A program made the translations under genes and the position numbers. This document shows positions 1 to 64,000 of a stretch of DNA of 64,000 nt, one piece after another; within the stretch, counting starts at the first letter, position 1, and every line of letters starts with the position of its first letter. The stretch is taken from contig JBHPGP010000003.1 of assembly GCA_042570305.1 (NCBI GenBank), positions 14,507 to 78,506 of the forward strand, in the 5' to 3' direction. The stretch is from Candidatus Omnitrophota bacterium. Lineage in GTDB: Bacteria; Omnitrophota; Gorgyraeia; Gygaellales; JAHJCI01. Under the pieces are notes generated by a model. It was not told where the DNA came from, made no database searches, and worked only from the letters and a program-made list of their open reading frames with translations.

Positions 1-2
1 CC

Positions 3-134
3 GTATTTATCATTACCACGTTTTCCAGCGAAGAGCGTTTCAGGCTGGCGCGCAAATTGAATGCCTCAGGGTTTATGATTAAGTCGCTGGATTTAGACCA
101 AGAGCTCCGTAGGTTGTTGATCGACCTGGCATAA
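3..134 (+). CDS. 3' end of a response-regulator receiver (REC) domain protein (partial, enters from window start)
   Basis: Frame-3 translation VFIITTFSSEERFRLARKLNASGFMIKSLDLDQELRRLLIDLA* ends at TAA 132-134. It resembles the beta4-alpha4-beta5-alpha5 region of CheY-like receivers. It is absent from the ORF track because it is 5'-truncated. Confidence 0.4.
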   Translation, partial: VFIITTFSSEERFRLARKLNASGFMIKSLDLDQELRRLLIDLA

Positions 135-196
135 CATATGTCCCCGCAAGCCCTTCAGGCCAGACCTTGCTTTAACCACCGGCAACTTACTTAATA

Positions 197-2071
197 TTGC
201 AGGAGACACAAGGCTTGAATAGAAATCAGAATATATTCGCCTGCGTTATTTTAATCATCATCTTAGGTTTTGCCGTTTACGGCAATTCCCTCAACGGGAA
301 ATTTGTCTGGGATGACGACCCCCTGATCAGGGATAATGTTTATATAAAGAACTGGTCTCATCTAAATAAGATTTTTACCAGGGATATAATGGGAGGCGAA
401 GGAGAAGAAAGCAATTTCTACCGCCCCCTGCAGGTGTTCACCTATATGATAGATTACTCCCTGTGGGGATTCAATGCCAGGGGCTATCACCAGAGCAACA
501 TCTTATTTCATATCTTGGCAACCTTAGCGCTGTTCTGGTTCGTGACTATTCTCTTTGACAGCCTGCCCCTTGCGCTATTTACCAGCCTGTTTTTCTTGAT
601 CCATCCCGTACATACCGAAGCCGTTGCCTATATATCAGGACGCTCAGACCCGCTGGCTTTATTATTTATGCTGCTCTGCCTTATCTTCTATATAAAAGGC
701 CTGCGCGAAAGGAGAGCGGGTTTTTACCTAGTTGCCTTATTAAGCTATGTATTGGCCCTGCTTTCAAGAGAGAATAGCCTGGTCTTACCTGCCTTATTGC
801 TGCTCTATCATTATAGTTTTAAAGAGAGACTCAGGGTTAGAGAGTTCTTACCCATATTAAGCATCGCCATTATTTATGTTTTATTAAGATTTACAATCCT
901 GGAGTCTCTGTTATCCAATATATCTATCACTACTACTTTTTTCCAAAGGGTACCTGGTTTTTTTGTGGCTATCACCAATTATGTCAGGTTAATACTTTTT
1001 CCTTTTAATCTGCATATGGAATATGGCACAGGCTTGTTTGAGCTAAGCAATCCTAAGGCAATAGCAGGAATATTCATCTTATTCTCTTTATTCTTTTACG
1101 CCGTTAAGAAAAGGAACACTAACAGATTAGCTTTCTTTTCCATATCGTGGTTCTTTATTGCACTTTTACCTCAATCTAATCTCTACCCGATTAATGCCTA
1201 TATGGCTGAGCACTGGCTGTATCTGCCATCTATAGGGTTATTTCTTCTTTTGGCCAAGGGCCTGGTTTACGCTTGTCAGAATAAACCGTCCCGTATTCCA
1301 GGGATAATTGTTGCAGTCAGTCTATTGGTATTTTATTCCTCTTTGACCATCATGCAGAATATTTACTGGAGAGAGCCGCTAGTTTTCTACGAAAAGACTT
1401 TACAATATGCTACTGATAAGGCAAAGTTTTATAACAACCTCGGTAATATTTACTATGCCCTTGACAGAAGAGAAGAAGCCATAACTGCATACAGCAGAGC
1501 CATAGAGCTCAACCCAGGTTATGCCAAGGCATATAACAACCTCGGCAATATTTACTATGCCCTTGACAGAAGAGAAGAAGCCATAACTGCATACAGCAGA
1601 GCCATAGAGCTCAACCCAGGTTATGCCAAGGCATATAACAACCTCGGAGTCTTATACAATTCCATTGGCAGGAAGCAGGATGCGATAATCTCATATAAGC
1701 AGGCAATAGAGTCTGGCCTTGGTTATGCAGAGGTATATAGCAATCTTGGTTCTGTATACTATGATATCAACAAACACGAGGAAGCTATGGACCTATTTAA
1801 AAAGGCGATAGAAATCAATCCAGATTTTGCAGGGGCATATTATAACCTCGCTAATGCATACATTAATCTTGATAAAAAACAAGAAGCCATAGAATTATAT
1901 CAGAAAGCCATAGAGCTCAATCCGAGTTATGCAAAGGCATACAATAGTTTATCTTTAATCTATTTTCTACAGAAGCAATACAAATTAGCCATTGAGTATT
2001 GCGATAAGGCAAAGGAGTTGGGCTTTACCAACACCGCTCTTTCAGAATCCCTTAAGCCGTATAGAGAATAA
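197..2071 (+). CDS. TMTC-like membrane glycosyltransferase (GT-C/PMT-like, DUF1736-type N-terminus) fused to TPR repeats
   Basis: 624-aa ORF with a multi-TM N-terminal half carrying the FVWDDD first-loop motif typical of GT-C enzymes. The C-terminal half has ~7 TPR units (AYNNLG..A...Y..AIELNP). By homology with the downstream paralog the true start may be TTG 215, preceded by AGGAG at 201-205. Confidence 0.75.
   Translation: MQETQGLNRNQNIFACVILIIILGFAVYGNSLNGKFVWDDDPLIRDNVYIKNWSHLNKIFTRDIMGGEGEESNFYRPLQVFTYMIDYSLWGFNARGYHQSNILFHILATLALFWFVTILFDSLPLALFTSLFFLIHPVHTEAVAYISGRSDPLALLFMLLCLIFYIKGLRERRAGFYLVALLSYVLALLSRENSLVLPALLLLYHYSFKERLRVREFLPILSIAIIYVLLRFTILESLLSNISITTTFFQRVPGFFVAITNYVRLILFPFNLHMEYGTGLFELSNPKAIAGIFILFSLFFYAVKKRNTNRLAFFSISWFFIALLPQSNLYPINAYMAEHWLYLPSIGLFLLLAKGLVYACQNKPSRIPGIIVAVSLLVFYSSLTIMQNIYWREPLVFYEKTLQYATDKAKFYNNLGNIYYALDRREEAITAYSRAIELNPGYAKAYNNLGNIYYALDRREEAITAYSRAIELNPGYAKAYNNLGVLYNSIGRKQDAIISYKQAIESGLGYAEVYSNLGSVYYDINKHEEAMDLFKKAIEINPDFAGAYYNLANAYINLDKKQEAIELYQKAIELNPSYAKAYNSLSLIYFLQKQYKLAIEYCDKAKELGFTNTALSESLKPYRE
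533..816 (+). repeat. 284-bp tract 100% identical to 2428-2711 (gene-conversion tract, copy 1)
   Basis: Base-by-base comparison of the two tracts shows no mismatch, at a constant offset of 1895. Confidence 0.95.
1430..1633 (+). repeat. Tandem duplication of one 102-bp (34-codon) TPR unit, 101/102 identical
   Basis: 1430-1531 and 1532-1633 differ only at 1446 vs 1548 (T vs C). The encoded peptide YNNLGNIYYALDRREEAITAYSRAIELNPGYAKA occurs twice. Confidence 0.95.
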
Positions 2072-2109
2072 GAGCAATCGGTTGGATAATTTTTACAGGA
2101 GACTAAGAC

Positions 2110-4350
2110 TTGTTCAAAAGAGAATCTATATTCGCCTGCGTTATTCTAATCATCATCTTGGGTTTTGCCGTTTACGGCAATTCCCTCAACGGAAAATTTG
2201 TCTGGGATGACGACCATCTAATCAGGGATAATTTATACATAAAGAGCTGGGCTCATATAAATAAGATTTTTACAAAAGATATAGGGGCAGCTACTGCAGT
2301 CCAATACAATTCATATCGCCCCTTACAGATGTTCACCTGCCTCATAGATTACTCTCTGTGGAAATTAGATGTAAGGGGCTATCACTTAAGCAATACCTTA
2401 TTCCATATCTTTGCGACATTGGCCTTATTCTGGTTCGTGACTATTCTCTTTGACAGCCTGCCCCTTGCGCTATTTACCAGCCTGTTTTTCTTGATCCATC
2501 CCGTACATACCGAAGCCGTTGCCTATATATCAGGACGCTCAGACCCGCTGGCTTTATTATTTATGCTGCTCTGCCTTATCTTCTATATAAAAGGCCTGCG
2601 CGAAAGGAGAGCGGGTTTTTACCTAGTTGCCTTATTAAGCTATGTATTGGCCCTGCTTTCAAGAGAGAATAGCCTGGTCTTACCTGCCTTATTGCTGCTC
2701 TATCATTATAGCTTCAAAAAGAAAATAAGGATTTGGCAGTTTCTTCCTATATTAAGCGCAGGGCTTATCTATATTGGATTACGAGTAACTGTTTTCAAAT
2801 CCATAATGCCGGATATTTCCATTTGTAATAGCGTATTTGAAAGAATCCCGGGATTCTTTGTTGCCATAACTAACTACATCAGGCTTCTTTTCCTTCCCCT
2901 TAACCTGCATATGGAATACGGACACAGGTCGTTTAGTTTTACGGACCCCGGAGCAGTGCTGGGGGTTATAATCCTGCTTTTGCTTGTTAGCTATGCGTTC
3001 AAGAAAAGGAATACGGACCAATTAGTATCCTTCTCCATATTATGGTTTTTTATAACACTCCTGCCCGTATCTAACCTTTATCCTCTTAATGCCTATATGG
3101 CTGAACACTGGCTGTATCTGCCTTCAATCGGGTTCTTTCTGCTTTTGGCAAGGGGGTTAAGTTATGCATATCGCAGGAAGGTGCTTAGAGGCTTAAGCAT
3201 AATCTTTACTATAGTCCTGTTGGTTTTATATTCTTACCTTACCTTCAGGCAGAATATTCACTGGAGGGAACCGCTGGTTTTTTATCAAAGGACCATGAAA
3301 TATGCCCCGGATAGCCCAAAGCTGTATAATAACCTCGGTAATGTCTGCTTTGCCCTGGGCAGAAAGGAAGAGGCGATAGGCTTTTACAGGAAGGCCATAG
3401 AGATAAAACCGGATAATGCAGGAGCATATAATAACCTCGGAGTTTTATACAAAGATATTAACCGTCCCCAAGAAGCGATAGACTTATACAGGAAAGCCTT
3501 AGAGATAAAGCCGGGATTTGGCCAGGCATATTATAATCTTGGCAACGCATATTACGCCATAAACGAATATGAAAAGGCGGTAGACTCGTACAAAAGAGCA
3601 ATTGCAATTCACCCGGACTTTGTAGATGCGTATAATAACCTCGGAGTCGTATACAGGGATATTAACATGGAAAAGGAAGCCGCATCAGCTTACAATAAGG
3701 CTATAGAGATTAATCCGTCCTACGTAGTTGCTTATAATAATCTCGGGAACCTTTACATGGCCGCAAACAAACACCAGGAGGCCATAGCCGCTTATGATAA
3801 GGCTATTCAGAGAGCCATAGAAATCGAACCTGATCTGGCAAAAACATACAGCAATCTTGGCCTGGCATACGAAGCGCTTAATAAAAATAAAGAGGCAATA
3901 GCCTCATATCAAAAATCTATAGAGCTTGATCCCGATAATGCAGGTTCTTTTTATAACCTGGGCAATGCATACAACGCGATTAACAATAAACAAGAAGCCA
4001 TTGCTTCATACCAGAAGGCAATATCAGCCGATTCGCAGTATGCCCAGGCTTATAATAACCTTGGGGTAACATACGTTAATATCGGTAAGCACTCAGAGGC
4101 TGTAGCCTTACTTGATAAGGCAATAGAAATTAATCCCGATTATGTCAAAGCCTATTTTAATAAAGCCCTTGCTTGCGAGAAGGCAGGCCGCCTGAAAGAG
4201 GGGATAGAAACCTACAGGAAATTTATTCAACTTGCCGGTACTGAATACGAGCCTTATATCGGGTATGCAAAGGCAAGAATAAGCCTGCTTGAGGGCAGAA
4301 GCGGCGAGGCGCCTGAACCAAATTTTGATGAATCAGGATTGGTAGATTAA
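2110..4350 (+). CDS. TMTC-like membrane glycosyltransferase (GT-C/PMT-like) fused to ~11 TPR repeats; paralog of 197..2071
   Basis: 746-aa ORF with a TTG start 8 nt after AGGAG (2097-2101). It has the same FVWDDD motif and TM core as the upstream gene and a longer TPR array. Its stop overlaps the stop of the convergent helicase gene (4347-4350). Confidence 0.75.
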   Translation: MFKRESIFACVILIIILGFAVYGNSLNGKFVWDDDHLIRDNLYIKSWAHINKIFTKDIGAATAVQYNSYRPLQMFTCLIDYSLWKLDVRGYHLSNTLFHIFATLALFWFVTILFDSLPLALFTSLFFLIHPVHTEAVAYISGRSDPLALLFMLLCLIFYIKGLRERRAGFYLVALLSYVLALLSRENSLVLPALLLLYHYSFKKKIRIWQFLPILSAGLIYIGLRVTVFKSIMPDISICNSVFERIPGFFVAITNYIRLLFLPLNLHMEYGHRSFSFTDPGAVLGVIILLLLVSYAFKKRNTDQLVSFSILWFFITLLPVSNLYPLNAYMAEHWLYLPSIGFFLLLARGLSYAYRRKVLRGLSIIFTIVLLVLYSYLTFRQNIHWREPLVFYQRTMKYAPDSPKLYNNLGNVCFALGRKEEAIGFYRKAIEIKPDNAGAYNNLGVLYKDINRPQEAIDLYRKALEIKPGFGQAYYNLGNAYYAINEYEKAVDSYKRAIAIHPDFVDAYNNLGVVYRDINMEKEAASAYNKAIEINPSYVVAYNNLGNLYMAANKHQEAIAAYDKAIQRAIEIEPDLAKTYSNLGLAYEALNKNKEAIASYQKSIELDPDNAGSFYNLGNAYNAINNKQEAIASYQKAISADSQYAQAYNNLGVTYVNIGKHSEAVALLDKAIEINPDYVKAYFNKALACEKAGRLKEGIETYRKFIQLAGTEYEPYIGYAKARISLLEGRSGEAPEPNFDESGLVD
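2428..2711 (+). repeat. 284-bp tract 100% identical to 533-816 (gene-conversion tract, copy 2)
   Basis: Same comparison as for copy 1. The flanking coding sequence is clearly diverged. Confidence 0.95.
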
Positions 4351-6281
4351 CTGCGCAGTTGCCTTTCGGCGTCCACGATATCGCGGTTAATTACGCGCAT
4401 AACCTCGCGGGTTTTTTCTTTCAGGCTCTGGGAGGCAAAGGCAGAGCCGCTAATCTCCCTTAATATTTGTACTGCCATACGCAAGTAACGGATAACCTCT
4501 CCTTCGTCAGTATCGGTAAATTTTAGAATTTTGGAGAAAGCGGTTCCCGAGAGCCAGGCATGGGTTGTCTCTGAGAGGTGAAAGTAGGGTTTTTTGCTTT
4601 GCGGATATATGCGGTACTGCCTTTCCTTGGCTTGAATCAGCTCATGACTGTCCTCGCAGACGCTTCTCAGGTAACGGGCACTCTTGGGCAGGCGTCCGGG
4701 TATGCTCTGGTTTTTTCTAGGTTCGAATACCGCAGCCACTGCGAGCATTCCCAGGGCAAATTCATCAAGCCCTTCCAGCATTCCTCTCTGGTTGAGCTCA
4801 GAAAGGATTAATTCATAACCGTAGATTGAACGGGCAAAAAGCCCTTTTGGGGTAAGCATCGAATCCTGGATGTAGCCAGAGGTCTTTAATAGTTTTAATT
4901 TTGCCTGGATAAGCCTTACTGCTTCCTGTTTTTGGTGTTTGCGCGATTGGAAATTATGCAGGGTTAATGGATATACCTCGGTCACCCTCTCTTTATAGCG
5001 CTCATAGAGATTAAGCAGTGTGGCATAAGATGTATTAAACTGGCTTTTTACCGCCTCCGGATGAGCAAAGATTATGTGCCTGATGTCATCCGAATTTATC
5101 AGGCGCGGATTTATCCGGCAGTAAACAAAGCCGATCTTATCCATCCCCCGCCTGCCGGCGCGTCCGGCCATTTGAAAGAAATCGCGTACCTTGAGAATCC
5201 TCACATAGCGGCCGTAGTATTTCTTCAGGCTGTCAAAGACAACGCTTCTTGCCGGCATATTGATGCCCAGGGCAAATGTCTCTGTAGTAAAAATAACCTT
5301 AAGCAGCCGGCTGGTAAACAACTGTTCGATTACCTCCTTTAAGGTAGGCAGCATGCCGGCATGATGGTAGGCGATACCGTTTTTTATCAGTTGCAATAAA
5401 CTGCCTGCGCTTTGTTCGTGGGTTAAATCAAAGCGCCGGCAGAGCTTCTCGTATAAAGCGGTGATTTCCTGTTTTTCTTCCGGGTTCAGGAAGTTAGAGC
5501 CGTATAGCTCAAAGGCAAGGTCTTCGGCCCTTTTTCTGCTGAAGACGAACCAGATGCACGGCATGCCCTTGTTCTGCCGGATATAATTTATCAACTGATA
5601 CAGGCGGTTGGGGCGATGGAACCTTTTCTGGCTTTTTGAGGTGACCAGCCTCTTTAAATCCGGCAGGCTGTCTATTATTTTGCTCCTGCACTGGAATAGA
5701 AACTTCAGAGGCACAGGGCGCTTTTCTTCAATTACGATTTTAATCTCTCTTTTCTGCACTGATTCAATCCAGCCCGCGAATTCTCTGATATTTGGAATGG
5801 TTGCCGAGAGGGCCAGGATCTTCATATGAGAGGGAAGAAAAATCAGTGATTCCTCCCAGACCGTGCCCCTTTCCGGGTTATCGATATAATGAACTTCGTC
5901 AAAGATAACCCAGGAGTATTTTTTCAGTGATTCCGGCTGTTCGAGGATTTTATTGCGGAATATCTCGGTGGTCATAATCAGTACCTGGGCATCGGGGTTT
6001 AGCGAAACGTCTCCGGTGAGGATGCCGATTTCTCCGGGGAACTGCTGCTGGAAATCCCGGAACTTCTGGTTGGACAGGGCCTTTATGGGAGCAGTATAGA
6101 TTATGCCTTCCTGCTTCTTCAGTGATTGCTGTATCACATATTCGGCAATTGCTGTTTTTCCTGCTCCCGTAGGGGCAGAAACGATTACCGAGTATCCGCC
6201 GTTTATGTGGTCGATTGCTTCTTGTTGAAACCGGTCATATTGCATAAAATCATTATAACACATTTTTAGATATTGCCGCAC
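4347..6281 (-). CDS. Ski2/HelY-like DEVH-box SF2 RNA helicase with DSHCT-like C-terminal domain
   Basis: 644-aa ORF with APTGAGKT (motif I), FDEVH (motif II), SAT (motif III) and QMAGRAGRRG (motif VI), plus a C-terminal helical region like the DOB1/SKI2/HelY C-terminus. It is the only minus-strand gene in the window. Confidence 0.8.
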   Translation of the reverse strand: MRQYLKMCYNDFMQYDRFQQEAIDHINGGYSVIVSAPTGAGKTAIAEYVIQQSLKKQEGIIYTAPIKALSNQKFRDFQQQFPGEIGILTGDVSLNPDAQVLIMTTEIFRNKILEQPESLKKYSWVIFDEVHYIDNPERGTVWEESLIFLPSHMKILALSATIPNIREFAGWIESVQKREIKIVIEEKRPVPLKFLFQCRSKIIDSLPDLKRLVTSKSQKRFHRPNRLYQLINYIRQNKGMPCIWFVFSRKRAEDLAFELYGSNFLNPEEKQEITALYEKLCRRFDLTHEQSAGSLLQLIKNGIAYHHAGMLPTLKEVIEQLFTSRLLKVIFTTETFALGINMPARSVVFDSLKKYYGRYVRILKVRDFFQMAGRAGRRGMDKIGFVYCRINPRLINSDDIRHIIFAHPEAVKSQFNTSYATLLNLYERYKERVTEVYPLTLHNFQSRKHQKQEAVRLIQAKLKLLKTSGYIQDSMLTPKGLFARSIYGYELILSELNQRGMLEGLDEFALGMLAVAAVFEPRKNQSIPGRLPKSARYLRSVCEDSHELIQAKERQYRIYPQSKKPYFHLSETTHAWLSGTAFSKILKFTDTDEGEVIRYLRMAVQILREISGSAFASQSLKEKTREVMRVINRDIVDAERQLRS

Positions 6282-6381
6282 CGTAATTTGAATAGAGCGG
6301 TATTTTTATTGCCATTTTCCCTCAAGTGTATTAGAATTGTCTTAAGTAGCAACAGGCGGAGAAAGGCATAGGGAGGTTTTT

Positions 6382-7056
6382 TTGCGCGCAAGCAGCAGGC
6401 GATTACTGGTTTTGATTCTCTTTCTGGTAATGGTCGCGGTTGGCAGCCGCTACCTAAGAATAGATTTCGATGTAGTGAAGGTCTTTCTGCAGAGGTTTTC
6501 TATCGGCCAGGCAATAGGAGTTTATGCGCTGATTTATGTTCTGGGGACTATTTTTATTCCCCCCAGCAAGGATATCCTTAAGGTCGTAGGGGCAGTTTGC
6601 CTGGGCGCTGTTTCCAGCAGCGCAGGAATCTGGATTGCAGAGGTAATTAATGCTTGCCTGCTTTTTTACCTGGCACGTTCCTTGGGAAGGGGTTTTTTCC
6701 AGGAGAGATTAAGCGGCCGCGCTAAACTATTTGACCAGAGGCTCGGCGCCTCTGGCTTTAAAGGGATTTTGATATTGAGGTTAGTGCCGCTTCTCCCATA
6801 CCGCGTGATGGATTTATTAGCCGGGCTTTCTTCGTTTGGTTTTACGCAGTATTTTATAATTGCGGTTATCGGCTCGCCTTTGCGCATATTCTGGGTACAG
6901 TATGTATTAGCGGGAGTGGGCGAAGCAATATTCAAGAATCCTTTTGCTCTGGTAGATTATATAATGACAAACAGGCTCATTTTTGCCTGGAGCCTGGCGT
7001 ATTTTATTCTGGTGGTTATGGTTGCGTTCAGGCTGAAATTTAAACAGAGAATTTAA
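6382..7056 (+). CDS. TVP38/TMEM64 (DedA/VTT-domain) family membrane protein
   Basis: 224-aa ORF with a TTG start after GGGAGG. It is polytopic and hydrophobic, with a VTT-like region (LARSLGRGF...LILRLVPLLPYRVMDLLAG). Confidence 0.65.
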   Translation: MRASSRRLLVLILFLVMVAVGSRYLRIDFDVVKVFLQRFSIGQAIGVYALIYVLGTIFIPPSKDILKVVGAVCLGAVSSSAGIWIAEVINACLLFYLARSLGRGFFQERLSGRAKLFDQRLGASGFKGILILRLVPLLPYRVMDLLAGLSSFGFTQYFIIAVIGSPLRIFWVQYVLAGVGEAIFKNPFALVDYIMTNRLIFAWSLAYFILVVMVAFRLKFKQRI

Positions 7057-7167
7057 TGACCAAATGCAAGAAAAGTGATATAATCAAATTCAGCCGCAGA
7101 GGCGGTGAGGGGCATACCTTATTTTAATTGGGTCGGATTGCCGAAGCAGCAAAGATAGCGGTTATTC

Positions 7168-7695
7168 ATGATAAAAACGATAGGTTTTTGGGTCTGGGCA
7201 TTTGCTCTTGGGTGTCTTGTGGTTTGCGGCTGTCAACCGGCAGGCAAACCGGAGTATAATTACGATGATATCCTGGTCAGCAGGGTTATCGACGGAGATA
7301 CCGTAGTTTTGGCCAGTCAGGAAAGGGTCAGGCTCATCGGCATAGATACTCCGGAGACGCACGTCAATAATAAGCTCTATCGGCAGGCGCAGCGCAGCAA
7401 AACCGATATTCAGACTATCATGGCTTTGGGCAATCAGGCCTGCAAGTTTACCAGGAATTTAGTCGAGGGTAAGCGCGTAAGAATCGAGTTTGACGTTGAA
7501 AGGTATGATAAATACGGCAGGTTGCTGGGGTATCTCTATCTTCCAGACGGTACCTTTGTCAACGCAAGGATAGTCCAGGAGGGCTACGCCTCTTTGCTTA
7601 CCATACCGCCCAATGTAAGATATGCTGGTTTATTCAGGGAGTTTTATCAGGAGGCACGGGAAAATAAAAGAGGTTTATGGCAGGAGAATAGATGA
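7168..7695 (+). CDS. Thermonuclease (staphylococcal nuclease, SNase) family lipoprotein
   Basis: 175-aa ORF with a signal peptide and lipobox-like LVVCGC. SNase motifs are present: DGDT, RLIGIDTPE, YGRLLGYLY. Confidence 0.8.
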   Translation: MIKTIGFWVWAFALGCLVVCGCQPAGKPEYNYDDILVSRVIDGDTVVLASQERVRLIGIDTPETHVNNKLYRQAQRSKTDIQTIMALGNQACKFTRNLVEGKRVRIEFDVERYDKYGRLLGYLYLPDGTFVNARIVQEGYASLLTIPPNVRYAGLFREFYQEARENKRGLWQENR

Positions 7696-7705
7696 GGAGG
7701 TTGAT

Positions 7706-8746
7706 ATGTTACGCTACTTAACGTCCGGGGAGTCACACGGAAGAGCTTTATTGTCTATATTAGAGGGAATTCCTGCGGGACTGAAGGTTCAGGTTATCCG
7801 GATTAATCAGGAGATGAAGCGCAGGCAAAAGGGCTATGGCCGCGGGAAAAGGATGCAAATTGAGCAGGACAGGATTGAAATCCTTTGCGGCCTGAAAAAT
7901 AACCTTGCCTTAGGCAGCCCCATAGGGATACTGATTAAAAATAAGGATTTCAGTATTGAAAAACTGCCTAAAGTAATCTCGCCGCGACCAGGGCATGCGG
8001 ATTTATCCGGATTGCTTAAATATGGTTTTTCCGATATTCGCGAAGTATTAGAGCGTGCCTCGGCCAGGCAGACGGCAGCGTGGGTGGCAATCGGGGCAAT
8101 CTGTAAAATACTCCTGGAGCAATTCAAAATCAGGATAACCAGCCGCGTATTAGAGGTAGGGGGAAGTAAGAATCCAGCTCAGATAAAGAAGATTATTGAC
8201 CAGGCAAGAAAGAACAAGGATACCGTGGGGGGGATGTTTCAGGTAAAGGCAAAAGGGGTTATTCCGGGATTAGGAGGCTATACCCAGCCAGGTCAGCGTT
8301 TGGACAGCAGGCTGGCTCAGGCAATCATTTCGATTCCCGGAGTAAAGGCAGTAGAAATCGGGCTAGGGTTTGGCTATGCGGATAAACCGGGTTCCCAGGT
8401 TCACGATGCGATTTATTACTCCTCAACTAAAGGATACTATCGCAGGACCAATAATGCAGGCGGCATTGAGGGCGGGATTTCTAACGGAGAGGATATTATC
8501 CTGAATGCCTGCATGAAGCCTATCTCTACACTGCTTGCCCCGCTGGACTCAGTAAATATAAAAACCAGAAAGAAGGCAAAGGCAAGTATCGAACGTTCCG
8601 ATATCTGTGTGGTTGAGGCAGCAGGCGTCATTGCAGAAGCAGCAGTGGCGTTTGAGCTGGCAGGCGCATTTCTGGATAAATTCGGCAGCGACTCTCTTGG
8701 CGATATTAAAGCCGGTTACCAGCACTATCTTAAGAGATTGAAGTAA
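7706..8746 (+). CDS. aroC: Chorismate synthase
   Basis: The ORF track starts at 7622, but homologs start at MLRYLTSGESHGRAL, which is ATG 7706 here. GESHG, RPGHAD and GGxSNGE motifs are present. Confidence 0.92.
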   Translation: MLRYLTSGESHGRALLSILEGIPAGLKVQVIRINQEMKRRQKGYGRGKRMQIEQDRIEILCGLKNNLALGSPIGILIKNKDFSIEKLPKVISPRPGHADLSGLLKYGFSDIREVLERASARQTAAWVAIGAICKILLEQFKIRITSRVLEVGGSKNPAQIKKIIDQARKNKDTVGGMFQVKAKGVIPGLGGYTQPGQRLDSRLAQAIISIPGVKAVEIGLGFGYADKPGSQVHDAIYYSSTKGYYRRTNNAGGIEGGISNGEDIILNACMKPISTLLAPLDSVNIKTRKKAKASIERSDICVVEAAGVIAEAAVAFELAGAFLDKFGSDSLGDIKAGYQHYLKRLK

Positions 8747-8761
8747 GAAATGATGTGAGAA

Positions 8762-8804
8762 AATCACCCCTGCCTCGTCTATTAGGATGAGAAGGGGGGT
8801 GATT
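8762..8804 (+). promoter_or_regulatory. Hairpin that can sequester the spoVG Shine-Dalgarno region
   Basis: AATCACCCC (8762-8770) pairs with GGGGTGATT (8796-8804). The right arm overlaps the SD GAAGGGGGG, 4 nt upstream of ATG 8808. Confidence 0.35.
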
Positions 8805-8807
8805 GAG

Positions 8808-9068
8808 ATGCCCAAGCAGATGAATCTGGAGATTGTCAGGCTGCACCGGTTTGACAGCGAAGATTCAAAACTAAAAGCCTTTGTGGATGTGGCAATAGGA
8901 GAATTTATTGTTAAGGGTATGCGCATCATGCAGGGGCAAAAAGGGCTGTTTCTGGCAATGCCAAGGGAGCAAGGCAAAGACGGGCGTTGGTACAGCTGCG
9001 TGTATCCCAAGAGCCAGAAGGCACACCAGGATTTGACTGAGATGGTTTTAGCAGCCTACCAGGAATAG
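8808..9068 (+). CDS. spoVG: SpoVG family protein
   Basis: Matches the SpoVG pattern (E)IxxVRLxR...LKAFxxVxxxxEFxV...I..G..GLFxAMP. ATG 8808 is preceded by the purine-rich SD GAAGGGGGG. ATG 8820 is an alternative start. Confidence 0.8.
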   Translation: MPKQMNLEIVRLHRFDSEDSKLKAFVDVAIGEFIVKGMRIMQGQKGLFLAMPREQGKDGRWYSCVYPKSQKAHQDLTEMVLAAYQE

Positions 9069-9090
9069 CTTAAATAAGGTGTCAGAATAA

Positions 9091-9124
9091 AGCCCCGGGA
9101 TTTAGCTCTCGGGGCTCTATGTTT
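9091..9124 (+). terminator. Candidate intrinsic terminator after spoVG
   Basis: AGCCCCGGGA-tttagc-TCTCGGGGCT forms a 10-bp stem with one G-U pair, followed by the T-rich CTATGTTTG. Confidence 0.5.
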
Positions 9125-9175
9125 GCGCCTGTTTTTTGCCTTAATCGCAGGTGATTGGCAACAATAAGGTACAAG

Positions 9176-9204
9176 TTGACAGGGATGTAACTAGATGTTA
9201 AAAT
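9176..9204 (+). promoter_or_regulatory. Near-consensus sigma70-type promoter (TTGACA-17 nt-TAAAAT) upstream of aroK leader
   Basis: TTGACA lies at 9176-9181, followed by a 17-nt spacer and TAAAAT at 9199-9204. It sits in the 360-bp spoVG-aroK spacer, downstream of the terminator. Confidence 0.55.
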
Positions 9205-9216
9205 TAGTGGTTATGA

Positions 9217-9283
9217 GGGGGCACCCTTTTATACAGCTTAAGGGGTGTCCCCCGATTGGCTAAGAGGGTATTTTTGGGTGTCC
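9217..9283 (-). repeat. CCAATCGG-core palindromic element, copy a (reverse orientation, extended)
   Basis: Sequence: GGGGGCACCCTTTT...AAGGGGTGTCCCCCGATTGGCTAAGAGGG...GGGTGTCC. The reverse complement contains TTAGCCAATCGGG, identical to copy d. Confidence 0.7.
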
Positions 9284-9350
9284 GAGTTAGTGAGGCCACC
9301 AGGGGTATTGTTAAAACCATGGCTAATATTTACTTGGTGGGTTTTATGGG
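9282..9350 (+). repeat. 69-bp direct repeat, copy 1 (duplicate of aroK RBS region + first 32 coding nt)
   Basis: 68/69 identical to 9392-9460. The single difference is T9311 vs C9421. Confidence 0.95.
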
Positions 9351-9369
9351 GTTCTGGTGCGACGGATAA
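9319..9369 (+). CDS. Candidate 16-codon upstream ORF / leader peptide MANIYLVGFMGFWCDG* created by duplication of the aroK 5' end
   Basis: It has the same RBS context and first 32 nt as aroK (69-bp direct repeat), then diverges to Phe-Trp-Cys-Asp-Gly-stop. Translation is unproven. Confidence 0.25.
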   Translation: MANIYLVGFMGFWCDG

Positions 9370-9391
9370 GGAGCACCGCTTAGAACGGTGG

Positions 9392-9460
9392 CCGAGTTAG
9401 TGAGGCCACCAGGGGTATTGCTAAAACCATGGCTAATATTTACTTGGTGGGTTTTATGGG
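9392..9460 (+). repeat. 69-bp direct repeat, copy 2 (authentic aroK 5' end)
   Basis: 68/69 identical to 9282-9350 at an offset of 110 nt. Confidence 0.95.
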
Positions 9461-9941
9461 AACAGGCAAGACTGCCGTAGGCAGGGAAGTGGCCAGGCAG
9501 TTGAATCAGCAGTTTATTGACCTGGATTCCAGGATTGAGAAGGGGGAAGGGAAAAAAATCAGTCAGATTTTCTCTGAAGAGGGAGAGGCCTATTTTAGGA
9601 ACCTGGAAAAACAGGCGCTCAAACAGATAGCAGCAGGAGCAGGCTGGGTGGTTTCCTGCGGCGGAGGTATTATTTTGGATAACGATAATATCAGGATGAT
9701 GAAAGAGACGGGAAGTATGGTTTGCCTTACCTCAAGGCCGCAGGTGATTCTTATGCGTACGCAAGCTTATGGGCACCGGCCTTTATTGAACGTTGATAAT
9801 CCGGCTGAAAAGATTGAGGAACTGCTTAAGATGCGCGCGCCTTTTTATGCCCAGGCAGATTATACTATTGATACCTCGGATTTGACAATTGCGGAAGTAG
9901 TGAATAAGGTTCTGACATATGTTAGAGGCAAAAACGCTTGA
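9429..9941 (+). CDS. aroK: Shikimate kinase
   Basis: 170 aa with the P-loop GFMGTGKT, in the typical AroK size range, in an aro context near aroC. Confidence 0.9.
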   Translation: MANIYLVGFMGTGKTAVGREVARQLNQQFIDLDSRIEKGEGKKISQIFSEEGEAYFRNLEKQALKQIAAGAGWVVSCGGGIILDNDNIRMMKETGSMVCLTSRPQVILMRTQAYGHRPLLNVDNPAEKIEELLKMRAPFYAQADYTIDTSDLTIAEVVNKVLTYVRGKNA

Positions 9942-10875
9942 TTGGCTTAAGTTAACGCTTATTCCCGCCATCGGTCCGGCAAGGCTGAAGATGCTGCGAG
10001 AAAGATTCTTGCAGCCGGATAAAATTTTCGCTGCTTCAGAAAAAGAGCTTGCTTCGGTTTTGGGTGCTGAGCCTGCCGGGGTAATCCAGCGGCAGCGAAA
10101 GGAAATTGATTTGGCCAGGCAGCTGCGCCTGATAGAGAAGTATCGTGTTCAGATTATTACTCAGGATGACGCATCCTACCCAAAGAACCTGAGGAGTATA
10201 TTCGACGCCCCTTTTTTATTATTTTTGCAGGGCGAGCTTTCACCGGGAGACGATTTTGCAATTGCCGTTGTGGGCACCAGGATGGCAACGCTGTATGGAA
10301 TGAATATGGCGCGTAAGATCAGCATCCAGTTAGGGCAGGCAGGGTTTACGATTGTCAGCGGGGGAGCCAGGGGAATTGATACAGCCGCTCATCAGGCAGC
10401 GTTGGGGATAAATGCGCGCACAATTGCGGTAATAGGATGCGGCCTGGATGTGGTTTATCCTTCTGAAAATGCGCGTCTGTTTCAACGGATTGCGCAAAGG
10501 GGTGCGGTGATTTCCGAGTTTCCTATGGCAACCGCGCCTTTTCGCCAGAACTTCCCTCAGCGTAACCGCATTATCAGCGGTTTATCTATGGGGGTAGTTG
10601 TTGTTGAAGCGCCGGTCAGGAGCGGTGCCCTGATTACTGCTTCGGCTGCGCTGGAGCAGGGCCGCGAGGTCTTTTGCGTGCCAGGAGAGGCTGACAGTTT
10701 TACCATGAAGGGCAGCCACCAGCTGTTAAGGGAAGGGGCAAGATTAGTCGAGGGTATTGAAGACATTATTGAGGAGATAGAACCTATATTGAGAAACAGA
10801 TTAGTAAAAAGGGACACCCTGCCGATTGGCTCAAAGGGTGTCCCCCGAACGGATGAAAGGATGTCCCTTAAATGA
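9919..10875 (+). CDS. dprA: DNA-processing protein DprA (Smf)
   Basis: 318 aa with an N-terminal HhH-like region and a Rossmann-like DprA core (VVGTR..., SGGARGID, VVVVEAPVRSGALITA). It has the conserved dprA-topA synteny and an ATGA overlap with topA. Its 3' tail is encoded by a palindromic repeat copy. Confidence 0.88.
   Translation: MLEAKTLDWLKLTLIPAIGPARLKMLRERFLQPDKIFAASEKELASVLGAEPAGVIQRQRKEIDLARQLRLIEKYRVQIITQDDASYPKNLRSIFDAPFLLFLQGELSPGDDFAIAVVGTRMATLYGMNMARKISIQLGQAGFTIVSGGARGIDTAAHQAALGINARTIAVIGCGLDVVYPSENARLFQRIAQRGAVISEFPMATAPFRQNFPQRNRIISGLSMGVVVVEAPVRSGALITASAALEQGREVFCVPGEADSFTMKGSHQLLREGARLVEGIEDIIEEIEPILRNRLVKRDTLPIGSKGVPRTDERMSLK
10811..10844 (-). repeat. CCAATCGG-core palindromic element, copy b (minimal 34-bp form, inside dprA 3' coding end)
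   Basis: GGGACACCCT-gccgattggctcaa-AGGGTGTCCC is a perfect 10-bp inverted repeat. The reverse complement reads GGGACACCCTTTGAGCCAATCGGCAGGGTGTCCC. Confidence 0.8.
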
Positions 10876-12848
10876 AGAATGCATTAGTAATTGTGGAGTC
10901 GCCAACCAAGGCAAAAACCATCGGCAACATTTTGGGCAAGGGTTATTCAATCATTTCTTCAATGGGGCATATTATTGACCTGCCGCGCAAGAAGCTGGGG
11001 ATTGATATGGAAAATGAGTTCAGTCCGGAATTCGTGGTTATTTCCGGAAGGCAGAAGATATTAACCGCACTAAAGAAAGAGGCAGCCGGTAAAGACAAGA
11101 TTTATATTGCTACTGACCCTGACCGCGAAGGCGAGGCAATCGGGTGGCATATCAAGGAGAAATTAGCCGGAAAGAGAAAATTCCTGAGGGTGGTTTTCCA
11201 TGAGATTACCCCTCAGGCAATAAAGGAGGCATTCCATAACCCGCGAGGCTTTGATGCGAATATGGTTGAGGCTCAGTTTGCGCGCCGCATCCTTGATAGA
11301 ATCGTGGGTTATTTCTTAAGCCCTTTGCTCTGGCGTAAGATCAGCCGCGGTTTAAGCGCAGGCAGGGTGCAATCCGTAGCCCTGCGCTTACTCGTGCAGC
11401 GCGAAAGAGAAATCCAGAAATTCGTTCCTCAGGAATACTGGGAGATTGAGGCAGAGCTGCGCAAGAAATCCGCCTCAAAGAAACAAAGCAGCTTTACGGC
11501 AAAATTAGAGAAGATAGGAGAAGACAAGGCCCAGATACAAGATAAGCAGGCTGCGGATAATCTATTAGAGGATTTAAAGGACAAGGCGTTTATCGTCAGC
11601 GGAATCAAACAGAGCGAAAAAAAGCGCAGGCCATCGCCTCCTTTCATTACCAGCACCTTGCAGCAGGAGGCGTTTAATAAGTTAAAGTTTGGTATCAGGC
11701 GTACAATGATCATTGCCCAGCAATTATACGAAGGCATTGAGCTGGGCGGGAAAGCCCCGGTAGGTTTAATTACCTATATGAGAACCGATTCTACCAAGGT
11801 GGCGGCTTCTGCGCTTGTGCAGGTACGTAATTTTATACTTAATAATTTTGGCAAACATTACCTGCCCGACTCACCGAATATCTATAAGACCAAAAGGCTG
11901 GCACAGGAGGCCCACGAGGCAATCCGGCCGGCTTCGCTTGAGTATACTCCGGAGAGCATAAAAGACTCCCTCAATAAAGAACAGCATAAATTATATGAAT
12001 TAATCTACAACCGGTTTGTCGCCAGCCAGATGGCGCCGGCACGTTATCTGGTAACCCAGGTGAAGATCAAGGCAGATAACTATTTGTTTTCCGTTTCCGG
12101 GACCAAGGTTATCTTTCAGGGGTTTACCAGGGTTTATAACCGCGAGGAGGAAGAGGATAAGGCATTACCTGATTTGGAAAAGGACGAGGCGCTGGATTTA
12201 ATCAAGCTTATTCCCAGCCAGCATTTTACCAGGCCGCCCAGCCGTTATTCGGAGGCTTCGCTGGTTAAAGTTTTGGAAGAAGCGGGCATTGGCCGTCCCT
12301 CGACTTATGCCCCGATAATCCTTACCATTATTAACCGGGATTATGCGCGCCGCATCAAAGGGTACTTTCACGCCACTGAGTTAGGTTTTAAGGTCTGCGA
12401 TTTGCTGGTAGAATATTTCCCCCGCATCCTGAATATGAAATTTACTGCCCAGATGGAGGATGAACTGGATAAGATTGAAGAGGGGCAGTGCGATAGATTG
12501 AAGGTATTAAATGACTTTTACCCGCCCTTTAAATCCCTTCTGGATTATGCTCAGAAGCATATTAAGAAAGAGATAATCCTTACTGAGGAAGTCTGCAAGC
12601 AGTGCGGCCGTCCTCTGGCAATAAAGTGGGGCCGCCGGGGGAAATTCCTGAGTTGTTCCGGGTTTCCCGAATGCAAATATTCCAAAACTATCACTACCGG
12701 CGTGAAGTGTCCGTCGCCGGGATGTGATGGCGAATTAGTCCAACGCCGTTCAAAGCGCGGCGCATTCTACGGCTGTTCTAATTTCCCCAAATGCCGCTTT
12801 ACCAGCAGGGATTTACCCGCGCCCAAAGAGGATGCAACGCTACATTGA
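10872..12848 (+). CDS. topA: DNA topoisomerase I
   Basis: 658 aa with a Toprim N-terminus (LVIVESPTKAKTI), the catalytic-Tyr region (GLITYMRTDS) and two C-terminal C4 zinc fingers. Confidence 0.93.
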   Translation: MKNALVIVESPTKAKTIGNILGKGYSIISSMGHIIDLPRKKLGIDMENEFSPEFVVISGRQKILTALKKEAAGKDKIYIATDPDREGEAIGWHIKEKLAGKRKFLRVVFHEITPQAIKEAFHNPRGFDANMVEAQFARRILDRIVGYFLSPLLWRKISRGLSAGRVQSVALRLLVQREREIQKFVPQEYWEIEAELRKKSASKKQSSFTAKLEKIGEDKAQIQDKQAADNLLEDLKDKAFIVSGIKQSEKKRRPSPPFITSTLQQEAFNKLKFGIRRTMIIAQQLYEGIELGGKAPVGLITYMRTDSTKVAASALVQVRNFILNNFGKHYLPDSPNIYKTKRLAQEAHEAIRPASLEYTPESIKDSLNKEQHKLYELIYNRFVASQMAPARYLVTQVKIKADNYLFSVSGTKVIFQGFTRVYNREEEEDKALPDLEKDEALDLIKLIPSQHFTRPPSRYSEASLVKVLEEAGIGRPSTYAPIILTIINRDYARRIKGYFHATELGFKVCDLLVEYFPRILNMKFTAQMEDELDKIEEGQCDRLKVLNDFYPPFKSLLDYAQKHIKKEIILTEEVCKQCGRPLAIKWGRRGKFLSCSGFPECKYSKTITTGVKCPSPGCDGELVQRRSKRGAFYGCSNFPKCRFTSRDLPAPKEDATLH

Positions 12849-13692
12849 TAAGTTCTTAAGATATCTGGAGATCGAGAAGAATTATTCCTCGCTTACCCTG
12901 TTGAATTACCGGGTGGACCTGGAAGATTTCAGCAGCTTTCTCAGGCAGACGCCATTAGAGAAGGTAGATTATTTAGCCTTAAGGAGGTACCTGGCGCATC
13001 TGAAAGAGAGAAGGTTAGGCACGCGCAGCATAGCCCGTAAGCTTTCCTGCCTGCGTTCCTTTTTCAAGTTTCTCTGCCGCGATAATTACCTGAAAAGCAA
13101 TCCTGCGCTGAGCCTGAGCGCAATGAGGCTGGATAAACACCTGCCCTCATTCTTGACCGAAGAGCAGGTGTTGAAGTTATTGCAGGCGCCCGGAGGCAGC
13201 ACCGAAAGGGACCTGCGCGACCAGGCGATCCTGGAGACGTTTTACAGCACAGGGATGCGCATTTCAGAATTGGTGGGCATGAATATCGATGATTTGGATT
13301 TTATCAGCGGCGTAGCTAAAGTCAGGGGTAAGGGGAAAAGGGAACGCCTGCTTCCCATCGGAGAGTATGCGCTGAAGGCGATCCGGTCATATTTGGAGAA
13401 AAGAAAAAAGAAATCCAACTCCTTATTCTTGAATAAGAATAACACCCGCTTATCCGACCGGGGGGCAAGGAACGTGGTGCGTAAGTATATCCGTCTTGCT
13501 TCATTAAGCGGCGGTATCTCAGCGCATAGCTTAAGGCATTCCTTTGCTACGCACCTCTTAAACCGCGGAGCAGACTTAAGAAGCGTACAGGAGCTTTTAG
13601 GACATGCTAATTTGTCTACAACCCAAATTTATACGCATCTTACTACTGAGAAGCTAAAGAGCGTCTATGATAAGGCTCACCCCAGGGCATAA
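12832..13692 (+). CDS. xerC: Tyrosine recombinase XerC/XerD family
   Basis: 286 aa with an N-terminal SAM-like domain and the catalytic R...HxLRHSFATHLL...GH...TQIYTH signature. It follows topA as in many genomes. Confidence 0.85.
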   Translation: MQRYIDKFLRYLEIEKNYSSLTLLNYRVDLEDFSSFLRQTPLEKVDYLALRRYLAHLKERRLGTRSIARKLSCLRSFFKFLCRDNYLKSNPALSLSAMRLDKHLPSFLTEEQVLKLLQAPGGSTERDLRDQAILETFYSTGMRISELVGMNIDDLDFISGVAKVRGKGKRERLLPIGEYALKAIRSYLEKRKKKSNSLFLNKNNTRLSDRGARNVVRKYIRLASLSGGISAHSLRHSFATHLLNRGADLRSVQELLGHANLSTTQIYTHLTTEKLKSVYDKAHPRA

Positions 13693-13702
13693 AGGAGGTA
13701 AA

Positions 13703-14377
13703 ATGAAGCCCAAGATTTTACTAATATTATCAACCGTCTTTTTGTTTGCCTGTTTTATTAATCTTCAGGAGGTAGTTATGGCTGAATTAACCAAGATCCA
13801 GTTGCCCGAACCGGTTAAGCAAGGCAAGATGTCTGTAGAGGAAGCCATCTTAAACAGGCGCTCGGTAAGGAATTTCACGCAAAGGGATTTAGGCTGGCCT
13901 GAAATCAGTCAATTACTCTGGGCAGCTCAGGGTATCACCGCAAAAAAGGGCAGCCTTTCCTTGCGCTCCGCTCCCTCAGCAGGAGCCCTTTACCCCCTTG
14001 AGATTTACCTTTTTAATTCGCAGGGAATGTTTCATTATCTGCCGCAGTCTCATAAGCTGGAGGTTCTTGCCGAAGGAGACCTGCGCAGCGTTCTTTGCGA
14101 AGCTGCCCTGTCTCAGGCATCTGTTGCTCAGGCAGCGGTTGATATTGTTATCTGCGCGGTCCCTCAACGGGTAACCGCCAAATACGGCGAACGGGGAATG
14201 AAATATGTGTATATTGAAGCCGGGCACGTTGCCCAGAATATTCATTTAGCAGCAGTTGCCTTAGGCCTGGATTCATTGCCTGTCGGAGCATTTAGCGATG
14301 AGCAGGTTAGTGCAATTTTATCCCTGCCTGCAGAGCAAGAGCCTGTTTACATTATCCCAGTCGGTTACGCCCAATGA
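13703..14377 (+). CDS. Nitroreductase-family (SagB-type) oxidoreductase with N-terminal signal/anchor
   Basis: ATG 13703 follows AAGGAGG. RRSVRNF and GALYPLE motifs are typical of the nitroreductase/SagB fold. The hydrophobic N-terminus is KILLILSTVFLFACF. Confidence 0.7.
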   Translation: MKPKILLILSTVFLFACFINLQEVVMAELTKIQLPEPVKQGKMSVEEAILNRRSVRNFTQRDLGWPEISQLLWAAQGITAKKGSLSLRSAPSAGALYPLEIYLFNSQGMFHYLPQSHKLEVLAEGDLRSVLCEAALSQASVAQAAVDIVICAVPQRVTAKYGERGMKYVYIEAGHVAQNIHLAAVALGLDSLPVGAFSDEQVSAILSLPAEQEPVYIIPVGYAQ

Positions 14378-14435
14378 GGGACACCCTGTTTACCAATCGG
14401 GAGTCTGGCGTAGGGCTAATCGGGAGCCTGTCCCC
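14378..14435 (+). repeat. CCAATCGG-core palindromic element, copy c (full length)
   Basis: Sequence: GGGACACCCTGTTTACCAATCGGGAGTCTGGCGTAGGGCTAATCGGGAGCCTGTCCCC. It starts directly after the nitroreductase stop codon. Confidence 0.85.
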
Positions 14436-14453
14436 AAGTAAGTTGATTATTTT

Positions 14454-15752
14454 ATGACTATTCTTTATGATTTAGCATTTATTATTTTCGCAATAGGTTA
14501 TCTTCCCTATCTTCTCCTGAAAAGAAAGCTGCATAAGGGGCTGTTTCAGCGCTTGGGCTTTCTGCCGGAGAGCCTGAGGTTAGAGCAGCCTGTCTGGATA
14601 CACGCCGTAAGCGTTGGAGAGGCAAGGGTAGCCGGAATTCTGGTTGAACAATTACGTCGGGATTTTCCCGGTAAGAGATTTGCCTTCTCGACCATAACAG
14701 TTACCGGAAGTAAGATTGTACGCAGCTTCCTGCAGAAAGGGGATTTTTTGTTTTATCTGCCTTTTGATTTAAGCCTTATCGTCAGGAAGGTCATCTCGCG
14801 GCTTAAGCCCTGTGCCTGCATTATCGTGGAAACAGAAATCTGGCCGAATTTAATCTATCAACTGAAAAAAATGAATGTTCCTGTTATTCTGGTGAATGCG
14901 AGGATTTCAGACCGTTCATTTTCCGGCTACAGGACCATCAGGCCCCTGATTAAACCAATTTTAAACAAGGTGAATCTCTTCTGCGTTCAGGGTCAGAGTG
15001 ATGCACGCAGGCTATCAAGCTTGGGCGTAGATACAGATAGGCTGCGGGTTACCGGCAACATGAAATTCGATTTTTTACAGTGCTCTCAAGGCATTAAAGG
15101 GGATTATACGAACTACAAACTGAGACTGGGCTTGGAAACAAAAGAGAAATTATTTATTGCCGGCAGCACACACCCCGGAGAAGAGGAAGTTATCCTTAAT
15201 ACTTATAAGAAGCTATTAGATGAATTTCCCGGCTTGCGGCTCCTGCTTGCTCCGCGCCATCCTGAAAGGGCTGGGCAGGCAGCAGGCGAGGCAGTAAAAT
15301 TCGGATTCCAGGCAGTACTTATTTCTACTTTGACAAACAGTGCGCAGCAGGCTACGCAAGCGCAAGGGGACAGAAGCAGACAGCCTCCGGTATTTATCCT
15401 GGATACTATCGGAGAGCTCATGTCTTTTTATGCCATTGCGGATATTGTCTTTGTCGGCGGCAGCCTGGTCAAGAAGGGCGGGCATAATATACTGGAGCCG
15501 GCTTTATGCGCAAAGCCTATTCTTTTCGGACCTCATATGTTTAATTTCAGGGAGATGAGCGAATTATTCTTAGCCCAAAAGGCAGCCCGCATGGTGCGGG
15601 GGCAGGAAGAATTATTCATTGAAATGAAAAATTTATTGACCGATAGTTCTCAGCTGATGAATATTGGAAAACAGGCGAGGGAGCTGGTTTTAAAAAACCA
15701 GGGCGCAACCAGTCAGAATGCAGAGTTAATTAAAGGGTTAGTTGCCGTATGA
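14454..15752 (+). CDS. waaA: 3-deoxy-D-manno-octulosonic acid (Kdo) transferase
   Basis: 432 aa with an N-terminal anchor, the WIHAVSVGE motif and a GT30-like C-terminal half (GGSLVKKGGHNILEP). Confidence 0.9.
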   Translation: MTILYDLAFIIFAIGYLPYLLLKRKLHKGLFQRLGFLPESLRLEQPVWIHAVSVGEARVAGILVEQLRRDFPGKRFAFSTITVTGSKIVRSFLQKGDFLFYLPFDLSLIVRKVISRLKPCACIIVETEIWPNLIYQLKKMNVPVILVNARISDRSFSGYRTIRPLIKPILNKVNLFCVQGQSDARRLSSLGVDTDRLRVTGNMKFDFLQCSQGIKGDYTNYKLRLGLETKEKLFIAGSTHPGEEEVILNTYKKLLDEFPGLRLLLAPRHPERAGQAAGEAVKFGFQAVLISTLTNSAQQATQAQGDRSRQPPVFILDTIGELMSFYAIADIVFVGGSLVKKGGHNILEPALCAKPILFGPHMFNFREMSELFLAQKAARMVRGQEELFIEMKNLLTDSSQLMNIGKQARELVLKNQGATSQNAELIKGLVAV

Positions 15753-16816
15753 AAGAATATTTATATTCATTAGCCACGGATAAAAGCAGGGGTTTGCTTG
15801 CCGGAGTGCTGAAGTTCATTTTATTTATCCTTTCTCTGATTTACGGCCTGGCAATCAGGATGCTGTCCTTTTTTTACTGCCTTAAGCCTTACCGTTTTAA
15901 TTGCAGGGTTATCAGCGTAGGCAATATTACTTTGGGAGGCACAGGTAAGACATTGCTGGTAGAAATGCTGGCCGGGCTCCTGAAGAAAGACGGCCATAGG
16001 GTTGCGGTATTAAGCAGGGGTTATAAGAGGCCAGGGGTTGCACACCCGGTGTCCGGGGAGAGTTATGAGGCAATGGGTGATGAGCCGTATATGTTAAGCA
16101 GGAATTTGGGCGATATACCTGTAATTGTGGATAAGCACAGAGCCAGGGCAGCTAAAAAGGCAATCCGGGATTATCAGGTTGATACGGTTATTCTGGATGA
16201 CGGATTTCAGCAGTGGAAAATAAAAAAGGATTTGGAGATTGTTACCATTGACGCTACCAATCCATTCGGCAATCTAAGCATGTTGCCCAGAGGGGTCCTG
16301 CGCGAGCCATTATCTTCTTTAAGGCGTGCCGATATTTTTGTTTTAACCAAAACCAATTTCACGAAGGACAGTCAAAAAATAAAGAATACCCTGAACCGGA
16401 TAAGCCCCGGATGCCTGATTTTCCAAGGGGGTTATAAGCCAGAGGGTTTTTACAGGCTGGATGATTCAGCAGGCACGTTGCTGGGGCCCGAAGCATTTGC
16501 AGGCAGGCAGGCGGGGTTGCTTTGCGGGATTGCTGACCCGGAGTCATTTGCCGGCTTAATCAGGAATTTAGGCATCGGTATCGGTATATCCTTTAAGTTT
16601 CCCGACCACCACCAATATACCAAGGCAGAACTTGATCGGGTTGCCGGAGAATTAAAGAAGAGGGATATTAAATTGCTTATTACTACAGAGAAAGATTATG
16701 TGCGTCTTGAGGCTTGCGGCTTTAGGTTATCCGCAATCAGTTGTTATATTATGCGCATCAGGATGGAATTAACCGAGAATGAAGCATTCATTAAGCGAAT
16801 ACGCTCTCTATATTAG
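15749..16816 (+). CDS. lpxK: Tetraacyldisaccharide 4'-kinase
   Basis: 355 aa with the P-loop VGNITLGGTGKT, the GDEP motif and DDGFQ. ATGA overlap with waaA. Confidence 0.9.
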   Translation: MKEYLYSLATDKSRGLLAGVLKFILFILSLIYGLAIRMLSFFYCLKPYRFNCRVISVGNITLGGTGKTLLVEMLAGLLKKDGHRVAVLSRGYKRPGVAHPVSGESYEAMGDEPYMLSRNLGDIPVIVDKHRARAAKKAIRDYQVDTVILDDGFQQWKIKKDLEIVTIDATNPFGNLSMLPRGVLREPLSSLRRADIFVLTKTNFTKDSQKIKNTLNRISPGCLIFQGGYKPEGFYRLDDSAGTLLGPEAFAGRQAGLLCGIADPESFAGLIRNLGIGIGISFKFPDHHQYTKAELDRVAGELKKRDIKLLITTEKDYVRLEACGFRLSAISCYIMRIRMELTENEAFIKRIRSLY

Positions 16817-18725
16817 TTTCCGCCTGCTTTCCGCATTTTTTCAGGCATTGCCGCTCAGATTCTCTTTGTTTATCGGCAGGGCGCTGGGAATGCTTGGACT
16901 GTGGTTTGACCTCAAGCACAGGCGTATTGCTTATCGGAATCTCTGCATCGCCTTTTCCGCTCAATATTCCATTCCTGAGTTGAAGGCGATACTAAAAAGG
17001 AATTATCAGAACCTGGGTATGAATATGGTCGAAGCATTGAGAATACCGCTAATGGATGATGCCTATATAAAGCGCTATATCAGGATGACCGGTGAGGAGA
17101 ATTTAGAGAATGCGCTGAAGAATAAAAAGGGAGCAATTGTCCTGGGAGCACATTTCGGCAGCTGGGAGATTTGTTTTGCCATAGCCGGGATGTTAAAATA
17201 CCCCTTTTGCGTCTTTGCCGAAGAACAGTCAAAGAATCCCCTGCTGGATGAATTATTGAACCGTATGCGCCAGAGTAAAGGCGTAGAGGTTTTAAAGGTA
17301 AGCGGGAAGATACGTCAGGTAGTCGGCAGTTTGAAGAAGAATAAATTTGTGGGTATGGTTGCCGACCACGGGGCAAGGAAAGGGATATTTGTGGATTTCT
17401 TCGGCAGGAAAACGCGCGCCCCCAGCACGGCAGCGAGAATAGCCTTAAGGCTCGGTGTGCCGATCTTAATTGCGTATATTCGCAGGGTAAAAGGCCCGGA
17501 ACACGAGTTAGTGATTATGCCTCCCCTGGAGATTAAAAGAAGCGGTAATTTCAAACAGGATATGATCGCTACGGTGGAAGCGATTAACCGCTTGACCGAA
17601 GATTATATAACTAAATACCCAGAGCAGTATTTCTGGTTTTACAAACGTTTCAAATACAGCGCCCAGCGCAACATTCTCTTCCTGCATGACGGCAAGGCCG
17701 GGCATTTGCGTCAGGGAGAGACTTTAATCGGGCTGCTGGAGAATATTGCCGGGCAGAAGGGGATAGAGCTTAGAACAAAACTGCTGAAGATAGATTTTAA
17801 TAACAGGTACGCTTCTTTACTGCAATCCCTGGGCTTAACCCTGGCACACCGCAATACCTGCCAGGGGTGTTTATTTTGCTTGAGGAGGTTACTGGCGCCG
17901 GGCATATCCAGAGAGCTAGAGTCCTATTTTGCCGATATAGTGATTTCCTGCGGCTGGCGGACCGCAGCCGTCAATTGCGTTATCTCAAGCGACAGGCAGA
18001 GCAAGTCAATAGCGCTGATGCGTCCGGGGTTTTTAAGCGTAAAAAGGTTTGACCTGGTGGTGATGCCTTATCATGACAATCCACCGAGCAGGAATAACGT
18101 CGTGGTTACGCAAGGGGCACTGAATCTGGTTGACGAAAATTATCTGCAATCCTCTGCCAGGGATTTACAGTCTCAGGTTAGTCTCGGGCAGGGCCTGGTT
18201 TTAGGCTTGCTGCTCGGCGGAGATACAAAGAGTTTCCGGCTTTCCTGTGATTTATTAAAGCCGCTGATTGCGCAAATCAAGCTATTTTTAGAAAGGCATG
18301 ACGGCAAGATTCTGATTACTACCTCCCGCCGTACAAGCCAGGATGCGGAACGCCTGATCAGGGCTGAATTCGGCAGTTACGCACGCTGTAAATTATTGGT
18401 CATCGCTAATGAGAATAATCTGCCCTTTGCCGTAGGCGGAATCCTGGGCCTAAGCAGAATAGTGATTGTTTCTCCGGAAAGCATCTCGATGATTTCCGAG
18501 GCAGCCAGTTCCGGAAGGTATGTGGTGGTTTTCAAGCCCGGAATGAATATAGGCAGACGCCACAGCCGGTTCCTGCGGAATCTTGCGGATAAGAAATATA
18601 TTTATTTAACAGATAGTGCCCGGTTGTCCGAAACCTTAGAGGGGATTATTACAGATAAGCCAGGGGTTGTGAAATTAGAGGATAATCTTAAAGTAAAACA
18701 GGCCCTGGAGAAGCTATTAATCTGA
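16779..18725 (+). CDS. Fusion protein: lipid A late acyltransferase (LpxL/HtrB family) + ELM1/DUF1022 (COG3660)-like domain
   Basis: 648 aa. Residues 1-~295 match Lip_A_acyltrans (NLCIAF...PELKAI, HFGSWE, PEQYFWFYKRFK). Residues ~297-648 carry ELM1-family marks (LFLHDGKAGHLRQ, ILITTSRRT). It is a single uninterrupted ORF. Confidence 0.65.
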   Translation: MKHSLSEYALYISFRLLSAFFQALPLRFSLFIGRALGMLGLWFDLKHRRIAYRNLCIAFSAQYSIPELKAILKRNYQNLGMNMVEALRIPLMDDAYIKRYIRMTGEENLENALKNKKGAIVLGAHFGSWEICFAIAGMLKYPFCVFAEEQSKNPLLDELLNRMRQSKGVEVLKVSGKIRQVVGSLKKNKFVGMVADHGARKGIFVDFFGRKTRAPSTAARIALRLGVPILIAYIRRVKGPEHELVIMPPLEIKRSGNFKQDMIATVEAINRLTEDYITKYPEQYFWFYKRFKYSAQRNILFLHDGKAGHLRQGETLIGLLENIAGQKGIELRTKLLKIDFNNRYASLLQSLGLTLAHRNTCQGCLFCLRRLLAPGISRELESYFADIVISCGWRTAAVNCVISSDRQSKSIALMRPGFLSVKRFDLVVMPYHDNPPSRNNVVVTQGALNLVDENYLQSSARDLQSQVSLGQGLVLGLLLGGDTKSFRLSCDLLKPLIAQIKLFLERHDGKILITTSRRTSQDAERLIRAEFGSYARCKLLVIANENNLPFAVGGILGLSRIVIVSPESISMISEAASSGRYVVVFKPGMNIGRRHSRFLRNLADKKYIYLTDSARLSETLEGIITDKPGVVKLEDNLKVKQALEKLLI

Positions 18726-18791
18726 ATTTTGTTCGGAATTCGCTCGCAAAATATTATTTATTAAAAAAATTTAATAGACTTTCAGAGAATA

Positions 18792-20888
18792 ATGAACATA
18801 TTGCAAATATTACCCGAGCTTAATGTCGGAGGAGTGGAAACAGGGGTGCGTGACTTCGCCGGCTTTCTGGTCAAGCAGGGGCACAAAAGCGTGGTGGTCT
18901 CCAATGGCGGGGCCTTGGTCGCAGACTTAGAACGGCAGGGCTCTAAACACTATAGCCTTCCCGTGCACAGGAAGTCGCCCTTTACCATTTTGCAGATGAT
19001 TCCCAAACTCAGCGAGATTATCCGTAAGGAAAATATCAATATTGTCCATGCCCGCTCGCGGGTTCCTGCCTGGATTGCCTTTTTCGCCTGTCGCCGCACG
19101 CGCAGGGTCTTCATTACTACCTGCCACGGTTATTACAGTGCCCATTTTGCCAGCAGGCCAATGGTCTGGGGCAAATTAGCCATCTGCCCCAGCCAGGTGA
19201 TTGCCAGCCACGTGAACAAGGATTTTGGCCTTCCCTTGGAACGCATACGCCTGGTTCCCCGCGGCGTAGATTTAGAAAGGTTCAGGTTTATTCCTCCTGA
19301 CAAAAAGGGTTCAGGCGTCTTTAACATCGGCATCATCGGACGGTTAAGCCCGATAAAAGGCCACAGCCATTTCCTGCGTTCGATAGTGCGCGTAATCAGG
19401 CAGGTTAACTCTCTGCCGGTAAAAATCTGGATAGTAGGAGGGGCCTCTGCCTCACAGCAAAATTATAAGCACGATTTGGAAGTTCTGGTCAAAAGGCTGG
19501 GATTGGGTTACTGCACCGAGTTTCTGGGAACACAGCAGGATATACCCGGAATTCTATCTGACCTTAATCTCCTGGTTGTTCCATCGGCTCGCCACGAGGC
19601 TTTCGGAAGAGTAATTATTGAGGCCCAGGCAGCAGGTGTACCAGTAATCGCAACCAGGGTGGGAGGTATAGTGGATATCATCGATGATAATCTGACCGGC
19701 ATTCTGGTTGCTCCCGGTGACGTGGAAGGGTTATCCCGTGCGATAATCCGGATAATGAACGATAAATCCTTAAGCAGTTATTTAGCCCAGAATGCCTATC
19801 AGAAGCTAAAGCAGAATTTCACCTTAGAGATAATGAGCCGCAAGACTTTGGAAGTTTATCAAGAGGCGCTTGTGCAGTTCAGGGTTCTGGTGATTAAATT
19901 GAGTGCCCTGGGTGACATAATTCTGACTATTCCCAGTTTACGCGCAATCAGAAAGAAATTTCCCAAAGCAAATTATAAAATCAGCCTGCTGGTTAACGTT
20001 CCCTATCAGGAGGCCTTGTTTCATTGTCCTTATGTCGATGAGCTAATTGTATCAGACCTCAATGATAAGGATAAGGGCATCAGGAGCATCTTAAATTTTA
20101 GCCGGGAGTTAAAAAAAGGTCATTTTGATTTTGTAATTGATCTGCAGAACAACCATAAAAGCCACCTCTTAAGCTTCTTGAGCCACATACCCGTACGTTA
20201 CGGCTACCGGAGGAAATTCGGCCTTTTGCTTAACCACTCGCTTCCTGTAGGGAAAATGGACCAGGGGCCTATCGAGCATCAGTTCAGACTATTGAAGATG
20301 CTGGATATAGAACTCAATAGCCCCCGTCTTGAGCTTTGGCCGGGCAGGAAAGACGAGGCGTATATTGAGAATTTCCTGAATCAGCAATGGATAAGCCCAA
20401 GGCAAGTTTTGGTTGGAATAAACCTCAGCGCGAGTAAAAAATGGCAGACCAAGGCCTGGCCGATAGAGCACATTGCCAGCCTTTGCGAAAGCCTCAGCTT
20501 AAAAGACATACGGGTAGTGTTTACCGGAGATGCCGATGACTCCCTGCGCGCCAGGGAGATTCTGGACCTGGTAAAAGGCGCAAAACCGGTTGTGGCCTGC
20601 GGCAAGACCAGCATTAATCAATTAATCTGTTTGATTAAGAGGTGCCAGGTCTTTATTAGTTCGGATTCCGCGCCCCTGCATATTGCTGCTGCGGTGGGCA
20701 CACCCTATGTCGCCCTGTTCGGACCAACCGACCCGGGGAGTCATCTTGCCTCAGGATACAAAGGCTCAACTATCCATAAGGACCTTGCCTGCAGCCCGTG
20801 TTATAAATCCAGATGCAGAACCACGGAGTGTATGCGCGCGATAAAGCCGCAAGAGGTATTGGAAGCGATGCAGGAATTATTGAAATGA
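18792..20888 (+). CDS. Fusion protein: GT4 glycosyltransferase + GT9 (heptosyltransferase-like) domain
   Basis: 698 aa. The N-terminal half is GT4 (NVGGVETGV..., EAFGRVIIEAQAAGVPVIATRVGG). From ~residue 363 it is GT9 (VLVIKLSALGDIILTIPSLRAI..., SSDSAPLHIAAAVGTPYVALFGPTDP). Confidence 0.75.
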   Translation: MNILQILPELNVGGVETGVRDFAGFLVKQGHKSVVVSNGGALVADLERQGSKHYSLPVHRKSPFTILQMIPKLSEIIRKENINIVHARSRVPAWIAFFACRRTRRVFITTCHGYYSAHFASRPMVWGKLAICPSQVIASHVNKDFGLPLERIRLVPRGVDLERFRFIPPDKKGSGVFNIGIIGRLSPIKGHSHFLRSIVRVIRQVNSLPVKIWIVGGASASQQNYKHDLEVLVKRLGLGYCTEFLGTQQDIPGILSDLNLLVVPSARHEAFGRVIIEAQAAGVPVIATRVGGIVDIIDDNLTGILVAPGDVEGLSRAIIRIMNDKSLSSYLAQNAYQKLKQNFTLEIMSRKTLEVYQEALVQFRVLVIKLSALGDIILTIPSLRAIRKKFPKANYKISLLVNVPYQEALFHCPYVDELIVSDLNDKDKGIRSILNFSRELKKGHFDFVIDLQNNHKSHLLSFLSHIPVRYGYRRKFGLLLNHSLPVGKMDQGPIEHQFRLLKMLDIELNSPRLELWPGRKDEAYIENFLNQQWISPRQVLVGINLSASKKWQTKAWPIEHIASLCESLSLKDIRVVFTGDADDSLRAREILDLVKGAKPVVACGKTSINQLICLIKRCQVFISSDSAPLHIAAAVGTPYVALFGPTDPGSHLASGYKGSTIHKDLACSPCYKSRCRTTECMRAIKPQEVLEAMQELLK

Positions 20889-21961
20889 ATATTTTAATCC
20901 TCACCAATCATCTGAGCATCGGAGGCATTACCCGCTATGTACTGACCCTGAGTTACGCCCTAAAGAAACAAGGCAACAGGGTTTTTGTCGGTTCCCTGCC
21001 AGGAGAGGGCGAAAGGTTTTTAGAGGAAAACGATATACCCTGGTTGAGTCTACCGCTTAAGACAAAGTCGATCCTCAGCCCCCGCCTGCTTCCCGCTTAC
21101 CTGATTCTTAAAAAATTTATAAAGAAGGAGAATATCCATCTTATTCATGCCCAGACCCGCATTACTCAGTTTCTTGCCTTTTTATTAAGCAGGGATTTGG
21201 GTATTCCCTATGTCTCTACCTTCCACGGATTCTATCGCCCGCATTTAGTGCGCAAATTATTCCCATTCGGGGGAAATTTAACCATTGCAATCAGTCAGGC
21301 AGTGGCAGGGCATTTGATTAAAGATTTTAAGCTGAATAGAGAGAACCTGCGGGTGATTTATAACTCCGTCGGACCGGATGCGGAATATTCAGCGGATAAA
21401 GATTACAGTTATCTTAAGGCAAGCCCCACGCTGGGCATTGTCGCTAGGCTTTCAAAGGAAAAGGGGCATTTAATACTTTTCTCTGCCTTTAAGCAGTTGG
21501 CCAAGGAGTATCCTGAAGCGCGGCTGCTGGTGGTTGGTACAGGAAAAACAGAAGAAGAGCTAAAAGATTGGGTAGCTAAAGAAAATCTTGCTGAGCGGAT
21601 TGTCTTCCTGGGCAACATCGCGCAGCTGAGGTCGTTTTTTGCTATTCTTGACCTTATGGTTTTGCCTTCTATCCAGGAGGGCTTGGGGTATTCTGTTTTG
21701 GAAGCGCAGGCAGCCGGCGTGCCGGTTGTTGCCAGCTCAGTCGGCGGGATAACTGAGGTCATTCAAGACAGAGAAACCGGGATTCTGGTTGAGCCGGGCG
21801 TTCCTGCTGAATTGTATCAGGCAATCAAGCTGCTCTTAGGAGATGCCGGGATGCGCCGGAGGATAGTGGAAAATGCAAGAAAACAAATTCAGGAGAGGTT
21901 TTCGCTGGAGAAAATGGTTGCGCAGGTTGAGGCTGTTTATAAAGAATTAGTAAAGCGATGA
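20885..21961 (+). CDS. GT4 family glycosyltransferase (LPS core)
   Basis: ATG 20885 forms an ATGA overlap with the upstream stop. The sequence starts MNILILTNHLSIGGITRYV... and contains the EGLGYSVLEAQAAGVPVVASSVGG E-x7-E region. Confidence 0.8.
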   Translation: MNILILTNHLSIGGITRYVLTLSYALKKQGNRVFVGSLPGEGERFLEENDIPWLSLPLKTKSILSPRLLPAYLILKKFIKKENIHLIHAQTRITQFLAFLLSRDLGIPYVSTFHGFYRPHLVRKLFPFGGNLTIAISQAVAGHLIKDFKLNRENLRVIYNSVGPDAEYSADKDYSYLKASPTLGIVARLSKEKGHLILFSAFKQLAKEYPEARLLVVGTGKTEEELKDWVAKENLAERIVFLGNIAQLRSFFAILDLMVLPSIQEGLGYSVLEAQAAGVPVVASSVGGITEVIQDRETGILVEPGVPAELYQAIKLLLGDAGMRRRIVENARKQIQERFSLEKMVAQVEAVYKELVKR

Positions 21962-22977
21962 AGAAGATACTCGTATTTGCTACGAACTGGCTAGGCGATA
22001 CGCTCTTCCTGTTTCCTTTGCTCGACGGGTTAAGGCATAATTTCAGGCAATCAAGCCTGGCTGTAGTGTCGGTTCCCCGCGTAAAGGGTATTTTTGCGAA
22101 TAACCGCAATGTCGAAGAAATCATTGTTTATGACGAGAAGGGAAGGCACAGGGGCTTATTCTCTCGGATTGCCCTGATTTCTCAATTACGGAAAAAGGGG
22201 TTTGATACGGCCTTTATGATTAAGCCGTCTTTAAGCCGGGCACTCATACTTAAGCTTGCCGGGATAAAGGAAATCATTGGCTTTGCCAATCCCAAGAGCG
22301 GCTGGTTGCTTACAAAGCAGATTCCGCAGCCGGATAAGGCGCTGCATAAGATAGATTCTTTTTTAAGCATACTCCAACACCTTAAATTTAAGGTCGAACA
22401 GCGCAGATATGAATTCCTGCCTTACCAAGAAGAGAAGACTCATATTGAAAATCTACTTAGAAAAAAAGGCTTTAATCCGGACCTGCCCCTGTTAGTAATA
22501 AATCCTGGAGCAAACTGGTTTCCCAAGCGCTGGCCGCCGGAGAATTTTGCCGAGTTGGTTAAAAGGCTGAAATCAGGCTTCAGGCTGAATGTGGCAATTA
22601 CCGGAGCTGAGAAAGACCGGGAGTTATCCGGGAAAATTATCGAGCAGTCAGGTGCGGATATCCTTGATTTTACCGGGCAGACAACATTCGGGCAATTGGG
22701 CGCCTTGATGCAGAGGGCGGACATAGTTATTTCTGCTGATTCAGGTCCGATGCATATTGCGGCTGCAGTGGGTAAAAAGGTAATCGCGCTCTTTGGCCCT
22801 ACCTCTGCAAAGCTTACAGGCCCCTATCCTCCGGAAGAACATATTATAATTCAGGGTAAGCCGGAGGATTGCAGGGTTCCCTGTTATGATTCAAGCTGCC
22901 GCGACTATCGCTGCATGAAGTCAATTACGGTTGATGAAGTTTTCCAGAAGGTAACACAGTTATTGAAAGTAAAATGA
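21958..22977 (+). CDS. GT9 family glycosyltransferase (ADP-heptose:LPS heptosyltransferase-like)
   Basis: 339 aa with ILVFATNWLGDTLF and SADSGPMHIAAAVGKKVIALFGPT motifs. ATGA overlap with the upstream gene. Confidence 0.8.
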   Translation: MKKILVFATNWLGDTLFLFPLLDGLRHNFRQSSLAVVSVPRVKGIFANNRNVEEIIVYDEKGRHRGLFSRIALISQLRKKGFDTAFMIKPSLSRALILKLAGIKEIIGFANPKSGWLLTKQIPQPDKALHKIDSFLSILQHLKFKVEQRRYEFLPYQEEKTHIENLLRKKGFNPDLPLLVINPGANWFPKRWPPENFAELVKRLKSGFRLNVAITGAEKDRELSGKIIEQSGADILDFTGQTTFGQLGALMQRADIVISADSGPMHIAAAVGKKVIALFGPTSAKLTGPYPPEEHIIIQGKPEDCRVPCYDSSCRDYRCMKSITVDEVFQKVTQLLKVK

Positions 22978-23408
22978 ACCTGTTCCTTTTTTCGCTCAGC
23001 GTAGATTTTGCTCTTTCGTACAATATCCAGATTTCAGGTCTTTTGCCTCGAGCACGAAACTTTTTGCCGTCTGCTTCGGTTTACTCCTCACTCCCGTGCG
23101 ACTATCGCAGACCAGGACTCTCCGTTCGTCGTAATTCCTCGCAGACTTCTGCCAAAAAGTTTCTAATTGTGCTCTTCGTCAAAATCCCTAAAATCTTACA
23201 AAGTTGGCTGAAGCGGCTACGAGGTTTGCCCTTCGCTTACGCTCAGGGTCATGATTTCGAGCGGGACGTGTGGAGCCCGAGCGGGCAGGGTTTGCTGTGA
23301 TGGACCTTTCTCCAAGAGCGAGGACGAACGTCGAGTGAAGTTTTTCCTCGCTGGGGAAAAACGAACGTTCCCGCGAGAAAGCAAACCAAAGTAAGCCGCT
23401 AAGGATTA
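22978..23408 (+). other. 431-bp non-coding spacer with nested helices inside the LPS operon (candidate structured RNA / cis-regulatory leader / decayed element)
   Basis: There is no credible ORF. A composite 23-bp helix spans 23050-23074 with 23141-23174. A three-stem module at 23289-23387 pairs GGTTTGCT/AGCAAACC, AGCGAGGA/TCCTCGCT and GGGAA/TTCCC. Strand is assumed from the flanking genes. Confidence 0.35.
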
Positions 23409-24380
23409 ATGACCATAAACAAGGTGTTGTTTTTTACGCTGAGTAATTTCGGCGACGTGATACTCTCGCTGCCGGTGCTGGACGTTTTGCGCTCAGAATA
23501 CCCCAAGGCCTTAATCACCGTGATGGTCGGGCCGCGCGCGTCAGAGGTTTTTCAAGATAACCCGTATATAAACGAGCTGATTATTTACGATAAATACGTT
23601 TCATTAAAAGAAAAAATCAGGTTGTTTTTCAGGCTGAAAAAAGAACGCTTTGATTTGGTAATCGATTTACGCAATAGCCTCTACGGAGCACTGCTGCCTG
23701 CGAGGTTCAAGACATCGCCGTTCCTGCACCCGCCCGCCAACATCCGGCACATGAAACAGCGAAACCTTTACAGGCTGAGGGCGGCGTTAAAACAGAACGG
23801 ATTATGGGCGACGGTGAAGGAGAGGGTGCTTTATACCAGCCCTGAAGATAAAAAATATCTTAACGCGCTCCTTCAGGATAACGGCATTAATCCCAAAGAT
23901 AGAATAATCATTGTCAGTCCTGCGACAGGCGGCAGGACCAGGAGGTGGGCAAGGGAGAATTTTATCGAGCTTTGCAAGAAACTGGCTGCGGATTATCCGG
24001 TAGTCCTGGTCGGCAGAAAACAGGATAAGCCATTGAGCGCATACATCCAGAGCAAGGTTTCCGGCAGGGTTTTTGATTTTTCCGGATTAACCAGCCTTGC
24101 GCAACTTGTTTTTCTTTTAGAGAAGTCTTCGCTGGTAGTTGTCTGTGATACGGGTATTCTGCAGTTAGCCAGTTACCTGGATATACCCATTGTGGCATTG
24201 TTCGGCCCCAGTGACGAACACAGGTACGGGCCCTGGTCCGGCAGATTTAAGTTAGTTTCCGCAAAGACTGCCTGCCGGCCGTGTACTGAACCCGACTGCC
24301 GGTTTAAAACCAATGAATGTATGCATAAAATAAGCGTAGAACAGGTATTGGATTCCATTGACGAGTTAATGAAATTATGA
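23409..24380 (+). CDS. GT9 family glycosyltransferase (heptosyltransferase-like)
   Basis: 323 aa with VLFFTLSNFGDVILSLPVL and CDTGILQLASYLDIPIVALFGPSD motifs. Confidence 0.8.
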   Translation: MTINKVLFFTLSNFGDVILSLPVLDVLRSEYPKALITVMVGPRASEVFQDNPYINELIIYDKYVSLKEKIRLFFRLKKERFDLVIDLRNSLYGALLPARFKTSPFLHPPANIRHMKQRNLYRLRAALKQNGLWATVKERVLYTSPEDKKYLNALLQDNGINPKDRIIIVSPATGGRTRRWARENFIELCKKLAADYPVVLVGRKQDKPLSAYIQSKVSGRVFDFSGLTSLAQLVFLLEKSSLVVVCDTGILQLASYLDIPIVALFGPSDEHRYGPWSGRFKLVSAKTACRPCTEPDCRFKTNECMHKISVEQVLDSIDELMKL

Positions 24381-24397
24381 TAATATAATAACTCAAA

Positions 24398-25333
24398 ATG
24401 ATTGATTTCAATAAGGTTAAAACCTATTCATCCAAAAGGGGGACATTCAAGGTGAAGAAGCGGGATTTTGCCCGTGCCCCCAGAAAAAGGGACAGTTTCC
24501 TTGGTTTTTATCAGTCTCTGCCCTCGATACTGAAGGCCAAGGATTTAGATAATACGGTTGGCGCAATCATTCAGGCAGCCAAAAAGAAAAAGCCGGTGAT
24601 ATTTATGTGCGGGGCGCATGTAATCAAATGCGGTCTCAGTCCGGTGGTAATTGAACTGATTAACAAGGGAATGCTAACCTGTCTTAGCTTGAACGGCGCA
24701 GGGATAATCCACGATTTTGAGATTGCTTATCAGGGCACAACCTCTGAGGACGTAGCCCGTTCATTAAGCCGCGGCAGATTCGGCATGAACCGCAGGACAG
24801 CCCAGTTTCTTAATCAGGCAGTATCCGCCGGGGCAGTTCAGGGTTTTGGGTTGGGCGAGAGCGTCGGGGAGGCAATGATTAAGCAGCGACTCCCTTTTGC
24901 CAATTTGAGCATTATCTGTAAGGCAATCAAGTCAGGCATTCCGGTTACTGTTCACGTTGCCGTAGGCACAGACATTATCCACCAGCACCCCAGTTTCGAT
25001 GCCGGGTTGACTGCCGATGCCAGCCTGCGGGATTTCCGTGTTCTGGTAGAGCAGGTTTCGCGCCTAGGCGACGGGGGAGTGGTGCTTAATTTCGGTTCTG
25101 CAGTGGTTTTGCCGGAGGTTTTTCTCAAGGCATTGAATCTTGCCAGGAACCTCAGGTTTAGAGTGCGTAATTTTACCACGGCAAATTTCGATATGATTTA
25201 TCATTATCGCCCGGCAGAGAATATTGTGCGCAGGCCCGTTATGCCGGGAGGTAAAGGGTATTACTTTGTCGGGCATCACGAGATTATGCTGCCGCTTTTA
25301 GCGCAGGCAGTCATTGAAAAGTTGCGCAGATGA
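24398..25333 (+). CDS. Deoxyhypusine-synthase-like (DHS-like NAD-binding fold) protein of unknown function
   Basis: 311 aa. By-eye alignment to DHS gives these correspondences:
- IFMCGAHVIKCGLSPVVIELINKGMLTCLSLNGAGIIHDFEIA to [43 protein letters not shown]
- KSGIPVTVHVAVGTD to KNHIPVFSPALTDG
- a C-terminal LPLL motif
The region around the DHS catalytic Lys is not conserved. Confidence 0.45.
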   Translation: MIDFNKVKTYSSKRGTFKVKKRDFARAPRKRDSFLGFYQSLPSILKAKDLDNTVGAIIQAAKKKKPVIFMCGAHVIKCGLSPVVIELINKGMLTCLSLNGAGIIHDFEIAYQGTTSEDVARSLSRGRFGMNRRTAQFLNQAVSAGAVQGFGLGESVGEAMIKQRLPFANLSIICKAIKSGIPVTVHVAVGTDIIHQHPSFDAGLTADASLRDFRVLVEQVSRLGDGGVVLNFGSAVVLPEVFLKALNLARNLRFRVRNFTTANFDMIYHYRPAENIVRRPVMPGGKGYYFVGHHEIMLPLLAQAVIEKLRR

Positions 25334-26346
25334 AAAACCTGAAAAAAATAATCAACAAATTTCCCAAAGCAAGAATTCTGGTATTGGGAGACCTTATCCT
25401 TGACGAATATATCTGGGGGGATGTGCAGAGGATTTCTCCCGAGGCTCCTGTGCCGGTAGTCTGGGCAAAGAGGCATTCATACGTGCTGGGAGGTGCAGCC
25501 AACGTAGCCAATAATATCAAGAGCCTGGGGGCAGATGTGTGTATCTGCGGAGTGGCAGGCAGAGATAAGAATACGGATAATCTGTTGGCAGAATTAAGAA
25601 AACAGGGTATTACCAGGAAGGGGATACTCCTGGTAGATAAAAGGCATACTACGGTCAAGACGAGGATTATCGCCGGCCATCAGCAGGTTGTCAGATTAGA
25701 CTGGGAACATACGGATTCCTTTTCTCAGAGCATCAATACCAGGTTATTTGAATTTGTGAAGAGGAATATCAGCAGCTTTGATGCCGTAATCATTGAAGAT
25801 TACGGCAAGGGAGTGATAAATCCCTGGTTAGCCAAAAGGGTGATAGGCCTGGCAAAACAAAAGAGGCGTATCGTCGTCGTAGACCCCAAAGAGGAGCATT
25901 TTCATTATTATTCCGGCACAACCAGCATAACCCCTAACCGCAAGGAGGCAGAGAGTGCGGTAAGGAACCTGAAGATTCAGGATACCACGAGCACTTTCAG
26001 GATTAATACCGATAAATTAATGACCGATAAAGACCTTAGGCGCGCAGGCAGGGAGTTGCTGAGTTATCTTAAACTGGATTCGCTCTTGATTACACTTGGC
26101 GAGGAAGGCATGTATCTTTTTGAGGGCAGCCGGATCACGCATATACCCACGCAGGCGCAGGAGGTATTCGATGTTTCCGGAGCCGGAGATACGGTAGTGG
26201 CAAGTTTCACGCTGAGCCTGGCCTGTGGGGGAAGGAAATTAGAGGCAGCGCACATTGCCAATTTTGCCGCCGGTATCGTGGTGAGTAAAGTCGGCACAGC
26301 CGCGATTTCGCGTAAAGAGCTGTTAGAGAGAATAAAAAAAGCATAA
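25330..26346 (+). CDS. hldA: D-glycero-beta-D-manno-heptose-7-phosphate kinase (RfaE domain I only, PfkB family)
   Basis: 338 aa with ILVLGDLILDEYIWG, GGAANVA and DVSGAGDTV motifs. There is no fused adenylyltransferase domain. Confidence 0.85.
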   Translation: MKNLKKIINKFPKARILVLGDLILDEYIWGDVQRISPEAPVPVVWAKRHSYVLGGAANVANNIKSLGADVCICGVAGRDKNTDNLLAELRKQGITRKGILLVDKRHTTVKTRIIAGHQQVVRLDWEHTDSFSQSINTRLFEFVKRNISSFDAVIIEDYGKGVINPWLAKRVIGLAKQKRRIVVVDPKEEHFHYYSGTTSITPNRKEAESAVRNLKIQDTTSTFRINTDKLMTDKDLRRAGRELLSYLKLDSLLITLGEEGMYLFEGSRITHIPTQAQEVFDVSGAGDTVVASFTLSLACGGRKLEAAHIANFAAGIVVSKVGTAAISRKELLERIKKA

Positions 26347-26356
26347 GGAGTAATCA

Positions 26357-27091
26357 ATGGAAGCAATCGGAGTAATACCGGCCAGATACAGTTCCACGCG
26401 CTTTCAGGGCAAGATCCTGGCGGATATCTGCGGCAGGCCGATGATTCAGCATGTCTGGGAACAGGCGAAAGAGGCAAGGCTTCTTGACGATGTAATCATC
26501 GCCTGCGACGAGGAAGAGGTTTTTAAGGTAGCCAGCGATTTCGGAGCTAATTGCGTGATGACTTCTAAGGGCCACCTTTCCGGCAGCGACAGGATTACAG
26601 AGGTAATCAGCCCTTTAGAGGTAAAGGTAGTGGTGAATATTCAGGCTGACGAGCCGCTGATTAAGCCGATCATGATTGATAGCCTCGCTGAGACGCTGAT
26701 CAGGGATGATTCTGTTTATATGGCAACTCTGATCAAACAGATTGAGGATGCAGAGGAGGTAAATAACCCGAATGCGGTTAAGGTAGTGGTTGATAAAAAT
26801 AATTTCGCCCTTTATTTTTCGCGCGCAGCCATTCCTTTCCCAGCAGATAAAAAGTTTAACCCGGTTTATTACAAGCATATCGGCCTTTATGCCTACACCA
26901 AGGATTTTCTCTTCAGGTATAAAAATATTCTTCCTTCGTCTCTTGAGCGCGCGGAAAAGCTGGAACAGTTACGCGTGCTGGAAGAGGGCTTACGCATTAA
27001 GGTCATTGAGACCAAGTTTGATACCATCGGCGTAGATACGCCTGCAGATTTAGAGAAGGTAACGCAGATTTTATCCGGGGAGCAGAAATGA
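26357..27091 (+). CDS. kdsB: 3-deoxy-manno-octulosonate cytidylyltransferase (CMP-Kdo synthetase)
   Basis: 244 aa with IPARYSSTRFQGK, NIQADEPL and the EQLRVLE motif. Confidence 0.92.
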   Translation: MEAIGVIPARYSSTRFQGKILADICGRPMIQHVWEQAKEARLLDDVIIACDEEEVFKVASDFGANCVMTSKGHLSGSDRITEVISPLEVKVVVNIQADEPLIKPIMIDSLAETLIRDDSVYMATLIKQIEDAEEVNNPNAVKVVVDKNNFALYFSRAAIPFPADKKFNPVYYKHIGLYAYTKDFLFRYKNILPSSLERAEKLEQLRVLEEGLRIKVIETKFDTIGVDTPADLEKVTQILSGEQK

Positions 27092-27906
27092 GCAAGGCAG
27101 TCAAGCTGGGAGGCGTCAGGATAGGCAAGGGTAAACCCCTGGTTTTGATTGCCGGGCCCTGCGTCATAGAATCAGAGGCGCTTTGTTTATCCGCGGCAGG
27201 AGCGATAAAGGGCATTTGCGCAAAACTTCATACCCCCTTTATTTTTAAATCCAGTTATGATAAGGCAAACCGTACTTCAGTAGATTCCTTTCGCGGACCG
27301 GGGCTGGAAGCCGGGCTTAAAATTCTGGCGAAGGTTAAAGAAAAGCTGGATATTCCCGTGATTTCCGACGTGCATTGCAAAGAGGAGTTAAAAAAAGCAG
27401 CAAGGGTGCTGGATGCGATTCAGATTCCTGCTTTCTTATGCCGACAGACAGACTTGCTGCTTGCTGCCGCGAAAACAGGCAAGACCGTAAATATTAAAAA
27501 GGGCCAATTTCTGGCGCCCTGGGATGCGCTGAGTATAATCAAGAAGATAGAATCAGCCGGCAATAAGAATATTCTGATTACCGAGCGCGGGGTAAGCTTC
27601 GGTTATAATAACCTGGTTTCGGATTTCCGCGCCCTTGCGATTATGCGGGATTTTGGTTATCCGGTGATTTATGATGCCACGCACAGTGTGCAATTACCTT
27701 CGAGTCTGGGTAAGGCTTCAGGAGGGCAGCGCCAATTTGTTTCCGGTCTTGCCCGTGCCGCAGTTGCCTTTGGCTGCGACGGCCTGTTTATCGAGGTTCA
27801 TCCCAGGCCGGAAAAGGCACCGTGCGACGGACCGAATATGATTGATTTAGTGCAGCTGGAAAAATTACTCAGAGAAGTCAGGGCAATAGAGAAGGCACTG
27901 AAATGA
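27088..27906 (+). CDS. kdsA: 2-dehydro-3-deoxyphosphooctonate aldolase (Kdo-8-P synthase)
   Basis: 272 aa with LIAGPCVIES, FKSSYDKANR, QIPAFLCRQTDL and DATHSVQ motifs. Confidence 0.92.
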   Translation: MSKAVKLGGVRIGKGKPLVLIAGPCVIESEALCLSAAGAIKGICAKLHTPFIFKSSYDKANRTSVDSFRGPGLEAGLKILAKVKEKLDIPVISDVHCKEELKKAARVLDAIQIPAFLCRQTDLLLAAAKTGKTVNIKKGQFLAPWDALSIIKKIESAGNKNILITERGVSFGYNNLVSDFRALAIMRDFGYPVIYDATHSVQLPSSLGKASGGQRQFVSGLARAAVAFGCDGLFIEVHPRPEKAPCDGPNMIDLVQLEKLLREVRAIEKALK

Positions 27907-28865
27907 ATTCAATAAAGCGCGCCATAGAGGTTCTGGAGATCGAAGCCGATGCCATCAAGGGCTTAAGGACCAGGATAGACAATAATTTTAAGGCAGCGAT
28001 TGAATTATTGAAGTCTACCAAGGGCAGGGTAGTAGTCAGCGGCATGGGCAAAACAGGGATTATTGCCCAGAAGTTTTCGGCTACCCTTGCCTCTACGGGA
28101 ACGCCGAGTCTATTCCTGCATTCTGCCGAGGCAGTCCACGGTGACCTGGGGCGCGTAACCCTCCAAGACGTGGTAGTGGTTATCTCCAAGAGCGGAGAAT
28201 CAGAGGAGATAAAGAAACTGCTGCCGATTTTAAAGAAGATCGGCAGCCCTGTGATTGCTTTAACCGGGAATATCAAATCATCCCTCGCGCGCTATAGCGA
28301 TGTGGTTTTGAATGTGGCGGTAAAAAAAGAAGCCTGCCCTTTGAACCTCGCGCCTACAGCCTCAACTACGGCAATGCTGGCAATGTGCGATGCGCTTTCC
28401 GTCTGCCTTTTGGAACTAAAGGGTTTTAAGCAGAAGGATTTTGCCTTTTTCCATCCCGGCGGTTCCTTGGGCAAGAGCTTGCTGTTGAAGGTAGAGGATA
28501 TTATGCGCACGGGAAACGCCAATCCGGTAGTTAGCGAGGAGGCGACCGTTTCAAGCGTACTCTTGAAGATTACCAGGGCACGCGCCGGCAGCGCAACGGT
28601 AGTGGATAGGCGGGGAAGGTTGAAAGGCATATTTACTGACGGCGACCTGCGCAGACATCTGAGGGCAGGCCAGGATTTAAGCAGGCAGAAGATAAAAAGC
28701 GTGATGACCGCCAAGCCCACCGCAATCAGCAAAGACCGTCTGGCTGCCGAGGCAATGCACATATTGGAATCCAGAAAGATTGACGAGATGCCGGTTGTGG
28801 ATAGGCAAGGGAAAGTAGTAGGCCTTTTGGATGTGCAGGATTTATTAAGGGCAGGGGTAGTCTAA
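27903..28865 (+). CDS. kdsD: Arabinose-5-phosphate isomerase (SIS + 2x CBS)
   Basis: 320 aa with SIS motifs GMGKTGIIAQK and ISKSGESEE, plus a C-terminal CBS pair. Confidence 0.9.
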   Translation: MNSIKRAIEVLEIEADAIKGLRTRIDNNFKAAIELLKSTKGRVVVSGMGKTGIIAQKFSATLASTGTPSLFLHSAEAVHGDLGRVTLQDVVVVISKSGESEEIKKLLPILKKIGSPVIALTGNIKSSLARYSDVVLNVAVKKEACPLNLAPTASTTAMLAMCDALSVCLLELKGFKQKDFAFFHPGGSLGKSLLLKVEDIMRTGNANPVVSEEATVSSVLLKITRARAGSATVVDRRGRLKGIFTDGDLRRHLRAGQDLSRQKIKSVMTAKPTAISKDRLAAEAMHILESRKIDEMPVVDRQGKVVGLLDVQDLLRAGVV

Positions 28866-28866
28866 G

Positions 28867-29394
28867 GTGGATGAATCTTTAAGAATCAAAGCGGAAAAAA
28901 TCAAATTATTGTTATTGGACGTTGACGGAGTGCTCACGGACGGAAGGATAATTTACGATTCCAAGGGCCGGGATTCCAAGTTCTTTAATGTGCACGACGG
29001 ATTAGGGGTCTACCTTCTTAAAAGGGCCGCTATATCCACGGTCTTGATTACTGCAAAGGCATCGCGTTCAATCAAGCCGCGCGCCCGCGACATGCGGGTT
29101 GCCGAGGTTTTTGCCGATGTTTCTCCGAAGAGCTCTGTTTTCCAGAAGATTTTAAAGAAATACCGCGTCAGCCCGGAAGAGGTTTGCTTTGTCGCCGACG
29201 ACCTGGTTGATTTATGCCTGATGGACAAGGTGGGCCTTGCGGTTGCCGTGTTTAATGCTTGTCCGGAGATAAAGAACCTTGCCCATTACATTACCCAGAG
29301 AGAAGGGGGAAGGGGAGCAGTCAGAGAGGTCGCGGAGATAATCCTGAAATCCCAGGGCAAGTGGCAGGAAATAATCGGTTCATACCGGCACTAA
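28867..29394 (+). CDS. kdsC: Kdo-8-phosphate phosphatase (HAD family)
   Basis: 175 aa with a GTG start, the HAD motif LLLLDVDGVLTDG and GDDLVD-like motif IV (ADDLVDL). Confidence 0.88.
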   Translation: MDESLRIKAEKIKLLLLDVDGVLTDGRIIYDSKGRDSKFFNVHDGLGVYLLKRAAISTVLITAKASRSIKPRARDMRVAEVFADVSPKSSVFQKILKKYRVSPEEVCFVADDLVDLCLMDKVGLAVAVFNACPEIKNLAHYITQREGGRGAVREVAEIILKSQGKWQEIIGSYRH

Positions 29395-29439
29395 CTCAAT
29401 GCCCTAATAGGCAAAGAGGGTTAAGGGGAGAGAAGAGGC

Positions 29440-30165
29440 TTGGTGCATCTATTAGAAGCAAAGAATCTATTCAAGTCTTATAACGGCAGGGATGTCGTAA
29501 GAGGCATTGACCTTTTAGTAAAGCGCGGAGAGATTGTCGGCTTATTGGGGCCTAACGGTGCAGGTAAAACCACTACCTTTTATATGATCGTGGGGATTAC
29601 GCATCCCAAGCAGGGAGCGATTATTTTTGATAACCAGAATATCACGCGCCTGCCCATACATATCCGTTGCCGTTTCGGTATTGCGTATCTGAGTCAGGAG
29701 CCGTCAATTTTTAGAAAACTCAGCGTTGAAGAGAATATCCTGGCGGTGCTGGAGACAATGCCGTTGGGCCGCAGGGAAAGGAAGAAAAGGCTGCAATATT
29801 TATTAGAGGAGTTGAACATCTCCCACTTAGCAAAGAACAAGGCTTATACTTTGTCCGGAGGAGAGAGGAGGAGGCTTGAGATTACCCGCGCGCTGGTGAG
29901 TAATCCCTCGTTTATCCTGCTTGACGAGCCATTCTCCGGCATTGACCCGATTGTGGTTAACGAGGCACAGGAGATTATCAAGGATTTGAAAAAGAAGGGT
30001 CTGGGTATACTGCTTACCGACCATAATGTACGCGAAACACTCTCGATTACCGACCGCGCCTATCTGATTGCCGAAGGCAGAATCCTTATTTCAGGCAGCG
30101 CAGAAGATTTAATCAGCGACCCCAAGGCGCGCGAGATTTACCTTGGAGAGAAGTTCAGGATGTAA
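29440..30165 (+). CDS. lptB: LPS export ABC transporter ATP-binding protein
   Basis: 241 aa with a TTG start, Walker A GPNGAGKTT, signature LSGGERRR, Walker B ILLDEP and an LptB-type C-terminus (YLGEKF). Confidence 0.9.
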   Translation: MVHLLEAKNLFKSYNGRDVVRGIDLLVKRGEIVGLLGPNGAGKTTTFYMIVGITHPKQGAIIFDNQNITRLPIHIRCRFGIAYLSQEPSIFRKLSVEENILAVLETMPLGRRERKKRLQYLLEELNISHLAKNKAYTLSGGERRRLEITRALVSNPSFILLDEPFSGIDPIVVNEAQEIIKDLKKKGLGILLTDHNVRETLSITDRAYLIAEGRILISGSAEDLISDPKAREIYLGEKFRM

Positions 30166-30190
30166 TTAAAAGAAAGGATACCCCTTTAAG

Positions 30191-31066
30191 ATGAAGACTG
30201 ATGTTAAAAAGACAGGAGAGCACAAGCGCGAATTGAGCGTTCAGGTAGAAGGAGATATTGTCAGGCAAAAGTTCGAAACGGTTTATAAACAGATAAATAA
30301 AGAGGCCAAGGTTCCGGGTTTCCGTCCGGGCAATGTTCCGCGCGATATTTTGGAAAAACATTATGCCAGCGCAGCCAGGGAAGGCGTTTTAAAAGAACTG
30401 CTGCCTGAGGTTTATCATCAGGCATTGGGTCAGTCGGGGCTTGAGCCGGCCGGCCTGCCGGAAATATCAAAGGTAAATCTGGCTAAGGATACCTTGACTT
30501 TTACGGCTCATTTGGAAGTAAAGCCAAGCATTAATTTAAAAAATTACAAGGGGCTTAAGGTGGAATATAAGCCTATTGAAGTGAGCGCCGATGAAATAAA
30601 ACAGGCGCTGGATAAACTAAAAAAGAATTACGAGCAGTTTTCTGAACAGGAGTTTGCGCGCAGCCTCGGTTACCCGGACCTTGAGGTATTAAAAAAGGCC
30701 CTGGAAAAACAGATCTATCTTGAGAAGGCAAGGACACAGCAGGTAAACGCAGAAAACAGGGTTATTCAACAACTGGTTGACCAGGTGAGCTTTCAGATTC
30801 CCTCCAGTTTAATCAATCAGCACCTGGAGAGGATGCTAAGGCAGGCTCAGGTCGAGCTGGCTTTGCGCGGGATGAGTAAAGAGGAGGTCGAGAAGCAGGG
30901 CGCTGCATTAAGGGAGAATTTCAAAAGCGAAGCAGAAAAACAGGTACGCATCTTCCTGGTCTTGGAAGAGGTAGCGCGCAGGGAAAAAATTGCCCTCGAT
31001 GATAAGATGACCAAGGAGGCGGTTGAGTTTTTGTTAAGGCAGGCAGACTGGCAAGAGGCTAACTAA
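30191..31066 (+). CDS. tig: Trigger factor lacking the central FKBP/PPIase domain
   Basis: 291 aa with the N-terminal ribosome-binding domain and GFRPGNVP signature. The sequence passes directly from ...[20 protein letters not shown] into the C-terminal arm domain. It has the tig-clpP synteny. Confidence 0.8.
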
Positions 31067-31082
31067 AATACGGAGGTGGGTA

Positions 31083-31688
31083 ATGGGTGCGAAGAGTCAA
31101 ACCTTAGTTCCGATGGTGATTGAGCAAACCAGCCGCGGCTATGAGCGCGCATACGATATCTATTCCCGTCTTTTAAAAGACCGCATTGTTTTTATCGGTA
31201 CTCCGATTGATGATAATGTGGCTAACCTCGTTATCGCGCAGATGCTTTTCCTGCAGATGGAAGACGCTAAAAAAGAGATAAATATTTATATCAATTCTCC
31301 CGGAGGTTCGGTTACCGCGGGCCTTGCCATTTACGATACTATGCAGTTTGTCAAGCCCGATGTTGCCACTTATTGCGTTGGCCAGGCAACCAGTATGGGG
31401 GCGCTGCTTTTATGCGCCGGGTCCAAGGGTAAACGCTCTGCCCTGCCTAACTCAAGGATAATGATTCATCAGCCCTGGGGAGGCGTTCAGGGAGCAGCCG
31501 AGGATATCTCAAGGCACGCCAAGGAGATTCTGAAGCTGCGCGACCGTATCAACGAGATATTATCCCAGCATACAAAGCAGTCGTTGCAGAGAATCCAGAA
31601 GGACACCGACCGTGATTTCTTTATGTCGGCAGAAGAGGCAAAGGAATACGGCCTGGTTGATGAAGTGATCGTTACCAAAAAACAATAA
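31083..31688 (+). CDS. clpP: ATP-dependent Clp protease proteolytic subunit
   Basis: 201 aa with the catalytic Ser (GQATSMGA), His (MIHQP) and Asp (DRDFFMSA) contexts. Confidence 0.95.
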
Positions 31689-31775
31689 GAGTCGCGAATT
31701 TCCAGGCTAATCGCCCCGCTTGAGCATGTTGATTAAAGGACTGGGCGCAGAAAACAAAATAAGGAGATTAGGACA

Positions 31776-32915
31776 ATGAGGAAAACCTATCTATTGACAC
31801 CCGGACCGACTCCCCTGCCTCCGCAGGTAACCGAGGCCCTGGCCCGCCCGATAATTCATCATCGCACGTCCCAGTTTCAGGCAATATTAAAAGAGGCGGG
31901 AGAGGGACTGAAATATGTATTTAATACCTCCAATGACGTATTCATTCTTGCTTCTTCAGGTACCGGAGCAATGGAGGCAGCGGTAGTAAACCTGCTTTCT
32001 CCCGGCGATACGGCAATAACCGTAGAGGGAGGTAAATTCGGCGAGCGCTGGACGCAGGTCTGCCGGGCTTACGCGGTAAATTGCGAGGTGATAAAGGTCC
32101 GGTGGGGCCAAGCAGTCAAGCCTCAAGATATAGAAAAGAGAATAAAGGCAAACCCCGCCATAAAGGCGGTGTTTGTCACCCTCTGCGAGACCTCTACCGG
32201 AGTGGTTAATGATATCGCGGCAATCGGCAAGGTAGTTTCCGCAAGCAAGGCAGTATTGGTAGTTGACGCTATCAGCGGGCTGGGGGCAATCCCTTTGTCA
32301 ACGGATCAGTGGTACTGCGATGTGGTGGTTGCCGGTTCGCAAAAGGGCCTGATGCTTCCTCCGGGACTCGGGTTTATCTCAGTAAGCCCTAAGGCCAGGG
32401 ATTTAATTGACCATTCAAAATGCCCTAAATATTATTTTGATTTAAAGTCTGCAAAAAAGGCATGGGAGAAGATTGATACGCCCTTTACCTCGGCAATATC
32501 GCTGATTGTTGCCCTGAACGAAGCACTCAAGCTGATAAAAGAGGAAGGGCTGGAGAGTATTTTCTCGCGCCACCAAAGGTTAGCCGAGGCAGCGCGCAAG
32601 GCAGCAGGCGCTTTGGGGTTGGAGCTTCTTGCTCCCGAAGCCGCCTCTGATGTGGTGACCGCCATTAAGTTACCCTCAGGCATCGACGGCAATAAACTGG
32701 TCAAGACAATGCGCGATACTTACGGGGTAACTATTGCCGGCGGTCAGGCAGAATTGAAGGGTAAAATTATCCGTATTGCCCATATGGGCTATATCCAGGA
32801 GTTCGATATTATCACCGGGATATCCTGTTTAGAAAAGGTATTATCCCAGATGGGCCATAAATTTCAATTGGGAGTTGGGGTTAAGGCAGCTGAAGAGGTA
32901 TTTGCTAAGGAATAA
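31776..32915 (+). CDS. Class V aminotransferase (serine-pyruvate/alanine-glyoxylate type; probable phosphoserine aminotransferase given serA context)
   Basis: 379 aa, starting LLTPGPTP..., with the SQKGL PLP-lysine motif. It has AGXT-family size and layout and lies near serA. Confidence 0.75.
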   Translation: MRKTYLLTPGPTPLPPQVTEALARPIIHHRTSQFQAILKEAGEGLKYVFNTSNDVFILASSGTGAMEAAVVNLLSPGDTAITVEGGKFGERWTQVCRAYAVNCEVIKVRWGQAVKPQDIEKRIKANPAIKAVFVTLCETSTGVVNDIAAIGKVVSASKAVLVVDAISGLGAIPLSTDQWYCDVVVAGSQKGLMLPPGLGFISVSPKARDLIDHSKCPKYYFDLKSAKKAWEKIDTPFTSAISLIVALNEALKLIKEEGLESIFSRHQRLAEAARKAAGALGLELLAPEAASDVVTAIKLPSGIDGNKLVKTMRDTYGVTIAGGQAELKGKIIRIAHMGYIQEFDIITGISCLEKVLSQMGHKFQLGVGVKAAEEVFAKE

Positions 32916-32950
32916 TCAAGGCCATTACAGGCGAGGGGAGTTGTATTGCC

Positions 32951-34321
32951 ATGGATGAGCGAAGAGGGTCTTATCGTATTCCTGTAAGCATTAAATTCAG
33001 TTATCAGATACTCAGTGCGGCAACAGGCACTGAATTGCGGCATCTTGCATTGACTAAGAATATGAGTGCTAAGGGGTTGCTCTTTGAAAGCCAGGAAGAG
33101 ATGTCAATCGGTACACGGTTAAAGCTGTTCGTTGATTTACTGGGTAAGCCTTCCAGGACAATAGAGCTGGAGGCTGAGGTTGCCAGGGTAGAGAGGTTGC
33201 TGGATTCAGGATATTTTGATATCGGGGTATTTTTCATCAATACGCCTGCGGCTGTGGCAGAGGATCTCAAGATACGCGTTGAGCGGATGGATGTTCTAAG
33301 CCTGTTGAGCATGGCCGTGGAAAAACAAGCATCAGATTTGCACCTTACTACCAATTCTCCTCCCATGATGAGATTACACGGAGTAATAAAACCGCTGGAG
33401 TTGCAGGCAGGGCCCCTCTCCTCAGAAGAAATCGAACAGATGGTCTATAGCGTCCTTTCCGACTCGCAGAAAAAAAGGTTCAGAGAACAAAAGGACCTGG
33501 ATTTTGCTTTTGTCTCTGAACAAAATCTGAGATACCGCGTCAGCGTATATCAGCAGCGAGGTAATGTGGAGGTTGTTTTTAGAATTATCCCGTCTACGAT
33601 TAAGAATATAGAAGAGCTGGGCCTGCCGCAAGTGGTCGAAAGTTTATGCCGCCTGACAAACGGGATAGTGATTATTGCCGGCTCCACTGGTTCGGGCAAG
33701 ACCACCACCATAACTACGATGATAGACATCATAAATAAAACAAAGGGCGGGGTCATACTCTCCCTGGAAAAACCGATTGAGTACACCCATAAGAATATAA
33801 AGGGCATAGTCAAGCAGAGGGAGGTAGGATTTGACGTGCCGTCTTTTGCGGCTGGTTTAACCGCCGGATTAAGGCAGGACCCCGACGTAATTGTAGTGGG
33901 AGAAATAATTGATTGCGATACCCTGGAGACGGCCCTAAATGCAGCGGAGACGGGCCACCTGGTAATCAGCTCAATCCACGCTGCCAATACCGTCCAGGTT
34001 CTCGATAGGCTAATCAGCCTTTTTCCTTTGGAGCAGCAGGTTTTTATCTCCGGAAGGCTTTCTCATTGCCTGAAGGCAATCATTACCCAGGCCCTATTGC
34101 CGCATAAGAATGGATACGAACGCGTCCTTGCTGCTGAGGTATGCACGAGTAATTATGCGGTGATGAGGGTTATCTATGACCGGAATTTCTCTCAGCTGAG
34201 TTCAATATTGCAATCCGGAGCCAGTCAAGGAATGCAATTGATGCAAAGCTCCGTAGATAAAATTTTTGAGCAAGGCCTGATTACGGGAGAGACTTACGAG
34301 ATTTACAGTAAAAAAAGATAA
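32951..34321 (+). CDS. pilT: PilZ-domain::PilT-like type IV pilus retraction ATPase fusion
   Basis: 456 aa. The N-terminal ~105 aa carry the canonical PilZ motifs RRGSYR (RRxxxR, res 4-9) and NMSAKG ((D/N)xSxxG, res 37-42). The remainder is PilT-like: ASDLHL, Walker A GSTGSGKTTT, DPDVIVVGEI, and the His box GHLVISSIHA. Confidence 0.8.
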   Translation: MDERRGSYRIPVSIKFSYQILSAATGTELRHLALTKNMSAKGLLFESQEEMSIGTRLKLFVDLLGKPSRTIELEAEVARVERLLDSGYFDIGVFFINTPAAVAEDLKIRVERMDVLSLLSMAVEKQASDLHLTTNSPPMMRLHGVIKPLELQAGPLSSEEIEQMVYSVLSDSQKKRFREQKDLDFAFVSEQNLRYRVSVYQQRGNVEVVFRIIPSTIKNIEELGLPQVVESLCRLTNGIVIIAGSTGSGKTTTITTMIDIINKTKGGVILSLEKPIEYTHKNIKGIVKQREVGFDVPSFAAGLTAGLRQDPDVIVVGEIIDCDTLETALNAAETGHLVISSIHAANTVQVLDRLISLFPLEQQVFISGRLSHCLKAIITQALLPHKNGYERVLAAEVCTSNYAVMRVIYDRNFSQLSSILQSGASQGMQLMQSSVDKIFEQGLITGETYEIYSKKR

Positions 34322-34355
34322 TCCTCGCGCTATTTATAGAAAGGAAGGATAGGCA

Positions 34356-35942
34356 ATGAAAATCCTGGTTAGCGATAAATTATCCGAAGAGGGTTTAAAG
34401 ATTCTAAGGGATATAAAAGAATTCGAGGTCGATGTAAACACCGGGCTCAAGCCGGAGGAATTAAAGAAGATTATCAAGGATTACGATGCCCTCATTGTCA
34501 GGAGCTCGACCAAGGTAACCAGGGAGATTATTGAGGCAGCCAGGAACCTGCGCATTATCGGAAGGGCAGGAGTGGGTTTGGATAACGTGGATTTATCCGC
34601 GGCAACCGAAAAGGGGATTGTGGTAATGAATGCGCCTGCCGGCAATACAATCTCTACCTGTGAGCATACCATGAGCATGCTGCTTGCCCTTGCGCGCAAT
34701 ATCCCGCAAGCAAGCGCCTCGCTAAAAAAGGGCGAATGGAAGCGCTCCAAATTCATGGGAATCGAGCTCTATAAAAAAACCTTAGGGATTATCGGACTGG
34801 GCAGGATTGGCGCAGAGGTAGCCAAGCGCGCACTTTCCTTTGGCATGAAGGTGATTGCCTTTGACCCGTATCTTTCCAGAGAGGTAGGAAAAGGCTTAGG
34901 CATAGAGATGGTAGAGCTTCCGGACTTGCTTGCGAATTCAGATTTTATTACGATGCATACTCCGCTTACCGAAAGTACCCGACACATGATTTCTGATAAG
35001 GAATTCGCCTTAATGAAGCAGGGCATCTGGATTATCAATTGCGCGCGCGGAGGGATTGTCGACGAAAAGGCGTTGGTTGAGGCGATCAAACAGGGCAAGG
35101 TTGCCTGCGCAAGCCTTGATGTCTATGAGCAGGAGCCCCTTCCTCCAGATTCTGAACTCTTAAAATTGGATAATGTGATTGCCACGCCGCATCTGGGCGC
35201 TTCTACCGAAGAGGCGCAGGTCAATGTGGCTATCGAGATTGCAGAGTGTATCCGCGATTATCTCCTCGGAAAGGGCATACACAATGCGGTCAATTACCCG
35301 CAGATAGAACCCGAGGTCTATAAGATTCTCGCTCCTTATATAAACCTGGCCGAGAGGTTGGGTAATTTCAGCAGCCAGCTGGTTGAGGGAAGGCCCAAGG
35401 TAGTCTCTATTCAGTACAGCGGAGAAATAGCCGGGCAGGATATTGCCCCGATAACCATGGCCTTAATCAAAGGCTTCCTTACCCCCATACTGGAGGAGAC
35501 GGTAAATTTTGTCAACGCCTGTTCCCTGGCCGAGTCAAGGGGTATTAAGATTAAGCAGACAAAATTATCTTCTGAGGAGGAATTTGTCAATTTAATCTCG
35601 GTAAAAATCGATACGGATAAAGCAAGCTGGAAGATTTCGGCAACCCTTTCGCCTAACCGCCAGCCGCGCATCGTCAAGATAGATGATTTTTATGTTGAGA
35701 TTTCTCCTTACGGCTGCCTGATTATCATCAAGAATCTGGATAAGCCCGGGATAATCGGTAATCTGGGGACACTCTTAGGCAAACACAGTATCAACATCGC
35801 AAGCATGACCTTTGGGCGCAAGGAGCCGGGCGGAGAGGCAGTCAGCGTGTTGAATGTGGACAGCTGCCCCTCTTCTGATTTACTGGAGAAGATAAAAGAA
35901 ATCAAAAATATACTCACGGTCAAATTGATTAAATTAAAATGA
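34356..35942 (+). CDS. serA: D-3-phosphoglycerate dehydrogenase (long form with ASB and ACT domains)
   Basis: 528 aa with the NAD-binding GIIGLGRIGAEVA, catalytic R/E/H contexts and a C-terminal ACT domain. Confidence 0.92.
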   Translation: MKILVSDKLSEEGLKILRDIKEFEVDVNTGLKPEELKKIIKDYDALIVRSSTKVTREIIEAARNLRIIGRAGVGLDNVDLSAATEKGIVVMNAPAGNTISTCEHTMSMLLALARNIPQASASLKKGEWKRSKFMGIELYKKTLGIIGLGRIGAEVAKRALSFGMKVIAFDPYLSREVGKGLGIEMVELPDLLANSDFITMHTPLTESTRHMISDKEFALMKQGIWIINCARGGIVDEKALVEAIKQGKVACASLDVYEQEPLPPDSELLKLDNVIATPHLGASTEEAQVNVAIEIAECIRDYLLGKGIHNAVNYPQIEPEVYKILAPYINLAERLGNFSSQLVEGRPKVVSIQYSGEIAGQDIAPITMALIKGFLTPILEETVNFVNACSLAESRGIKIKQTKLSSEEEFVNLISVKIDTDKASWKISATLSPNRQPRIVKIDDFYVEISPYGCLIIIKNLDKPGIIGNLGTLLGKHSINIASMTFGRKEPGGEAVSVLNVDSCPSSDLLEKIKEIKNILTVKLIKLK

Positions 35943-35953
35943 AAGGGTGAGCT

Positions 35954-38507
<2,554 letters not shown>

Positions 38508-38592
38508 AATAGAGCTGTTCGGTTTATCCCGTTTAGGGATAGCCGAGAGGGAAGGGATACTGTTTTTAAATTGTAAGTGATGTGTAAAATAT

Positions 38593-38648
38593 GAACACAC
38601 AGATTAAGAAGAATCTGTGTGTTCAGGCATAAGCGATGGATTATGCCT
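38593..38648 (+). terminator. Two back-to-back perfect hairpins downstream of purA (candidate terminator/processing or regulatory site)
   Basis: The first hairpin is GAACACACAGATT-aagaag-AATCTGTGTGTTC (13-bp stem, 38593-38624). It is followed directly by AGGCATAA-gcgatgga-TTATGCCT (8-bp stem, 38625-38648). No clear U-tract follows. Confidence 0.4.
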
Positions 38649-38674
38649 GAAGAGATTATACCAGGAGGTATAAA

Positions 38675-39346
38675 ATGAACAGGGTAGCGATTTGGTTCGT
38701 AGCTTTTTTTCTAATCATCAGTTTCTCAGGCTGTACCTTTGTCCTGCAAAAGGGAAGGCATTCTGATATCGAAAAAATCCAGAACTTATCCCAGAAGCTG
38801 GATGAGCTTGAGCAGGCCAGATTATTGCTTGAGCAGAGCCTCAAGCAAGAGATAGCCGATAAGCAGGTCCGTCTGGAAAGGGCGCAAAAGGGCCTGGTAA
38901 TAACCTTTGTGGCAGATGTTTTATTTGACTCTGGAAAGGCCAAAATCAAATCGGGAGTTTACCCTAGCCTGGATAAGGTTGCCGCAATTTTAAACAATAA
39001 TGTCCCTGACCATGATATCGGTATCGAAGGGCACACCGACAACGAGCCGATTAAATATTCCGGCTGGAAGTCGAATTGGGAGCTTTCCACTGCGCGCGCC
39101 TTGAGTGTATTGCATTATTTGGTTGACGAAAGAGGGATTGCCCCGATACGCGTCTCTGCAATAGGTTACGGCGAATATCGTCCGATAGCCTCCAACAGTG
39201 CTAAAGATGGACGCCAGGCAAACCGCCGCGTTGAGATTGTGATTTTGCCCAATATATCCAAAGTTACAGGGCTTCCCGGAGAGGAGCCTGAAGAACCGCA
39301 AGAGGAAATGGAGTTTAGCCAGGAGCCTGCGGGGGTAATGAAATAA
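38675..39346 (+). CDS. OmpA/MotB-like peptidoglycan-binding lipoprotein with coiled-coil linker
   Basis: 223 aa with a signal peptide and lipobox (ISFSGC). The OmpA_C-like core is FDSGKAKI...GHTDN...NWELSTARA...NRRVEIVI. Confidence 0.8.
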   Translation: MNRVAIWFVAFFLIISFSGCTFVLQKGRHSDIEKIQNLSQKLDELEQARLLLEQSLKQEIADKQVRLERAQKGLVITFVADVLFDSGKAKIKSGVYPSLDKVAAILNNNVPDHDIGIEGHTDNEPIKYSGWKSNWELSTARALSVLHYLVDERGIAPIRVSAIGYGEYRPIASNSAKDGRQANRRVEIVILPNISKVTGLPGEEPEEPQEEMEFSQEPAGVMK

Positions 39347-39369
39347 GTATTTTTGGAACGGAGGCAGCC

Positions 39370-40353
39370 ATGCCAAGAATCCTGCGCAGAAAAAAAGATA
39401 AATTAAAGGTAGTCGAAAAAGGCAAGCCGCGGAAGCAGAAACCGGTTATTGCCAGGCGCCAGGCTGCGGCAAAACAGATTCCGATTGAGCTTGCGGTTGG
39501 CACGGCCAAGTTTTATTCACCCCCTCCTCCGTCAAGGCCTGAGGGGCAAAGAGCGCCGCTGCCAGCTCCGGTTGATTTACCTGCAGGATATGCGCAGGAC
39601 AGGATTGTCTTGCAGGTGCGCGATCCCTGGTGGATTCATGCATATTGGGAGATTACCGAGTCCGCCTGGGAGAGGGTGCGGCATGATTTTCCTTCAGAGT
39701 TCGCACGCGGGTTTAGGAGAGTTCTGCGGGTGTATGATGTCAGCAACATCATTTTTAACGGCGATAATGCGCACCGTTTTTTTGATATCGAAATTACCCA
39801 GGAGGCGAAAAACTGGTATATCGATACTCAAGGCCCGGGCCGCTCCTGGTGCGTAGATTTCGGCATACAATTTTCAGACGGCAGGTTTATCACTATAGTT
39901 CGTTCCAATGCGGTCTCAACACCGCTTGCCGGACCTTCCTGGATTACCGACGAAGAGTGGATGATTCCCGAAGATATGTTTACCCGGCTTTATGGGATGG
40001 GTGTAGGCATGGGCAGTTCTCCGGTCGGATTAAAGAGGCTCTGGGAAGAGAGGTTAAGAAACGAGGTCGGTTCCGGTGCCTTATCGTCTTTATCCAGCCC
40101 CGTGAAAATAAAACAGGAAAGGCAGCAGGGATTCTGGTTAAAGGTGAATACAGAATTGATTGTTTACGGACAGACTGAAGCCGACGCAAAGGTGACTGTT
40201 GGGGGCAGGGCCGTAACCTTAAGGCCAGACGGAAGCTTCTGTTTGCGTTTCTTCCTTCCTGACGGCAAGCAAGTCATACCGGTTGTAGCAACTTCCTCGG
40301 ACGGCGAGCAAATAAGAAAAATTATTCCCATTGTAACCAAAGAAACCAAATGA
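39370..40353 (+). CDS. DUF4912 domain-containing protein (basic N-terminus)
   Basis: 327 aa. The DRIVLQVRDPWWIHAYWEI signature is typical of DUF4912. Its position upstream of a GH57 gene is a synteny seen elsewhere. Confidence 0.6.
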   Translation: MPRILRRKKDKLKVVEKGKPRKQKPVIARRQAAAKQIPIELAVGTAKFYSPPPPSRPEGQRAPLPAPVDLPAGYAQDRIVLQVRDPWWIHAYWEITESAWERVRHDFPSEFARGFRRVLRVYDVSNIIFNGDNAHRFFDIEITQEAKNWYIDTQGPGRSWCVDFGIQFSDGRFITIVRSNAVSTPLAGPSWITDEEWMIPEDMFTRLYGMGVGMGSSPVGLKRLWEERLRNEVGSGALSSLSSPVKIKQERQQGFWLKVNTELIVYGQTEADAKVTVGGRAVTLRPDGSFCLRFFLPDGKQVIPVVATSSDGEQIRKIIPIVTKETK

Positions 40354-40432
40354 GCGCTTAGGTTCCCGCCGCAGAATATAATCGCGCTCTTTAAGCGGGG
40401 TGAACCCTGAGCTTATATGACCTCTACTAAAA

Positions 40433-42055
40433 ATGAATAAAGGATATCTTTGTCTTGTTTTGCACGGTCACCTGCCCTTTGTGCGCCACCCGGAGCACGA
40501 GGATTTTCTCGAAGAGAGCTGGTTGTATGAGGCAATCACCGAGACTTATATCCCCATGATTTTAGTTTTTGAAGGTCTGCTGCGTGATAAGGTGGATTTC
40601 CGCCTGACGCTTTCATTAAGCCCGCCCCTGTTAAACATGCTTTCCGACGGCCTGCTGCAGCAAAGATATCTGCGGCATATAAACAAGCTTATTGAACTTG
40701 CCCAGAAAGAGACAGAGCGCACACGCTGGCAGCCTGAATTCAATCGCCTCAGTTTCATGTATCTCGATTATTATTCTAAGGCGCGCAGCGTGTTTGAGCG
40801 TTACCAGAGAAATCTGAATTTAGCCTTTAAGAGTTTCCAGGATTCCGGAAACCTGGAGATAATTACCTGCGGAGCTACTCACGGTCTTTTCACCCTCATG
40901 GAAACGACAAAGCCTTCGGTACGGGCACAGGTCGAGGTCGCGACAGATTATTACCGGCGTACTTTCTCCTCTCAGCCAAAAGGGCTATGGCTGCCGGAAT
41001 GCGGTTTTAATCCCGGCGATGACCGGATACTCAAAGATTCCGGCATCAATTATTTCTTTACAGACGCACAGAGCATTCTGCACGGAAGCCCAAGGCCGAA
41101 ATACGGCGTATTCGCCCCGGTTTACTGCAGGTCAGGAGTAGCCTGTTTCGGAAGGGACCTGGAATCTTCAAAGCAGGTTTGGTCATCGATAGAGGGATAC
41201 CCCGGAGATTATTACTATCGCGAATTCTACCGCGATATAGGCTTTGATTTGGACTATGATTATTTAAGAAGCTATATCCATCCCGACGGTCACAGGATTA
41301 ATACCGGCATCAAATACTACAGGATTACCGGGCAAACCACGGATAAGCAGCCTTATCTGCCGCAAGAGGCGCGCAATAAAGCCGCTGAACACGCCGGTAA
41401 TTTTATATTTAACCGGCAAAAGCAGATAGAGTATCTTTATGATCTTATGGGCAAGAAACCGGTTATTGTTTCTCCCTATGACGCGGAGCTGTACGGGCAT
41501 TGGTGGTTTGAGGGACCTCAGTGGCTGGATTTCCTGATTCGTAAAATTTATTTTGACCAGGATATTATCCGCCTGGTTACCGCATCGGATTATTTGAAGG
41601 AGAACCCCCGCAATCAGGCAATTACTCCTTCCATGTCTACCTGGGGATGGAAGGGATATAATGAGGTATGGCTTCAAGGTTCTAACGACTGGATATACCC
41701 GCATTTACATATTGCCTCCCAACGCATGAGCGAACTGGTCCAGAGACTCCCGGATACCTCTGGTATCTTGAGAAGGGCATTGAATCAACTCTTGCGCGAA
41801 TTACTTCTTGCCCAGAGTTCGGATTGGGCGTTTATTCTGGCTATGGGTACGCATACCAGCTATGCAGCGCAAAGGACAAAAGAACATCTTTTAAGGTTCA
41901 TTCGCCTCTACGAGAGTATTAAATCCGACTCCATTGACGAGGCCTGGCTTGCGGATATCGAAAACAGAGACAATATTTTCCCGGATATAGATTACAGGGT
42001 TCACTCAGAGTATGGCAGTCCGGAATTAACCCGGTTCCAAGCCAAATTTTCCTAA
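40433..42055 (+). CDS. GH57 family alpha-glucan branching enzyme-like protein (GH57 + DUF1957)
   Basis: 540 aa with the N-terminal LVLHGHLPFVRHPE motif, the WLPECG catalytic-region motif and SDWAF in the C-terminal helical domain. Confidence 0.82.
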   Translation: MNKGYLCLVLHGHLPFVRHPEHEDFLEESWLYEAITETYIPMILVFEGLLRDKVDFRLTLSLSPPLLNMLSDGLLQQRYLRHINKLIELAQKETERTRWQPEFNRLSFMYLDYYSKARSVFERYQRNLNLAFKSFQDSGNLEIITCGATHGLFTLMETTKPSVRAQVEVATDYYRRTFSSQPKGLWLPECGFNPGDDRILKDSGINYFFTDAQSILHGSPRPKYGVFAPVYCRSGVACFGRDLESSKQVWSSIEGYPGDYYYREFYRDIGFDLDYDYLRSYIHPDGHRINTGIKYYRITGQTTDKQPYLPQEARNKAAEHAGNFIFNRQKQIEYLYDLMGKKPVIVSPYDAELYGHWWFEGPQWLDFLIRKIYFDQDIIRLVTASDYLKENPRNQAITPSMSTWGWKGYNEVWLQGSNDWIYPHLHIASQRMSELVQRLPDTSGILRRALNQLLRELLLAQSSDWAFILAMGTHTSYAAQRTKEHLLRFIRLYESIKSDSIDEAWLADIENRDNIFPDIDYRVHSEYGSPELTRFQAKFS

Positions 42056-42087
42056 TTCCCGCTTAATTTTTATCGCAGGAGACAGTT

Positions 42088-42798
42088 ATGTCAAAAGAGC
42101 AGAATATGCCTAGGCATATCGCGATAATTATGGATGGAAACGGCCGCTGGGCGAGGCAGCGCATGCTTCCCCGCAGCGCCGGACACCGTGCGGGCATCCA
42201 GCGGGTCAGGGAGATTGTCAGGAGCGCTTTAAAATTAGGCGTTAAGGTGCTTACGCTTTTTGCATTCTCTACGGAGAATTGGAAGAGACCGAAGAAAGAG
42301 ATAGATATGCTGATGCGCAATTTCGCAAACTTTCTGGATAAAGAAATGGGAGAATTAAAAAGGAATAATATCCGTTTACGTGTCATTGGCAGGGATGAGC
42401 CTCTGCCAGAGGATTTGATTTCCAAGGTCAGGCAGGCAGAGGGGGAAACTGCCAGCAATAGCGCAATGACTTTAGTCTTGGCAATAAATTACGGCGGCAG
42501 GCAAGAGATTGTCGATGCGGCAGCGGGATTCTGCAGGTCTCTTAAGGCAGGGGATTATAACCTTAGCCAGCTGAACGAGGAAACCCTTTCCCGTTTTCTT
42601 TATGCCCCTGATTTACCTGCCCCTGACCTTTTGATCCGTACCAGCGGAGAGGAGCGGTTGAGCAATTTCCTGCTTTGGCAGCTGGCTTATTCAGAGCTGT
42701 ATTTTGTCCAAAAGCATTGGCCTGATTTCACCGAGAAAGACCTGCTTATGGCAATCGCAGAATTCAAGAAAAGGCAAAGAAGGTTCGGCCGACTATGA
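42088..42798 (+). CDS. uppS: Undecaprenyl diphosphate synthase
   Basis: 236 aa with HIAIIMDGNGRWA, FSTENWKRP and RTSGEERLSNFLLWQ motifs. Confidence 0.95.
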   Translation: MSKEQNMPRHIAIIMDGNGRWARQRMLPRSAGHRAGIQRVREIVRSALKLGVKVLTLFAFSTENWKRPKKEIDMLMRNFANFLDKEMGELKRNNIRLRVIGRDEPLPEDLISKVRQAEGETASNSAMTLVLAINYGGRQEIVDAAAGFCRSLKAGDYNLSQLNEETLSRFLYAPDLPAPDLLIRTSGEERLSNFLLWQLAYSELYFVQKHWPDFTEKDLLMAIAEFKKRQRRFGRL

Positions 42799-43595
42799 TA
42801 GTCAAGCGTATATTTACTTCGGTGTTACTGCTGTCCTTTGTTGGTATTGCCATAGCCAATGACTGGCTGACCAGCCCGGTGGTGATAATCTTTTCCCTGG
42901 TCGCCTTAAATGAATTCTTTGCGATGGTCGAAAAGAAGGGGATTGTGATTTTTAAGTATTTCGGTTTAGCCGTAGGGCTGGTGATTCTCCTGTCTCTTAG
43001 CTTACGCTTTGAGCTGACCCGTGGCTGGGAGCTTTTGTCGATTACCCTGGCGCTTTTGTTCCTGATCTTGCTTCAATTCAAGCGGCGCGCAACCAGCGGG
43101 GTGGTTATCGGTTTATCCACTACCATATTCGGCATTCTCTATATTCCCTGGTTTATGGGATTTCTGATTAAGATAAGATATTTAGATTATGGCGCGGGCA
43201 TGTTGGCAAGTGTAGTCTGGATTACCAAGGTCGGAGATATAGGCGCTTATCTTCTGGGCAGCCGGTTTGGTCGGCATGCCTTGATATCCCGCATTAGTCC
43301 GAATAAAACCAGAGAGGGTTTTGTCGGAGGAATTCTCTTTAGTTTGCTAGCTGCTTTAGGCACTAAATTTATTATGCCTCAAGGATATGGTTATCTGCAT
43401 CTTGTGATTCTCGGCATATTCCTGGGGCTCCTGGGGCAGTTTGGCGACTTATCAGAATCTTTAATGAAGCGCGACTGCGAGATTAAGGATTCAGGAGCAA
43501 TCTTCCCCGGCCTGGGAGGAATGCTTGATTGCCTGGACAGTCTTTTATTTACTGCCCCGGTGTTTTATTTCTGGGTTTTACATTTCGGTTCTTGA
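42795..43595 (+). CDS. cdsA: Phosphatidate cytidylyltransferase
   Basis: 266 aa, polytopic, with the C-terminal CTP-transferase signature SLMKRDCEIKDSGAIFPGLGGMLD. Confidence 0.88.
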   Translation: MIVKRIFTSVLLLSFVGIAIANDWLTSPVVIIFSLVALNEFFAMVEKKGIVIFKYFGLAVGLVILLSLSLRFELTRGWELLSITLALLFLILLQFKRRATSGVVIGLSTTIFGILYIPWFMGFLIKIRYLDYGAGMLASVVWITKVGDIGAYLLGSRFGRHALISRISPNKTREGFVGGILFSLLAALGTKFIMPQGYGYLHLVILGIFLGLLGQFGDLSESLMKRDCEIKDSGAIFPGLGGMLDCLDSLLFTAPVFYFWVLHFGS

Positions 43596-43596
43596 A

Positions 43597-44745
43597 ATGA
43601 GGCGCATAGCTATATTAGGCTCAACCGGTTCTATAGGTCAAAATGCCCTGAGGGTTATTTCAGGACTTGGCAGGGGCTTGCGGGTCGTGGCATTGAGCGC
43701 TTATTCAGATTCTGCCTGTCTGCTTAGGCAAGCAAGGAGGTTTCGTCCAGAGTATGTTTGCCTGGTTGATGAATCAGCCGCCAGGAAAGCAAGGCAAGGG
43801 TTAGCCTCTTCTTATAAAGTGTTTAGCGGACAAAGTGGTCTGGAGGATTTAATCCAGGCAAGCAATGCCGATACGGTAGTTATGGCAATCTCCGGGAGTA
43901 AAGCGCTGGTGCCGTTGATTAAGGCGATTAAATGCAAAAAGACTATTATTCTGGCTAATAAGGAGTCTCTGGTTATTGCAGGTTCCATAATCATGCAGCT
44001 TGCCAGGAGGCACGGGGTTTCGATCCTGCCCGTAGACAGCGAACAATCGGCGATATGGCAGTGCCTTGAAGGCAGAGAGAAGGCGCAAATCAGGAGGGTT
44101 TATCTTACTGCCTCCGGAGGTCCGTTTAGAAACTATAATTCCAGGCAGATGAGCAGGATAACCATAAAAGAGGTACTTGCTCATCCCCGCTGGCGCATGG
44201 GCAGGAGGATTACCGTAGATTCAGGGACCCTGATGAATAAGGGCCTGGAGATTATTGAGGCAATGTGGCTCTTTGATTTAGAACTGGACCAGATAGAGGT
44301 AGTCATTCATCCGGAAGCCATAATACATTCAATGGTTGAGTTTCTGGACGGGATTATTTTGGCGCAGCTTTCCATTACCGATATGCGCATACCCATACAA
44401 TATGCGCTTACTTATCCCGGGCGCCTGGAAAACAAACTTAAGCCACTGGATTTTTTTAAATTAAAAAAATTGAATTTTCATAAGCCGGATAGGAAAAAAT
44501 TTCCCTGCTTGGGGCTGGCCATCGAGGCAGCAGCAGAGGGAGGGTCTTTGCCTTGCGTGTTAAACGCTGCCGATGAGGTAGCCACAGAGGCATTTTTAAA
44601 CAGGCGCATCAAGTTTGTAGAGATACCCCGGATAATTAAGCGGGTAATCGTCCGCCACAGGAAGATCGGCAATCCCGACCTGGAAACAATACTCGCTTGC
44701 GATTCCTGGGCAAGGTCCGAGGCAAAAAGGATAATTAAAAATTAA
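43597..44745 (+). CDS. dxr: 1-deoxy-D-xylulose 5-phosphate reductoisomerase
   Basis: The start is moved to ATG 43597 (MRRIAILGSTGSIG), just after the cdsA stop. The LANKESLV and NKGLE motifs are present. Confidence 0.93.
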   Translation: MRRIAILGSTGSIGQNALRVISGLGRGLRVVALSAYSDSACLLRQARRFRPEYVCLVDESAARKARQGLASSYKVFSGQSGLEDLIQASNADTVVMAISGSKALVPLIKAIKCKKTIILANKESLVIAGSIIMQLARRHGVSILPVDSEQSAIWQCLEGREKAQIRRVYLTASGGPFRNYNSRQMSRITIKEVLAHPRWRMGRRITVDSGTLMNKGLEIIEAMWLFDLELDQIEVVIHPEAIIHSMVEFLDGIILAQLSITDMRIPIQYALTYPGRLENKLKPLDFFKLKKLNFHKPDRKKFPCLGLAIEAAAEGGSLPCVLNAADEVATEAFLNRRIKFVEIPRIIKRVIVRHRKIGNPDLETILACDSWARSEAKRIIKN

Positions 44746-45828
44746 ATGTCGCTGATTATTTTCATACTTGTTCTGAGTCTGCTTATTCTGGTACATGAGC
44801 TCGGACATTTTATAGCTGCCAAAAAGATGGGCGTGCGGGTTGAGCAGTTCTCTTTGGGTTTTGGCCCACAAATCCTAAGCCACAAGATTAAAGGCACGCG
44901 GTACCTGATTTGCGCCATACCTTTGGGCGGTTACGTGAAGCTGGCCGGGGATACCCCGGAGGAGTTTCAGGGAAGGCCGGATGAATATCTCGCCAAGTCT
45001 GCAGGGCAGAGGGCGGCGATAGTGTTCTTTGGCCCGTTGTTAAATTATGTTTTGGCATTTTTTTGCTTTTGGTTAATCTTTTTTGCCGGCGTCCCTGATT
45101 TAGCCTGCCGCGTAGGAGAGCTGCTTGACAATTTTGGCGCAAAAGAGGCAGGCGTCAGTATAGGCGATAAGATCCTTGCGGTAGATGATAGTCAGGTAGA
45201 GGTCTGGCAGGACTTGCAGGGGATTATTAGCAAAAAGGTCGAGGGGGATATTGTTCAGCTTCTGCTTTTAAGAGATAATCAGGAGCTTGAGGTTGCCGTA
45301 CGGGTAAAGCAGGAAAGAATGGAGACTATTTGGGGCCAGACAAAAACCGTTGGACTGATCGGAATTTCACCGGCAGAAGAATTTATCAATGTAAAATACG
45401 GATTTGCCGGTTCATTTTTTGCCGCAGGCAAGAGGTTATTTTTCCTGAGTGGGCTTACCCTCAAATCGCTGTTCTGGATGGTATTTGGCAGGATGTCTTT
45501 GCGTGATTCCGTGACCGGCCCCTTAGGGATATTCTACATTACCCAGGAGGCGGCTAATTTGGGCATTATCCCACTTATCCAGGTGGTTGCGATCATCAGT
45601 ATGAGTCTTGCTATTTTTAACCTGTTGCCTTTACCCGTATTAGACGGAGGCCATCTCTTTTTCATCCTCATCGAGAAAATAAGGGGCAGGCGCCTGAGTA
45701 CCCGCACGGAGAAGGTGGTTACCCAGATAGGGATAAGCATCATAGCCTTATTGGTAGTCTTTGTATTCTATAACGATTTAATGAGATACAATATATTCGA
45801 CAAAATATCCCAATGGTGGACAAAATGA
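44746..45828 (+). CDS. rseP: RIP metalloprotease RseP (site-2 protease, M50) with PDZ domain
   Basis: 360 aa with HELGHF, a PDZ segment and NLLPLPVLDGGH. Confidence 0.9.
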   Translation: MSLIIFILVLSLLILVHELGHFIAAKKMGVRVEQFSLGFGPQILSHKIKGTRYLICAIPLGGYVKLAGDTPEEFQGRPDEYLAKSAGQRAAIVFFGPLLNYVLAFFCFWLIFFAGVPDLACRVGELLDNFGAKEAGVSIGDKILAVDDSQVEVWQDLQGIISKKVEGDIVQLLLLRDNQELEVAVRVKQERMETIWGQTKTVGLIGISPAEEFINVKYGFAGSFFAAGKRLFFLSGLTLKSLFWMVFGRMSLRDSVTGPLGIFYITQEAANLGIIPLIQVVAIISMSLAIFNLLPLPVLDGGHLFFILIEKIRGRRLSTRTEKVVTQIGISIIALLVVFVFYNDLMRYNIFDKISQWWTK

Positions 45829-46904
45829 CCATAAGGCGCAGAAGAGCCCGCGTGGTAAAAATAGGCAGCCTGAGTATCGGCGGCAGGAATCCCGTGGCAG
45901 TACAATCCATGGCAAAGACATTCACCTCGGATTTATCCGCTACCGTAAAAGAGATAAAAGGGCTGCAGTCGGCAGGCTGTCAGTTAGTGCGTGTAGCAGT
46001 GAGGGATAACCGCGACGCAGCGAACTTGAAAAGAATAAAACAAAGGATTGCCATCCCCTTGGTGGCAGACATACATTTTGATAAGAATCTGGCAATTAAG
46101 GCAATTGAAAGCGGCGTAGATAAAATCAGGCTCAACCCCGGAAATATTCATAAGCCCTCCCAGGTAAGGGAAATTGCCAGGGCGGCTAAGTCCGCGCGCA
46201 TTCCCATCAGGGTCGGGGTTAACTCAGGTTCGGTAATGAATTATCCGCACATAGCTAAGAGTTACAGTAAGAATCCGGCGCAGTCAATGGCAGGTTGTGC
46301 TTTGGATTATATCAAGTTATTGGAAGGTGCCGGGTTTAAGGACATCGTGGTTTCCCTGAAGGGTTCAGATATTTTCACTACCATCCGGGCAAATCAGATA
46401 GTCGCCGGGCGCTGTGATTACCCATTGCATTTGGGGGTAACCGCAACTGGCGTAAGCCAAAGCGGGATCATCAAGTCGGCAATGGTTATTGGAAGATTGC
46501 TTTGCGAAGGCATTGGTGATACAATAAGAATATCGCTTACTGACCGTGCTGTTTGTGAGGTTAAAGCAGGTTTTTATATTCTGCAGGCATTGGGAATGGG
46601 GAATTGCGCTGCGGAAATTATCAGTTGCCCTACATGCGGCAGGTGCCAGGTTGATTTAATCAAGATTGTGCAAGAATTAGAGAGCAATCTTGGCACCGGA
46701 AGTGTCAAGTCGGCTAATCATACACTGAAGGTCGCAGTGATGGGTTGCGTAGTTAACGGTCCTGGCGAGGCAAGGCAGGCAGACTTGGGAGTTGCCTTTG
46801 GCAAAGATGGGGGATTGCTGTTTAAAAAAGGCAAAGCCATAAGAAAAGTTCCGTTACAAAGGTGCGTAAACACTTTATTGGATGAGTTAAACGTTATTAG
46901 TTAG
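45825..46904 (+). CDS. ispG: 4-hydroxy-3-methylbut-2-en-1-yl diphosphate synthase
   Basis: ATG 45825 gives an ATGA overlap with rseP; ATG 45813 is an alternative. VAVQSM and the cluster cysteines CPTCGRC...GCVVNGPGE are present. Confidence 0.92.
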   Translation: MTIRRRRARVVKIGSLSIGGRNPVAVQSMAKTFTSDLSATVKEIKGLQSAGCQLVRVAVRDNRDAANLKRIKQRIAIPLVADIHFDKNLAIKAIESGVDKIRLNPGNIHKPSQVREIARAAKSARIPIRVGVNSGSVMNYPHIAKSYSKNPAQSMAGCALDYIKLLEGAGFKDIVVSLKGSDIFTTIRANQIVAGRCDYPLHLGVTATGVSQSGIIKSAMVIGRLLCEGIGDTIRISLTDRAVCEVKAGFYILQALGMGNCAAEIISCPTCGRCQVDLIKIVQELESNLGTGSVKSANHTLKVAVMGCVVNGPGEARQADLGVAFGKDGGLLFKKGKAIRKVPLQRCVNTLLDELNVIS

Positions 46905-46934
46905 GAATCGGGAAGAGAGCAGGAGGGGCGGCTC

Positions 46935-48191
46935 GTGTTTTGGTCAAAGGTTTTTATCCCTACGTTAAAGGAAACACCGCAGGAGGCTGAATCGATTGCG
47001 CATAAGTTGATGCTGCGCTCTGGTATGATCAGGCAGCTTGTCTCCGGAGTTTATTCCTATTTACCATTGGGTTGCAGGGTATTACAGAGAATCGAGCATA
47101 TAATCCGAGAGGAAATGAATGCCTGCGGCGCTCAGGAGCTATTGCTTTCCGCTCTTCAGCCGCAAGAGATATGGTCAAGATCAGGACGCGATAAAGAGAT
47201 GGCAGAGGTAATGGTTCGTTTCCAGGACCGCCGCGGAAGAAAGCTCTGTCTAGGGCCTACCCACGAAGAGGTTATTACTGATTTGGTAAAACAGAATGTT
47301 TCCTCCTACAGGCAGCTGCCTTTGATACTTTACCAAATCCAGGTTAAGTTCCGGGATGAGATTCGCCCGCGCTTTGGCTTGGTCCGTTCCTGTGAATTCA
47401 TTATGAAGGATGCCTATAGCTTCGACCAGGATTCAGAAGGGCTTGCTGAAAACTACGAAAAGATGCTCGCGGCTTACAAGCGGATATTTAAAAGATGCGG
47501 TTTACAAGTTCTGATTGTTGAGGCAGACCCCGGAGTAATGGGAGGCAGTTTATCTCATGAATTTATGGTTCCCGCAGAAAGCGGAGAAGATATAATCATA
47601 TATTGCCAGGACTGTAAATTTACATGCAGTAAACCAGAAGGGAAAACCGCCTGCCCAAAATGTAAGAAGGCCTTGAAAAAATTAAATACCATTGAAGTCG
47701 GTCATATTTTTCAGCTGGGTACTAAATACAGTAAGATTTTCCAGGCAAATTTTCTTAACCGACAGGGCAGTTTGAGCCCTGTGATTATGGGTTGTTACGG
47801 AATAGGCGTTTCCCGCTTAATACCAGCAGTGCTAGAGCAAAACCATGACGAAGAGGGGATAATCTGGCCGCGGGAGGTTAGCCCTTTTGATGTCCTCATT
47901 CTACCCCTTGAGGTCGGCAACGAAAAGATTTATCAGGCTGCTCTGGATATGTATGAGCGTCTCAAAGAGAAGGGCCTGGAGGTCATCCTTGATGACCGCG
48001 ATGAACGCGCAGGAGTCAAATTTAAAGATGCTGATTTAACCGGTATGCCCGCTCAGGTTATCATCGGTAAGAATTTCCTTAAAGACGGCAAGGTAGAATT
48101 GAAGATGCGTAAAAGCGGGCAGTCGGAAATGGTCAATCCGGACAATATAGGACAGGCAATCGAAAGGCTGCTTTCTGCGCTTGCGGGTTAG
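46935..48191 (+). CDS. proS: Prolyl-tRNA synthetase, bacterial-type core but lacking the INS editing domain (zinc-ribbon insert instead)
   Basis: 418 aa with a GTG start. The N-terminus PTLKETPQEAESIAHKLMLRSGMIRQL matches bacterial ProRS. Only ~40 aa (containing CQDC...CPKC) lie between SHEFMV and IEVGHIFQLGTKYS, where E. coli has the ~180-aa INS domain. Confidence 0.85.
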   Translation: MFWSKVFIPTLKETPQEAESIAHKLMLRSGMIRQLVSGVYSYLPLGCRVLQRIEHIIREEMNACGAQELLLSALQPQEIWSRSGRDKEMAEVMVRFQDRRGRKLCLGPTHEEVITDLVKQNVSSYRQLPLILYQIQVKFRDEIRPRFGLVRSCEFIMKDAYSFDQDSEGLAENYEKMLAAYKRIFKRCGLQVLIVEADPGVMGGSLSHEFMVPAESGEDIIIYCQDCKFTCSKPEGKTACPKCKKALKKLNTIEVGHIFQLGTKYSKIFQANFLNRQGSLSPVIMGCYGIGVSRLIPAVLEQNHDEEGIIWPREVSPFDVLILPLEVGNEKIYQAALDMYERLKEKGLEVILDDRDERAGVKFKDADLTGMPAQVIIGKNFLKDGKVELKMRKSGQSEMVNPDNIGQAIERLLSALAG

Positions 48192-48226
48192 GAAGAGGAG
48201 AAGGGGTTTTAAAAAGGGTTTAGGGT

Positions 48227-48697
48227 ATGATCAGCCAGGAAATAGAGGATAGCATAAAGAGCTTAATTGCCCCTATTCTACAGGAGCATAATCTTAGTTT
48301 AATTGAAACAGGCCTTTCTCTTTGGGGCAGGCGCTGGACATTGAGATTATTCATCGATAAAATTAACGGAGGCATTACTCTCGATGAATGCGCTAGCCTC
48401 AATCAGAGAATCGGGGATATAATCGATAGAGAGGGTATTATAAAACATAGCTATGTCCTGGAGGTTTCTTCTCCCGGTCTGGACAGGCCGTTACGCACAT
48501 ACGAAGATTTCATCCGCTGCCTTAATCGCAGGGTAAGGGTATTTTTTGGCGAGCCCGTAGATGACAAGCATGAGGTGGGGGGGATAGTTGTTTCTGTGGG
48601 CGAAACAGGGATAGAGCTGGATTCAGGCGGTCAGGTTCGGCACATAGCATTTACACAAATCCGAAAGGCAAAGCAGGTAATAGAGGAAATCCAATGA
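48227..48697 (+). CDS. rimP: Ribosome maturation factor RimP
   Basis: 156 aa with LEVSSPGLDRPL. It has the rimP-nusA-infB synteny. Confidence 0.88.
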   Translation: MISQEIEDSIKSLIAPILQEHNLSLIETGLSLWGRRWTLRLFIDKINGGITLDECASLNQRIGDIIDREGIIKHSYVLEVSSPGLDRPLRTYEDFIRCLNRRVRVFFGEPVDDKHEVGGIVVSVGETGIELDSGGQVRHIAFTQIRKAKQVIEEIQ

Positions 48698-49851
48698 ACG
48701 GAGAAATCTTAGCGATATTAGAACAGATTGAGAGAGAAAAAGGAATAAAGAAAGAGGTTTTGGTTGTGGCGGTGGAAAGCGCGCTTTTATCCGCAGCCAA
48801 AAAGGTAATGAACCTGAATCCGGAACAGGAGCTGAAGGTAGAGATAGACCGCAATTCAGGCAAGATTAAGGCGACCTGTGACGGTCGCGTTGTCAGCTCC
48901 ATAGATTTCGGCCGTATTGCCGCCCAGACTGCCAAACAGGTGATTATGCAGAAAATTCGCGAGGCGGAAAAGGATGTTATCTTTAGCGAATTTCAGGTCA
49001 AGGTCGGGGATATCGTCAGCGGTACTGTTTATCGCTTTCAAAAGGGGACTATCATAGTTGACCTCTTGGGCAGGGCCGAGGGCATTTTGACCCGTCGCGA
49101 ACAATCACCCAAGGAAGAATTCCGCCAGGGAGAGCGTATTCGCGCTTATCTGGTTGAGGTAAAAAAGGAATCGCGCGGTCCGCAGATTATCCTATCCCGC
49201 GCCCATCCGAATTTCGTGAAGAAGCTTTTTGAATTAGAGGTACCGGAGATTTACGAAGGGATTGTGGAGATCAAGGCTATATCGCGACAACCTGGAGAAC
49301 GCACCAAGATTACGGTACACTCTAAGGATAGCAAGGTGGATTCCGTGGGTGCCTGCGTAGGCATGCGGGGCAATCGCGTAAAGAGTATTGTTAATGAGTT
49401 AAGAGGAGAGAAAATAGATATTGTGCGCTATAATGAGGATATGCGCGAATACATTTCTACTGCCCTTGCTCCGGCAAAAATTTCGGAAATCCGCCTGGAC
49501 AAGGCCAGCCTGCGCGCAGAAGTGATTGTTGACGAAGACCAGCTGTCTCTGGCTATAGGAAAGCACGGCCAGAATGTGCGTTTAGCCAGCCGCCTGGTCG
49601 GCTGGGAGCTGGATATACGCACCAAGGAGGCCATACAGGCAAAAGCAAAGGAGCAGCAGCCAGTCGAAGAAGCCTCTTTATCCCAATTAGAGGGGGTGGG
49701 GGAGAAATTGATAGATAATTTAAAGGGCGCCGGGTTTAATACCGTGCAGGATTTGCTTGCAGCCGATACAAAGAAGCTTCTTAAGATAAAGGGCATCGGT
49801 AAGGTAAAGGCAGAGAAATTAATCAAACAGGCAAAGAAGTTAGTCAAATGA
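48694..49851 (+). CDS. nusA: Transcription termination/antitermination factor NusA
   Basis: 385 aa with N-terminal, S1 and two KH domains (GACVGMRGNRV, AIGKHGQNVRLA) and a C-terminal HhH. Confidence 0.95.
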   Translation: MNGEILAILEQIEREKGIKKEVLVVAVESALLSAAKKVMNLNPEQELKVEIDRNSGKIKATCDGRVVSSIDFGRIAAQTAKQVIMQKIREAEKDVIFSEFQVKVGDIVSGTVYRFQKGTIIVDLLGRAEGILTRREQSPKEEFRQGERIRAYLVEVKKESRGPQIILSRAHPNFVKKLFELEVPEIYEGIVEIKAISRQPGERTKITVHSKDSKVDSVGACVGMRGNRVKSIVNELRGEKIDIVRYNEDMREYISTALAPAKISEIRLDKASLRAEVIVDEDQLSLAIGKHGQNVRLASRLVGWELDIRTKEAIQAKAKEQQPVEEASLSQLEGVGEKLIDNLKGAGFNTVQDLLAADTKKLLKIKGIGKVKAEKLIKQAKKLVK

Positions 49852-51977
49852 AGTCTAAAACCAAAAATCCCAAAGATTCTAAAACTCCCTCGCGTGGCGT
49901 TTCTGCCTCTGGCATAAAAAAAACCAGGAAGACTAAGGAACAGCCTAAGCAGGGCGTAGCTAAGGCCAGGCAAGCAAAAAAAACAGCCGCTAAGCCCAAA
50001 ATAACAAAGGCCCGCAAGCCCAGGGCCGGAAAGGCAGAAAGGCTTAAAAGGCCTGCCGCCACCGCAGAGCCAATCGCTGTAGAGGCAATCAAGCAAGATG
50101 CCGTTGTAGCAGTTCAGAAATCCAAAGTCAAAGAGGCAAAATCAACATCAGCTGTTCCTGTAAAGGAGGCTGCTCCTGTAAAGGAAGCGGCTCCCGCGCC
50201 AAAGCCTGCCCAGGAGCCCAAACTTAACGAGATAGAGCTTGAGTTCCCCATCTCGGTAAAAGACCTTTCTGTAAAATTACAGCTAAAACCTTCGCAGTTA
50301 ATCCAGGAATTAATGCGCATGAATATTCTAGCGACGATTAACCATCCGTTGTCGCAAGAAGAGGCTACCGCGGCTTGTGAAAAGTTCGGTTTTAGAGCAA
50401 AGTCAGCCCCGGATCAATACGAGCAGTTATTGCAGGTACACCGCAGGAAGGATTCTGCGGAATCCTTAAGCGTGCGTCCTGCGGTAGTAACCCTCATGGG
50501 TCATGTTGATCACGGCAAGACCTCTTTATTGGATATTATCAGGAAGACACATATCGTCGATGCTGAGCATGGAGGCATAACGCAGCATATCGGGGCCTAT
50601 GAGGTTACTTTATCAAAAGGAAAGATTACATTCCTGGATACGCCGGGGCACGAGGCGTTTACCGCGATGCGTTCCAGGGGGGCGCATATTACCGACATCG
50701 TGGTTCTGGTAGTAGCTGCCGATGACGGGGTAATGCCCCAGACGGTTGAGGCAATTGACCATGCCCGGGCAGCCGGAGTCCCGATTATTGTGGCAATAAA
50801 TAAGATCGATAAGCCGCAGGTGGATCTTGAGCGGGTCAAGAAACAGCTCAGTCAGTTGGGGCTGACTCCGGAAGACTGGCAGGGCAAGACCATTACGGTG
50901 GGGGTATCTGCCAAAAGCGGAGAGGGCGTAGATGCATTATTAGAGATGATTCTCCTGGAAGCAGAAATGCTGGAATTAAAGGCAAACTATGACAGGCCGG
51001 CTTTCGGGGTGGTAATCGAGTCCCGGCATGATAAAAACCGCGGGCCTCTGGCGACATTGCTTGTGCAAAACGGAACCTTACACCTAAATGATAACCTCGT
51101 TCTGGGTTCGGTGAACGCCAAAATAAAGGCAATGTTTGATGACCGTGGCCAGAGGGTTCAGGATGCTCCGCCAGCTACTCCGGTTGAGGTCCTGGGATTG
51201 ACCGGCATGCCGCAGGTAGGCCAAGAATTTTTTGTTGTTGCTGACGAGAAGCAGGCAAAAGACCTGCTTGCACTGCGAAAGGCACAGGACAGGCAGCGCA
51301 AGATTCAGCCGGTAAAGCGAATATCCCTGGAGGATTTACACTCGGAGATTAAAGAAGGAAAGATTAAGGAGTTGAAAATAATTATCAAGGCAGATGTAAC
51401 CGGCTCCCTGGAAGCGGTACGGGACAGCCTGGAAAAATTAGAGATTTCCGAGGTAAAATTCCAGATTATCCACGCCGGCATCGGACCGATAAATGCTTCA
51501 GACGCGATGCTGGCAAGCGTTACCAACGCATTTATTCTGGGTTTTCACGTTCAGCCGGATGAGCGGGCAAAGGAGCTAATTGAGAAGGAAGAAATAGAAA
51601 CCAGGACTTATAACATCATCTATGAGTTAATCCAAGAGTTAAAAGCCGCCCTGGAGGGCTTGCTTGAGCCGAAAATAAAAAAGGTTTTCTTGGGCAGGGC
51701 GGAAATACGCAAGGTCTTTAAGCTTTCGCGCTCCGGCATAGTAGCGGGTTGCTGGGTAGTAAAAGGGAAAATCTTGCGTTCTGCCTCAGCCAGTTTAATC
51801 CGGGACAGCCAGGTTATTTTTGAGGGGAAGATCGCAAACCTTAAACGCTTCAAGGATGACGTGCGTGAGGTTGCCGCGGGCTTTGAATGTGGAATTTCCT
51901 TAGCCGGTTTTGACGATTATCAGGAAGGCGATGTCATCGAGGCTTATGACATTCAAAAGATCGCCAGGAAACTTTAA
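49848..51977 (+). CDS. infB: Translation initiation factor IF-2
   Basis: 709 aa with a Lys/Ala/Pro-rich N-terminus and the G domain [24 protein letters not shown]. Confidence 0.95.
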
Positions 51978-52970
51978 ATGCGCAATCGTATACTAAGCGG
52001 GATGCGTCCAACAGGCAAGTTGCACCTGGGTCATTTGGTAGGGGCGTTGAATAACTGGGTGAAGTTACAGGATAACTATGAATGCCTATTCATGGTTGCA
52101 GACTGGCATGCCCTGATGAGCGAATATGAATCTCCATCGGTAATCTCTGAGTCAATTCTGGATAACCTTACTGACTGGCTGGCAGCGGGAATTGACCCGG
52201 AAAAATCGATTATTTTTGTTCAGTCTGAGGTACCAGAACACCTGGAATTATATATGATTTTCTCCTGTCTTACTCCCCTGGGGTGGCTTGAGCGTTGCCC
52301 GACTTATAAAGAGCAGCTCAGGCAGCTTTCCAGCCGCAATATAAAAACCTACGGTTTTCTCGGGTATCCTGTTTTACAAGCTGCCGATATCTTATTGTAT
52401 AAAGCAAACAGGGTACCGGTAGGGGAGGATCAGCTTCCTCATCTTGAGTTGGCGCGTGAGATCGGCAGAAAGTTCAATGGCATATACGGGAAAAAAACCT
52501 TTCCCGATCCGCAGGCGCTGCTTACTAATTTACCCCGGCTTTTAGGCCTGGATAACCGCAAGATGAGTAAGAGCCTGAACAATACGATTAATCTTTCAGA
52601 CAGCCCGGAAGTGATCAAAAAGAAGGTTGGGGGGATGGTGACTGACCCCAAGAGGATAAAGCTTAAAGACCCTGGCCATCCCAATGATTGCAACGTTTTC
52701 AGTTATTATAAGGTGTTTGTTCCGGAAAAAGAAAAGGAAGTCTATGCCTGGTGCACCAATGCCGGTAAGGGGTGCACGGAATGCAAGGCGATTCTTGCGG
52801 AGGGGCTAATCCTGCTCCTTAAGCCTCACCAGGAAAAGAGGATGCTCTGGGCTGATAATCAGGCAGGCTTAAGGGAAGTGCTAAGGCTCGGACGCCAACG
52901 CGCCCGGGAAATATCCGGACACACCATTGCGGAGATCAAAAAAATAACCGGCATGAGCCCACTGTCATGA
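51978..52970 (+). CDS. trpS: Tryptophanyl-tRNA synthetase
   Basis: 330 aa with class I HIGH (KLHLGH) and KMSKS motifs and the GxDQ motif (VGEDQ). Confidence 0.93.
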   Translation: MRNRILSGMRPTGKLHLGHLVGALNNWVKLQDNYECLFMVADWHALMSEYESPSVISESILDNLTDWLAAGIDPEKSIIFVQSEVPEHLELYMIFSCLTPLGWLERCPTYKEQLRQLSSRNIKTYGFLGYPVLQAADILLYKANRVPVGEDQLPHLELAREIGRKFNGIYGKKTFPDPQALLTNLPRLLGLDNRKMSKSLNNTINLSDSPEVIKKKVGGMVTDPKRIKLKDPGHPNDCNVFSYYKVFVPEKEKEVYAWCTNAGKGCTECKAILAEGLILLLKPHQEKRMLWADNQAGLREVLRLGRQRAREISGHTIAEIKKITGMSPLS

Positions 52971-53713
52971 GATATAAGATTAAACTGGATATATTCGAGG
53001 GTCCGTTGGACCTGCTTTTATATTTTGTCAAAAAGGACCACCTGAATATTTATGATATTCCCATCGCCCAGGTTACCGAGCAGTATCTGGCTTATCTGGA
53101 ATTGATGCGGCTCCTGGACTTGAATATCGCAGGAGAATTTCTGGTTATGGCCGCCACACTCATGCAAATTAAATCCCGGATGCTGCTACCCAGCGACGGG
53201 ACAAGCACAGAGGAGGGCGATGAGCTTGACCCGCGCCAGGAGTTGGTTCAGAGATTATTAGAATACCAGCGCTTCAAAGAGGTTGCCTCTGAGCTAAGGC
53301 AAAGAGAGCAGAAGCAGCGGCAGCATTTCATCCGCAGGAATATTCCTACCGAGATTAAAGAGCAACCGGAAGAGGTGTATTTCGAGGCGAGCATTTTTGA
53401 TTTGATTAACGCCTTTACGCAAGCGCTCAAAAACGATCAAGTGCCCCGGGAGCTATTTTATGAGGTCATCAAGGACGAGTTTAACGTGGACCAGAAGATC
53501 CACGATATCCTGCATTTATTGCTCAATCAGGAGGCTTTAATTTTGAATCAACTTTTTAGTCAGAGCAAAAACAAACTTGAGATAATCGTTACCTTTCTGG
53601 CAGTGCTGGAGTTAATCCGCCTGAAAGAGATCATTGTCCGTCAGAAGGGGCTCTTCGGAGAGGTTGAGATTATCAGGAACCTGAACAATATCGTTGCTTA
53701 TGAGCGAAAATAA
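52967..53713 (+). CDS. scpA: Segregation and condensation protein A
   Basis: 248 aa with FEGPLDLLLYFVKK...YDIPIAQVTEQY, the typical ScpA N-terminus. Confidence 0.88.
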   Translation: MRYKIKLDIFEGPLDLLLYFVKKDHLNIYDIPIAQVTEQYLAYLELMRLLDLNIAGEFLVMAATLMQIKSRMLLPSDGTSTEEGDELDPRQELVQRLLEYQRFKEVASELRQREQKQRQHFIRRNIPTEIKEQPEEVYFEASIFDLINAFTQALKNDQVPRELFYEVIKDEFNVDQKIHDILHLLLNQEALILNQLFSQSKNKLEIIVTFLAVLELIRLKEIIVRQKGLFGEVEIIRNLNNIVAYERK

Positions 53714-54785
53714 GAAGTGGCTGAATAGGAAGGTTCAAGGCAAGGATGTACTTAAGCAGGCGTCCCAGCAGAGCTTCAGGGAGGATGTCCAGGAGACCGA
53801 TGACGATGCGATTTTTAATATCTCGCTTCGGCCCCGCACGCTCAATGAATTCATCGGCCAGGCAGATGCTGTTTCTAATCTTAAGGTGGTCATCTCCGCG
53901 GCAAAGCAAAGGGGCGAGCCTCTGGAGCATGTTCTCTTAAGCGGCCCTCCGGGATTAGGCAAGACCTCTTTAGCCCATATCATTGCCCGCGAGATGGGCT
54001 CGAAGATAACCGCAACCTCAGGTCCGGCTGTGGAACGGGCAGGCGACCTTATCGGTATATTAACTAATTTAGAAAAGAACGATGTGCTTTTCGTAGACGA
54101 AATTCACCGTCTCTCCAAGGTAGTTGAGGAATTTCTTTACCCGGCAATGGAGAATTTTCAGATTGATTTTGTGATTGATAAAGGGCCTTATGCTAAGACA
54201 ATAAAATTTAATCTTAAGCAGTTTACGCTTGTGGGCGCAACTACCCGTAGCGGACTGCTTTCTGCTCCTCTGCGTGGCAGATTCGGCATGTTTTACCACC
54301 TGGATTTCTACGGCCCAGAGGAATTATCTTTGATCGTTGGCAACTCGGCAAGGCAATTAGGCATTAGGATTGACCGTGCTGCCTCTTTTGAGATTGCCAA
54401 GCGTTCACGCGGGACTCCGCGGGTAGCCAACCGCTTATTAAGGAGGGTTAGGGATTATGCCCAGGTTGATAAGAGGGATAAGATTGATGCCGAATTGGTA
54501 GCAGGCGCCACCAGGTCACTGGGGATTGACCAGGGAGGACTCGATGAGATTGACCGTCGCTTCCTCAAGGTTATCCTGGAGCATTATGCAGGCGGGCCGG
54601 TGGGGATAGAGGCGCTGGCAGCCAGTCTTAACGAAGACGCAGGCACGATCATTGATACGATTGAGCCGTATTTGTTAAAGGCAGGGTATTTGAAGCGGAC
54701 TTCCCGGGGGAGAGCGGCCACAGAGCAGGCCTTCAGGCATTTAGGATTCGATTATTCAAAAGAGAAACAAGAGGAATTGTTTTAA
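53700..54785 (+). CDS. ruvB: Holliday junction branch migration helicase RuvB
   Basis: LRPRTLNEFIGQ, Walker A GPPGLGKTS, DEIHRL and TRSG motifs are present. ATG 53700 is preferred over TTG 53694. Confidence 0.93.
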   Translation: MSENKKWLNRKVQGKDVLKQASQQSFREDVQETDDDAIFNISLRPRTLNEFIGQADAVSNLKVVISAAKQRGEPLEHVLLSGPPGLGKTSLAHIIAREMGSKITATSGPAVERAGDLIGILTNLEKNDVLFVDEIHRLSKVVEEFLYPAMENFQIDFVIDKGPYAKTIKFNLKQFTLVGATTRSGLLSAPLRGRFGMFYHLDFYGPEELSLIVGNSARQLGIRIDRAASFEIAKRSRGTPRVANRLLRRVRDYAQVDKRDKIDAELVAGATRSLGIDQGGLDEIDRRFLKVILEHYAGGPVGIEALAASLNEDAGTIIDTIEPYLLKAGYLKRTSRGRAATEQAFRHLGFDYSKEKQEELF

Positions 54786-55000
54786 TGCAGTTTCTGGGCA
54801 GGGCCTTAATCATCTCCGGACTATTACTGGTTGTTTTCGGAGTATTATTTTCTTTTTTTGGCAAGATTCCTCTTTTAGGAAAACTGCCTGGCGATATCCA
54901 CATCGAAAAGAAGAATTTTACTTTTTATTTTCCTTTAGCCAGCTGTGTGCTGATTAGCTTATTTCTGACCTTGTTTTTCTGGCTTTTTCCCCGCCGTTAA
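54785..55000 (+). CDS. DUF2905 family small membrane protein
   Basis: 71 aa with two TM helices flanking GKLPGDIHIEKKNFTFYFP. This small gene is commonly found after ruvB. Confidence 0.7.
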   Translation: MQFLGRALIISGLLLVVFGVLFSFFGKIPLLGKLPGDIHIEKKNFTFYFPLASCVLISLFLTLFFWLFPRR

Positions 55001-55022
55001 TGTTTACACTTTCTAAAGTCTA

Positions 55023-55079
55023 GGGACATCCTTTTAGCCAATCGGGAGTCTGGCACGGAGCCAATCGTCAGTGTGTCCC
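55023..55079 (+). repeat. CCAATCGG-core palindromic element, copy d (full length)
   Basis: Sequence: GGGACATCCTTTTAGCCAATCGGGAGTCTGGCACGGAGCCAATCGTCAGTGTGTCCC. It is collinear with copy c and lies between the DUF2905 gene and tgt. Confidence 0.85.
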
Positions 55080-55088
55080 TGTTTATGA

Positions 55089-56210
<1,122 letters not shown>

Positions 56211-56249
56211 TTTGCTTATTCATTTAATCCTTATAACTTATCTAGTTCC

Positions 56250-56951
56250 ATGCGCATAGATATTCTTACGATATTCCCCAAAATGTTTAAACCCATATTG
56301 AATGAGTCCATCGTCAGGCGCGCGCAGGCAAAGGGCAAAGTGAGTATCTTCGTACACGACCTGCGGGATTTCTCTCCTGATAAGCATCGTAAGGTCGATG
56401 ACCGTCCTTTTGGCGGAGGTCCCGGGATGGTTATGCGGCCGGAGCCTATTTTTAACGCAATTAAATATATCAGCAAAAAAAGGCAAGGCACTAAAGGGCA
56501 GGCAAAAAAGGGCTTGAAGGTTGTTATGCTCACGCCGCGCGGCCGAAGGTTAGATCAGGGGATTGCCAAACAATTGGCGCGGTCGAGCCGGCTGGTTCTC
56601 ATCTGCGGGCATTATGAGGGGATAGATGAAAGGGTAAAGAAAGGCCTGGTTGACCAGGAGATATCGATTGGTGATTATGTGCTTACCGGAGGAGAACTGC
56701 CGGCAATGGTAGTTGTTGATTGTATCGTCCGCCTGATTCCCGGGGTCCTGGGAGAAAAAAATTCCTTGCATTTTGAGTCATTTGAAGGTAATTTATTAGA
56801 ATATCCTCAGTATACAAGGCCAGCAGACTATAGAGGCATGAGGGTTCCTGCCGTACTTGTATCCGGTAACCACAAAAGAATAGAGCGTTGGAAGCAGGCT
56901 CAGGCGTTTGAGGCTACAAAAAAGAGAAGGCCTGATCTTTTGGGTACGTAA
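56250..56951 (+). CDS. trmD: tRNA (guanine37-N1)-methyltransferase
   Basis: 233 aa with IDILTIFP, DDRPFGGGPGMVM and GHYEGIDERV motifs. Confidence 0.94.
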   Translation: MRIDILTIFPKMFKPILNESIVRRAQAKGKVSIFVHDLRDFSPDKHRKVDDRPFGGGPGMVMRPEPIFNAIKYISKKRQGTKGQAKKGLKVVMLTPRGRRLDQGIAKQLARSSRLVLICGHYEGIDERVKKGLVDQEISIGDYVLTGGELPAMVVVDCIVRLIPGVLGEKNSLHFESFEGNLLEYPQYTRPADYRGMRVPAVLVSGNHKRIERWKQAQAFEATKKRRPDLLGT

Positions 56952-56998
56952 GTGTGTGTAACGCATAATTAATAACTCCCCAGCGAAGCGAGGGCAAG

Positions 56999-57331
56999 AT
57001 GGATAAGCTAAAATTGATTGAACAGGAATACACAAAAAAAGAATTACCTGATTTTAAGGTCGGTGACAGTATCAGGGTTATGTCCAGGATTCTGGAAGGG
57101 GATAAGGTTCGCCTTCATCCCTTTGAGGGCGTGGTAATCGCTAAAAAGGGCAAGGGCTTAAGGAGCAGCTTCACGGTAAGGAAGATTTCTTACGGCGAAG
57201 GCGTGGAGCGCGTCTTTCCTGCTTATTCACCTAACATCGAAAGCGTCACAGTTGTTCATAGGGGCAAGGCAAAACGGGCAAAACTCTATTATTTAAGGGG
57301 GCGTACTGGCAAGGCTGCAACCAAGGTCTAA
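56999..57331 (+). CDS. rplS: 50S ribosomal protein L19
   Basis: 110 aa with FKVGDSIRV...[10 protein letters not shown]...FTVRKIS. It has the trmD-rplS synteny. Confidence 0.95.
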
Positions 57332-57954
57332 TGGCCGACTTCGCCATAGAAAACAGGCTAAAAAAGAAGGGCTTTGATTTAATCATCGGCGTCGACGAAG
57401 CCGGGCGCGGTCCGCTGGCTGGTCCGGTGGTGGCCGGGGCAGTGTGCCTTGCGACCAGCCGTTTTAAAAACCGCATTGACGATTCCAAGAAACTCAGCGC
57501 TAACCAGAGAGAGAACGCCTTCCTTGAGATTATTCAAAAATCCACATTTTCCTTAGGCGTGGTTGACGAAAAGGTAATCGATTCATCGAATATCTTAAGC
57601 GCTACGCGTTTGTGCATGGAAAAGGCAATACGCTCGCTGCTGAAAAAGATAGTCCGTCGCAAGATATGCATTATTGTTGACGGTAACCCCGGATTAGGCA
57701 TATACGATTACCCTGTTTTTTATATAGTCGGCGGCGATGCAAAGTCAAAGACGATAGCCTGTGCTTCTATTCTTGCCAAGGTAAGCCGTGACCGGATAAT
57801 GTCTTTATATGACCGGGTCTGGCCGGAGTATGGATTCTTAAGGCACAATGGTTATCCGACAGACTCACACCGCCAGGCACTGGAGCAATTCGGACCCTGT
57901 CCGGTTCATCGCCTGAGTTTTAGCTATGCCAACAGCAAATCGCGTTATAACTGA
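57331..57954 (+). CDS. rnhB: Ribonuclease HII
   Basis: 207 aa with GVDEAGRGPLAGPVVAGAV and DSKKLS motifs. There is a 1-nt TAATG overlap with rplS. Confidence 0.93.
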   Translation: MADFAIENRLKKKGFDLIIGVDEAGRGPLAGPVVAGAVCLATSRFKNRIDDSKKLSANQRENAFLEIIQKSTFSLGVVDEKVIDSSNILSATRLCMEKAIRSLLKKIVRRKICIIVDGNPGLGIYDYPVFYIVGGDAKSKTIACASILAKVSRDRIMSLYDRVWPEYGFLRHNGYPTDSHRQALEQFGPCPVHRLSFSYANSKSRYN

Positions 57955-58354
57955 TTCCGGGATTAAACCTTTCAGTGTTGAAAATAGAGCAAGCTTAGGA
58001 CGCAGGGCAGAAAAGGCAGCGGTTAATTTCCTGCGCAGCAACGGTTACGGCATAATTCAAACTGATTACCGCGTAAGAGCGGGCCAGATTGATATTATTG
58101 CCAGGGATAAAAATACTATCTGTTTTGTAGAGGTAAAGGCAAGACGCTCTGCAAGGTTTGGCAGTCCAGGTGAGGCAGTAGAGGCTGCTAAGCAACGCAA
58201 GATTTCGAAGGTCGCCTTGATGTTTCTTAAGCAGCAGAAGTTGCTTAATTCTCCGGCGCGTTTCGATGTAGTATCGATTAGCTATTTCCAGACACAGCCC
58301 GCAATAAGATTGATTAAGAATGCTTTTAATCTGGATTCCCGCTACCTGTACTAA
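57926..58354 (+). CDS. yraN: YraN family (UPF0102) endonuclease-like protein
   Basis: 142 aa with GEIDIIA-like QIDIIARD...CFVEVKAR and the RFDVV motif. It follows rnhB as in many genomes. Confidence 0.8.
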   Translation: MPTANRVITDSGIKPFSVENRASLGRRAEKAAVNFLRSNGYGIIQTDYRVRAGQIDIIARDKNTICFVEVKARRSARFGSPGEAVEAAKQRKISKVALMFLKQQKLLNSPARFDVVSISYFQTQPAIRLIKNAFNLDSRYLY

Positions 58355-58371
58355 ACAAAGGGGGAACAAGT

Positions 58372-60066
58372 ATGTTATCGGACATAGAGATCGCACAGAA
58401 GGCAAAGATTAAACCGATAAAAGAGATAGCCAAGAGCTTAGACATCAGCGACGAACATATTATCCCCTACGGCAGGCACGCTGCCAAGCTCGACCTTGCG
58501 ATTTTGAATAAAATTAAAAATAATCCTCAAGGGAAATATATCCTGGTTACCGCGATTACGCCGACCCCGCTCGGTGAAGGAAAGACAGTTACCACCATCG
58601 GGCTTTCCATGGCATTAAGTAAGCTGGGAAAACGCACCTCCGTTTGCATCAGGCAGCCTTCGTTAGGTCCTGTTTTCGGCATTAAGGGAGGGGCTGCCGG
58701 GGGAGGATATTCCCAGGTTCTTCCCATGGAGGATTTTAACCTGCATTTTACCGGAGACACCCATGCGGTAGGACTGGCGCATAATCTGGCAGCCGCGTTT
58801 TTAGACAATTCAGTATTTAAAGGAAATAAATTAGGGATTAACCCAGAGACGATTATGTGGCGTCGAGTGGTTGATGTAAGCGACCGCTTCCTGCGTAACG
58901 TAAAAATCGGACTGGGTTCTACGCAGGACGGCAAACCCCGCGATTCAGGATTTGATATAACGGTTGCCTCCGAGGTTATGGCCATCCTGGCTTTGGCAAG
59001 CGATTTAGGAGATTTGCACCGCCGCTTAAACCGTATAGTCCTTGCTTATAATCTTCAAGGCAAGCCAATCACCTGCGAGGACATCAAGGTCTCTGGCTCC
59101 ATGACCGCGCTGCTTAAGGATGCCATAAAGCCGAATTTTATCCAGACTATTGAAAATACCCCTTGTTTTGTTCACGCAGGCCCTTTTGCTAATATCGCTC
59201 ACGGAAACAGCTCTATTCTGGCTGACCAGATTGCGCTCAGGCTTTCTGAGTTTGTGGTTACCGAAGCGGGTTTCGGCGCTGACTGCGGAGCCGAGAAATT
59301 CTTCAATATCAAATGCCGCGCCAGCGAACTTATTCCCAATGCCTGTGTGCTGGTTTGCTCCGTACGCGCGCTAAAGGCGCACAGCGGAAAATTTAAGGTG
59401 GTGGCAGGTAAGCCCCTGGACGCTGGCCTGACACAGGAAAACATACCGGCATTAGAAGAAGGGTCCTGTAATCTGGCAAAGCATATCGAAAACCTGCGCC
59501 TTTTTGGCGTTCCGGTAGTCGTAGCGATAAATAAATTTGCCGACGATACGGATAAAGAGATAGAATTCCTGCTTGGAAAGGCAAAGCAGCTTGGTGCCGA
59601 CGATTGCGCAGTCAGCGAGGTTTTCAGCAAAGGCTCTGCAGGAGGTTTAGAGTTGGCTAAGGCGGTAGTAAAGGCAGCAGATAAAAAGAGCAGCTTCAAT
59701 TTGCTTTACCCTTCGGATATGCCGATTAAGCAGAAAATCAATACCATCGCTACCAAGATTTACGGGGCAGCTGAAGTAGAGTATTCAGAAGTTGCAGAGG
59801 AGAAGATTGCGCAGTTCAACAAAATAGGATTGGATAATTTACCGATATGTATGGCTAAAACACACCTTTCCTTATCGCATGATCCTAAACTCGTCGGCAG
59901 GCCGCAGGGTTTTGTCTTACCGATCAGGGATATCAATGCTTCTGTAGGGGCGGGATTCTTGTATCCCCTTTGCGGGCAGATGCGTACTATGCCTGGCCTG
60001 CCCAGCCATCCGGCCGGAGAGAAGGTTGATATCGACGACAACGGCAGGATAACCGGATTATTTTAA
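58372..60066 (+). CDS. fhs: Formate--tetrahydrofolate ligase
   Basis: 564 aa with the TPTPLGEGKT P-loop and conserved GGYSQV and FANIAHG motifs. Confidence 0.95.
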   Translation: MLSDIEIAQKAKIKPIKEIAKSLDISDEHIIPYGRHAAKLDLAILNKIKNNPQGKYILVTAITPTPLGEGKTVTTIGLSMALSKLGKRTSVCIRQPSLGPVFGIKGGAAGGGYSQVLPMEDFNLHFTGDTHAVGLAHNLAAAFLDNSVFKGNKLGINPETIMWRRVVDVSDRFLRNVKIGLGSTQDGKPRDSGFDITVASEVMAILALASDLGDLHRRLNRIVLAYNLQGKPITCEDIKVSGSMTALLKDAIKPNFIQTIENTPCFVHAGPFANIAHGNSSILADQIALRLSEFVVTEAGFGADCGAEKFFNIKCRASELIPNACVLVCSVRALKAHSGKFKVVAGKPLDAGLTQENIPALEEGSCNLAKHIENLRLFGVPVVVAINKFADDTDKEIEFLLGKAKQLGADDCAVSEVFSKGSAGGLELAKAVVKAADKKSSFNLLYPSDMPIKQKINTIATKIYGAAEVEYSEVAEEKIAQFNKIGLDNLPICMAKTHLSLSHDPKLVGRPQGFVLPIRDINASVGAGFLYPLCGQMRTMPGLPSHPAGEKVDIDDNGRITGLF

Positions 60067-60067
60067 A

Positions 60068-60628
60068 ATGTATATCAATAAATCGCTCAAAGAATATCTG
60101 GATGATCTTACAGCAAGGCTTCCTGCGCCTGGGGGTGGTTCGGCAGCGGCACTGACTGCCGGGCTGGGAGCGGCGTTAATCGGTATGGTGATAAATTTTA
60201 CTCTGGGTAAGCCCAGGTATGCAAAATATCAGGCACAATTGTCGCAAGCGCTGTCGCGTTCTGAAAAAATAAGAAAGAGACTCCAACAATTAATTGATTT
60301 GGATGTTGCGGCCTTTAAAAGCAAAAATCTAAACAAGGCCTTAGCGGTTCCCTTACAGGTAAGCAGGCTGTGCTGGCAGGCAATAAACCTATGCCCGGCT
60401 TTAGTGAAAAAGGGAAATCCCAATCTCATCAGCGACGTGGCGGTTGCCGCGATTCTGCTTGAGGCAGGATTTTCCAGCGCCCTGTTTAATGTCAGGATAA
60501 ACCTGAAATATTTAAAGAATAAAGCGCGGGCCGATAAAATAGAAAGGGAATTGAATAAAAAAACAAAGGCGTTGTTAAAAATCAGGAAGGATTTGGAGGC
60601 AAGGGTCTATGAAATTATTAGAGGGTAA
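60068..60628 (+). CDS. fchA: Methenyl-THF cyclohydrolase / cyclodeaminase-family protein (FTCD_C)
   Basis: 186 aa with the PAPGGGSAAALTAGLGAALIGMV signature of the cyclodeaminase/cyclohydrolase family, located between fhs and folD. Confidence 0.78.
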   Translation: MYINKSLKEYLDDLTARLPAPGGGSAAALTAGLGAALIGMVINFTLGKPRYAKYQAQLSQALSRSEKIRKRLQQLIDLDVAAFKSKNLNKALAVPLQVSRLCWQAINLCPALVKKGNPNLISDVAVAAILLEAGFSSALFNVRINLKYLKNKARADKIERELNKKTKALLKIRKDLEARVYEIIRG

Positions 60629-61451
60629 GCCAATTGCAGCCAGGATCAAGGAAGATTTACAGAAACAGATTCAGGATTTGAAACTAAAGCCCGTGTTGGC
60701 AAGTATCCAGGTGGGGGAGAATGCCGGAGCCGAAGCCTACGCCAGGTCGCAAAACAAGACCGCAGAGAGCCTGGGCATAGAATACAAATTTCACAAATTA
60801 AGCCAGGATACAAAGGAAAATGATTTAATCGATTTTATCCAGAAGTTGAACGCGGATAAAAATATACACGGCATTATACTGCAGATGCCTTTGCCTGCAC
60901 ACATTGATTATAAAAAGATGAGCAATTTTATTCTGCCTGATAAGGATATAGAGGGCATGCATCCGGTGAATATGGGAAAGATCGTCTTTGGCAAGGCCAG
61001 GATCCTGCCTTGCACTCCCGCAGCAGTGATGGAATTATTAAGAGAGGCAGCAGTGGATTTATACGGTAAGGAAGTGGTAATCGTCGGACACAGCGAGATC
61101 GTCGGTAAGCCCTTATCGCTTCTCTTGCTTGAGAGATTCGCCACTGTCACGGTCTGCCATATCGGAACATCCAAGGCCAATAAATTAGAGGAGCATGTAA
61201 AGGGCGCAGAGATTCTGGTGGTGGCTGTGGGTAAAGCCGGTTTAATCAAGGGAGAGTGGGTTAAGCAGGGAGCAATAGTTATTGATGTGGGCATAAACCG
61301 TGTCGAAGGCAAAATCGTAGGGGATGTGCAGTTTGAGGAGGCAGCAAAGCGCGCATCCATGATAACGCCGGTTCCCGGAGGAGTAGGCCCGCTTACCGTA
61401 ACCATGCTGATGCGAAATGTGGTTGAGGCCTCCAGGGCACAGATGGCATAG
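60609..61451 (+). CDS. folD: Bifunctional methylene-THF dehydrogenase / methenyl-THF cyclohydrolase
   Basis: 280 aa with GIILQMPLP, DKDIEGMHP, VVIVGHSEIVGKP and PVPGGVGP motifs. Confidence 0.94.
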   Translation: MKLLEGKPIAARIKEDLQKQIQDLKLKPVLASIQVGENAGAEAYARSQNKTAESLGIEYKFHKLSQDTKENDLIDFIQKLNADKNIHGIILQMPLPAHIDYKKMSNFILPDKDIEGMHPVNMGKIVFGKARILPCTPAAVMELLREAAVDLYGKEVVIVGHSEIVGKPLSLLLLERFATVTVCHIGTSKANKLEEHVKGAEILVVAVGKAGLIKGEWVKQGAIVIDVGINRVEGKIVGDVQFEEAAKRASMITPVPGGVGPLTVTMLMRNVVEASRAQMA

Positions 61452-61456
61452 AATAG

Positions 61457-62152
61457 ATGATGAGAAACATAATTTATTTGATTTCATGGTTGGCCGCGCA
61501 GTTAGCCTTGGCTACGCTGTTTCCTGTCCATTGCTTTGCAGACATTTTATATTTTAAAAATGGGGACAGGCTAGAAGGCGATATTATTAACCGGACATAC
61601 GATTCTATTATTGTAAGAATCGCAGATTCCAGTAAAGCGGCCGCTGCCGCACGGGATTCAGGCGACTTGACGCAAGATAGGGAAATATATTTTTATGATA
61701 TAGATAAAATACAATACGATTCAGGAATAATTGAAATCGTCAGCAAGATGAGCAGGGTAAGCGTCGACAAAGCTCCTGTTGATGCAAACCCCTTATCAGT
61801 AGAATACGATGAAACAGCTAAATTGGTGAAATTCGAACTTAAAAAAGACTCGTTACTAAAGCCATTTGTCAAGGTGATGGTGGAGAATACAGCAGGTATT
61901 AAGGTGCCGGTTAATCCCGATATTAATATTGAGAACAAGGATGGCGTAATTGTCGACCATATGCAGAAAAGAGAGATTATATTAGAGAAGGGTTTAGAGG
62001 TTTGTTATATTGGACTGGGTCCCTCCGGGGTAGAATTTACGCCTCTTATTTATAGAGTCGAAAATATTGAAATCGATGCTGAGAAAACTGCATTTATCAC
62101 GCTTCGACTCGGAGAAACAGTAAGCCAATGGAAAACAAGCAGCGGTGGTTAA
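61457..62152 (+). CDS. Hypothetical secreted protein
   Basis: 231 aa with a signal peptide (…LFPVHCFA/DI) and an ILYFKNGDRLEGDII beta-hairpin-like motif. I recognised no catalytic motif. Confidence 0.5.
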   Translation: MMRNIIYLISWLAAQLALATLFPVHCFADILYFKNGDRLEGDIINRTYDSIIVRIADSSKAAAAARDSGDLTQDREIYFYDIDKIQYDSGIIEIVSKMSRVSVDKAPVDANPLSVEYDETAKLVKFELKKDSLLKPFVKVMVENTAGIKVPVNPDINIENKDGVIVDHMQKREIILEKGLEVCYIGLGPSGVEFTPLIYRVENIEIDAEKTAFITLRLGETVSQWKTSSGG

Positions 62153-62648
62153 AAAATATTTCCATCAACTGATGACCGGCGTTTCATTCGGCATGACCTC
62201 CGGAGTAATCACTTCTCTGGGAATGATCGTGGGATTGAATTCGGCTACCTCTTCGCGTTTAGTAGTCATTACCGGCATTATCATTATGGCTATTGCAGAC
62301 GGCTTATCCGATGCCGCAGGCGTGCATATATCAGAGGAATCAGAGCTGGAGAAGGGAATTGCCAAGCATACGCAAAAGGAAATCTGGGTAGCCACCATTT
62401 TCACCTTTCTTTCCAAGCTCATTTTTACCTTAACCTTTGCCGTACCCTTTTTGCTATTTTCTTTAAATACTGCCGTGCTTACCGCAATTATCTGGGGAAT
62501 ATTACTATTGATTGTGCTGAACTTTGTCATTGCCAGGATTAAACAGGAGAACGCACTGATGCTTATCCTGGAGCATGTTTTCCTGGCTTTATGCGTGGTT
62601 GCCATTTCTCATTATGTTGGCTATTTTGTTGCCAAGCACATAGGATAA
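62145..62648 (+). CDS. VIT1/CCC1-family (Fe/Mn transporter-like) membrane protein, membrane domain only
   Basis: 167 aa with 4-5 TM helices and the DGLSDAAGVHISEESE loop resembling VIT-family acidic loops. Confidence 0.55.
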   Translation: MVKKYFHQLMTGVSFGMTSGVITSLGMIVGLNSATSSRLVVITGIIIMAIADGLSDAAGVHISEESELEKGIAKHTQKEIWVATIFTFLSKLIFTLTFAVPFLLFSLNTAVLTAIIWGILLLIVLNFVIARIKQENALMLILEHVFLALCVVAISHYVGYFVAKHIG

Positions 62649-62669
62649 ACAAAGACATTGGGAGAAGAG

Positions 62670-63545
62670 ATGACGTTTAAGGAGAAGATTCAGGCAGGAA
62701 GGTTTCTACTTACTTCCGAAATCGGGCCTCCGAAAGGTATTGAGACCAAAGAACTTTTAGAAGACGCTGAGCTGGTACGAGGCAGGGTGGATGCGATAAA
62801 CGTGACTGACCTGCAAAGCTCGGTAATGCGCCTGGGTTCCCTGGCAGTTTGTTCTCTGCTGAAACAAAAAGGCCTTGAGCCGATATTTCAGGTGACCTGT
62901 CGCGACCGCAACCGCCTGGCTTTACAGTCTGATATCCTTTCCGCAGCCAGTTTAGGCATTGAGAACCTACTGCTTTTAACCGGAGACCACACAACATTGG
63001 GAGACCATCCCCAGGCAAAGCCGGTATTTGATTTGGATTCTGTTTTGCTTCTTGAGGCAGTAAAGGGACTGCAGTCAGGGGTCGATATGTCCGGCAACAA
63101 ATTACAGGGAGCCTCACCCAGATTCTGCATGGGCGCAGTGGTAAATCCCGGAGCCGACCCCCTGGAGCCGCAACTTTTAAAGATGGAGAAGAAAATCCAG
63201 GCAGGGGCTGAATTTTTCCAGACCCAGGCAATTTACGACGTAAAGATATTTGAGATTTTCTTATCAAAAATTAAACACCTGAAAACTACGATATTGGCCG
63301 GCATTGTTTTGCTGAAATCTGCGGGTATGGCAAAATATATGAATGAGAACGTAGCCGGAGTTACCGTCCCGCAGAATTTAATCGATGAAATGAGTTCGGT
63401 ATCCAAGGAGGACCGCACAAAAAAATCAATAGAGATAGCCGCGCGCCTGATTAAGGAATTAAAACCAATGTGCCAGGGTATTCACATCATGCCAATTGGC
63501 TGGGATAAGAAGGTGCCGCAGGTTTTAGATGCTGCAGGTTTATAG
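62670..63545 (+). CDS. metF: Methylenetetrahydrofolate reductase (acetogen-type MetF)
   Basis: ATG 62670 follows GGAGAAG. The TIM-barrel MTHFR features are SEIGPPKG, INVTD, LLLLTGD and FFQTQAIYD. Confidence 0.85.
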   Translation: MTFKEKIQAGRFLLTSEIGPPKGIETKELLEDAELVRGRVDAINVTDLQSSVMRLGSLAVCSLLKQKGLEPIFQVTCRDRNRLALQSDILSAASLGIENLLLLTGDHTTLGDHPQAKPVFDLDSVLLLEAVKGLQSGVDMSGNKLQGASPRFCMGAVVNPGADPLEPQLLKMEKKIQAGAEFFQTQAIYDVKIFEIFLSKIKHLKTTILAGIVLLKSAGMAKYMNENVAGVTVPQNLIDEMSSVSKEDRTKKSIEIAARLIKELKPMCQGIHIMPIGWDKKVPQVLDAAGL

Positions 63546-63546
63546 C

Positions 63547-63605
63547 GGGGACAGTTCTCCGATTGGTGTAAGAACCGGTCCTCGAAGGAGTCAAGAACCG
63601 GTCCT
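63547..63605 (-). repeat. CCAATCGG-core element, copy e (divergent, reverse orientation, with internal AAGAACCGGTCCT x2)
   Basis: Sequence: GGGGACAGTTCTCCGATTGGTG...AAGAACCGGTCCT...AAGAACCGGTCCT. The reverse-complement end CCAATCGGAGAACTGTCCCC matches the right end of copy c. Confidence 0.55.
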
Positions 63606-63632
63606 AAATAAAGGAAGTGGAGGATAACAAGA

Positions 63633-64000
63633 ATGGGTAATCCAAAAATAAAATCACCGGATAACGCAAGCAATCAGATGATTGAGCAGGCAAGGCTTCA
63701 GAATATTAAGATTGCCTGGGACCGCTATGATATTATGCAGCCGCAATGCGGGTTTGGTCAGTTGGGTATTTGCTGCCGAATTTGTAATATGGGTCCGTGC
63801 CGGATTGACCCGTTTGGCGAGGGGCCGCAAAAGGGTGTTTGTGGTGCGACTGCAGATACCATTGTTGCCAGGAACCTTTTAAGAATGATTGCCTCCGGGG
63901 CTGCCGCGCATTCAGACCACGGAAGAGACATTGCCGAGGCATTGCTTCTGGCTTCGGAAGGCAAAGCCCATGATTACGAAATTAACAACCCGGTTAAACT
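63633..64000 (+). CDS. cooS: Anaerobic carbon-monoxide dehydrogenase catalytic subunit (partial, runs off window end)
   Basis: The ORF is open from ATG 63633 to the window end. Translation is MGNPKIKS...QPQCGFGQLGICCRICNMGPCRIDPFGEGPQKGVCGATADTIVARN, which carries the CODH N-terminal D/B-cluster cysteine pattern. It is not in the ORF track because it has no stop. Confidence 0.85.
   Translation, partial: MGNPKIKSPDNASNQMIEQARLQNIKIAWDRYDIMQPQCGFGQLGICCRICNMGPCRIDPFGEGPQKGVCGATADTIVARNLLRMIASGAAAHSDHGRDIAEALLLASEGKAHDYEINNPVK

Follow-up and report, generated by a model that had tools for sequence, protein, structure and literature searches.

Five palindromic elements in a 64,000-nt stretch of Candidatus Omnitrophota DNA (the whole stretch that was analysed, hereafter the window) very probably belong to a REP family of the Omnitrophota, with a REP-associated tyrosine transposase (RAYT) encoded elsewhere in the same genome. 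The preliminary description had called the elements REP/BIME- or MITE-like. We keep the first part of that label and drop the second, because the gene that the elements flank in relatives encodes an HUH-Y1 RAYT and not a DDE enzyme.

A hairpin repeat family in Omnitrophota-type assemblies

To place the elements, we scanned one genome for each of 185,579 species (596 Gb) with a strict 26-nt pattern (19 fixed bases plus one Y; 39-bit), for which we estimate ~2 chance matches on both strands. The scan returned 49 exact matches in 46 further loci, all within 20 Omnitrophota-type assemblies. By title, 29 of these loci are Omnitrophota or Omnitrophica and 17 are 'uncultured Planctomycetales bacterium' (third-party assemblies). 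The earlier suggestion of a lineage-specific family is therefore borne out, every strict-pattern locus lying in Omnitrophota-type MAGs. A looser pattern gave 11 singletons in viral contigs, showing no clustering, which we took as chance level. Copies are rare in most relatives, and a covariance search of 80 topA-centred loci (717 kb) found ~5 sites.

In relatives, the basic unit is a 34-nt hairpin in which the arms GGGACACCC and GGGTGTCCC enclose a 16-nt loop. The inner length of 140 hairpins is 16 nt in 102 and 39 nt (16 + 23) in 33, with the other five measuring 9, 15 or 38 nt. A single stem carries three loop types, with cores CCAATCGG, CCAAAGCT and CTGAATAC; the loops read ..CCAATCGGGA (T1), ..C(C/T)AAAGCTAA (T2) and ..CTGAATACAA (T3). 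All three contain a variable hexamer, often TTTNNG. We counted 77 strict units in 353 kb and 0 in five shuffles.

Units occur singly, as 57-nt doubles that arise from an exact 23-nt partial duplication, or as inverted doublets. The relatives contain 22 inverted T1/T2 or T1/T3 pairs, with gaps of 6–34 nt in 21 and 86 nt in one, and such doublets fold as one long ssDNA hairpin (z −5.4 to −7.8). Four identical 57-mers were found on four contigs of MAG STD1_220 (L022, L023, L044 and L055), which points to recent amplification there.

The foot of 57 outermost units reads NYAG in 47 and NTAG in 31; the first position is G in 7, and the full GTAG occurs in 2. Flank logos together with tallies of foot and tail revealed no CGTC tag at either end. 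Many outermost ends carry TA directly before GGGACACCC and again directly after GGGTGTCCC. Because the stems are nearly invariant and the alignment was stem-selected, covariation cannot test the hairpin. The only compensatory support for the stem comes from two arm variants in which both sides are changed and pairing is kept: GGGACACTTCT/AGAAGTGTCCC in L143 (9899–9938 and 10522–10561) and the related variant GGGACGTTTCT in L147 (10350–10480).

Five copies with a common modular layout in the window

All five sequences in the window were confirmed as quoted in the preliminary description. Copies a, b and e lie on the minus strand and copies c and d on the plus strand, so that both orientations do occur. 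The proposed collinearity of c and d also stands (58 nt aligned at 78% identity; repeat D12 of the repeat finder), and copy b is the reverse complement of both over ~75 nt (repeat I1, 75 nt; also I6 and I11). When brought into the same orientation, all five copies share one layout: arm (9 nt), spacer (6 nt), core (8 nt), arm (9 nt), spacer (6 nt), core (8 nt) and closing arm (11 nt). This amounts to 57 nt in copies a–d and 58 nt in copy e. The window contains tandem doubles of this kind only and no inverted doublets.

Pairwise global alignments among a–d gave z values of 5.7–10.9. Copy e aligned to b, c and d with z of 3.6–5.2, scores equalled by 0 of 500 shuffles, and the pair e and a was the exception (z 2.1; equalled by 14 of 500 shuffles). 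A degenerate pattern for the first half-unit, GGGACAYCCNNNNNNCCRWTCGGG with ≤3 mismatches, matched four times in the window against 0.19 expected, and all five CCAATCGG octamers of the window fall inside the five elements. We also trained a covariance model on 81 family units, including units of copies a and b, and ran it with search filters off. Its only matches below E ~1 in the 64-kb window were copies a, b, c and d; copy e went undetected in this search. Rfam at gathering thresholds produced no match within the window.

Copy a (9218–9274, minus strand) is a 57-nt double identified by its layout and by a covariance match at 9215–9254(−) of 34.7 bits. On its own strand, a decayed half-unit, AAAATACCC-TCTTAG-CCAATCGG, precedes a 34-nt hairpin that is near-intact and has a loop of type T3, GGGACACCC-CTTAAGCTGTATAAAA-GGGTGCCCC. 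Copy b (10811–10867, minus strand) is also a 57-nt double (covariance match of 54.9 bits, E 6e-14; ssDNA fold z −3.8), and consists of a half-unit and an intact T1 hairpin, GGGACACCC-TTTGAGCCAATCGGCA-GGGTGTCCC. Copy c (14378–14434, plus strand; 17.4 bits, E 0.006) is a T1 unit followed by a 23-nt repeat of the 3′ part of that unit, again 57 nt in all. Its inner arms are decayed and it has no stable ssDNA fold (z +0.7). Copy d (55023–55079, plus strand), a 57-nt double of the same sub-type as copy c, scored 16.2 bits, or 39.7 bits when scored as a double. Copy e (63548–63605, minus strand) is a diverged member, a 58-nt double recognised by layout and alignment z. It retains the module lengths and CCAATCGG core as well as the closing ..CTGTCCC arm, while its 5′-type arms read AGGACCGGT, a variant absent from every other locus. 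Copies c, d and e fold poorly now as ssDNA and may therefore be inactive relics.

The boundaries given in the preliminary description are essentially retained for c, d and e. They change for the other two: copy b extends to 10867 rather than 10844, and copy a is 9218–9274. The GGGTGTCCG at 9276–9284 belongs, as first arm, to a neighbouring duplicated UTR hairpin and lies outside copy a. A 10-nt 'insertion' previously read into copy a was dropped in favour of a simpler arrangement, in which a standard 57-nt double abuts this duplicated hairpin.

Gene context of the window copies

The elements had been described as lying immediately after stop codons. This holds for copies c, d and e, which begin 0, 22 and 2 nt past a stop, and fails for a and b. 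Copy a lies 13 nt past the −10 box of a near-consensus promoter (9176–9204), which places it in the aroK 5′ UTR and not after a stop. Copy b falls within the final 65 nt of the dprA ORF (9919–10875), encodes the last ~19 residues of DprA (MFC1657936.1) and ends 4 nt ahead of the topA ATG. Copy c runs from the base after the nitroreductase TGA to 19 nt ahead of the kdtA ATG. Copy d is flanked by a 71-aa membrane ORF, whose stop lies at 55000, and by tgt, whose ATG lies at 55095. Copy e follows the MTHFR stop codon.

A role in termination, raised earlier, was not upheld. The copies have no T-run, and a canonical terminator sits elsewhere in the spacer that holds copy a: a terminator scan of 8700–15000 listed it at 9091–9116, after spoVG, and listed none of copies a, b and c. 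Loops of 16 nt and the flanks of d and e, which carry no T-run, likewise depart from intrinsic terminators.

Several other features were noted in these regions. Next to copy a, a 110-bp tandem duplication (9277–9350/9387–9460; 97% identity) covers the hairpin of the aroK 5′ UTR (GGTGGCC..GGCCACC) as well as the ribosome-binding site, start ATG and first 11 codons of the gene. From the ATG at 9319, its first copy retains a pseudo-start ORF of 16 codons. In the relative L145 the duplication is present in decayed form, which indicates that it is old. DprA of the window lacks the C-terminal winged-helix domain (PF17782), as do the proteins of L058, L060 and L144–L146, and the domain is kept in DprA of L059/P0144 and of more distant relatives. 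The truncated end adjoins the REP, which makes a deletion associated with the element possible. Farther away, two adjacent paralogous tetratricopeptide-repeat genes (197–4350) share 300 nt at 81% identity and carry internal 102-nt (34-aa) repeats.

REP-flanked RAYT genes in related genomes

A 160-aa ORF lies between two elements at 317–799(−) of L041. Its product matches Pfam Y1_Tnp (1e-16) and the NCBIfam model NF047646, 'REP-associated tyrosine transposase' (81.8 bits; cutoff 80). Using tblastn, we found homologues in L029, L032, L045 and, frameshifted, in L036; further loci are L138, L140, L142 and L143. The same search found no homologue in the window, in agreement with the earlier statement that no transposase is present there.

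In all nine loci, a reverse-orientation REP lies 9–41 nt past the RAYT stop. Six of them (L041, L029, L036, L140, L142 and L143) also have a forward REP upstream, ~80–110 nt from the RAYT start in five and ~215 nt in L142. The resulting order, forward REP, RAYT and reverse REP, has the geometry of the short inverted doublets. The RAYT search that the preliminary description had proposed as a test thus comes out in favour of the REP reading, with an element-flanked gene in nine related genomes; the genome scan, its other proposed test, does so too. Two synteny contexts recur, one with a CpaF-like ATPase and DUF192 and the other with sigma-70 and CHAT. Among the loci examined, at most one RAYT was seen per assembly.

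A protein search returned 338 relatives of ~160 aa, and all the named ones come from Omnitrophota. The family has invariant H-x-H and Y-x-E-x-N-P motifs and an invariant Trp. Compared with the PDB, the family profile ranked E. coli TnpA_REP (4ER8) first, with an E value of 2e-7 as against 0.006 for IS200-type enzymes; a profile was needed for this, as a single-sequence phmmer search with the L041 RAYT matched nothing in the PDB. By its invariant motifs and its fold match to 4ER8, the enzyme looks catalytically intact.

An identity as an IS200/IS605 element was considered and rejected. The RAYTs score 22–29 bits on the IS200 model NF033573 (transpos_IS200; cutoff 55) and 77–84 bits on REP_Tyr_transpos, and both profile and fold rank 4ER8 above IS200, IS608 and ISDra2.

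Two loci show additional rearrangements or variants. In L138, an insertion of an IS110-family transposase gene (8778–9839) separates the upstream REP from the RAYT; REPs are known targets of IS110-type elements in other bacteria (PMC8450116). In L066 (1–900), a RAYT homologue of 50% identity is flanked by a different repeat. This repeat keeps the CCAATCGG core, has arms GGGTACAG/CTGTACCC and shows a 15-nt inverted repeat, GCACCGTTTGCAAAC, on both sides, which hints that arms and enzyme may co-vary. L142 and L143 hint in the same direction.

The window's own assembly almost certainly encodes a RAYT as well. The proteins of the window, whose contig is 78,688 nt long, carry accessions MFC1657929 to MFC1657984 in gene order. 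The RAYT P0043 (MFC1657879.1, 'transposase [Candidatus Omnitrophota bacterium]'), encoded on an 80,378-nt contig, precedes the first gene of the window by 49 accession numbers. Judged by this adjacent numbering, rather than by a shared record, its contig is almost certainly the preceding one of the same assembly. P0043 scores 84.3 bits on NF047646. Its AlphaFold model (pLDDT 89, pTM 0.85) has 4ER8_A as best match, with a TM score of 0.75 over the full length, compared with 0.49–0.57 for the TnpA proteins of IS200, IS608 and ISDra2. The bracketing of RAYT genes by REPs is known from the sequences of the nine related genomes.

Placement of the elements relative to genes in relatives

Using crude ORF calls, on which all of these position statistics rest, we found that 67 of 70 clusters are not deep inside ORFs, though ORFs make up ~93% of the sequence. 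The distance from the upstream stop codon is −1 to +15 nt in 47 of 66 cases, and in 15 cases the stop codon itself is a TAG made of the foot TA and the first G of the element. The median spacer length is 85 nt where a REP is present and 10 nt where none is. By hand tally, T1 runs with transcription 15 times and against it 14 times, giving no strand bias. Feet that provide TAG stop codons, and in-frame copies within genes for DNA processing, are published REP traits (PMC3733652), and the placement of the Omnitrophota elements matches them. In L039 (708–764), a 57-nt double REP lies in frame inside ComEC, between the DUF4131 and Competence domains, and adds ~20 residues.

Retention, loss and loop switching at orthologous junctions

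The gene order spoVG–aroK–dprA–topA–xerC/D-like–(nitroreductase)–kdtA is conserved in relatives, and the junctions that hold copies a, b and c could be compared. At junction b (dprA–topA), orthologous REPs are present in L059, L144, L145/146 and L147. They have the same flanks and the same second half-unit, and end a few bases ahead of the topA ATG. As for the first loop, the window, L144 and L059 carry T1, L145/146 carry T3, and L147 and a remnant in L058 carry a T3-like type. Between the window and L145, 9 differences fall within the 16 loop positions and 2 within the other 41.

A protein tail coded by the REP is present in P0121–P0123. The reading frame of the DprA tail differs between the window and L059, and the peptide is therefore not what is conserved. 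In L147 (6650–6735), a ~55-nt GC-rich palindromic insertion sits in the loop of the dprA–topA REP, with the DprA tail lengthened to 336 aa.

At junction a (spoVG–aroK), a T3-type REP lies right past the −10 box and has orthologues in L145, L144 and L147. Junction c (nitroreductase–kdtA) is empty in L144, holds a different and larger cluster at another insertion point in L147, and retains a T3-like remnant in L058. Together, the orthologous junctions show long retention, gain and loss, and switching of the loop type.

Other readings of the repeats

We considered whether the elements could be host cis-elements under selection, acting as stabilisers or attenuators of RNA 3′ ends or as sites for DNA-binding proteins, with an incidental link to the Y1 enzyme. 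Such a reading would account for the copies within −1 to +15 nt of stop codons (47 of 66), for loop cores strongly conserved over 20 assemblies, and for the retention of the junction a and b copies across relatives whose DprA is only 70–80% identical. It is nevertheless very unlikely. The absence of strand bias relative to transcription (15 versus 14) led us to reject an RNA element as the primary identity, and the copies do not resemble terminators. Decay is seen in copies c, d and e, an orthologous spacer is empty in L144, and 717 kb of relatives hold ~5 sites. The dprA-tail frames differ between the window and L059, and the association with the RAYT is systematic rather than incidental. A host role can still be true as a secondary, co-opted function of the REPs.

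We give hardly any credence to the view that the repeats are MITEs, that is, non-autonomous deletion derivatives of a DDE-type IS whose 9-bp terminal inverted repeats are recognised and which insert at TA and duplicate it. The perfect 9-bp terminal inverted repeats, the TA on both sides of many outermost ends and the empty site in a relative would all fit. However, the flanking TA...TA forms two more pairs of the palindrome and is thus indistinguishable from a duplication, and the only gene that is repeatedly bracketed, in nine genomes, is the HUH-Y1 RAYT. No DDE transposase with the same termini was found, the IS110 gene of L138 being a separate insertion. Moreover, a 34-nt unit is far under the usual size of a MITE, and partial duplications in a strict 23-nt register are not characteristic of MITEs.

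Finally, chance clustering of short GC-rich palindromes, to which the weak or missing predicted structure of c, d and e and the escape of e from the covariance model could point, has next to no probability and is refuted by the four pattern matches against 0.19 expected, by alignment scores unmatched in 500 shuffles for nine of ten pairs (a versus e being the exception), by the 46 extra loci in one phylum only, and by the 0 units in shuffled controls.

A model for dispersal and persistence

Based on the REP reading, we propose a model in which each unit comprises a foot N-Y-A, the stem GGGACACCC/GGGTGTCCC and a 16-nt loop of one of three types. Homology suggests that the units would be dispersed by the single-copy-like HUH-Y1 RAYT. 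By analogy with E. coli TnpA_REP, the enzyme would bind the hairpin and the 5′ foot on ssDNA, cleave via its tyrosine, and rejoin or transfer the strand. Binding, cleavage and rejoining have been shown for E. coli TnpA_REP only (PMC3479197). Of the four GTAG bases in E. coli, A and G alone base-pair with the CT cleavage site (PMC3479197). A and G are conserved in the NYAG foot, and hence the positions that set cleavage in E. coli are the conserved ones here.

Once inserted, copies last long in the few permissive sites of a compact genome. These are positions just past stop codons, 5′ UTRs and dispensable 3′ gene ends, where resident copies decay, get lost or change their loop type. Effects on neighbouring genes, such as protection of mRNA 3′ ends or slowed termination of the upstream ORF, would be secondary and are putative. 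E. coli REPs ≤15 nt from a stop codon reportedly lower translation of the upstream gene through ribosome stalling, and the stop-to-REP spacing observed here would allow a comparable effect. Transcript stabilisation and protein binding, both raised in the preliminary description, are possible, putative roles.

A bolder version of the model is rather improbable in our view. It would make the family a third REP superfamily, tagged with neither GTAG nor CGTC, in which a constant 9-bp stem carries one of three interchangeable 16-nt loop cassettes and the RAYT reads the conserved loop core and the NYAG foot and catalyses REP-to-REP strand exchange. If true, such exchange would explain both the en-bloc switch between T1 (window) and T3 (L145/146) and the 23-nt register.

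Comparison with known REP systems

About one in four sequenced species carries a RAYT (PMC5581495), and finding one in a further phylum is thus not surprising. Omnitrophota were not among the eight phyla surveyed by Di Nocera et al. in 2013 (PMC3733652), and our full-text literature searches for GGGACACCC and for Omnitrophota plus REP found no description of this family. With the present findings, the known range of REP/RAYT systems comes to include the Omnitrophota, a phylum whose members are ultra-small and uncultured. They supply an annotation rule, namely that the 160-aa genes to which NCBI gives the label 'transposase' in such MAGs encode RAYTs; most of the longer intergenic spacers there are explained by the hairpins. 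REP-encoded C-terminal tails and in-frame insertions in DNA-uptake genes (DprA, ComEC) could pass for real protein features. Experimental follow-up is hard because the organisms are uncultured; retained orthologous copies, an empty site and a loop switch nonetheless offer a natural series on how REPs persist and change.

The system resembles the REP/BIME elements of E. coli and their TnpA_REP (RAYT, YafM; 4ER8) in having short imperfect palindromes in many extragenic copies, sub-types arranged in mosaics (Y, Z1 and Z2 in E. coli; T1, T2 and T3 in Omnitrophota) and one HUH-Y1 gene bracketed by inverted REPs, the REPtron. The HUH, Tyr and Asn motifs are kept, the P0043 model aligns to 4ER8 with a TM score of 0.75, and the A and G of the foot are conserved. 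By contrast, the Omnitrophota foot is NYAG and not GTAG, and the 9-bp stem pairs perfectly, lacking the mismatched bulge on which the E. coli enzyme depends. At 16 nt, the loop is strongly conserved in its own right, doubles keep an exact 23-nt register, and protein identity between the Omnitrophota RAYT and 4ER8 is only ~16%.

With the REPIN–RAYT system of P. fluorescens (Bertels and Rainey 2011; PMC3116915, PMC5581495), the family shares inverted doublets with short spacers that fold as one hairpin, and a repeat-flanked RAYT that has conserved synteny and is apparently single-copy. Identical copies at several loci of one genome, as in the four 57-mers of MAG STD1_220, are a further likeness. 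Unlike REPINs, whose halves are near-identical REPs, the Omnitrophota doublets join different loop types (T1 with T2 or T3), and each half is already a full hairpin. In addition, the window has tandem doubles only, and the family is common to many species of a phylum-level clade.

The GTAG and CGTC superfamilies of REPs (Di Nocera et al. 2013, PMC3733652), especially the large-loop GTAG-15 family, likewise have stems of 6–9 bp and head-to-head dimers, lie near the 3′ ends of upstream ORFs, provide TAG stops from the foot and include in-frame copies in DNA-processing genes (here dprA, and ComEC in L039). The GTAG superfamily is defined by an unpaired 5′ GTAG, of which most members keep the first and last G, and the CGTC superfamily by an unpaired CGTC at one end (PMC3733652). 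As the first tag base is rarely G (7 of 57), the Omnitrophota family fits neither consensus as defined. The IS200/IS605 elements share the HUH-Y1 fold and the hairpin-plus-guide logic. They differ in that the Omnitrophota RAYT has no tnpB and its gene is apparently not multi-copy, and in that the dispersed units are hairpins of 34–57 nt, not full elements.

Overall, the system belongs to the known REP/REPIN–RAYT class, of which the Omnitrophota member is new. Its less ordinary features are the conserved long loop in three cassette-like types, the exact 23-nt register and the loop switch at an orthologous site.

Follow-up and report, generated by a model that had tools for sequence, protein, structure and literature searches.

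A late lipid A acyltransferase of the LpxL/LpxM family and a glycosyltransferase domain of the ELM1/GtrOC1/KdoT family are joined in one polypeptide in the uncultured phylum Omnitrophota, and this LpxL–ELM1 combination of two enzymes is genuine and widely conserved there. We describe it from a contig of a Candidatus Omnitrophota bacterium, of which one stretch of 64,000 nucleotides was analyzed (the window). The protein is probably, at a rough probability of 0.6, a bifunctional, inner membrane–associated enzyme that combines late acyltransferase and KdoT-like transferase activities on Kdo2-lipid IVA. Known enzymes are here combined in a new way, without a new function. Because KdoT activity has already been published, the fusion serves as independent genomic corroboration of that function rather than as the first evidence for it, and it opens no new field, the function of the ELM1 family being already in print.

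The ELM1-family proteins GtrOC1, GtrOC14, GtrOC19, and GtrOC22 of the Acinetobacter baumannii outer-core locus were first predicted to be glycosyltransferases (Kenyon et al. 2014, PMC4172580). Deletion of the ELM1-like gene A1S_2903 then gave Kdo2-lipid A (VanOtterloo et al. 2024, PMC10936431), and the purified protein, A1S_2903/GtrOC1, proved to be KdoT, which transfers KdoIII, the third Kdo of the LPS inner core, to Kdo2-lipid IVA in a CMP-Kdo-dependent manner (VanOtterloo, Voss & Trent, JBC 2025, PMC12856342). [quoted passage not shown] An earlier note on this DNA, made from the sequence alone, had called the family uncharacterised in bacteria and its function not established biochemically; these papers, together with the NCBI name of the window's exact protein ("ELM1/GtrOC1 family putative glycosyltransferase"), make that statement out of date.

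The fusion ORF and its gene neighborhood

The fusion lies in a one-strand gene string, waaA-lpxK-[fusion]-[GT4-GT9]-GT4-GT9...PfkB-kdsB-kdsA-kdsD-kdsC-lptB. Its features are as follows.

14454..15752, + strand: waaA, Kdo transferase, GT30 (PF04413, E 3.3e-61; NF004388, 371.7 bits, below the cutoff of 438)
15749..16816, + strand: lpxK, tetraacyldisaccharide 4'-kinase (PF02606, E 5.5e-82; TIGR00682, 191 bits versus a cutoff of 91.95)
16779..18725, + strand: fusion ORF, LpxL/LpxM-family acyltransferase plus ELM1/GtrOC1/KdoT-family GT-B domain, 648 aa, ATG start
16779..17657, + strand: N-terminal half, late lipid A acyltransferase domain, aa 1–293 (PF03279, LpxM profile, Foldseek)
17151..17168, + strand: HX4E catalytic dyad, H125-F-G-S-W-E130, aligned with HFGTWE of LpxM
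17658..18722, + strand: C-terminal half, ELM1/GtrOC1/KdoT-family GT-B domain, aa 294–648 (PF06258, AlphaFold2, hhalign)
17688..17714, + strand: DGKxGHxxQ motif (D304...H309...Q312), corresponding to D8...H13...Q16 of KdoT
17790..17894, + strand: variable insertion of ~30 aa relative to KdoT (hhalign gap), Cys-rich (C361-x-G-C364-x-x-C367)
18072..18077, + strand: H432-D433, aligned with H109-D110 of KdoT, candidate acceptor-side cleft residues (roles per PMC12856342)
18324..18335, + strand: SRRT motif, S516-R517-R518-T519, R518 corresponding to R180 of KdoT
18471..18503, + strand: SPESISMISEA motif in the C-terminal Rossmann domain, aligned with TEDSVSMVFEA of KdoT
18792..20888, + strand: GT4-GT9 fusion glycosyltransferase, 698 aa (Pfam GT4 and GT9 domains)
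20813..21961, + strand: GT4 glycosyltransferase (Pfam), syntenic in relatives
21958..22977, + strand: GT9 heptosyltransferase-like protein (Pfam), syntenic in relatives
23409..24380, + strand: GT9 heptosyltransferase-like protein (Pfam)
26357..29394, + strand: CMP-Kdo supply genes (Pfam CTP_transf_3, DAHP_synth_1, SIS+CBS, HAD), namely kdsB (26357–27091), kdsA (27088–27906), kdsD (27903–28865), and a kdsC-like HAD phosphatase gene (28867–29394)

The earlier note had described a single ORF at 16779–18725 encoding 648 aa, located after waaA and lpxK and overlapping lpxK by 38 nt; the ORF list and the gene coordinates agree on every point. Its two domain assignments are borne out by a Pfam search, in which PF03279 (Lip_A_acyltrans) covers aa 20–292 (E 1.5e-54, 185.7 bits versus a cutoff of 22.3) and PF06258 (Mito_fiss_Elm1), the homology on which by the note's own account its reading hinged, covers aa 317–610 (E 5.9e-45, 154.1 bits versus a cutoff of 27). 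The two ELM1 signatures that it quoted, LFLHDGKAGHLRQ and ILITTSRRT, are present at aa 300–312 and 511–519. The ATG start is supported in that alignments with full-length homologues span 100% of the query, and in that the invariant residues P25, G33, and G37 all precede the next methionine (M38).

This gene context is conserved at 41% identity and in 80 genomes. The GT4-GT9 gene directly follows the ELM1 ORF in 73 of the 80, the contig ending first in the other 7, and its C-terminal half scores as heptosyltransferase II (TIGR02195, 139.9 bits versus a cutoff of 134.6). The order PfkB-kdsB-kdsA recurs in a relative (L001).

Conservation of the fusion across Omnitrophota

Of the 80 Ca. Omnitrophota species genomes with the best matches, 71 encode both domains in one stop-to-stop ORF. 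The two domains also occur together in over 120 protein clusters, at 40–69% identity, which come from several independent sources (NCBI, JGI, ENA, and Logan). Among the best 150 representatives at 50% identity, 86 are at least 600 aa long, and in those of this length that were listed the ELM1 domain begins at about aa 256–383, mostly near 295. The junction, ...YKxWKY-SxxR-NILILxDGKxGH..., has almost no linker and is free of gaps across 34 aligned fusions.

These observations bear on the reading that two separate genes have been joined into a single ORF by an error of assembly or sequencing, a frameshift concern that the earlier note had itself raised. The source sequence is a metagenome-assembled genome, and in one relative (L036) the two halves lie in different frames. 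Nevertheless, because the same continuous ORF recurs in the 71 independent species-level genomes and the >120 clusters, and because the junction is gap-free, this reading is refuted, and AlphaFold2 places both domains of the whole protein confidently (pLDDT 89.3, pTM 0.86); we give it essentially no weight. The L036 version, split by a frameshift, is an example of how an artefact or a pseudogene would look.

The survey of domain architectures and neighborhoods that the earlier note had proposed also revealed other partners. In one Omnitrophota clade the ELM1 domain is fused to LpxK, and a GT9 heptosyltransferase is its fusion partner on a single metagenomic contig. Where the domain is encoded alone, a GT4-GT9 fusion gene lies downstream at one of three loci; one standalone copy overlaps the gene of an MsbA-like ABC exporter, and one Omnitrophota MAG has at least two standalone paralogues. 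The LpxK and GT9 partners and the GT4-GT9 follower are new in the present analysis. As three independent Rosetta-stone fusions, those with LpxL, LpxK, and GT9 corroborate the cytoplasmic side of the inner membrane as the place where the domain acts, with Kdo-lipid A intermediates as its substrates.

The acyltransferase half

The N-terminal half resembles LpxL and LpxM, for which A. baumannii LpxM (PDB 5KN7) serves as reference, in its PF03279 domain, aligned HX4E dyad, fold, and gene position after lpxK and waaA. The LpxM profile match has an E value of 3.9e-28, and Foldseek returned 5KNK and 5KN7 (E ~1e-15) as well as PatA, 5KNK being the E127A catalytic mutant of the LpxM HFGTWE motif. Both dyad residues, H125 and E130, are invariant in the 34 fusions. 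In contrast to LpxL and LpxM, however, the window's protein continues into a C-terminal glycosyltransferase domain of 355 aa, and all 17 NCBIfam matches of its acyltransferase half fall below their curated cutoffs (best, PRK08419, 157 bits versus 248). Because no equivalog cutoff is reached, acyl-chain or position specificity (LpxL versus LpxM versus LpxP) cannot be assigned. AlphaFold2 predicts helices at aa 5–23 and 26–43, which are only moderately hydrophobic (maximum Kyte-Doolittle value 1.36).

The ELM1-like half

Modeled alone, the C-terminal half is predicted with high confidence (pLDDT 92.7, pTM 0.90) as a GT-B fold of two Rossmann-like domains. Its top Foldseek matches are all GT-B enzymes (MurG, TreT, MshA, and WecB; TM 0.45–0.6). 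The structure prediction that the earlier note had suggested as a route to a nucleotide-sugar pocket thus delivered the fold, but the search returned generic GT-B folds only, without donor-specific signal. Likewise, profile comparison by hhalign gives no hint of the donor, because similarity to WaaA, two GT9s, two GT4s, E. coli LpxB, and LpxK has a probability of 10% or less in every case; that for WaaA (GT30), of which the window has a separate bona fide gene, is 2.1%.

Against A. baumannii KdoT, by contrast, the hhalign probability is 99.7% (E 4.2e-27 over 247 columns), and blastp aligns the two at 30% identity (E 5e-17), within an overall range of 26–30%. This homology and the LPS gene context support the earlier note's placing of the domain in lipid A/inner-core maturation. 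An A. baumannii record wrongly labelled as a "plasmid" supplied the KdoT sequence, and KdoT residue numbering was checked on L086. In a search for KdoT homologues, the matches were saturated by Acinetobacter.

Several motifs are shared with KdoT. The DGKxGHxxQ and SRRT motifs are invariant in the 34 fusions, and when KdoT is added to the alignment, D304 (D8), G308 (G12), Q312 (Q16), S516 (S178), and R518 (R180) remain so. In the C-terminal Rossmann domain, S565, E567, S568, S570, M571, and E574 are invariant in the fusions, and S568, M571, E574, and A575 are common to the fusions and KdoT. In KdoT numbering, D8, H109, S178, R180, and the S-x-x-M-x-x-E-A pattern are invariant across the Omnitrophota domains and KdoT. 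The ~30-aa insertion is modeled with lower confidence (pLDDT 66–76). Its CxxCxxC pattern is absent from KdoT and occurs in 46 of 76 LpxL-type fusions, and we rejected it as a conserved essential metal site on that count.

LpxB, the GT19 lipid A disaccharide synthase, acts immediately before LpxK. Given that an LpxK–ELM1 fusion exists, the ELM1 domain might be imagined to replace LpxB, with the LpxK and LpxL fusions joining consecutive Raetz steps. This seems very improbable. The hhalign probability against E. coli LpxB is 0.3%, and no LpxB structure is among the top 50 Foldseek matches. Further, KdoT is inactive on lipid IVA and acts only on Kdo2-lipid IVA (PMC12856342), at least two standalone ELM1 paralogues in one MAG are unlike a single-copy essential LpxB, and a core heptosyltransferase is among the fusion partners of the domain. 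Searches with E. coli protein queries found no lpxB in the window or in a total of ~1 Mb of Omnitrophota loci; this carries no information, given that lpxA and lpxD were likewise missing there and these genes lie elsewhere.

Proposed function

Kdo2-lipid IVA is the canonical substrate of LpxL in E. coli. In the mechanism that we favor, WaaA, encoded two genes upstream, would supply this intermediate, and both halves of the fusion would act on the same substrate class. The N-terminal half, with its intact HX4E dyad, would add a secondary acyl chain to the Kdo-lipid A precursor. The C-terminal half, judging from its homology to KdoT, would most likely transfer a further Kdo from CMP-Kdo to Kdo2-lipid IVA, after which the GT4-GT9 product of the next gene would lengthen the inner core. 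Fusion may hold at the membrane, beside its lipid substrate, a GT-B domain that would otherwise be soluble and lack an anchor: KdoT opens directly at its first β-strand without an anchor, whereas LpxK has a strongly hydrophobic N-terminal helix (Kyte-Doolittle 2.36). The donor (CMP-Kdo) and the acceptor, the reaction order, and any channeling between the halves are what we infer here.

Family membership alone does not fix CMP-Kdo as the donor, because identity to KdoT is only 26–30% and because A. baumannii has further ELM1-family paralogues (GtrOC14, GtrOC19, and GtrOC22) in outer-core loci. With the same architecture and site of action, the ELM1 domain could possibly transfer a different sugar, such as a hexose, a uronic acid, or a heptose, as the first or a branching residue of the inner core. 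The large size of the family (2,562 clusters at 50% identity), the outer-core paralogues of A. baumannii to which no donor is assigned, and the structure search without a donor-specific match all leave room for this, yet the one biochemically characterized member of the family uses CMP-Kdo. Moreover, a distant Rickettsia homologue complements ΔkdoT, which suggests that Kdo transfer is old in the family, and the invariant SRRT motif contains the equivalent of R180, whose mutation impairs KdoT and which has been modeled in contact with the Kdo carboxylate (PMC12856342). The whole CMP-Kdo supply pathway is encoded in the same gene string, although WaaA needs CMP-Kdo too. A further Kdo remains our preferred product of the C-terminal half.

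A broader and more tentative idea is that Omnitrophota have a split Kdo pathway, with WaaA and a KdoT-like enzyme as in Acinetobacter, that is hard-wired to the Raetz pathway. The KdoT-like domain would be tethered to the preceding membrane-bound lipid A enzyme in the operon (LpxL, or LpxK in one clade, or else GT9) and would pass its product to the adjacent GT4-GT9 enzyme, such that inner-core branching and late acylation would be coupled or channeled on one polypeptide; alternatively, another donor would be used and the inner core would be non-canonical. We know of no LPS structure for any Omnitrophota, and our literature search for lpxB or lipid A in this phylum found nothing relevant. The fusion offers a natural bifunctional construct in which a coupling of late acylation to Kdo branching could be probed.

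Comparison with known systems

The ELM1-like half shares with KdoT its PF06258 domain, GT-B fold, LPS inner-core gene context, and DGKxGH, HD, GG, SRRT, and S-x-x-M-x-x-E-A motifs. A further, possible parallel lies at the level of the GT4 domain, in that a GT4-domain enzyme is encoded immediately downstream here and the GT4 enzyme GnaT extends the KdoT product; the GnaT gene, lpsB (A1S_0430), is named separately from the A. baumannii OC-locus genes. The differences are also clear. KdoT is a standalone protein of 296 aa encoded in an outer-core locus next to ilvE, whereas the Omnitrophota domain forms the C-terminal half of a protein that begins with an LpxL-type acyltransferase (in relatives, with LpxK or GT9), and it has the ~30-aa insertion and a longer C terminus. 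In addition, H309, the equivalent of H13, is invariant here, whereas H13 has been reported as not conserved outside Acinetobacter (PMC12856342). With these sequences, the newly defined KdoT (ELM1-like) family reaches beyond Acinetobacter and Rickettsia into a PVC-related phylum that is uncultured.

Other multi-domain LPS-core enzymes, such as the WaaF-like GT4-GT9 protein of the same locus, likewise join consecutive or co-substrate enzymes in a lineage-conserved manner. Here, in contrast, an acyltransferase for the lipid A moiety is joined to a glycosyltransferase for the core moiety, a combination of which we found no description in the literature searched.

PF06258 takes its name from plant ELM1, a mitochondrial fission factor that recruits dynamin-related proteins. 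By analogy, the bacterial domain might be a catalytically inert scaffold or regulatory module. The plant protein has no known enzymatic activity (PMC10936431), and single alanine mutants of KdoT at D8, H13, H109, and D110 are still active (PMC12856342), which leaves no classical catalytic base to check. However, purified KdoT is an enzyme (PMC12856342), and the SRRT and S-x-x-M-x-x-E-A motifs of the donor side and the acceptor-side Asp/His residues are invariant in 34 sequences at 40–69% identity; we therefore consider inertness highly unlikely and an active transferase the better reading. Plant ELM1 and the bacterial proteins share membership in PF06258, but the former is a eukaryotic adaptor of the outer mitochondrial membrane. 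The ELM1 name is thus misleading for bacterial PF06258 proteins, and bacterial "mitochondrial fission ELM1" annotations are better read as LPS inner-core glycosyltransferases.

Conservation of the LpxL–ELM1 fusion

The earlier note had proposed that one ORF joins an LpxL-type acyltransferase to an ELM1-like domain, that it follows waaA and lpxK, and that it overlaps lpxK by 38 nt. The coordinates and Pfam matches bear out both the architecture and the placement:

14454..15752, waaA (PF04413)
15749..16816, lpxK (PF02606), overlapping the fusion ORF by 38 nt
16779..18725, + strand, LpxL–ELM1 fusion ORF, ATG start, 648 aa
18792–20888, GT4–GT9 fusion gene, 698 aa, its C-terminal half reaching the TIGR02195 heptosyltransferase II cutoff

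Within the fusion ORF, Lip_A_acyltrans (PF03279; aa 20–292, E 1.5e-54) and Mito_fiss_Elm1 (PF06258; aa 317–610, E 5.9e-45) both score far over their gathering cutoffs, and the two sequence signatures quoted earlier lie at aa 300–312 and aa 511–519.

When 5.8 billion proteins were searched, the matches included an identical NCBI entry, listed as [quoted passage not shown] and more than 120 further clusters (40–69% identity, ~647 aa), each with both Pfam domains. With the ELM1 half alone as query, an exhaustive HMMER scan (E ≤ 1e-3) matched 2,562 clusters at 50% identity; 86 of the best 150 are at least 600 aa long, and among the long members listed the ELM1 domain starts at about aa 256–383, mostly near 295. 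When one genome per GTDB species was surveyed, at least 566 genomes were found to encode a relative, and the best 80, which were analysed, all belong to Ca. Omnitrophota. LpxL and ELM1 share one stop-to-stop ORF in 71 of these 80; in the remaining nine, the contig ends before the junction (three), a frameshift interrupts the LpxL half (one) or ELM1 is fused to LpxK (five). The junction, ...YKxWKY-SxxR-NILILxDGKxGH..., is free of gaps and has hardly any linker in 34 aligned sequences, and the AlphaFold2 model of the whole protein has a pLDDT of 89.3 and a pTM of 0.86. The reading in which a frameshift artificially joins two genes fails on the continuity in 71 genomes and the gapless junction; the fusion is not an artefact, and we assign that explanation a negligible probability.

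Two minor observations concern these genomes. At locus L036 (5151–7041), the frameshift splits the fusion, leaving LpxL profile positions 1–235 in one ORF and 245–294 plus ELM1 in the next, which points to a sequencing error or to a pseudogene. Some TPA MAGs among the best 80 are labelled Planctomycetales or Planctomycetia; the taxonomic labels of those titled "uncultured Planctomycetales/Planctomycetia bacterium" that carry the Omnitrophota-type fusion and synteny (loci L005, L031, L049, L053, L056, L058, L059, L065, L067, L071, L072 and L081) may be imprecise.

The two halves of the protein

A profile built from 34 fusions matches Acinetobacter baumannii LpxM (5KN7, E 3.9e-28) and mycobacterial PatA, and Foldseek on the N-terminal half agrees. 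H125 and E130 of the HFGSWE motif are invariant in the fusions and align to HFGTWE of LpxM, within which PDB entry 5KNK carries the catalytic substitution E127A. Because every score against the NCBIfam equivalog models falls under its cutoff, the sequence identifies the N-terminal half as a late lipid A acyltransferase, but no more precisely than the family.

For the C-terminal half, published work on the ELM1 family is decisive. GtrOC1, GtrOC14, GtrOC19 and GtrOC22 of the A. baumannii outer-core locus are Mito_fiss_Elm1 proteins and predicted glycosyltransferases (Kenyon et al. 2014, PMC4172580; also PMC10327509). When the ELM1-like gene A1S_2903 is deleted, LOS is cut back to Kdo2-lipid A (VanOtterloo et al. 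2024, PMC10936431), and 2903 together with the GT4 enzyme LpsB adds KdoIII and GlcNAcA, also in E. coli WBB06 (PMC10936431). The purified A1S_2903 protein, renamed KdoT, catalyses CMP-Kdo-dependent transfer of KdoIII onto Kdo2-lipid IVA upon reconstitution, favours tetra-acylated substrate, and depends on a conserved SRRT motif, within which R180 is critical; the ΔkdoT mutant can be complemented with homologues from Rickettsia and from further Acinetobacter species (VanOtterloo, Voss & Trent, JBC, December 2025, PMC12856342). The family function had been considered biochemically unestablished in the earlier note; on this point it does not stand, as the role it predicted is already in print (PMC12856342).

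For a direct comparison, we took gtrOC1/kdoT of A. baumannii from PLSDB (record L086), where ilvE is directly followed by gtrOC1/kdoT, gtrOC2, pda1 and a GT2 gene, and where the published numbering holds (D8, H13, H109, D110, S178-R179-R180-T181). The Omnitrophota ELM1-domain profile matches KdoT with a probability of 99.7% (E 4.2e-27, 26% identity over 247 columns). Across 25 Omnitrophota-type domains and KdoT, the invariant columns include D304 (D8), G308 (G12), Q312 (Q16), H432 (H109), G480/G481 (G144/G145), S516 (S178), R518 (R180), S568, M571, E574 and A575; that the domain is non-catalytic seems very improbable. Unlike KdoT, the window domain has a longer C terminus and an extra insertion of ~30 aa (aa ~338–372; window 17790–17894), which has lower pLDDT and carries a Cys cluster, C361-x-G-C364-x-x-C367. 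The Cys-rich insertion occurs in 46 of 76 LpxL-type fusions and is variable in the others; it may serve as a loop for metal binding or membrane contact.

A domain-only model of the C-terminal half has a GT-B fold (pLDDT 92.7). Its Foldseek neighbours are generic (MurG, TreT, MshA, HepE, UDP-GlcNAc 2-epimerases and polysialyltransferase; TM 0.45–0.6, 10–15% identity), a profile search matched no solved structure at the sequence level, and profile–profile comparison with WaaA, GT9, GT4, LpxB and LpxK returned nothing. These results bear on the proposal that the domain stands in for LpxB, which we regard as highly unlikely: LpxB is absent from the top 50 Foldseek matches, profile comparison of the domain with E. 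coli LpxB gave a probability of 0.3%, ELM1 paralogues exist, and KdoT is without activity on lipid IVA (PMC12856342).

Four A. baumannii "plasmid" records in PLSDB (CP040041.1, NZ_CP077849.1, NZ_CP064203.1 and NZ_CP104448.1; 0.56–4.1 Mb) contain the chromosomal ilvE–gtrOC1 outer-core locus and are therefore chromosomal sequence. The annotation of CP040041.1 still calls kdoT/gtrOC1 a "nucleoside-diphosphate sugar epimerase."

Gene neighbourhood and alternative fusions

The window order is waaA, lpxK, LpxL–ELM1, GT4–GT9 (698 aa), GT4, GT9, GT9, a 311-aa ORF without a significant Pfam match (24398..25333), a PfkB kinase gene, kdsB, kdsA, kdsD, kdsC-like and lptB-like. The same order is found in a 41%-identical relative (1.19-Mb contig) and throughout the 80 genomes, where each complete fusion is immediately preceded by lpxK. 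In 73 of the 80, the gene right after the ELM1 domain is GT4–GT9; in the others, the contig ends first.

Within this string, the GT4 gene, if read from its listed start, shares 76 nt with GT4–GT9 (window 20813–20888); because the orthologue at locus L001 is 15 aa shorter, the true start is probably an internal ATG (MNILILTNHL...). The sole break in the tightly packed, same-strand LPS genes is at window 22974–23409, where a 108-aa ORF without a Pfam match, between the two GT9 genes, is followed by a gap of ~100 nt.

The ELM1 domain also has other partners. In five genomes, the complete chromosome CP070837.1 among them, LpxK–ELM1 is one Pfam-confirmed ORF of ~700–740 aa. The loci noted with this fusion are:

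L076:4918–7071 (CP070837.1), LpxK–ELM1
L058:4919–7147, LpxK–ELM1
L066:1813–3981, LpxK–ELM1
L069:2831–4972, LpxK–ELM1
L077:4912–7083, LpxK–ELM1
L088:3438–5543, LpxK–ELM1

No LpxL was found near them by LpxL-profile hmmsearch and blastp over loci of 2.5–13 kb. Because the ELM1 domains of the five genomes form one exclusive clade, their sequences suggest that the LpxL segment was lost once, in frame, from an overlapping lpxK/lpxL–ELM1 arrangement. A metagenomic protein (P0246, 736 aa; L087:4116–6326, JGI metagenome contig) fuses a GT9 heptosyltransferase to ELM1, and GT4–GT9 again follows directly, as it does in all three fusion types. Thus, the upstream partner of ELM1 changes, whereas GT4–GT9 downstream is constant in every fusion locus whose contig is long enough. 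By analogy, the order of ELM1 and then GT4–GT9 may echo the reaction order of KdoT and then GnaT (GT4).

Close standalone ELM1 relatives occur as well, one in a "Deltaproteobacteria" MAG with GT4–GT9 directly after it. In GCA_030698625.1, an MsbA-like ABC exporter gene (ABC_membrane+ABC_tran, 648 aa) shares its last 4 nt with a standalone ELM1 gene (L004:6058–9074), with Wzm/Wzt and Wzy_C (O-antigen) genes adjoining; a second standalone ELM1 (L002) has uninformative context.

Proposed function

The evidence best supports a bifunctional enzyme that works at the cytoplasmic face, with Kdo2-lipid IVA as the substrate of both halves. Secondary acylation would fall to the LpxL-type half; the KdoT-like half would place a sugar on the inner-core Kdo, most likely a third Kdo donated by CMP-Kdo, and the GT4–GT9 enzyme would then extend the core. 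We infer the CMP-Kdo donor within a family that also has other paralogues, such as GtrOC14, GtrOC19 and GtrOC22, identity to KdoT being only 26–30%; a different sugar donor is a less likely but real possibility. Membrane tethering of the KdoT-like domain is a plausible selective advantage of fusion: A. baumannii KdoT begins at its first β-strand and has no membrane anchor, whereas the N-terminal helix of LpxK is strongly hydrophobic and two helices in the LpxL half are moderately so.

The function that the fusion "predicted" is in print, and NCBI has already given the protein a family name; LpxL–ELM1 is a new domain architecture of known enzymes, no surprise to a specialist. In the literature searched, we found no description of LpxL fused to a KdoT-like domain, of the corresponding LpxK and GT9 fusions, of GT4–GT9 as a recurring partner, or of the ELM1/KdoT family in Omnitrophota. 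The fusion is useful as corroboration of family function and as a natural construct in which to test the coupling of the two activities.

Other observations in the window

At 197–4350, two large TPR-repeat proteins (624 and 746 aa) are adjacent, and the N terminus of the 624-aa protein weakly resembles PMT_2 (a GT-C-type membrane glycosyltransferase). At 32951–34321, a PilZ domain is fused to the N terminus of a type II/IV secretion ATPase (T2SSE), which suggests that a pilus or secretion motor is regulated by c-di-GMP.

What the first reader, a model, noticed from the sequence alone, without database searches (positions are those of the whole stretch)
22978..23408. 431-bp non-coding insert with nested long-range helices in the middle of the tightly packed LPS core operon
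Genes in this operon typically overlap by 4 bp or are separated by short gaps (under ~70 bp), yet the two GT9 genes are separated by 431 bp with no credible ORF. The only ORF (22974-23300) is low-complexity and starts inside the upstream gene.
- Helix: a 125-nt composite helix is built from GAGCAC/GTGCTC (23050-55 with 23169-74), GAAACTTTTTG/CAAAAAGTTTC (23056-66 with 23153-63) and GTCTGC/GCAGAC (23069-74 with 23141-46). It encloses a small hairpin TGCGA-cta-TCGCA (23097-23109).
- Direct repeat: CGAGCGGG occurs twice (23258-65 and 23278-85).
- Three-stem module: this lies 21 nt upstream of the next ATG and pairs GGTTTGCT/AGCAAACC (23289-96 with 23380-87), AGCGAGGA/TCCTCGCT (23317-24 with 23345-52) and GGGAA/TTCCC (23354-58 with 23368-72). 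ACGAACGT is repeated within it at 23324-31 and 23361-68.
I see no match to the RNase P, SRP, tmRNA or 6S signatures I know. Candidate explanations are a structured ncRNA, a cis-regulatory leader for the distal part of the operon, or a decayed mobile or toxin-antitoxin remnant.
Basis: seen in the sequence. Interest (0 to 1): 0.6.

Follow-up and report, generated by a model that had tools for sequence, protein, structure and literature searches.

The report
Nested palindromic repeat elements between LPS genes

Summary
Every helix sits at the stated coordinates. The gap is non-coding and lies inside a tightly packed LPS-core/Kdo operon of a Candidatus Omnitrophota genome.

Comparison with relatives explains it:
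- **Empty site:** the same two GT9 genes lie 15 bp apart in one relative.
- **Other contents:** other relatives carry different things at this junction, so it is an insertion hot spot.

The spacer has three palindromic parts:
- **T1:** a 41-nt unit overlapping the upstream stop codon, here split.
- **H (22999-23200):** It has no detectable sequence relative.
- **M (23211-23401):**

M behaves as a discrete, movable unit:
- It is inverted at this junction in one relative.
- A second copy sits upstream of a PolX gene.
- It is 86-93% identical between genomes whose flanking genes are 70-77% identical.

No Rfam match, covariation, promoter, terminator or protein homology was found.

Best reading: nested MITE-like (Correia/ERIC-like) elements tolerated within the operon. 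An invertible switch or a selected RNA function for M is not excluded. Copy number within one genome could not be measured.

The parts
21958..22977 (+). Upstream GT9 heptosyltransferase gene (annotated by NCBI as lipopolysaccharide heptosyltransferase II). Its TGA stop (22975-22977) lies inside the first bases of unit T1.
   Evidence: Pfam Glyco_transf_9 at 2.7e-38. P0001 is the identical NCBI protein from Candidatus Omnitrophota. Alignment with orthologues.
22974..22998 (.). T1-left: the left half of a 41-nt palindromic unit (ATGAACCTG..TTCGCTCAAAAA..CAGGTYCAT). The unit sits at the stop codon of this gene in most relatives.
   Evidence: The T1 profile matches window 22974-22998 and L006/L007/L008/L009/L013, L012 (inverted), L019 (split), L020, L021, L022 and L025 (two copies). 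The intact unit folds as a hairpin, z = -3.2 and -3.6.
22999..23200 (.). Element H: a roughly 200-bp long imperfect hairpin inserted after the TCGCTCA of T1.
   Evidence: Fold z = -4.3 (+) and -6.9 (-), with 0 of 200 shuffles as good. Inverted pairs I1 and I7. Absent from L006, which shares the rest of the spacer. L019 has a roughly 165-nt hairpin with similar ends (GTCGATTT/AAATCGAC) at the same point in T1, flanked by direct repeats TCGCTCMAA. The L020 and L023 contigs end inside similar sequence.
23211..23231 (.). Left inverted-repeat end of module M (AAGCGGCTACGAGGTTTG...).
   Evidence: Aligns with TAGCGGMTACGAGGTTTG of L006/L008/L021. Pairs with 23382-23401.
23232..23254 (.). A 23-nt piece (TTCGCTTACGCTCAGGGTCATGA) that resembles the right half of T1. 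It interrupts M, and relatives do not have it at this position.
   Evidence: Present as an insertion relative to L006/L008/L021 in the alignment. The pair ATGAACCTG...CAGGGTCAT was found at 22974-23252. Inverted pair 22995-23003/23238-46.
23255..23401 (.).
   Evidence: The M profile matches window 23212-23401 at E 2e-48, L006/7/13 at 1.7e-58, L021 on the opposite strand at 6e-57, and L016 (a different locus) at 4e-30. Identity is 86-93% against 70-77% in the flanking genes.
23401..23405 (+). AAGGA, a Shine-Dalgarno-like sequence 3 nt before the ATG of the downstream gene. Its first base is the last base of M.
   Evidence: Read directly from the sequence. M also ends 6-9 nt before the ATG in L006 (GT9) and L016 (PolX).
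23409..24380 (+). Downstream GT9 glycosyltransferase gene, intact.
   Evidence: Pfam Glyco_transf_9 at 4.5e-25. 76% identical over its full length to the L001 orthologue, with the same N-terminus MTINKVLFFTLSNFGDV.

Best explanation
The 431-bp spacer is non-coding selfish or repeat DNA: a mosaic of three small palindromic units that accumulated at an insertion hot spot between two LPS heptosyltransferase genes.

- **T1** is a 41-nt palindromic unit sitting on the stop codon of the upstream gene. It is ancestral in this clade.
- **H** is a roughly 200-bp long-hairpin element lying in T1's loop region.
- **M** is a roughly 175-bp unit with about 33-nt imperfect terminal inverted repeats. It lies between H and the downstream start codon.

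The 'nested long-range helices' are the inverted ends and palindromic bodies of these units. They are properties of the DNA that hold on both strands.

Shown:
- an empty site in a relative;
- a discrete M unit with constant ends in four different flanks;
- both orientations of M;
- a second locus carrying M;
- much higher conservation of M than of the flanking genes;
- no coding or Rfam signal.

Inferred:
- M, and probably H, arrived by transposition in the manner of a MITE. The TA dinucleotide at both ends of M would fit a TA target duplication.
- The insert is tolerated because it carries no terminator, so the operon is read through.
- M's end contributes an AAGGA ribosome-binding site for the downstream gene.
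- The hairpins become part of the polycistronic mRNA. There they could be RNase III/E substrates or stabilisers, as shown for Correia and ERIC elements.
For: - **Empty site:** in L001/L010/L011 the same two genes are 15 bp apart. In L003 and L004 they overlap or abut.
- **Variable content at the same junction:** L006-L009 carry T1 + M without H. L021/L022 carry T1-left + M inverted. L019 carries T1 split by another hairpin element, flanked by the direct repeat TCGCTCMAA. L012 carries an inverted T1 plus a 196-aa ORF. L025 carries two T1 units flanking a two-gene cassette.
- **M is a discrete unit:** its ends TAGCGG...CCGCTA are the same in four contexts, and sequence diverges immediately outside them. 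The inverted-repeat model has 91% of cells paired.
- **Second locus:** an M copy abuts a PolX gene in L016, from the same sample as L007.
- **Conservation:** M is 86-93% identical between genomes whose GT9 genes are 70-77% identical, and only 45-60% identical at third codon positions.
- **Contig ends:** contigs L009 and L022 end 25-30 nt into M, L016 starts inside M, and L020 and L023 end inside T1/H-like sequence. This is expected where assemblers meet repeats.
- **Palindromic on both strands:** significant folding on + and -, while the flanking genes give z about 0.
- **Non-coding:** copies differ by 1-2-nt indels, and there is no protein homology.
- **Known behaviour:** MITE clusters with elements inserted into one another, inversion, promoters and RNase processing are all documented for bacterial MITEs (PMC10969869).
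Against: - **Copy number within one genome is unproven.** No second copy of M, H or T1 exists in the 64-kb window or in 21 kb of the syntenic contig L026. Only two loci carrying M are known.
- **No transposase or parent IS with matching ends was identified.**
- **Target-site duplications are ambiguous.** The TA at M's ends cannot be separated from the inverted repeat.
- **M is conserved along its whole length, especially the right half.** That is more than transposase binding alone would require, and it would also fit a selected function.
- **M's right end lies 6-9 nt from a start codon in both independent loci.** This could hint at a function in expression.
- **The order of pieces in the window needs extra rearrangements.** A T1-right fragment sits inside M, and I could not reconstruct how it got there.
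- **H of the window and the L019 hairpin share only their ends**.
Confidence: 0.62

Rival explanations
1. M is an invertible DNA switch (inverton). A site-specific recombinase would flip the roughly 175-bp segment between its inverted repeats, changing expression of the downstream GT9 and Kdo genes and producing phase variation of the LPS core.
For: - Roughly 33-nt inverted repeats bound M.
- M has opposite orientation at the same junction in L021/L022 compared with L006 and the window.
- Contigs break just inside the repeats.
- Surface-polysaccharide genes are typical inverton targets (PMC11892184 and PMC11602134).
- Correia elements are also reported to invert (PMC10969869).
Against: - No sigma-70-like promoter lies inside M in either orientation, and there is no terminator.
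- No recombinase gene is next to the locus in the window, L006/L026 or L021. The only one, at 12832-13692, is a XerC/D-like gene in a conserved dprA-topA-xer cluster 10 kb away.
- All four contigs of the P0002 lineage, from four samples, show one orientation.
- M's distance from T1 and from the ATG differs between L006 and L021. This fits separate insertions better than in-place flipping.
- A further copy sits at an unrelated gene.
Confidence: 0.1
2. M (or H) encodes a functional structured RNA. This could be a 5' leader acting on the downstream gene or an independently transcribed small RNA, with purifying selection explaining its high conservation.
For: - M is 86-93% identical where third codon positions of neighbouring genes are 45-60% identical.
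- Folding is significantly better than shuffles.
- M's right end abuts the start codon and supplies part of the Shine-Dalgarno-like sequence in the window, L006 and L016.
Against: - No Rfam match even at E<10 beyond noise.
- The orientation is inverted in L021/L022, so no single strand is kept relative to the operon.
- The junction is empty in L001 with both genes intact.
The inverted-repeat stems show only 1 double change, which 157 of 500 shuffles match.
- No promoter or terminator was found.
- Both strands fold about equally well for M.
- Power is low, with only five sequences.
Confidence: 0.12
3. The spacer is the decayed remnant of a gene (for example another transferase or a toxin-antitoxin pair) that once sat between the two GT9 genes.
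For: - Relatives do carry genes at this junction: a 196-aa ORF in L012, and DUF6788 + NTP_transf_8 + ICMT in L025.
- ORF 22974-23300 starts with an ATGA overlap, like real genes of the operon.
Against: - No Pfam hit in any spacer ORF at E<10.
- No homologue by word-indexed or exhaustive HMMER search.
- The ORF is not conserved. L006 reads 24 codons and L012 reads 17. The L019 ORF aligns only over the first 12 residues, which are encoded by the shared T1/H ends.
- Copies of M differ by 1-2-nt indels.
Confidence: 0.03

Closest known systems
Correia elements (CREE/NEMIS) of Neisseria, and bacterial MITEs in general
   Same: - Size of 100-200 bp, with terminal inverted repeats of about 26-33 nt and no coding capacity.
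- A TA dinucleotide at both ends.
- Located immediately upstream of genes and inside operons, in either orientation.
- They form long hairpins in mRNA, and insertion/empty-site polymorphism is seen between relatives.
- Inversion and nesting or clustering are reported for MITEs (PMC10969869).
   Different: - No sequence similarity was found: no match in plasmids, phages or E. coli genomes. Neisseria genomes themselves were not searched.
- Correia occurs in more than 100 copies per genome, whereas only two loci are documented here.
- No promoter or IHF site was detected in M.
- No cognate transposase is known.
ERIC / IRU (127-bp enterobacterial repetitive intergenic consensus)
   Same: - An imperfect palindrome found in intergenic regions of operons, in either orientation.
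- Nucleotide sequence conserved across genera far beyond the neutral expectation.
- Variable presence at orthologous sites.
- Internal insertions and deletions give size variants. Compare the 18-nt deletion in L008 and the 23-nt insertion in the window.
   Different: - Unrelated sequence and an unrelated phylum.
- Copy number is unknown.
- ERIC's effects on mRNA decay have been demonstrated, and nothing is demonstrated here.
REP / BIME / REPIN palindromic units
   Same: - T1 is a 41-nt imperfect palindrome placed right at a stop codon inside an operon.
- It serves as a site where other DNA is inserted. From general knowledge, REPs are known targets of IS elements.
- H is a long hairpin, like a REPIN.
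   Different: - REPs occur in tens to hundreds of copies and are tied to RAYT transposases. T1 was seen only at this junction (twice in L025).
- No RAYT was looked for.
Invertons (invertible promoters such as fimS and the Bacteroides PS promoters)
   Same: - Inverted repeats bound a segment of a few hundred bp next to surface-polysaccharide genes.
- Both orientations are seen among relatives.
   Different: - No internal promoter and no nearby dedicated recombinase.
- No evidence of both orientations within one population.
- An extra copy sits at an unrelated gene.

Membership tests
Prokaryotic MITE | Small (about 50-500 bp) and without a transposase gene | tested here: met
   M is 172-190 bp and H about 200 bp. 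No Pfam hit or protein homologue in any spacer ORF.
Prokaryotic MITE | Terminal inverted repeats | tested here: met
   M has TAGCGGCT..GGTTTG..TTTC..GCGGGA against TCCCGC..GAAA..CAAACC..AGCCGCTA: 24 pairs, 91% of cells paired across 5 copies. H has GTAGATTTT/AAAATCTTAC and long arms.
Prokaryotic MITE | Target-site duplication flanking the element | tested here: inconclusive
   M has TA at both ends in L006 and L021 and at the one end held in L016, while the window's left end reads AA. This cannot be separated from the inverted repeat itself. The L019 hairpin element is flanked by TCGCTCAAA / TCGCTCCAA. The window equivalent is rearranged.
Prokaryotic MITE | Several dispersed copies in one genome | tested here: inconclusive
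   A second M copy lies upstream of PolX in L016, from the same sample as L007. No other copy exists in the 64-kb window or the 21-kb L026. Contigs break inside M, T1 and H. The whole genome was not searchable.
Prokaryotic MITE | Presence/absence polymorphism at orthologous sites (empty site) | tested here: met
   L001/L010/L011 have a 15-bp junction with both genes intact.
Prokaryotic MITE | A parent insertion sequence or transposase with matching ends | not testable with these tools
No transposase domain was found in the 30 of the window's 57 ORFs that were scanned.
ERIC/IRU | Sequence homology to the ERIC consensus | tested here: not met
   blastn with word size 11 of the whole spacer against 5,426 complete E. 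coli genomes gave no match.
Inverton | Inverted repeats flanking the segment | tested here: met
Inverton | Both orientations present within one strain or population | not testable with these tools
   Only assembled contigs were available. The orientation differs between lineages (L021 against L006 and the window) but is constant in the four contigs of one lineage.
Inverton | A promoter (or other directional signal) inside the invertible segment | tested here: not met
   No sigma-70-like site lies within M in the window, L006 or L021 on either strand. Other promoter types were not covered.
Inverton | A dedicated invertase encoded nearby | tested here: not met
   The neighbours are all LPS/Kdo genes. 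The only recombinase is XerC/D-like, 10 kb upstream, in a conserved dprA-topA-xer cluster.
Known structured RNA families / riboswitches (Rfam 15) | Covariance-model match | tested here: not met
   0 matches at gathering score in the 64-kb window. Only eukaryotic snoRNA/miRNA noise appears at E 0.7-9. 0 matches in L008, L016, L019 and L021 at E<0.1.
Cis-regulatory leader RNA | Constant strand and position relative to the regulated gene, and conservation in orthologous operons | tested here: not met
   Inverted in L021/L022. Absent in L001, L003, L004 and L024.
Cis-regulatory leader RNA | Compensatory base changes supporting the helices | tested here: not met
Power is low with 5 sequences.
Pseudogene / decayed gene | Translated similarity to a protein family | tested here: not met

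The most novel reading that the evidence does not exclude
M is not merely junk. It would be a roughly 175-nt mobile module kept 86-93% identical across Omnitrophota genera by selection. It would act either as an invertible switch or as a portable expression/RNA-processing cassette that plugs in 6-9 nt upstream of start codons (GT9, PolX). Under this reading, LPS-core heptosylation in these uncultured bacteria would be variable between cells or lineages. The conserved T1 palindrome would mark a cassette-exchange hot spot in the LPS operon.
Probability: 0.13. Interest if true: 0.6.

Novelty: new member of a known kind. Interest (0 to 1): 0.3.

Why it matters
As it stands, this explains an odd-looking structured gap as ordinary small repeat DNA, so it should not be pursued as a new RNA class.

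It still has modest value:
- It documents MITE-like and palindromic repeat units in Candidatus Omnitrophota. A full-text search found no paper that mentions Omnitrophota together with miniature inverted-repeat elements.
- It shows that the junction between two LPS heptosyltransferase genes is a recurrent insertion and cassette hot spot in this clade.
- It flags one unit (M) whose conservation far exceeds that of its neighbours. That is the same unexplained property that made ERIC elements interesting.

If M proved to be invertible or to act on expression, it would point to LPS-core variation in an uncultured phylum.

Tried and rejected
- **Rfam** at gathering score and at E<10, in the window and in relatives: nothing.
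- **Pfam** on all five spacer ORFs at E<10: nothing.
- **ORF 22974-23300** against 5.8 billion proteins (word-indexed) and 1.84 billion representatives (exhaustive): 0 hits.
- **Six-frame translation trick.** I concatenated six-frame translations of the window and L006 spacers into one protein query, hoping to catch spurious ORF calls over other element copies. Nothing scored at E<=1.
- **Exact look-ups** of the window's own GT9 proteins: not on record.
- **Metagenome scan with a 20-mer of M.** It returned 2 true contigs and 4 chance hits. L007 and L008 also contain the 20-mer but were not returned, so the scan is not exhaustive and says little about copy number.
- **Viral contigs, plasmids, phages and E. 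coli genomes:** no match.
- **blastn (word size 7) and nhmmer profiles** of M, T1 and H against the window and all 27 loci: no further copies. The hit at 38214-38270 lies in a coding sequence and is chance.
- **H of the window against the L019 hairpin element:** no detectable similarity beyond the ends.
- **JUMPStart/ops, dif and attC resemblances** were considered by eye and rejected, because the defining motifs are absent. This is inference from the sequence, not a tool test.
- **Order of insertion events.** I could not reconstruct a stepwise history that places a T1-right fragment inside M in the window.
Full report

Yes.

Folding against 200 dinucleotide shuffles:

| Segment | z, + strand | z, - strand | Shuffles as good |
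|---|---|---|---|
| 125-nt helix 23050-23174 | -4.2 | -5.0 | 0 of 200 |
| Larger hairpin 22999-23200 | -4.3 | -6.9 | 0 of 200 |
| 3' module 23211-23398 | -3.3 | -3.5 | 0 of 200 |
| 200-nt controls in both flanking genes | about 0 | about 0 | - |

- The 11-nt perfect inverted repeat is matched by 30 of 1000 shuffles. The 8-mer inverted pairs number 8 against 2.3 expected.
- The two 8-nt direct repeats are at chance level: 246 of 1000 shuffles have as many. One of them, ACGAACGT, is not conserved in relatives.
- The gap lies between two Glyco_transf_9 genes inside an operon that runs WaaA-LpxK-LpxL-like-GT4/GT9-GT4-GT9 | GT9-unknown-PfkB-KdsB-KdsA-KpsF.
- Nearly all 57 ORFs of the window are on the + strand with tiny gaps. 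This is the largest ORF-free gap.
- ORF 22974-23300 has no Pfam hit and no homologue in either the word-indexed or the exhaustive search.

**2. Whose genome, and what do relatives have at this junction?**

The upstream protein is identical to an NCBI protein of a Candidatus Omnitrophota bacterium. The next relatives are only 65-68% identical. Synteny is strong: L026 matches the window gene for gene over 21 kb. The junction between the two GT9 genes, however, varies.

| Locus (lineage) | Content of the junction |
|---|---|
| L001/L010/L011 (P0003) | Empty: stop and start 15 bp apart, both genes intact |
| L003, L004 (distant) | Genes overlap or abut |
| L006/L007/L008/L009/L013 (P0002) | About 260-bp spacer homologous to the window's, but lacking the 125-nt hairpin |
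| L021/L022 (P0006) | Same left end, then the 3' module on the opposite strand |
| L019 (P0005) | Same left end, a different 165-nt hairpin, then the matching right end |
| L012 (P0007) | A 39-nt palindrome, then a 196-aa ORF |
| L025 (P0014) | Three extra genes |
| L024 (P0017) | An unrelated 60-bp gap |

The module is conserved, but not in a fixed orientation.

**3. Anatomy**

Three units explain the spacer.

*T1.*
- It is a 41-nt palindromic unit, ATGAACCTG-N-TTCGCTCAAAAA-N-CAGGTYCAT, whose first bases contain the stop codon of the upstream gene.
- It is intact in L006.
- It is inverted in L012.
- It is present twice in L025, flanking a DUF6788 + NTP_transf_8 cassette.
- In L019 it is split by a hairpin element carrying the 8-9-nt direct repeat TCGCTCMAA on both sides.
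- In the window its left half is 22974-22998. A right-half-like piece lies at 23232-23252.

*H (22999-23200).*
- It follows TCGCTCA exactly as the insert does in L019 and L020.
- Its interior has no detectable relative. Only the ends resemble those of L019, L020 and L023.

*M (23211-23231 plus 23255-23401).*
- It is a 172-175-nt unit in relatives.
- Its ends TAGCGG...CCGCTA are the same in four different flanks, and similarity stops immediately outside them.
- Its two ends form about 33-nt imperfect inverted repeats, with 24 pairs and 91% of cells paired.

**4. Why M looks like a movable unit rather than a leader RNA**

- It is on the opposite strand in L021/L022, with a profile E-value of 6e-57 on the minus strand.
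- Its distance from T1 is 8 nt in L021 and about 44 nt in L006. Its distance from the ATG is 55 nt in L021 and 9 nt in L006.
- A further copy, 96% identical to L006 over the part held, lies 6 nt upstream of a PolX polymerase gene at the start of contig L016. That contig comes from the same metagenome as L007.
- Contigs end 25-30 nt into M (L009, L022), start inside it (L016), or end in T1/H-like sequence (L020, L023). This is what de Bruijn assemblers do at repeats or inversions. That reading is inference.
- M is 86-93% identical among the window, L006 and L021. The flanking GT9 genes are 70-77% identical, and their third codon positions only 45-60%. M therefore either arrived more recently than the lineages split or is under selection.
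- Copies differ by 1-, 2-, 18- and 23-nt indels, so M is not coding.

**5. Tests of the RNA readings**

- Rfam 15 gives nothing at gathering score in the whole window, only eukaryotic noise at E 0.7-9 in the spacer, and nothing in four relatives.
Pairs are broken in 3-4 of 5 sequences at three positions.
- The inverted-repeat stems are almost invariant. They show one double change, which 157 of 500 shuffles match. Power is low.
- No sigma-70-like promoter and no intrinsic terminator lies within the spacer in the window, L006 or L021.
- M folds equally well on both strands. This is expected for a DNA palindrome and not for a strand-specific RNA.

**6. Most likely mechanism**

*Shown:*
- The spacer is lineage-specific non-coding DNA.
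- It is made of palindromic units.
- One of these units is discrete, occurs at two loci and in both orientations, and is unusually conserved.

*Inferred:*
- M, and probably H, are MITE-like non-autonomous elements that landed in or next to the T1 palindrome, which acts as a hot spot.
- The TA at both ends of M would fit a TA target duplication.
- The insert is tolerated because it has no terminator, so RNA polymerase reads through to the distal GT9-Kdo genes.
- M's last base begins an AAGGA located 3 nt before the ATG. M also ends 6-9 nt before the start codon in L006 and L016.
- The hairpins become part of the operon mRNA and may be cut or may stabilise it. RNase III does this at Correia elements and RNase E at ERIC (PMC10969869).

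My confidence in this reading is about 0.6. The missing piece is the copy number within one genome.

**7. Rivals**

*Invertible switch (about 0.1).* It fits the inverted repeats, the opposite orientation in L021 and the gene class. Against it:
- it lacks a promoter;
- no invertase is encoded nearby, and the only recombinase in the scanned part of the window is a XerC/D-like gene in a conserved dprA-topA-xer cluster;
- no mixture of orientations within one lineage was seen.

*Selected RNA function for M (about 0.12).* It fits the high conservation and the position next to start codons. It conflicts with the strand flip, the empty site and the lack of covariation.

*Decayed gene (about 0.03).* There is no translated similarity of any kind.

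**8. Comparison with known systems**

- Functionally and architecturally the closest are bacterial MITEs: Correia elements (TA ends, roughly 26-nt inverted repeats, next to genes, hairpins in mRNA, inversion reported) and ERIC/IRU elements (imperfect palindromes inside operons, either orientation, conserved across genera beyond neutrality).
- T1 resembles a REP unit, and H resembles a REPIN-like hairpin.
- Membership of the generic MITE class is met for size, inverted repeats and empty-site polymorphism. It is inconclusive for target duplication and copy number, and untestable for a parent transposase.
- There is no sequence relationship to E. coli repeats, plasmids or phages.
- A full-text search for Omnitrophota together with 'miniature inverted-repeat' returned no paper.

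**9. Verdict**

Of the interpretations offered, the least exciting one is the supported one.

- Novelty: a new member of a known kind.
- Interest: about 0.3. What keeps it above the floor is M's unexplained conservation and the recurrent use of this LPS junction as an insertion and cassette site.

Noticed in passing
window 14377-14434, 55022-55079, 10808-10870 (inverted), and about 9219-9290: A separate family of roughly 58-65-nt palindromic repeats (AGGGACACCC...GGGTGTCCC). Three clear copies and one related piece lie between or at the ends of genes. This genome therefore carries other dispersed REP-like units.
   Followed up: partly
window 9277-9350 and 9387-9460: A 74-nt direct repeat (97% identical) duplicates the 5' end of the shikimate kinase gene, including its ATG and upstream bases. 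The copies are separated by 36 nt and sit next to one of the GGGTGTCCC repeats.
   Followed up: partly
L025 4023-5900; L012 4019-4945: The same GT9|GT9 junction holds gene cassettes in other Omnitrophota. In L025, DUF6788 + NTP_transf_8 are flanked by two T1 units (4023-4062 and 5158-5199), followed by an ICMT/PEMT methyltransferase. In L012 a 196-aa ORF without a Pfam family follows an inverted T1. T1 may mark a cassette-exchange site.
   Followed up: partly
L008 1440-1460 versus L006 4118-4150: Two near-identical contigs differ by an 18-nt deletion inside M, lying between the direct repeats CGAGCGGG and GAAGCGGG. It looks like a slippage or recombination deletion between short repeats.
   Followed up: yes
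window 12832-13692: A XerC/D-like tyrosine recombinase (Phage_integrase + SAM_1) follows DprA and topoisomerase I. The same cluster is syntenic in L026, so it is probably the housekeeping dimer-resolution enzyme.
   Followed up: no
window 24398-25333: A 311-aa protein has no Pfam family above threshold (a weak deoxyhypusine-synthase-like hit). It is conserved directly after the second GT9 gene in every relative that extends that far. It is an uncharacterised member of this LPS operon.
   Followed up: no
window 197-4350: Two adjacent paralogous TPR proteins (624 and 746 aa) carry 102-nt (34-residue) tandem repeats and long segments duplicated 1895 nt apart.
   Followed up: no
window 18792-20888: A 698-aa fusion protein combines a GT4 glycosyltransferase and a GT9 heptosyltransferase domain. 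It is conserved in all close relatives.
   Followed up: no

Follow-up and report, generated by a model that had tools for sequence, protein, structure and literature searches.

Control of type IV pili by c-di-GMP is known mainly on the extension side, through the MshEN domains of MshE/PilB and through the FimX–PilZ–PilB complex, and control of retraction by c-di-GMP has so far been indirect or unclear. PilT and PilU have been predicted to be unlikely to be regulated by c-di-GMP, because they have no N-terminal sensor domain (PMC4624772). PilU also lacks the AIRNLIRE motif, and its function depends on PilT (PMC6762196). In Xanthomonas, the PilZ protein XC_2249 contacts both PilT and PilU (Ryan et al. 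2012, as summarised in PMC3749722), and its control of motility is described in that summary as not requiring c-di-GMP binding. Of 141 Velamenicoccia genomes, 135 have genes for type IVa pili, as do most genomes in four further Omnitrophota classes (PMC10066038).

Here we analysed a gene, contained in a 64-kb stretch of DNA (the window) from an uncultivated Omnitrophota bacterium, in which a PilZ domain and a PilT-class ATPase are joined in one polypeptide. A literature search found no paper on such a fusion architecture, and the PilZ survey preprint of Galperin and Chou makes no mention of fusions to PilT or to an ATPase. The original prediction that gating of a PilT-class motor through its own PilZ domain is uncharacterised agrees with this search as regards the fusion itself, but has to be qualified by XC_2249, which, going by the summary in PMC3749722, provides a precedent in trans.

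The reading frame is unbroken across 32951..34321, and the 456-residue product matches, at 100% identity, an NCBI entry from a Candidatus Omnitrophota bacterium that carries the name PilT/PilU family type 4a pilus ATPase. It consists of two modules, a PilZ domain (residues 3–105) and a complete PilT/PilU-family ATPase (residues 113–456). The features of the locus are as follows.

31776..32915, + strand: class-V (AGXT/BhcA-like) aminotransferase, the conserved upstream neighbour (Pfam Aminotran_5)
32934..32941, + strand: Shine-Dalgarno-like sequence GAGGGGAG, 9 nt 5′ of the fusion ATG
32951..34321, + strand: PilZ-PilT fusion gene, with an ATG start and 456 codons plus a stop codon
32957..33265, + strand: PilZ domain, residues 3–105, a six-stranded beta-barrel (Pfam PF07238; AF2)
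32960..32977, + strand: RRxxxR putative c-di-GMP-binding motif, R4-R5-G-S-Y-R9 (motif conservation)
33059..33076, + strand: (D/N)xSxxG putative c-di-GMP-binding motif, N37-M-S39-A-K-G42 (motif conservation)
33248..33286, + strand: C-terminal alpha-helix of the PilZ module, residues 100–112 (AF2 helix 100–112/113)
33287..33292, + strand: fusion junction, M113-D114, equivalent to M1-D2 of stand-alone PilT (BLASTP)
33287..33595, + strand: PilT N-terminal (N2D-type) domain, residues 113–215 (TIGR01420 match)
33680..33709, + strand: Walker A, GSTGSGKTTT, residues 244–253 (G244, T246, G247, G249, K250 and T253 invariant)
33767..33781, + strand: Asp box variant E273-K-P-I-E277, canonically EDPIE (family alignment)
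33878..33904, + strand: atypical Walker B, DPDVIVVGE, with predicted catalytic E318 (D310, G317 and E318 kept in 94/94)
33956..33979, + strand: His box, H336 to H343 (H336 kept in 92/94, H343 in 94/94)
34157..34180, + strand: diverged AIRNLIRE position, A403-V-M-R-V-I-Y-D410 (family alignment and comparison with the stand-alone Omnitrophota PilT L052)
34356..35942, + strand: serA, D-3-phosphoglycerate dehydrogenase, the conserved downstream neighbour (TIGR01327)

Both HMM families, PF07238 and TIGR01420, are matched above their curated cut-offs, which places the PilZ and PilT assignments far beyond chance and bears out the predicted PilZ::PilT fusion. Each motif named in the original prediction was found at its assigned residues: RRGSYR (4–9), NMSAKG (37–42), GSTGSGKTTT (244–253), DPDVIVVGEI (310–319), GHLVISSIHA (335–344) and AVMRVIYDRN (403–412).

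The N-terminal module matches Pfam PilZ over residues 3–105 with 35.8 bits (cut-off 22.5, E 1e-8). A PilZ-only profile compared with solved structures gave the c-di-GMP receptor MotI/YpfA (5vx6) as its best match (E 3.8e-8), and Xanthomonas PilZ structures as weak ones (E about 0.04). The PilZ-only AF2 model (pLDDT 86.9) has strands at residues 15–20, 31–38, 42–47, 56–63, 69–82 and 89–96, and its top 48 Foldseek matches in the PDB are all PilZ domains (best TM 0.79), the majority of them solved with c-di-GMP. The HMM, the structure profile and the predicted fold thus agree on a PilZ fold, as had been proposed from the motifs. A search for MshEN (PF05157) in the fusion protein gave no match at E≤0.1.

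Both putative ligand motifs are conserved in an alignment of 94 close family members, on which the residue counts given here are based. R5 is kept in 91 and R9 in 90 of the 94 sequences, position 37 is N or D in all of them, S39 is kept in 85 and G42 in 93. The PilZ motifs are also at least 90% conserved among 42 divergent fusions, R5 and R9 each included, and alignment A4 shows no variation at R9, S39 or G42. Evolution has been quicker in the PilZ part, which averages 38% identity to the window protein, than in the ATPase part, which averages 63%, and the PilZ part nonetheless retains its ligand residues. Across the family, purifying selection acts on the PilZ fold and on both c-di-GMP-contact motifs. 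Judging from this conservation, the barrel would be expected to bind c-di-GMP through R5/R9 and N37/S39/G42.

The remainder of the protein is a PilT-class ATPase, in keeping with the original prediction. TIGR01420 (PilT/PilU) covers residues 117–449 with 375.3 bits (cut-off 319.1, E 3e-112), and this generic subfamily model is the only NCBIfam model that the protein passes; Pfam T2SSE covers residues 116–384 with 132.7 bits. The best solved relatives are PilT proteins: by sequence, Aquifex PilT (2ewv, E 2.9e-83), and for the predicted fold, Geobacter metallireducens PilT4 (6ojx, Foldseek E 2.9e-37, TMt 0.88). In phmmer comparisons, PilT structures scored between E 2.9e-83 and 2.6e-74, and PilU (9n32) scored E 6.1e-65. 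A PADLOC scan gave a match at the level of the P-loop only, and no defence system.

The catalytic ATPase motifs are all intact. No variation is seen at R194, R196 or R211 among 67 sequences, and R196 and R211 are putative arginine fingers, given the motif context described in PMC5424180. In the Asp box, E273 and E277 are kept in 94/94 sequences, and at position 274 the residue is K in 84/94 sequences and R in 8/94; EDPIE is present in Aquifex PilT and in the L052 PilT. A reading of D274K as an inactivating change is not supported: in the Asp box it is a universally conserved glutamate that coordinates Mg (PMC5424180), and neither glutamate varies.

At the AIRNLIRE position the window copy reads AVMRVIYD, with 2/8 residues identical. 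The close-family consensus is AV(R/K)RII, so that the degeneracy noted from the window sequence is a family trait, though more pronounced in the window copy than in the family. The L052 PilT has SIQNLIRE, and some divergent fusions retain AIRNLIRK or AVRNIIRE, which suggests that the ancestral fusion was PilT-like. The AIRNLIRE motif is said, on the strength of work by Aukema and colleagues in 2005, to be needed for PilT function in vivo. The fusion protein is a paralog distinct from ordinary PilT: it shares only 40% identity with the ordinary Omnitrophota PilT L052, has no conserved AIRNLIRE, and is not a sensor-less single module of 340–370 residues. It shares with PilU the lack of canonical AIRNLIRE, yet lies nearer to PilT than to PilU by phmmer, and a neighbour-joining tree of ATPase modules is star-like, with true non-fused PilTs grouping together.

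Comparison with stand-alone PilT locates the joint between the modules. BLASTP pairs residue 113 of the fusion with residue 1 of the L052 PilT, D114 is at least 90% conserved in divergent fusions, and in the AF2 model the first PilT helix (115–124) begins two residues after the end of the PilZ helix. PilZ is therefore joined without a linker onto the ancestral first residue of PilT. Shine-Dalgarno-like sequences also precede the annotated starts in 7 homologous loci. An internal start at M113, which would yield a PilZ-less isoform, was considered and found no support, as no such sequence lies ahead of M113 in 8 loci.

The architecture is not a one-off, as a survey proposed with the original prediction revealed about 100 clusters at 50–69% identity and, beyond this close family, dozens of divergent PilZ-PilT fusions. 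Named carriers are Omnitrophota, Zixibacteria and MAGs labelled Patescibacteria or Planctomycetales. A profile search of 1.84 billion representatives gave 48 matches at E≤1e-30, and roughly half of the top 150 profile matches cover both PilZ and the PilT N-domain. Among the 42 divergent fusions (29–59% identity), Pfam PilZ is found in 41 and T2SSE in all 42. The catalytic residues of the ATPase, like those predicted to contact c-di-GMP, are retained across close and divergent fusions. A word-indexed search with the divergent-only profile A5 gave 29 matches and added two more partial Omnitrophica fusions. The PilZ-PilT family is apparently undescribed, large and conserved. An apparent actinobacterial fusion beside PilB and a GGDEF-EAL gene (L076, Pseudonocardiales) was rejected, since the tblastn match had read through a stop codon that separates PilB from an ordinary PilT. 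MshEN-PilB paralogs also exist in Omnitrophota; at least one MAG has a full PilB(MshEN)-PilT-PilB(MshEN)-PilC-minor-pilin cluster, in which the MshEN motif of one PilB is complete.

The gene had been described as orphaned between a serC-like aminotransferase and serA. The downstream identification stands, as SerA scores 708 bits against TIGR01327 (cut-off 454); the upstream one does not, as the AGXT/BhcA-like aminotransferase passes no SerC equivalog, and its best model, BhcA, is reached with 350 bits against a cut-off of 650. Nor is the placement orphaned: eight independent loci share the aminotransferase-fusion-serA order within a collinear housekeeping block of more than 20 kb, their fusion proteins being about 53–66% identical to the window protein, and the position is a fixed feature of the lineage. 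Collinearity over more than 20 kb of unrelated housekeeping genes points to lineage-wide gene order rather than a specific operon. The intergenic gaps flanking the fusion gene are 34–35 nt, and a promoter and terminator scan around it gave no signal above shuffled background.

Pfam scans of 34 ORFs and a six-frame motif scan, with other ORFs identified by eye, found no other pilus or type II secretion gene in the 64-kb window, as the original prediction had stated, and no GGDEF/EAL (c-di-GMP-turnover) gene there; Rfam families and tRNAs were also sought in the window, and none was found. All six fusion contexts examined are housekeeping neighbourhoods rather than pilus clusters, and the neighbourhoods of divergent fusions are wholly unlike that of the window. 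One of the six (L088) has a prepilin-type gene directly upstream, the sole hint of a pilus among them. About 1 kb separates one Zixibacteria-type fusion from an HD-GYP-like gene. In well-studied bacteria, pilT genes are commonly unlinked to pilus clusters.

Several other explanations of the fusion were weighed. An artefact of assembly, frameshift or gene calling has next to no probability: the architecture recurs across NCBI, JGI, ENA and Logan assemblies, in about 100 independent clusters and in dozens of divergent representatives, which refutes it, and in the window the frame is continuous, with a Shine-Dalgarno-like site ahead of the annotated start but not ahead of M113. A role outside the pilus, tied to the neighbouring genes (serine and amino-acid metabolism, Clp/trigger factor) or to another secretion or DNA-uptake machine, would fit the strict gene order, the short gaps with no promoter or terminator signal above background, and the absence of pilus genes nearby. 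It is nevertheless very improbable, given that the collinearity takes in functionally unrelated genes, that divergent fusions lie in entirely different surroundings, that PADLOC matches nothing beyond the P-loop, and that a pilT gene apart from pilus clusters is commonplace in well-studied bacteria.

Another rival holds that PilZ is a ligand-independent protein–protein adaptor that tethers the ATPase to some partner, comparable to the type II PilZ known from Xanthomonas and Pseudomonas, which binds PilB and FimX. Non-binding PilZ adaptors occur in pilus control (PMC8389850), XC_2249 regulates motility without needing c-di-GMP binding as summarised in PMC3749722, and Xanthomonas PilZ structures are among the weak profile matches; but ligand-binding PilZ domains are the best matches in both sequence and fold, and both ligand-contact motifs stay near-invariant even where identity in the family has fallen to about 30% and the remainder of the domain has drifted, so that we consider an adaptor improbable. 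The fusion might instead be a PilU-like accessory motor that adds or withholds force under c-di-GMP control and requires a canonical PilT in the same cell. This reading draws on the distance from ordinary Omnitrophota PilT, which has EDPIE and SIQNLIRE, on the AIRNLIRE position diverged throughout the close clade, on the lack of AIRNLIRE in PilT-dependent PilU (PMC6762196), and on the generic PilT/PilU model being the only one passed. The closer scores of PilT structures than of PilU, and the AIRNLIRK/AVRNIIRE of some divergent fusions, with the PilT-like ancestor that they imply, speak against it, and it seems rather unlikely, though more probable than the other rivals.

We favour, with a probability of roughly 0.6, the reading that c-di-GMP gates the fusion, which would serve as a retraction-type motor in the type IVa pilus machinery commonly encoded by Omnitrophota. 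We infer ligand binding, the direction of control and the link to the pilus from the conservation and comparisons above. Against this reading count the diverged AIRNLIRE, the D to K change in the Asp box, the lack of a pilus gene or c-di-GMP-turnover gene among the scanned ORFs of the window, and the housekeeping rather than pilus surroundings of all six fusion contexts. So does the motility control by XC_2249 that, in the account given in PMC3749722, is independent of c-di-GMP binding.

In the favoured reading of a gated retraction motor, each subunit of a PilT-family hexameric motor ATPase would carry its own canonical N-terminal PilZ, predicted to be ligand-competent. The AIRNLIRE/CTD face of PilT is directed to the cytoplasm (PMC6762196), and the N2D face is for this reason thought to be turned toward PilC and the membrane, so that six liganded PilZ domains would be placed at the docking face or close to it. 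In that position they could govern engagement of the pilus platform by the hexamer, or the conformation of the hexamer. As to direction, we lean weakly, as a guess, toward a block of retraction at high c-di-GMP: pili would stay extended and adhesive while an MshEN-type PilB is stimulated, and a fall in c-di-GMP would release retraction.

A broader and more tentative possibility, which we regard as doubtful, is that in Omnitrophota and some other uncultivated phyla c-di-GMP acts directly and reciprocally on both motors, with MshEN-PilB extending, PilZ-PilT retracting, and the two competing for the platform. The PilZ ring might then be a docking-face clutch and a host-attachment switch, by which ultra-small, host-dependent cells would keep their grip on a host cell or pull themselves onto it. 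As Omnitrophota are thought to attach to their hosts by means of pili, the fusion gene is a candidate control point of an episymbiotic or predatory lifestyle.

If this broader possibility is true, the fusion would be the first retraction ATPase that is itself a c-di-GMP receptor, whereas the published expectation was that c-di-GMP does not target PilT and PilU directly (PMC4624772). With its sensor inside a retraction-type motor, the conserved family offers a simple system, made of one protein, in which direct gating of a PilT hexamer by a second messenger could be studied. The fusion also lends independent support to the contact between PilZ and PilT/PilU reported in Xanthomonas, as far as this is summarised in PMC3749722.

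Residues 113–456 of the fusion protein align end to end with PilT (2ewv, 6ojx and P. aeruginosa 3jvu), with 41–42% identity to PilT4 and Aquifex PilT in Foldseek alignments, and share with it Walker A, the His box and the glutamates of both the Asp box and Walker B. The fusion differs from PilT in its additional 112-residue N-terminal PilZ module, in EKPIE instead of EDPIE, and in AVMRVIYD instead of AIRNLIRE. PilU is likewise a PilT-family paralog without canonical AIRNLIRE, but it has no sensor domain, and the fusion scores lower against it than against PilT structures. The sensor-N2D-CTD order mirrors that of the MshEN-N2D-CTD extension ATPases MshE and PilB (PMC4624772, PMC5013675); however, MshEN (T2SSE_N) is a helical motif whose fold is unrelated to the PilZ beta-barrel, and the motor is of the extension type rather than the retraction type.

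The flagellar "brake" and "clutch" proteins YcgR and MotI/DgrA (5vx6) resemble the fusion in concept, in that a c-di-GMP-loaded PilZ acts directly on a motor, and MotI is the closest solved PilZ in sequence and fold. They are separate proteins that target the flagellar stator or rotor, whereas the PilZ of the fusion lies within the motor subunit. XC_2249, on the description in PMC3749722, shares the physical coupling of PilZ to retraction ATPases, of which the fusion looks like a covalent, "Rosetta stone" version. As summarised there, the Xanthomonas pairing is in trans and depends on GGDEF proteins and an HD-GYP regulator, whereas the fusion is a single polypeptide with strictly conserved ligand residues.

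The fusion gene lies in the window as follows:

32951-34321, + strand: PilZ-PilT fusion ORF, ATG start, 456 codons, uninterrupted

The ATG is preceded by an SD-like sequence, GAGGGGAG, 9 nt 5′ of it, and every motif quoted in the original prediction was found in the translated ORF at the residue numbers given for it. In Pfam, PilZ (PF07238) matches residues 3-105 with 35.8 bits (gathering score 22.5) and T2SSE matches residues 116-384 with 132.7 bits; in NCBIfam, the PilT/PilU subfamily model TIGR01420 matches residues 117-449 with 375.3 bits (cut-off 319.1), and the GspE, PilB, DotB and VirB11 models score far below their own cut-offs. With PF07238 and TIGR01420 both above threshold, the fusion of a PilZ domain to a PilT-class ATPase is real. 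For the C-terminal 340 residues, the closest solved structures are those of PilT, led by that of Aquifex (2ewv, E 2.9e-83), with Geobacter PilT4 at 1.6e-77 and Pseudomonas aeruginosa PilT at 2.6e-74; PilU (9n32) gives 6.1e-65. The analysis supports the initial reading of this gene, with corrections to its description as an orphan and to the "serC" identity of one neighbor.

Several lines of evidence identify the N-terminus as a PilZ fold, so the initial reading escapes the refutation that a different fold there would have brought. Besides the Pfam match, a PilZ-only profile had the c-di-GMP receptor MotI/YpfA (5vx6) as its best match (E 3.8e-8), and its weaker matches, down to E ~0.5, were PilZ proteins with the exception of one Csm3 chain. 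AlphaFold2 (pLDDT 83.2 for the whole fusion, 86.9 for residues 1-114) gave the canonical PilZ topology, six strands and then a helix (100-112), and all 48 of the 48 best Foldseek matches of this domain in the PDB were PilZ domains (top TM-score 0.79), including MotI, Alg44, PA0012, YcgR, BcsA, PlzD, MrkH, MapZ and PlzA, the majority of them solved with c-di-GMP. The ligand motifs are well conserved among 94 close members (R5 in 91, R9 in 90, N/D37 in 94, S39 in 85 and G42 in 93), R5, R9, S39 and G42 are each at least 90% conserved across 42 divergent fusions, and R9, S39 and G42 are invariant in the PilZ-only alignment. Compared with the window protein, PilZ modules average 38% identity and ATPase modules 63%; since the ligand-contact residues are conserved in the faster evolving module, they are selectively maintained. 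From its sequence, the window protein is predicted with good confidence to bind c-di-GMP.

The two modules adjoin directly. M113 of the fusion aligns by BLASTP with M1 of an ordinary, stand-alone PilT from another Omnitrophota MAG (locus L052; MDVLSLL vs. MDISELL), and in the AlphaFold2 model the PilZ helix 100-112 is separated by two residues from the first PilT helix (115-124), indicating a fusion without a linker, as would be expected if an upstream pilZ had read through into pilT. At least 90% of the divergent fusions keep D114. There was no sign of a PilZ-less isoform starting at M113, where an SD-like sequence was absent in eight loci, whose annotated starts all have one.

The ATPase module retains its catalytic residues. 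Walker A (G244...K250-T), the Asp-box glutamates E273 and E277, Walker B E318 and His-box H336/H343 are invariant or nearly so, as are R194, R196 and R211 of the PilT N-terminal domain (N2D), which we take from their motif context to include putative arginine fingers. The whole-fusion model superposed on Geobacter metallireducens PilT4 with a TMt of 0.88. The Asp box of the close clade reads EKPIE vs. EDPIE (position 274 is K in 84/94 and R in 8/94), and the divergent fusions mostly have EDPIE, with R, N, Q or H at the D position in a few. Because it is a glutamate that coordinates Mg and is universally conserved in this box (McCallum et al., PMC5424180), the D274K change is not read as inactivating. 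At the AIRNLIRE position the window copy has AVMRVIYD and the family consensus is AV(R/K)RII. The 354-aa L052 PilT has retained EDPIE and SIQNLIRE, and its identity to the fusion ATPase is only 40%, which argues that the fusion is a separate paralog and not the housekeeping PilT extended by a domain. PilU also lacks AIRNLIRE and acts solely via PilT (PMC6762196); this shared absence makes a PilU-like accessory role a serious rival reading.

NCBI has an entry that matches the window protein at 100% identity, from a MAG of Candidatus Omnitrophota (P0001). About 100 more clusters (90% identity clustering) of 455-470 aa with PilZ and T2SSE share 50-69% identity with it, and all named members among them are Omnitrophota. 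A profile of residues 1-215 (PilZ and PilT N-domain), searched against 1.84 billion 50%-identity representatives, gave 48 matches at E<=1e-30; about half of the best 150 matches span both modules, the full-length ones being 448-550 aa. The 42 divergent fusions share 29-59% identity with the window protein (Pfam PilZ in 41/42, T2SSE in 42/42). Divergent members with names comprise proteins of candidate division Zixibacteria (MCJ7457976.1, MDP3024196.1), one from a MAG named "Patescibacteria group" (HTY44566.1) and two partial "Omnitrophica" entries. Two GTDB representatives labeled "uncultured Planctomycetales" carry the fusion with Omnitrophota-type synteny. PilZ-PilT fusions are thus a large family found, as far as names go, only in uncultivated phyla, which is probably why it is unstudied. 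A second, very divergent Omnitrophota PilZ-ATPase type (MFH2138186.1, locus L091, 10001-11389) has an EQPIE Asp box and a weak PilZ match. The searches also returned many 714-757-aa proteins scoring as double PilT-like (among P0080-P0120, e.g. from Chondromyces crocatus), seemingly two PilT modules fused in tandem, and proteins of 516-1024 aa (P0157, P0245, P0202, P0228) whose PilT-type N-domain lies far from the N-terminus, suggesting that PilT-family motors may carry other N-terminal modules.

The fusion gene is flanked by a class-V aminotransferase gene 35 nt 5′ and by serA 34 nt 3′, and no promoter- or terminator-like signals above shuffled background were found in these gaps. TIGR01327 (708 bits) identifies the serA product as a true PGDH. 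The neighboring aminotransferase, previously called serC-like, is so only loosely: it clears no SerC model and resembles AGXT/BhcA. The order kdsB-kdsA-kdsD-kdsC-(lptC/A)-lptB-tig-clpP-aminotransferase-fusion-serA-(unknown, ~590 aa)-HMGL-like-purA-ompA recurs in five independent metagenome loci, whose fusions share 53-66% identity with the window protein, and in at least three GTDB representatives. Rather than being an orphan, the gene occupies a position fixed in its lineage, inside a long collinear run of housekeeping genes (same order in at least eight loci), and this conservation is no evidence of a functional link with serine biosynthesis. Divergent fusions lie in other neighborhoods entirely, likewise housekeeping. 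Two of these offer hints: a prepilin-type gene immediately 5′ of the fusion in one (L088), and an HD-GYP-like gene (HD at residue 269, HHLNLDLSGYP at 324) ~1 kb 5′ of it in a Zixibacteria-type locus (L090, 7552-9006), where an EpsI-domain gene also lies directly upstream with the HD-GYP-like gene.

An LptC/LptA-like gene (PF06835/PF03968, 280-319 aa) separates kdsC and lptB in 6/6 syntenic loci; in the window these genes are only 45 nt apart (29394-29440), so it is missing or has moved. In most relatives (L001, 13022-14767; also L005, L006, L007, L009 and L010), serA is separated from the HMGL-like gene by a conserved 577-607-aa ORF without a Pfam match, which is absent from the window and L003. 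The trigger factor (30191-31066) is short (291 aa, TIGR00115 matched in two stretches); its homologs in these loci have Trigger_N and Trigger_C only, without an FKBP-type PPIase domain, seemingly a lineage-wide trait. Within the LPS/Kdo genes, 16779-18725 encodes a 648-aa protein combining a lipid A acyltransferase domain (PF03279) and an ELM1-like domain (PF06258). Tandem TPR-rich paralogs (197-2071 and 2110-4350) with near-identical N-termini (IFACVILIIILGFAVYGNSLNGKFVWDDD), the former with a weak PMT_2 match, suggest a recent duplication of a membrane glycosyltransferase-like protein. Nearly all genes in 1-64000 are on the + strand, cumulative GC skew climbs monotonically, and neither tRNA genes nor Rfam families were detected in the 64 kb.

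As originally noted, no other pilus or secretion gene was found in the 64-kb window, nor were GGDEF/EAL genes, in Pfam scans of 34 ORFs and a six-frame motif scan, with the other ORFs judged by eye. The window encodes DprA (DNA_processg_A, 9919-10875), a protein of natural transformation, for which other bacteria employ retractile type IV pili. Seymour et al. (PMC10066038) report type IVa pilus genes for 135/141 Velamenicoccia genomes and for the majority of genomes in four further classes, and link Omnitrophota pili to host attachment; PilT, PilZ and c-di-GMP go unmentioned in their paper. L052 contains a complete PilB(MshEN)-PilT-PilB(MshEN)-PilC-minor-pilin cluster (8236-15225), in which the ordinary PilT is flanked by two MshEN-PilB paralogs and the minor pilins are GspH/T2SSJ-like. 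PilB2 has a full MshEN c-di-GMP-binding motif I, RLGRILIEKGLLSSEQLNEALENQ, so the Omnitrophota extension motor is probably c-di-GMP-responsive too; a regex search did not find motif I in PilB1. L091 has a stand-alone PilZ gene (3160-3573; motifs RxxxR and DxSxxG) 6.5 kb 5′ of the divergent fusion, which also points to c-di-GMP signaling in Omnitrophota.

The fusion is a single sensor-N2D-CTD polypeptide (CTD, catalytic C-terminal domain) in which ligand site and catalytic site are both conserved, and we favor its being a c-di-GMP-gated retraction-type pilus motor (probability roughly 0.6). The PilZ barrel would hold c-di-GMP via its N-terminal arginines and N/S/G loop. Adams et al. (PMC6762196) argue for a cytoplasmic orientation of the AIRNLIRE/CTD face when the PilT hexamer is docked on PilC, which would put the N-terminal PilZ ring at or near the platform-facing side, topologically the position of MshEN in PilB; from there, ligand could govern docking or competition with PilB, or bias which hexamer interfaces are open or closed. 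The direction of control is close to a coin toss, with a slight preference for inhibition of retraction at high c-di-GMP. Consistent with this direction, low c-di-GMP favors retraction in Vibrio cholerae (PMC7096442) and c-di-GMP promotes extension via MshE; the PilZ brakes YcgR and MotI offer a parallel.

PilT and PilU have been considered unlikely to be c-di-GMP regulated, being without an N-terminal sensor domain (PMC4624772); by architecture, the PilZ-PilT family is an exception. In line with the original view of a PilZ-gated PilT as uncharacterized, full-text searches found no paper naming this architecture, and the PilZ-domain survey of Galperin and Chou lists many fusions, none to PilT or any ATPase. 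As these searches covered the literature incompletely and the architecture is visible in domain databases, we call it undescribed rather than unknown. The domains and the regulatory theme are already known; what is new is the combination, which places the sensor on a retraction-type motor and offers the specialist a neat, testable case rather than a shock. Three systems come closest in function. Stand-alone PilT has the same motor without the sensor. MshE/PilB share the logic, but their sensor has another fold and sits on the opposite motor. In Xanthomonas, the separate PilZ protein XC_2249 contacts PilT and PilU by two-hybrid, far-Western and FRET (PMC3749722), a pairing of which the fusion is the covalent counterpart.
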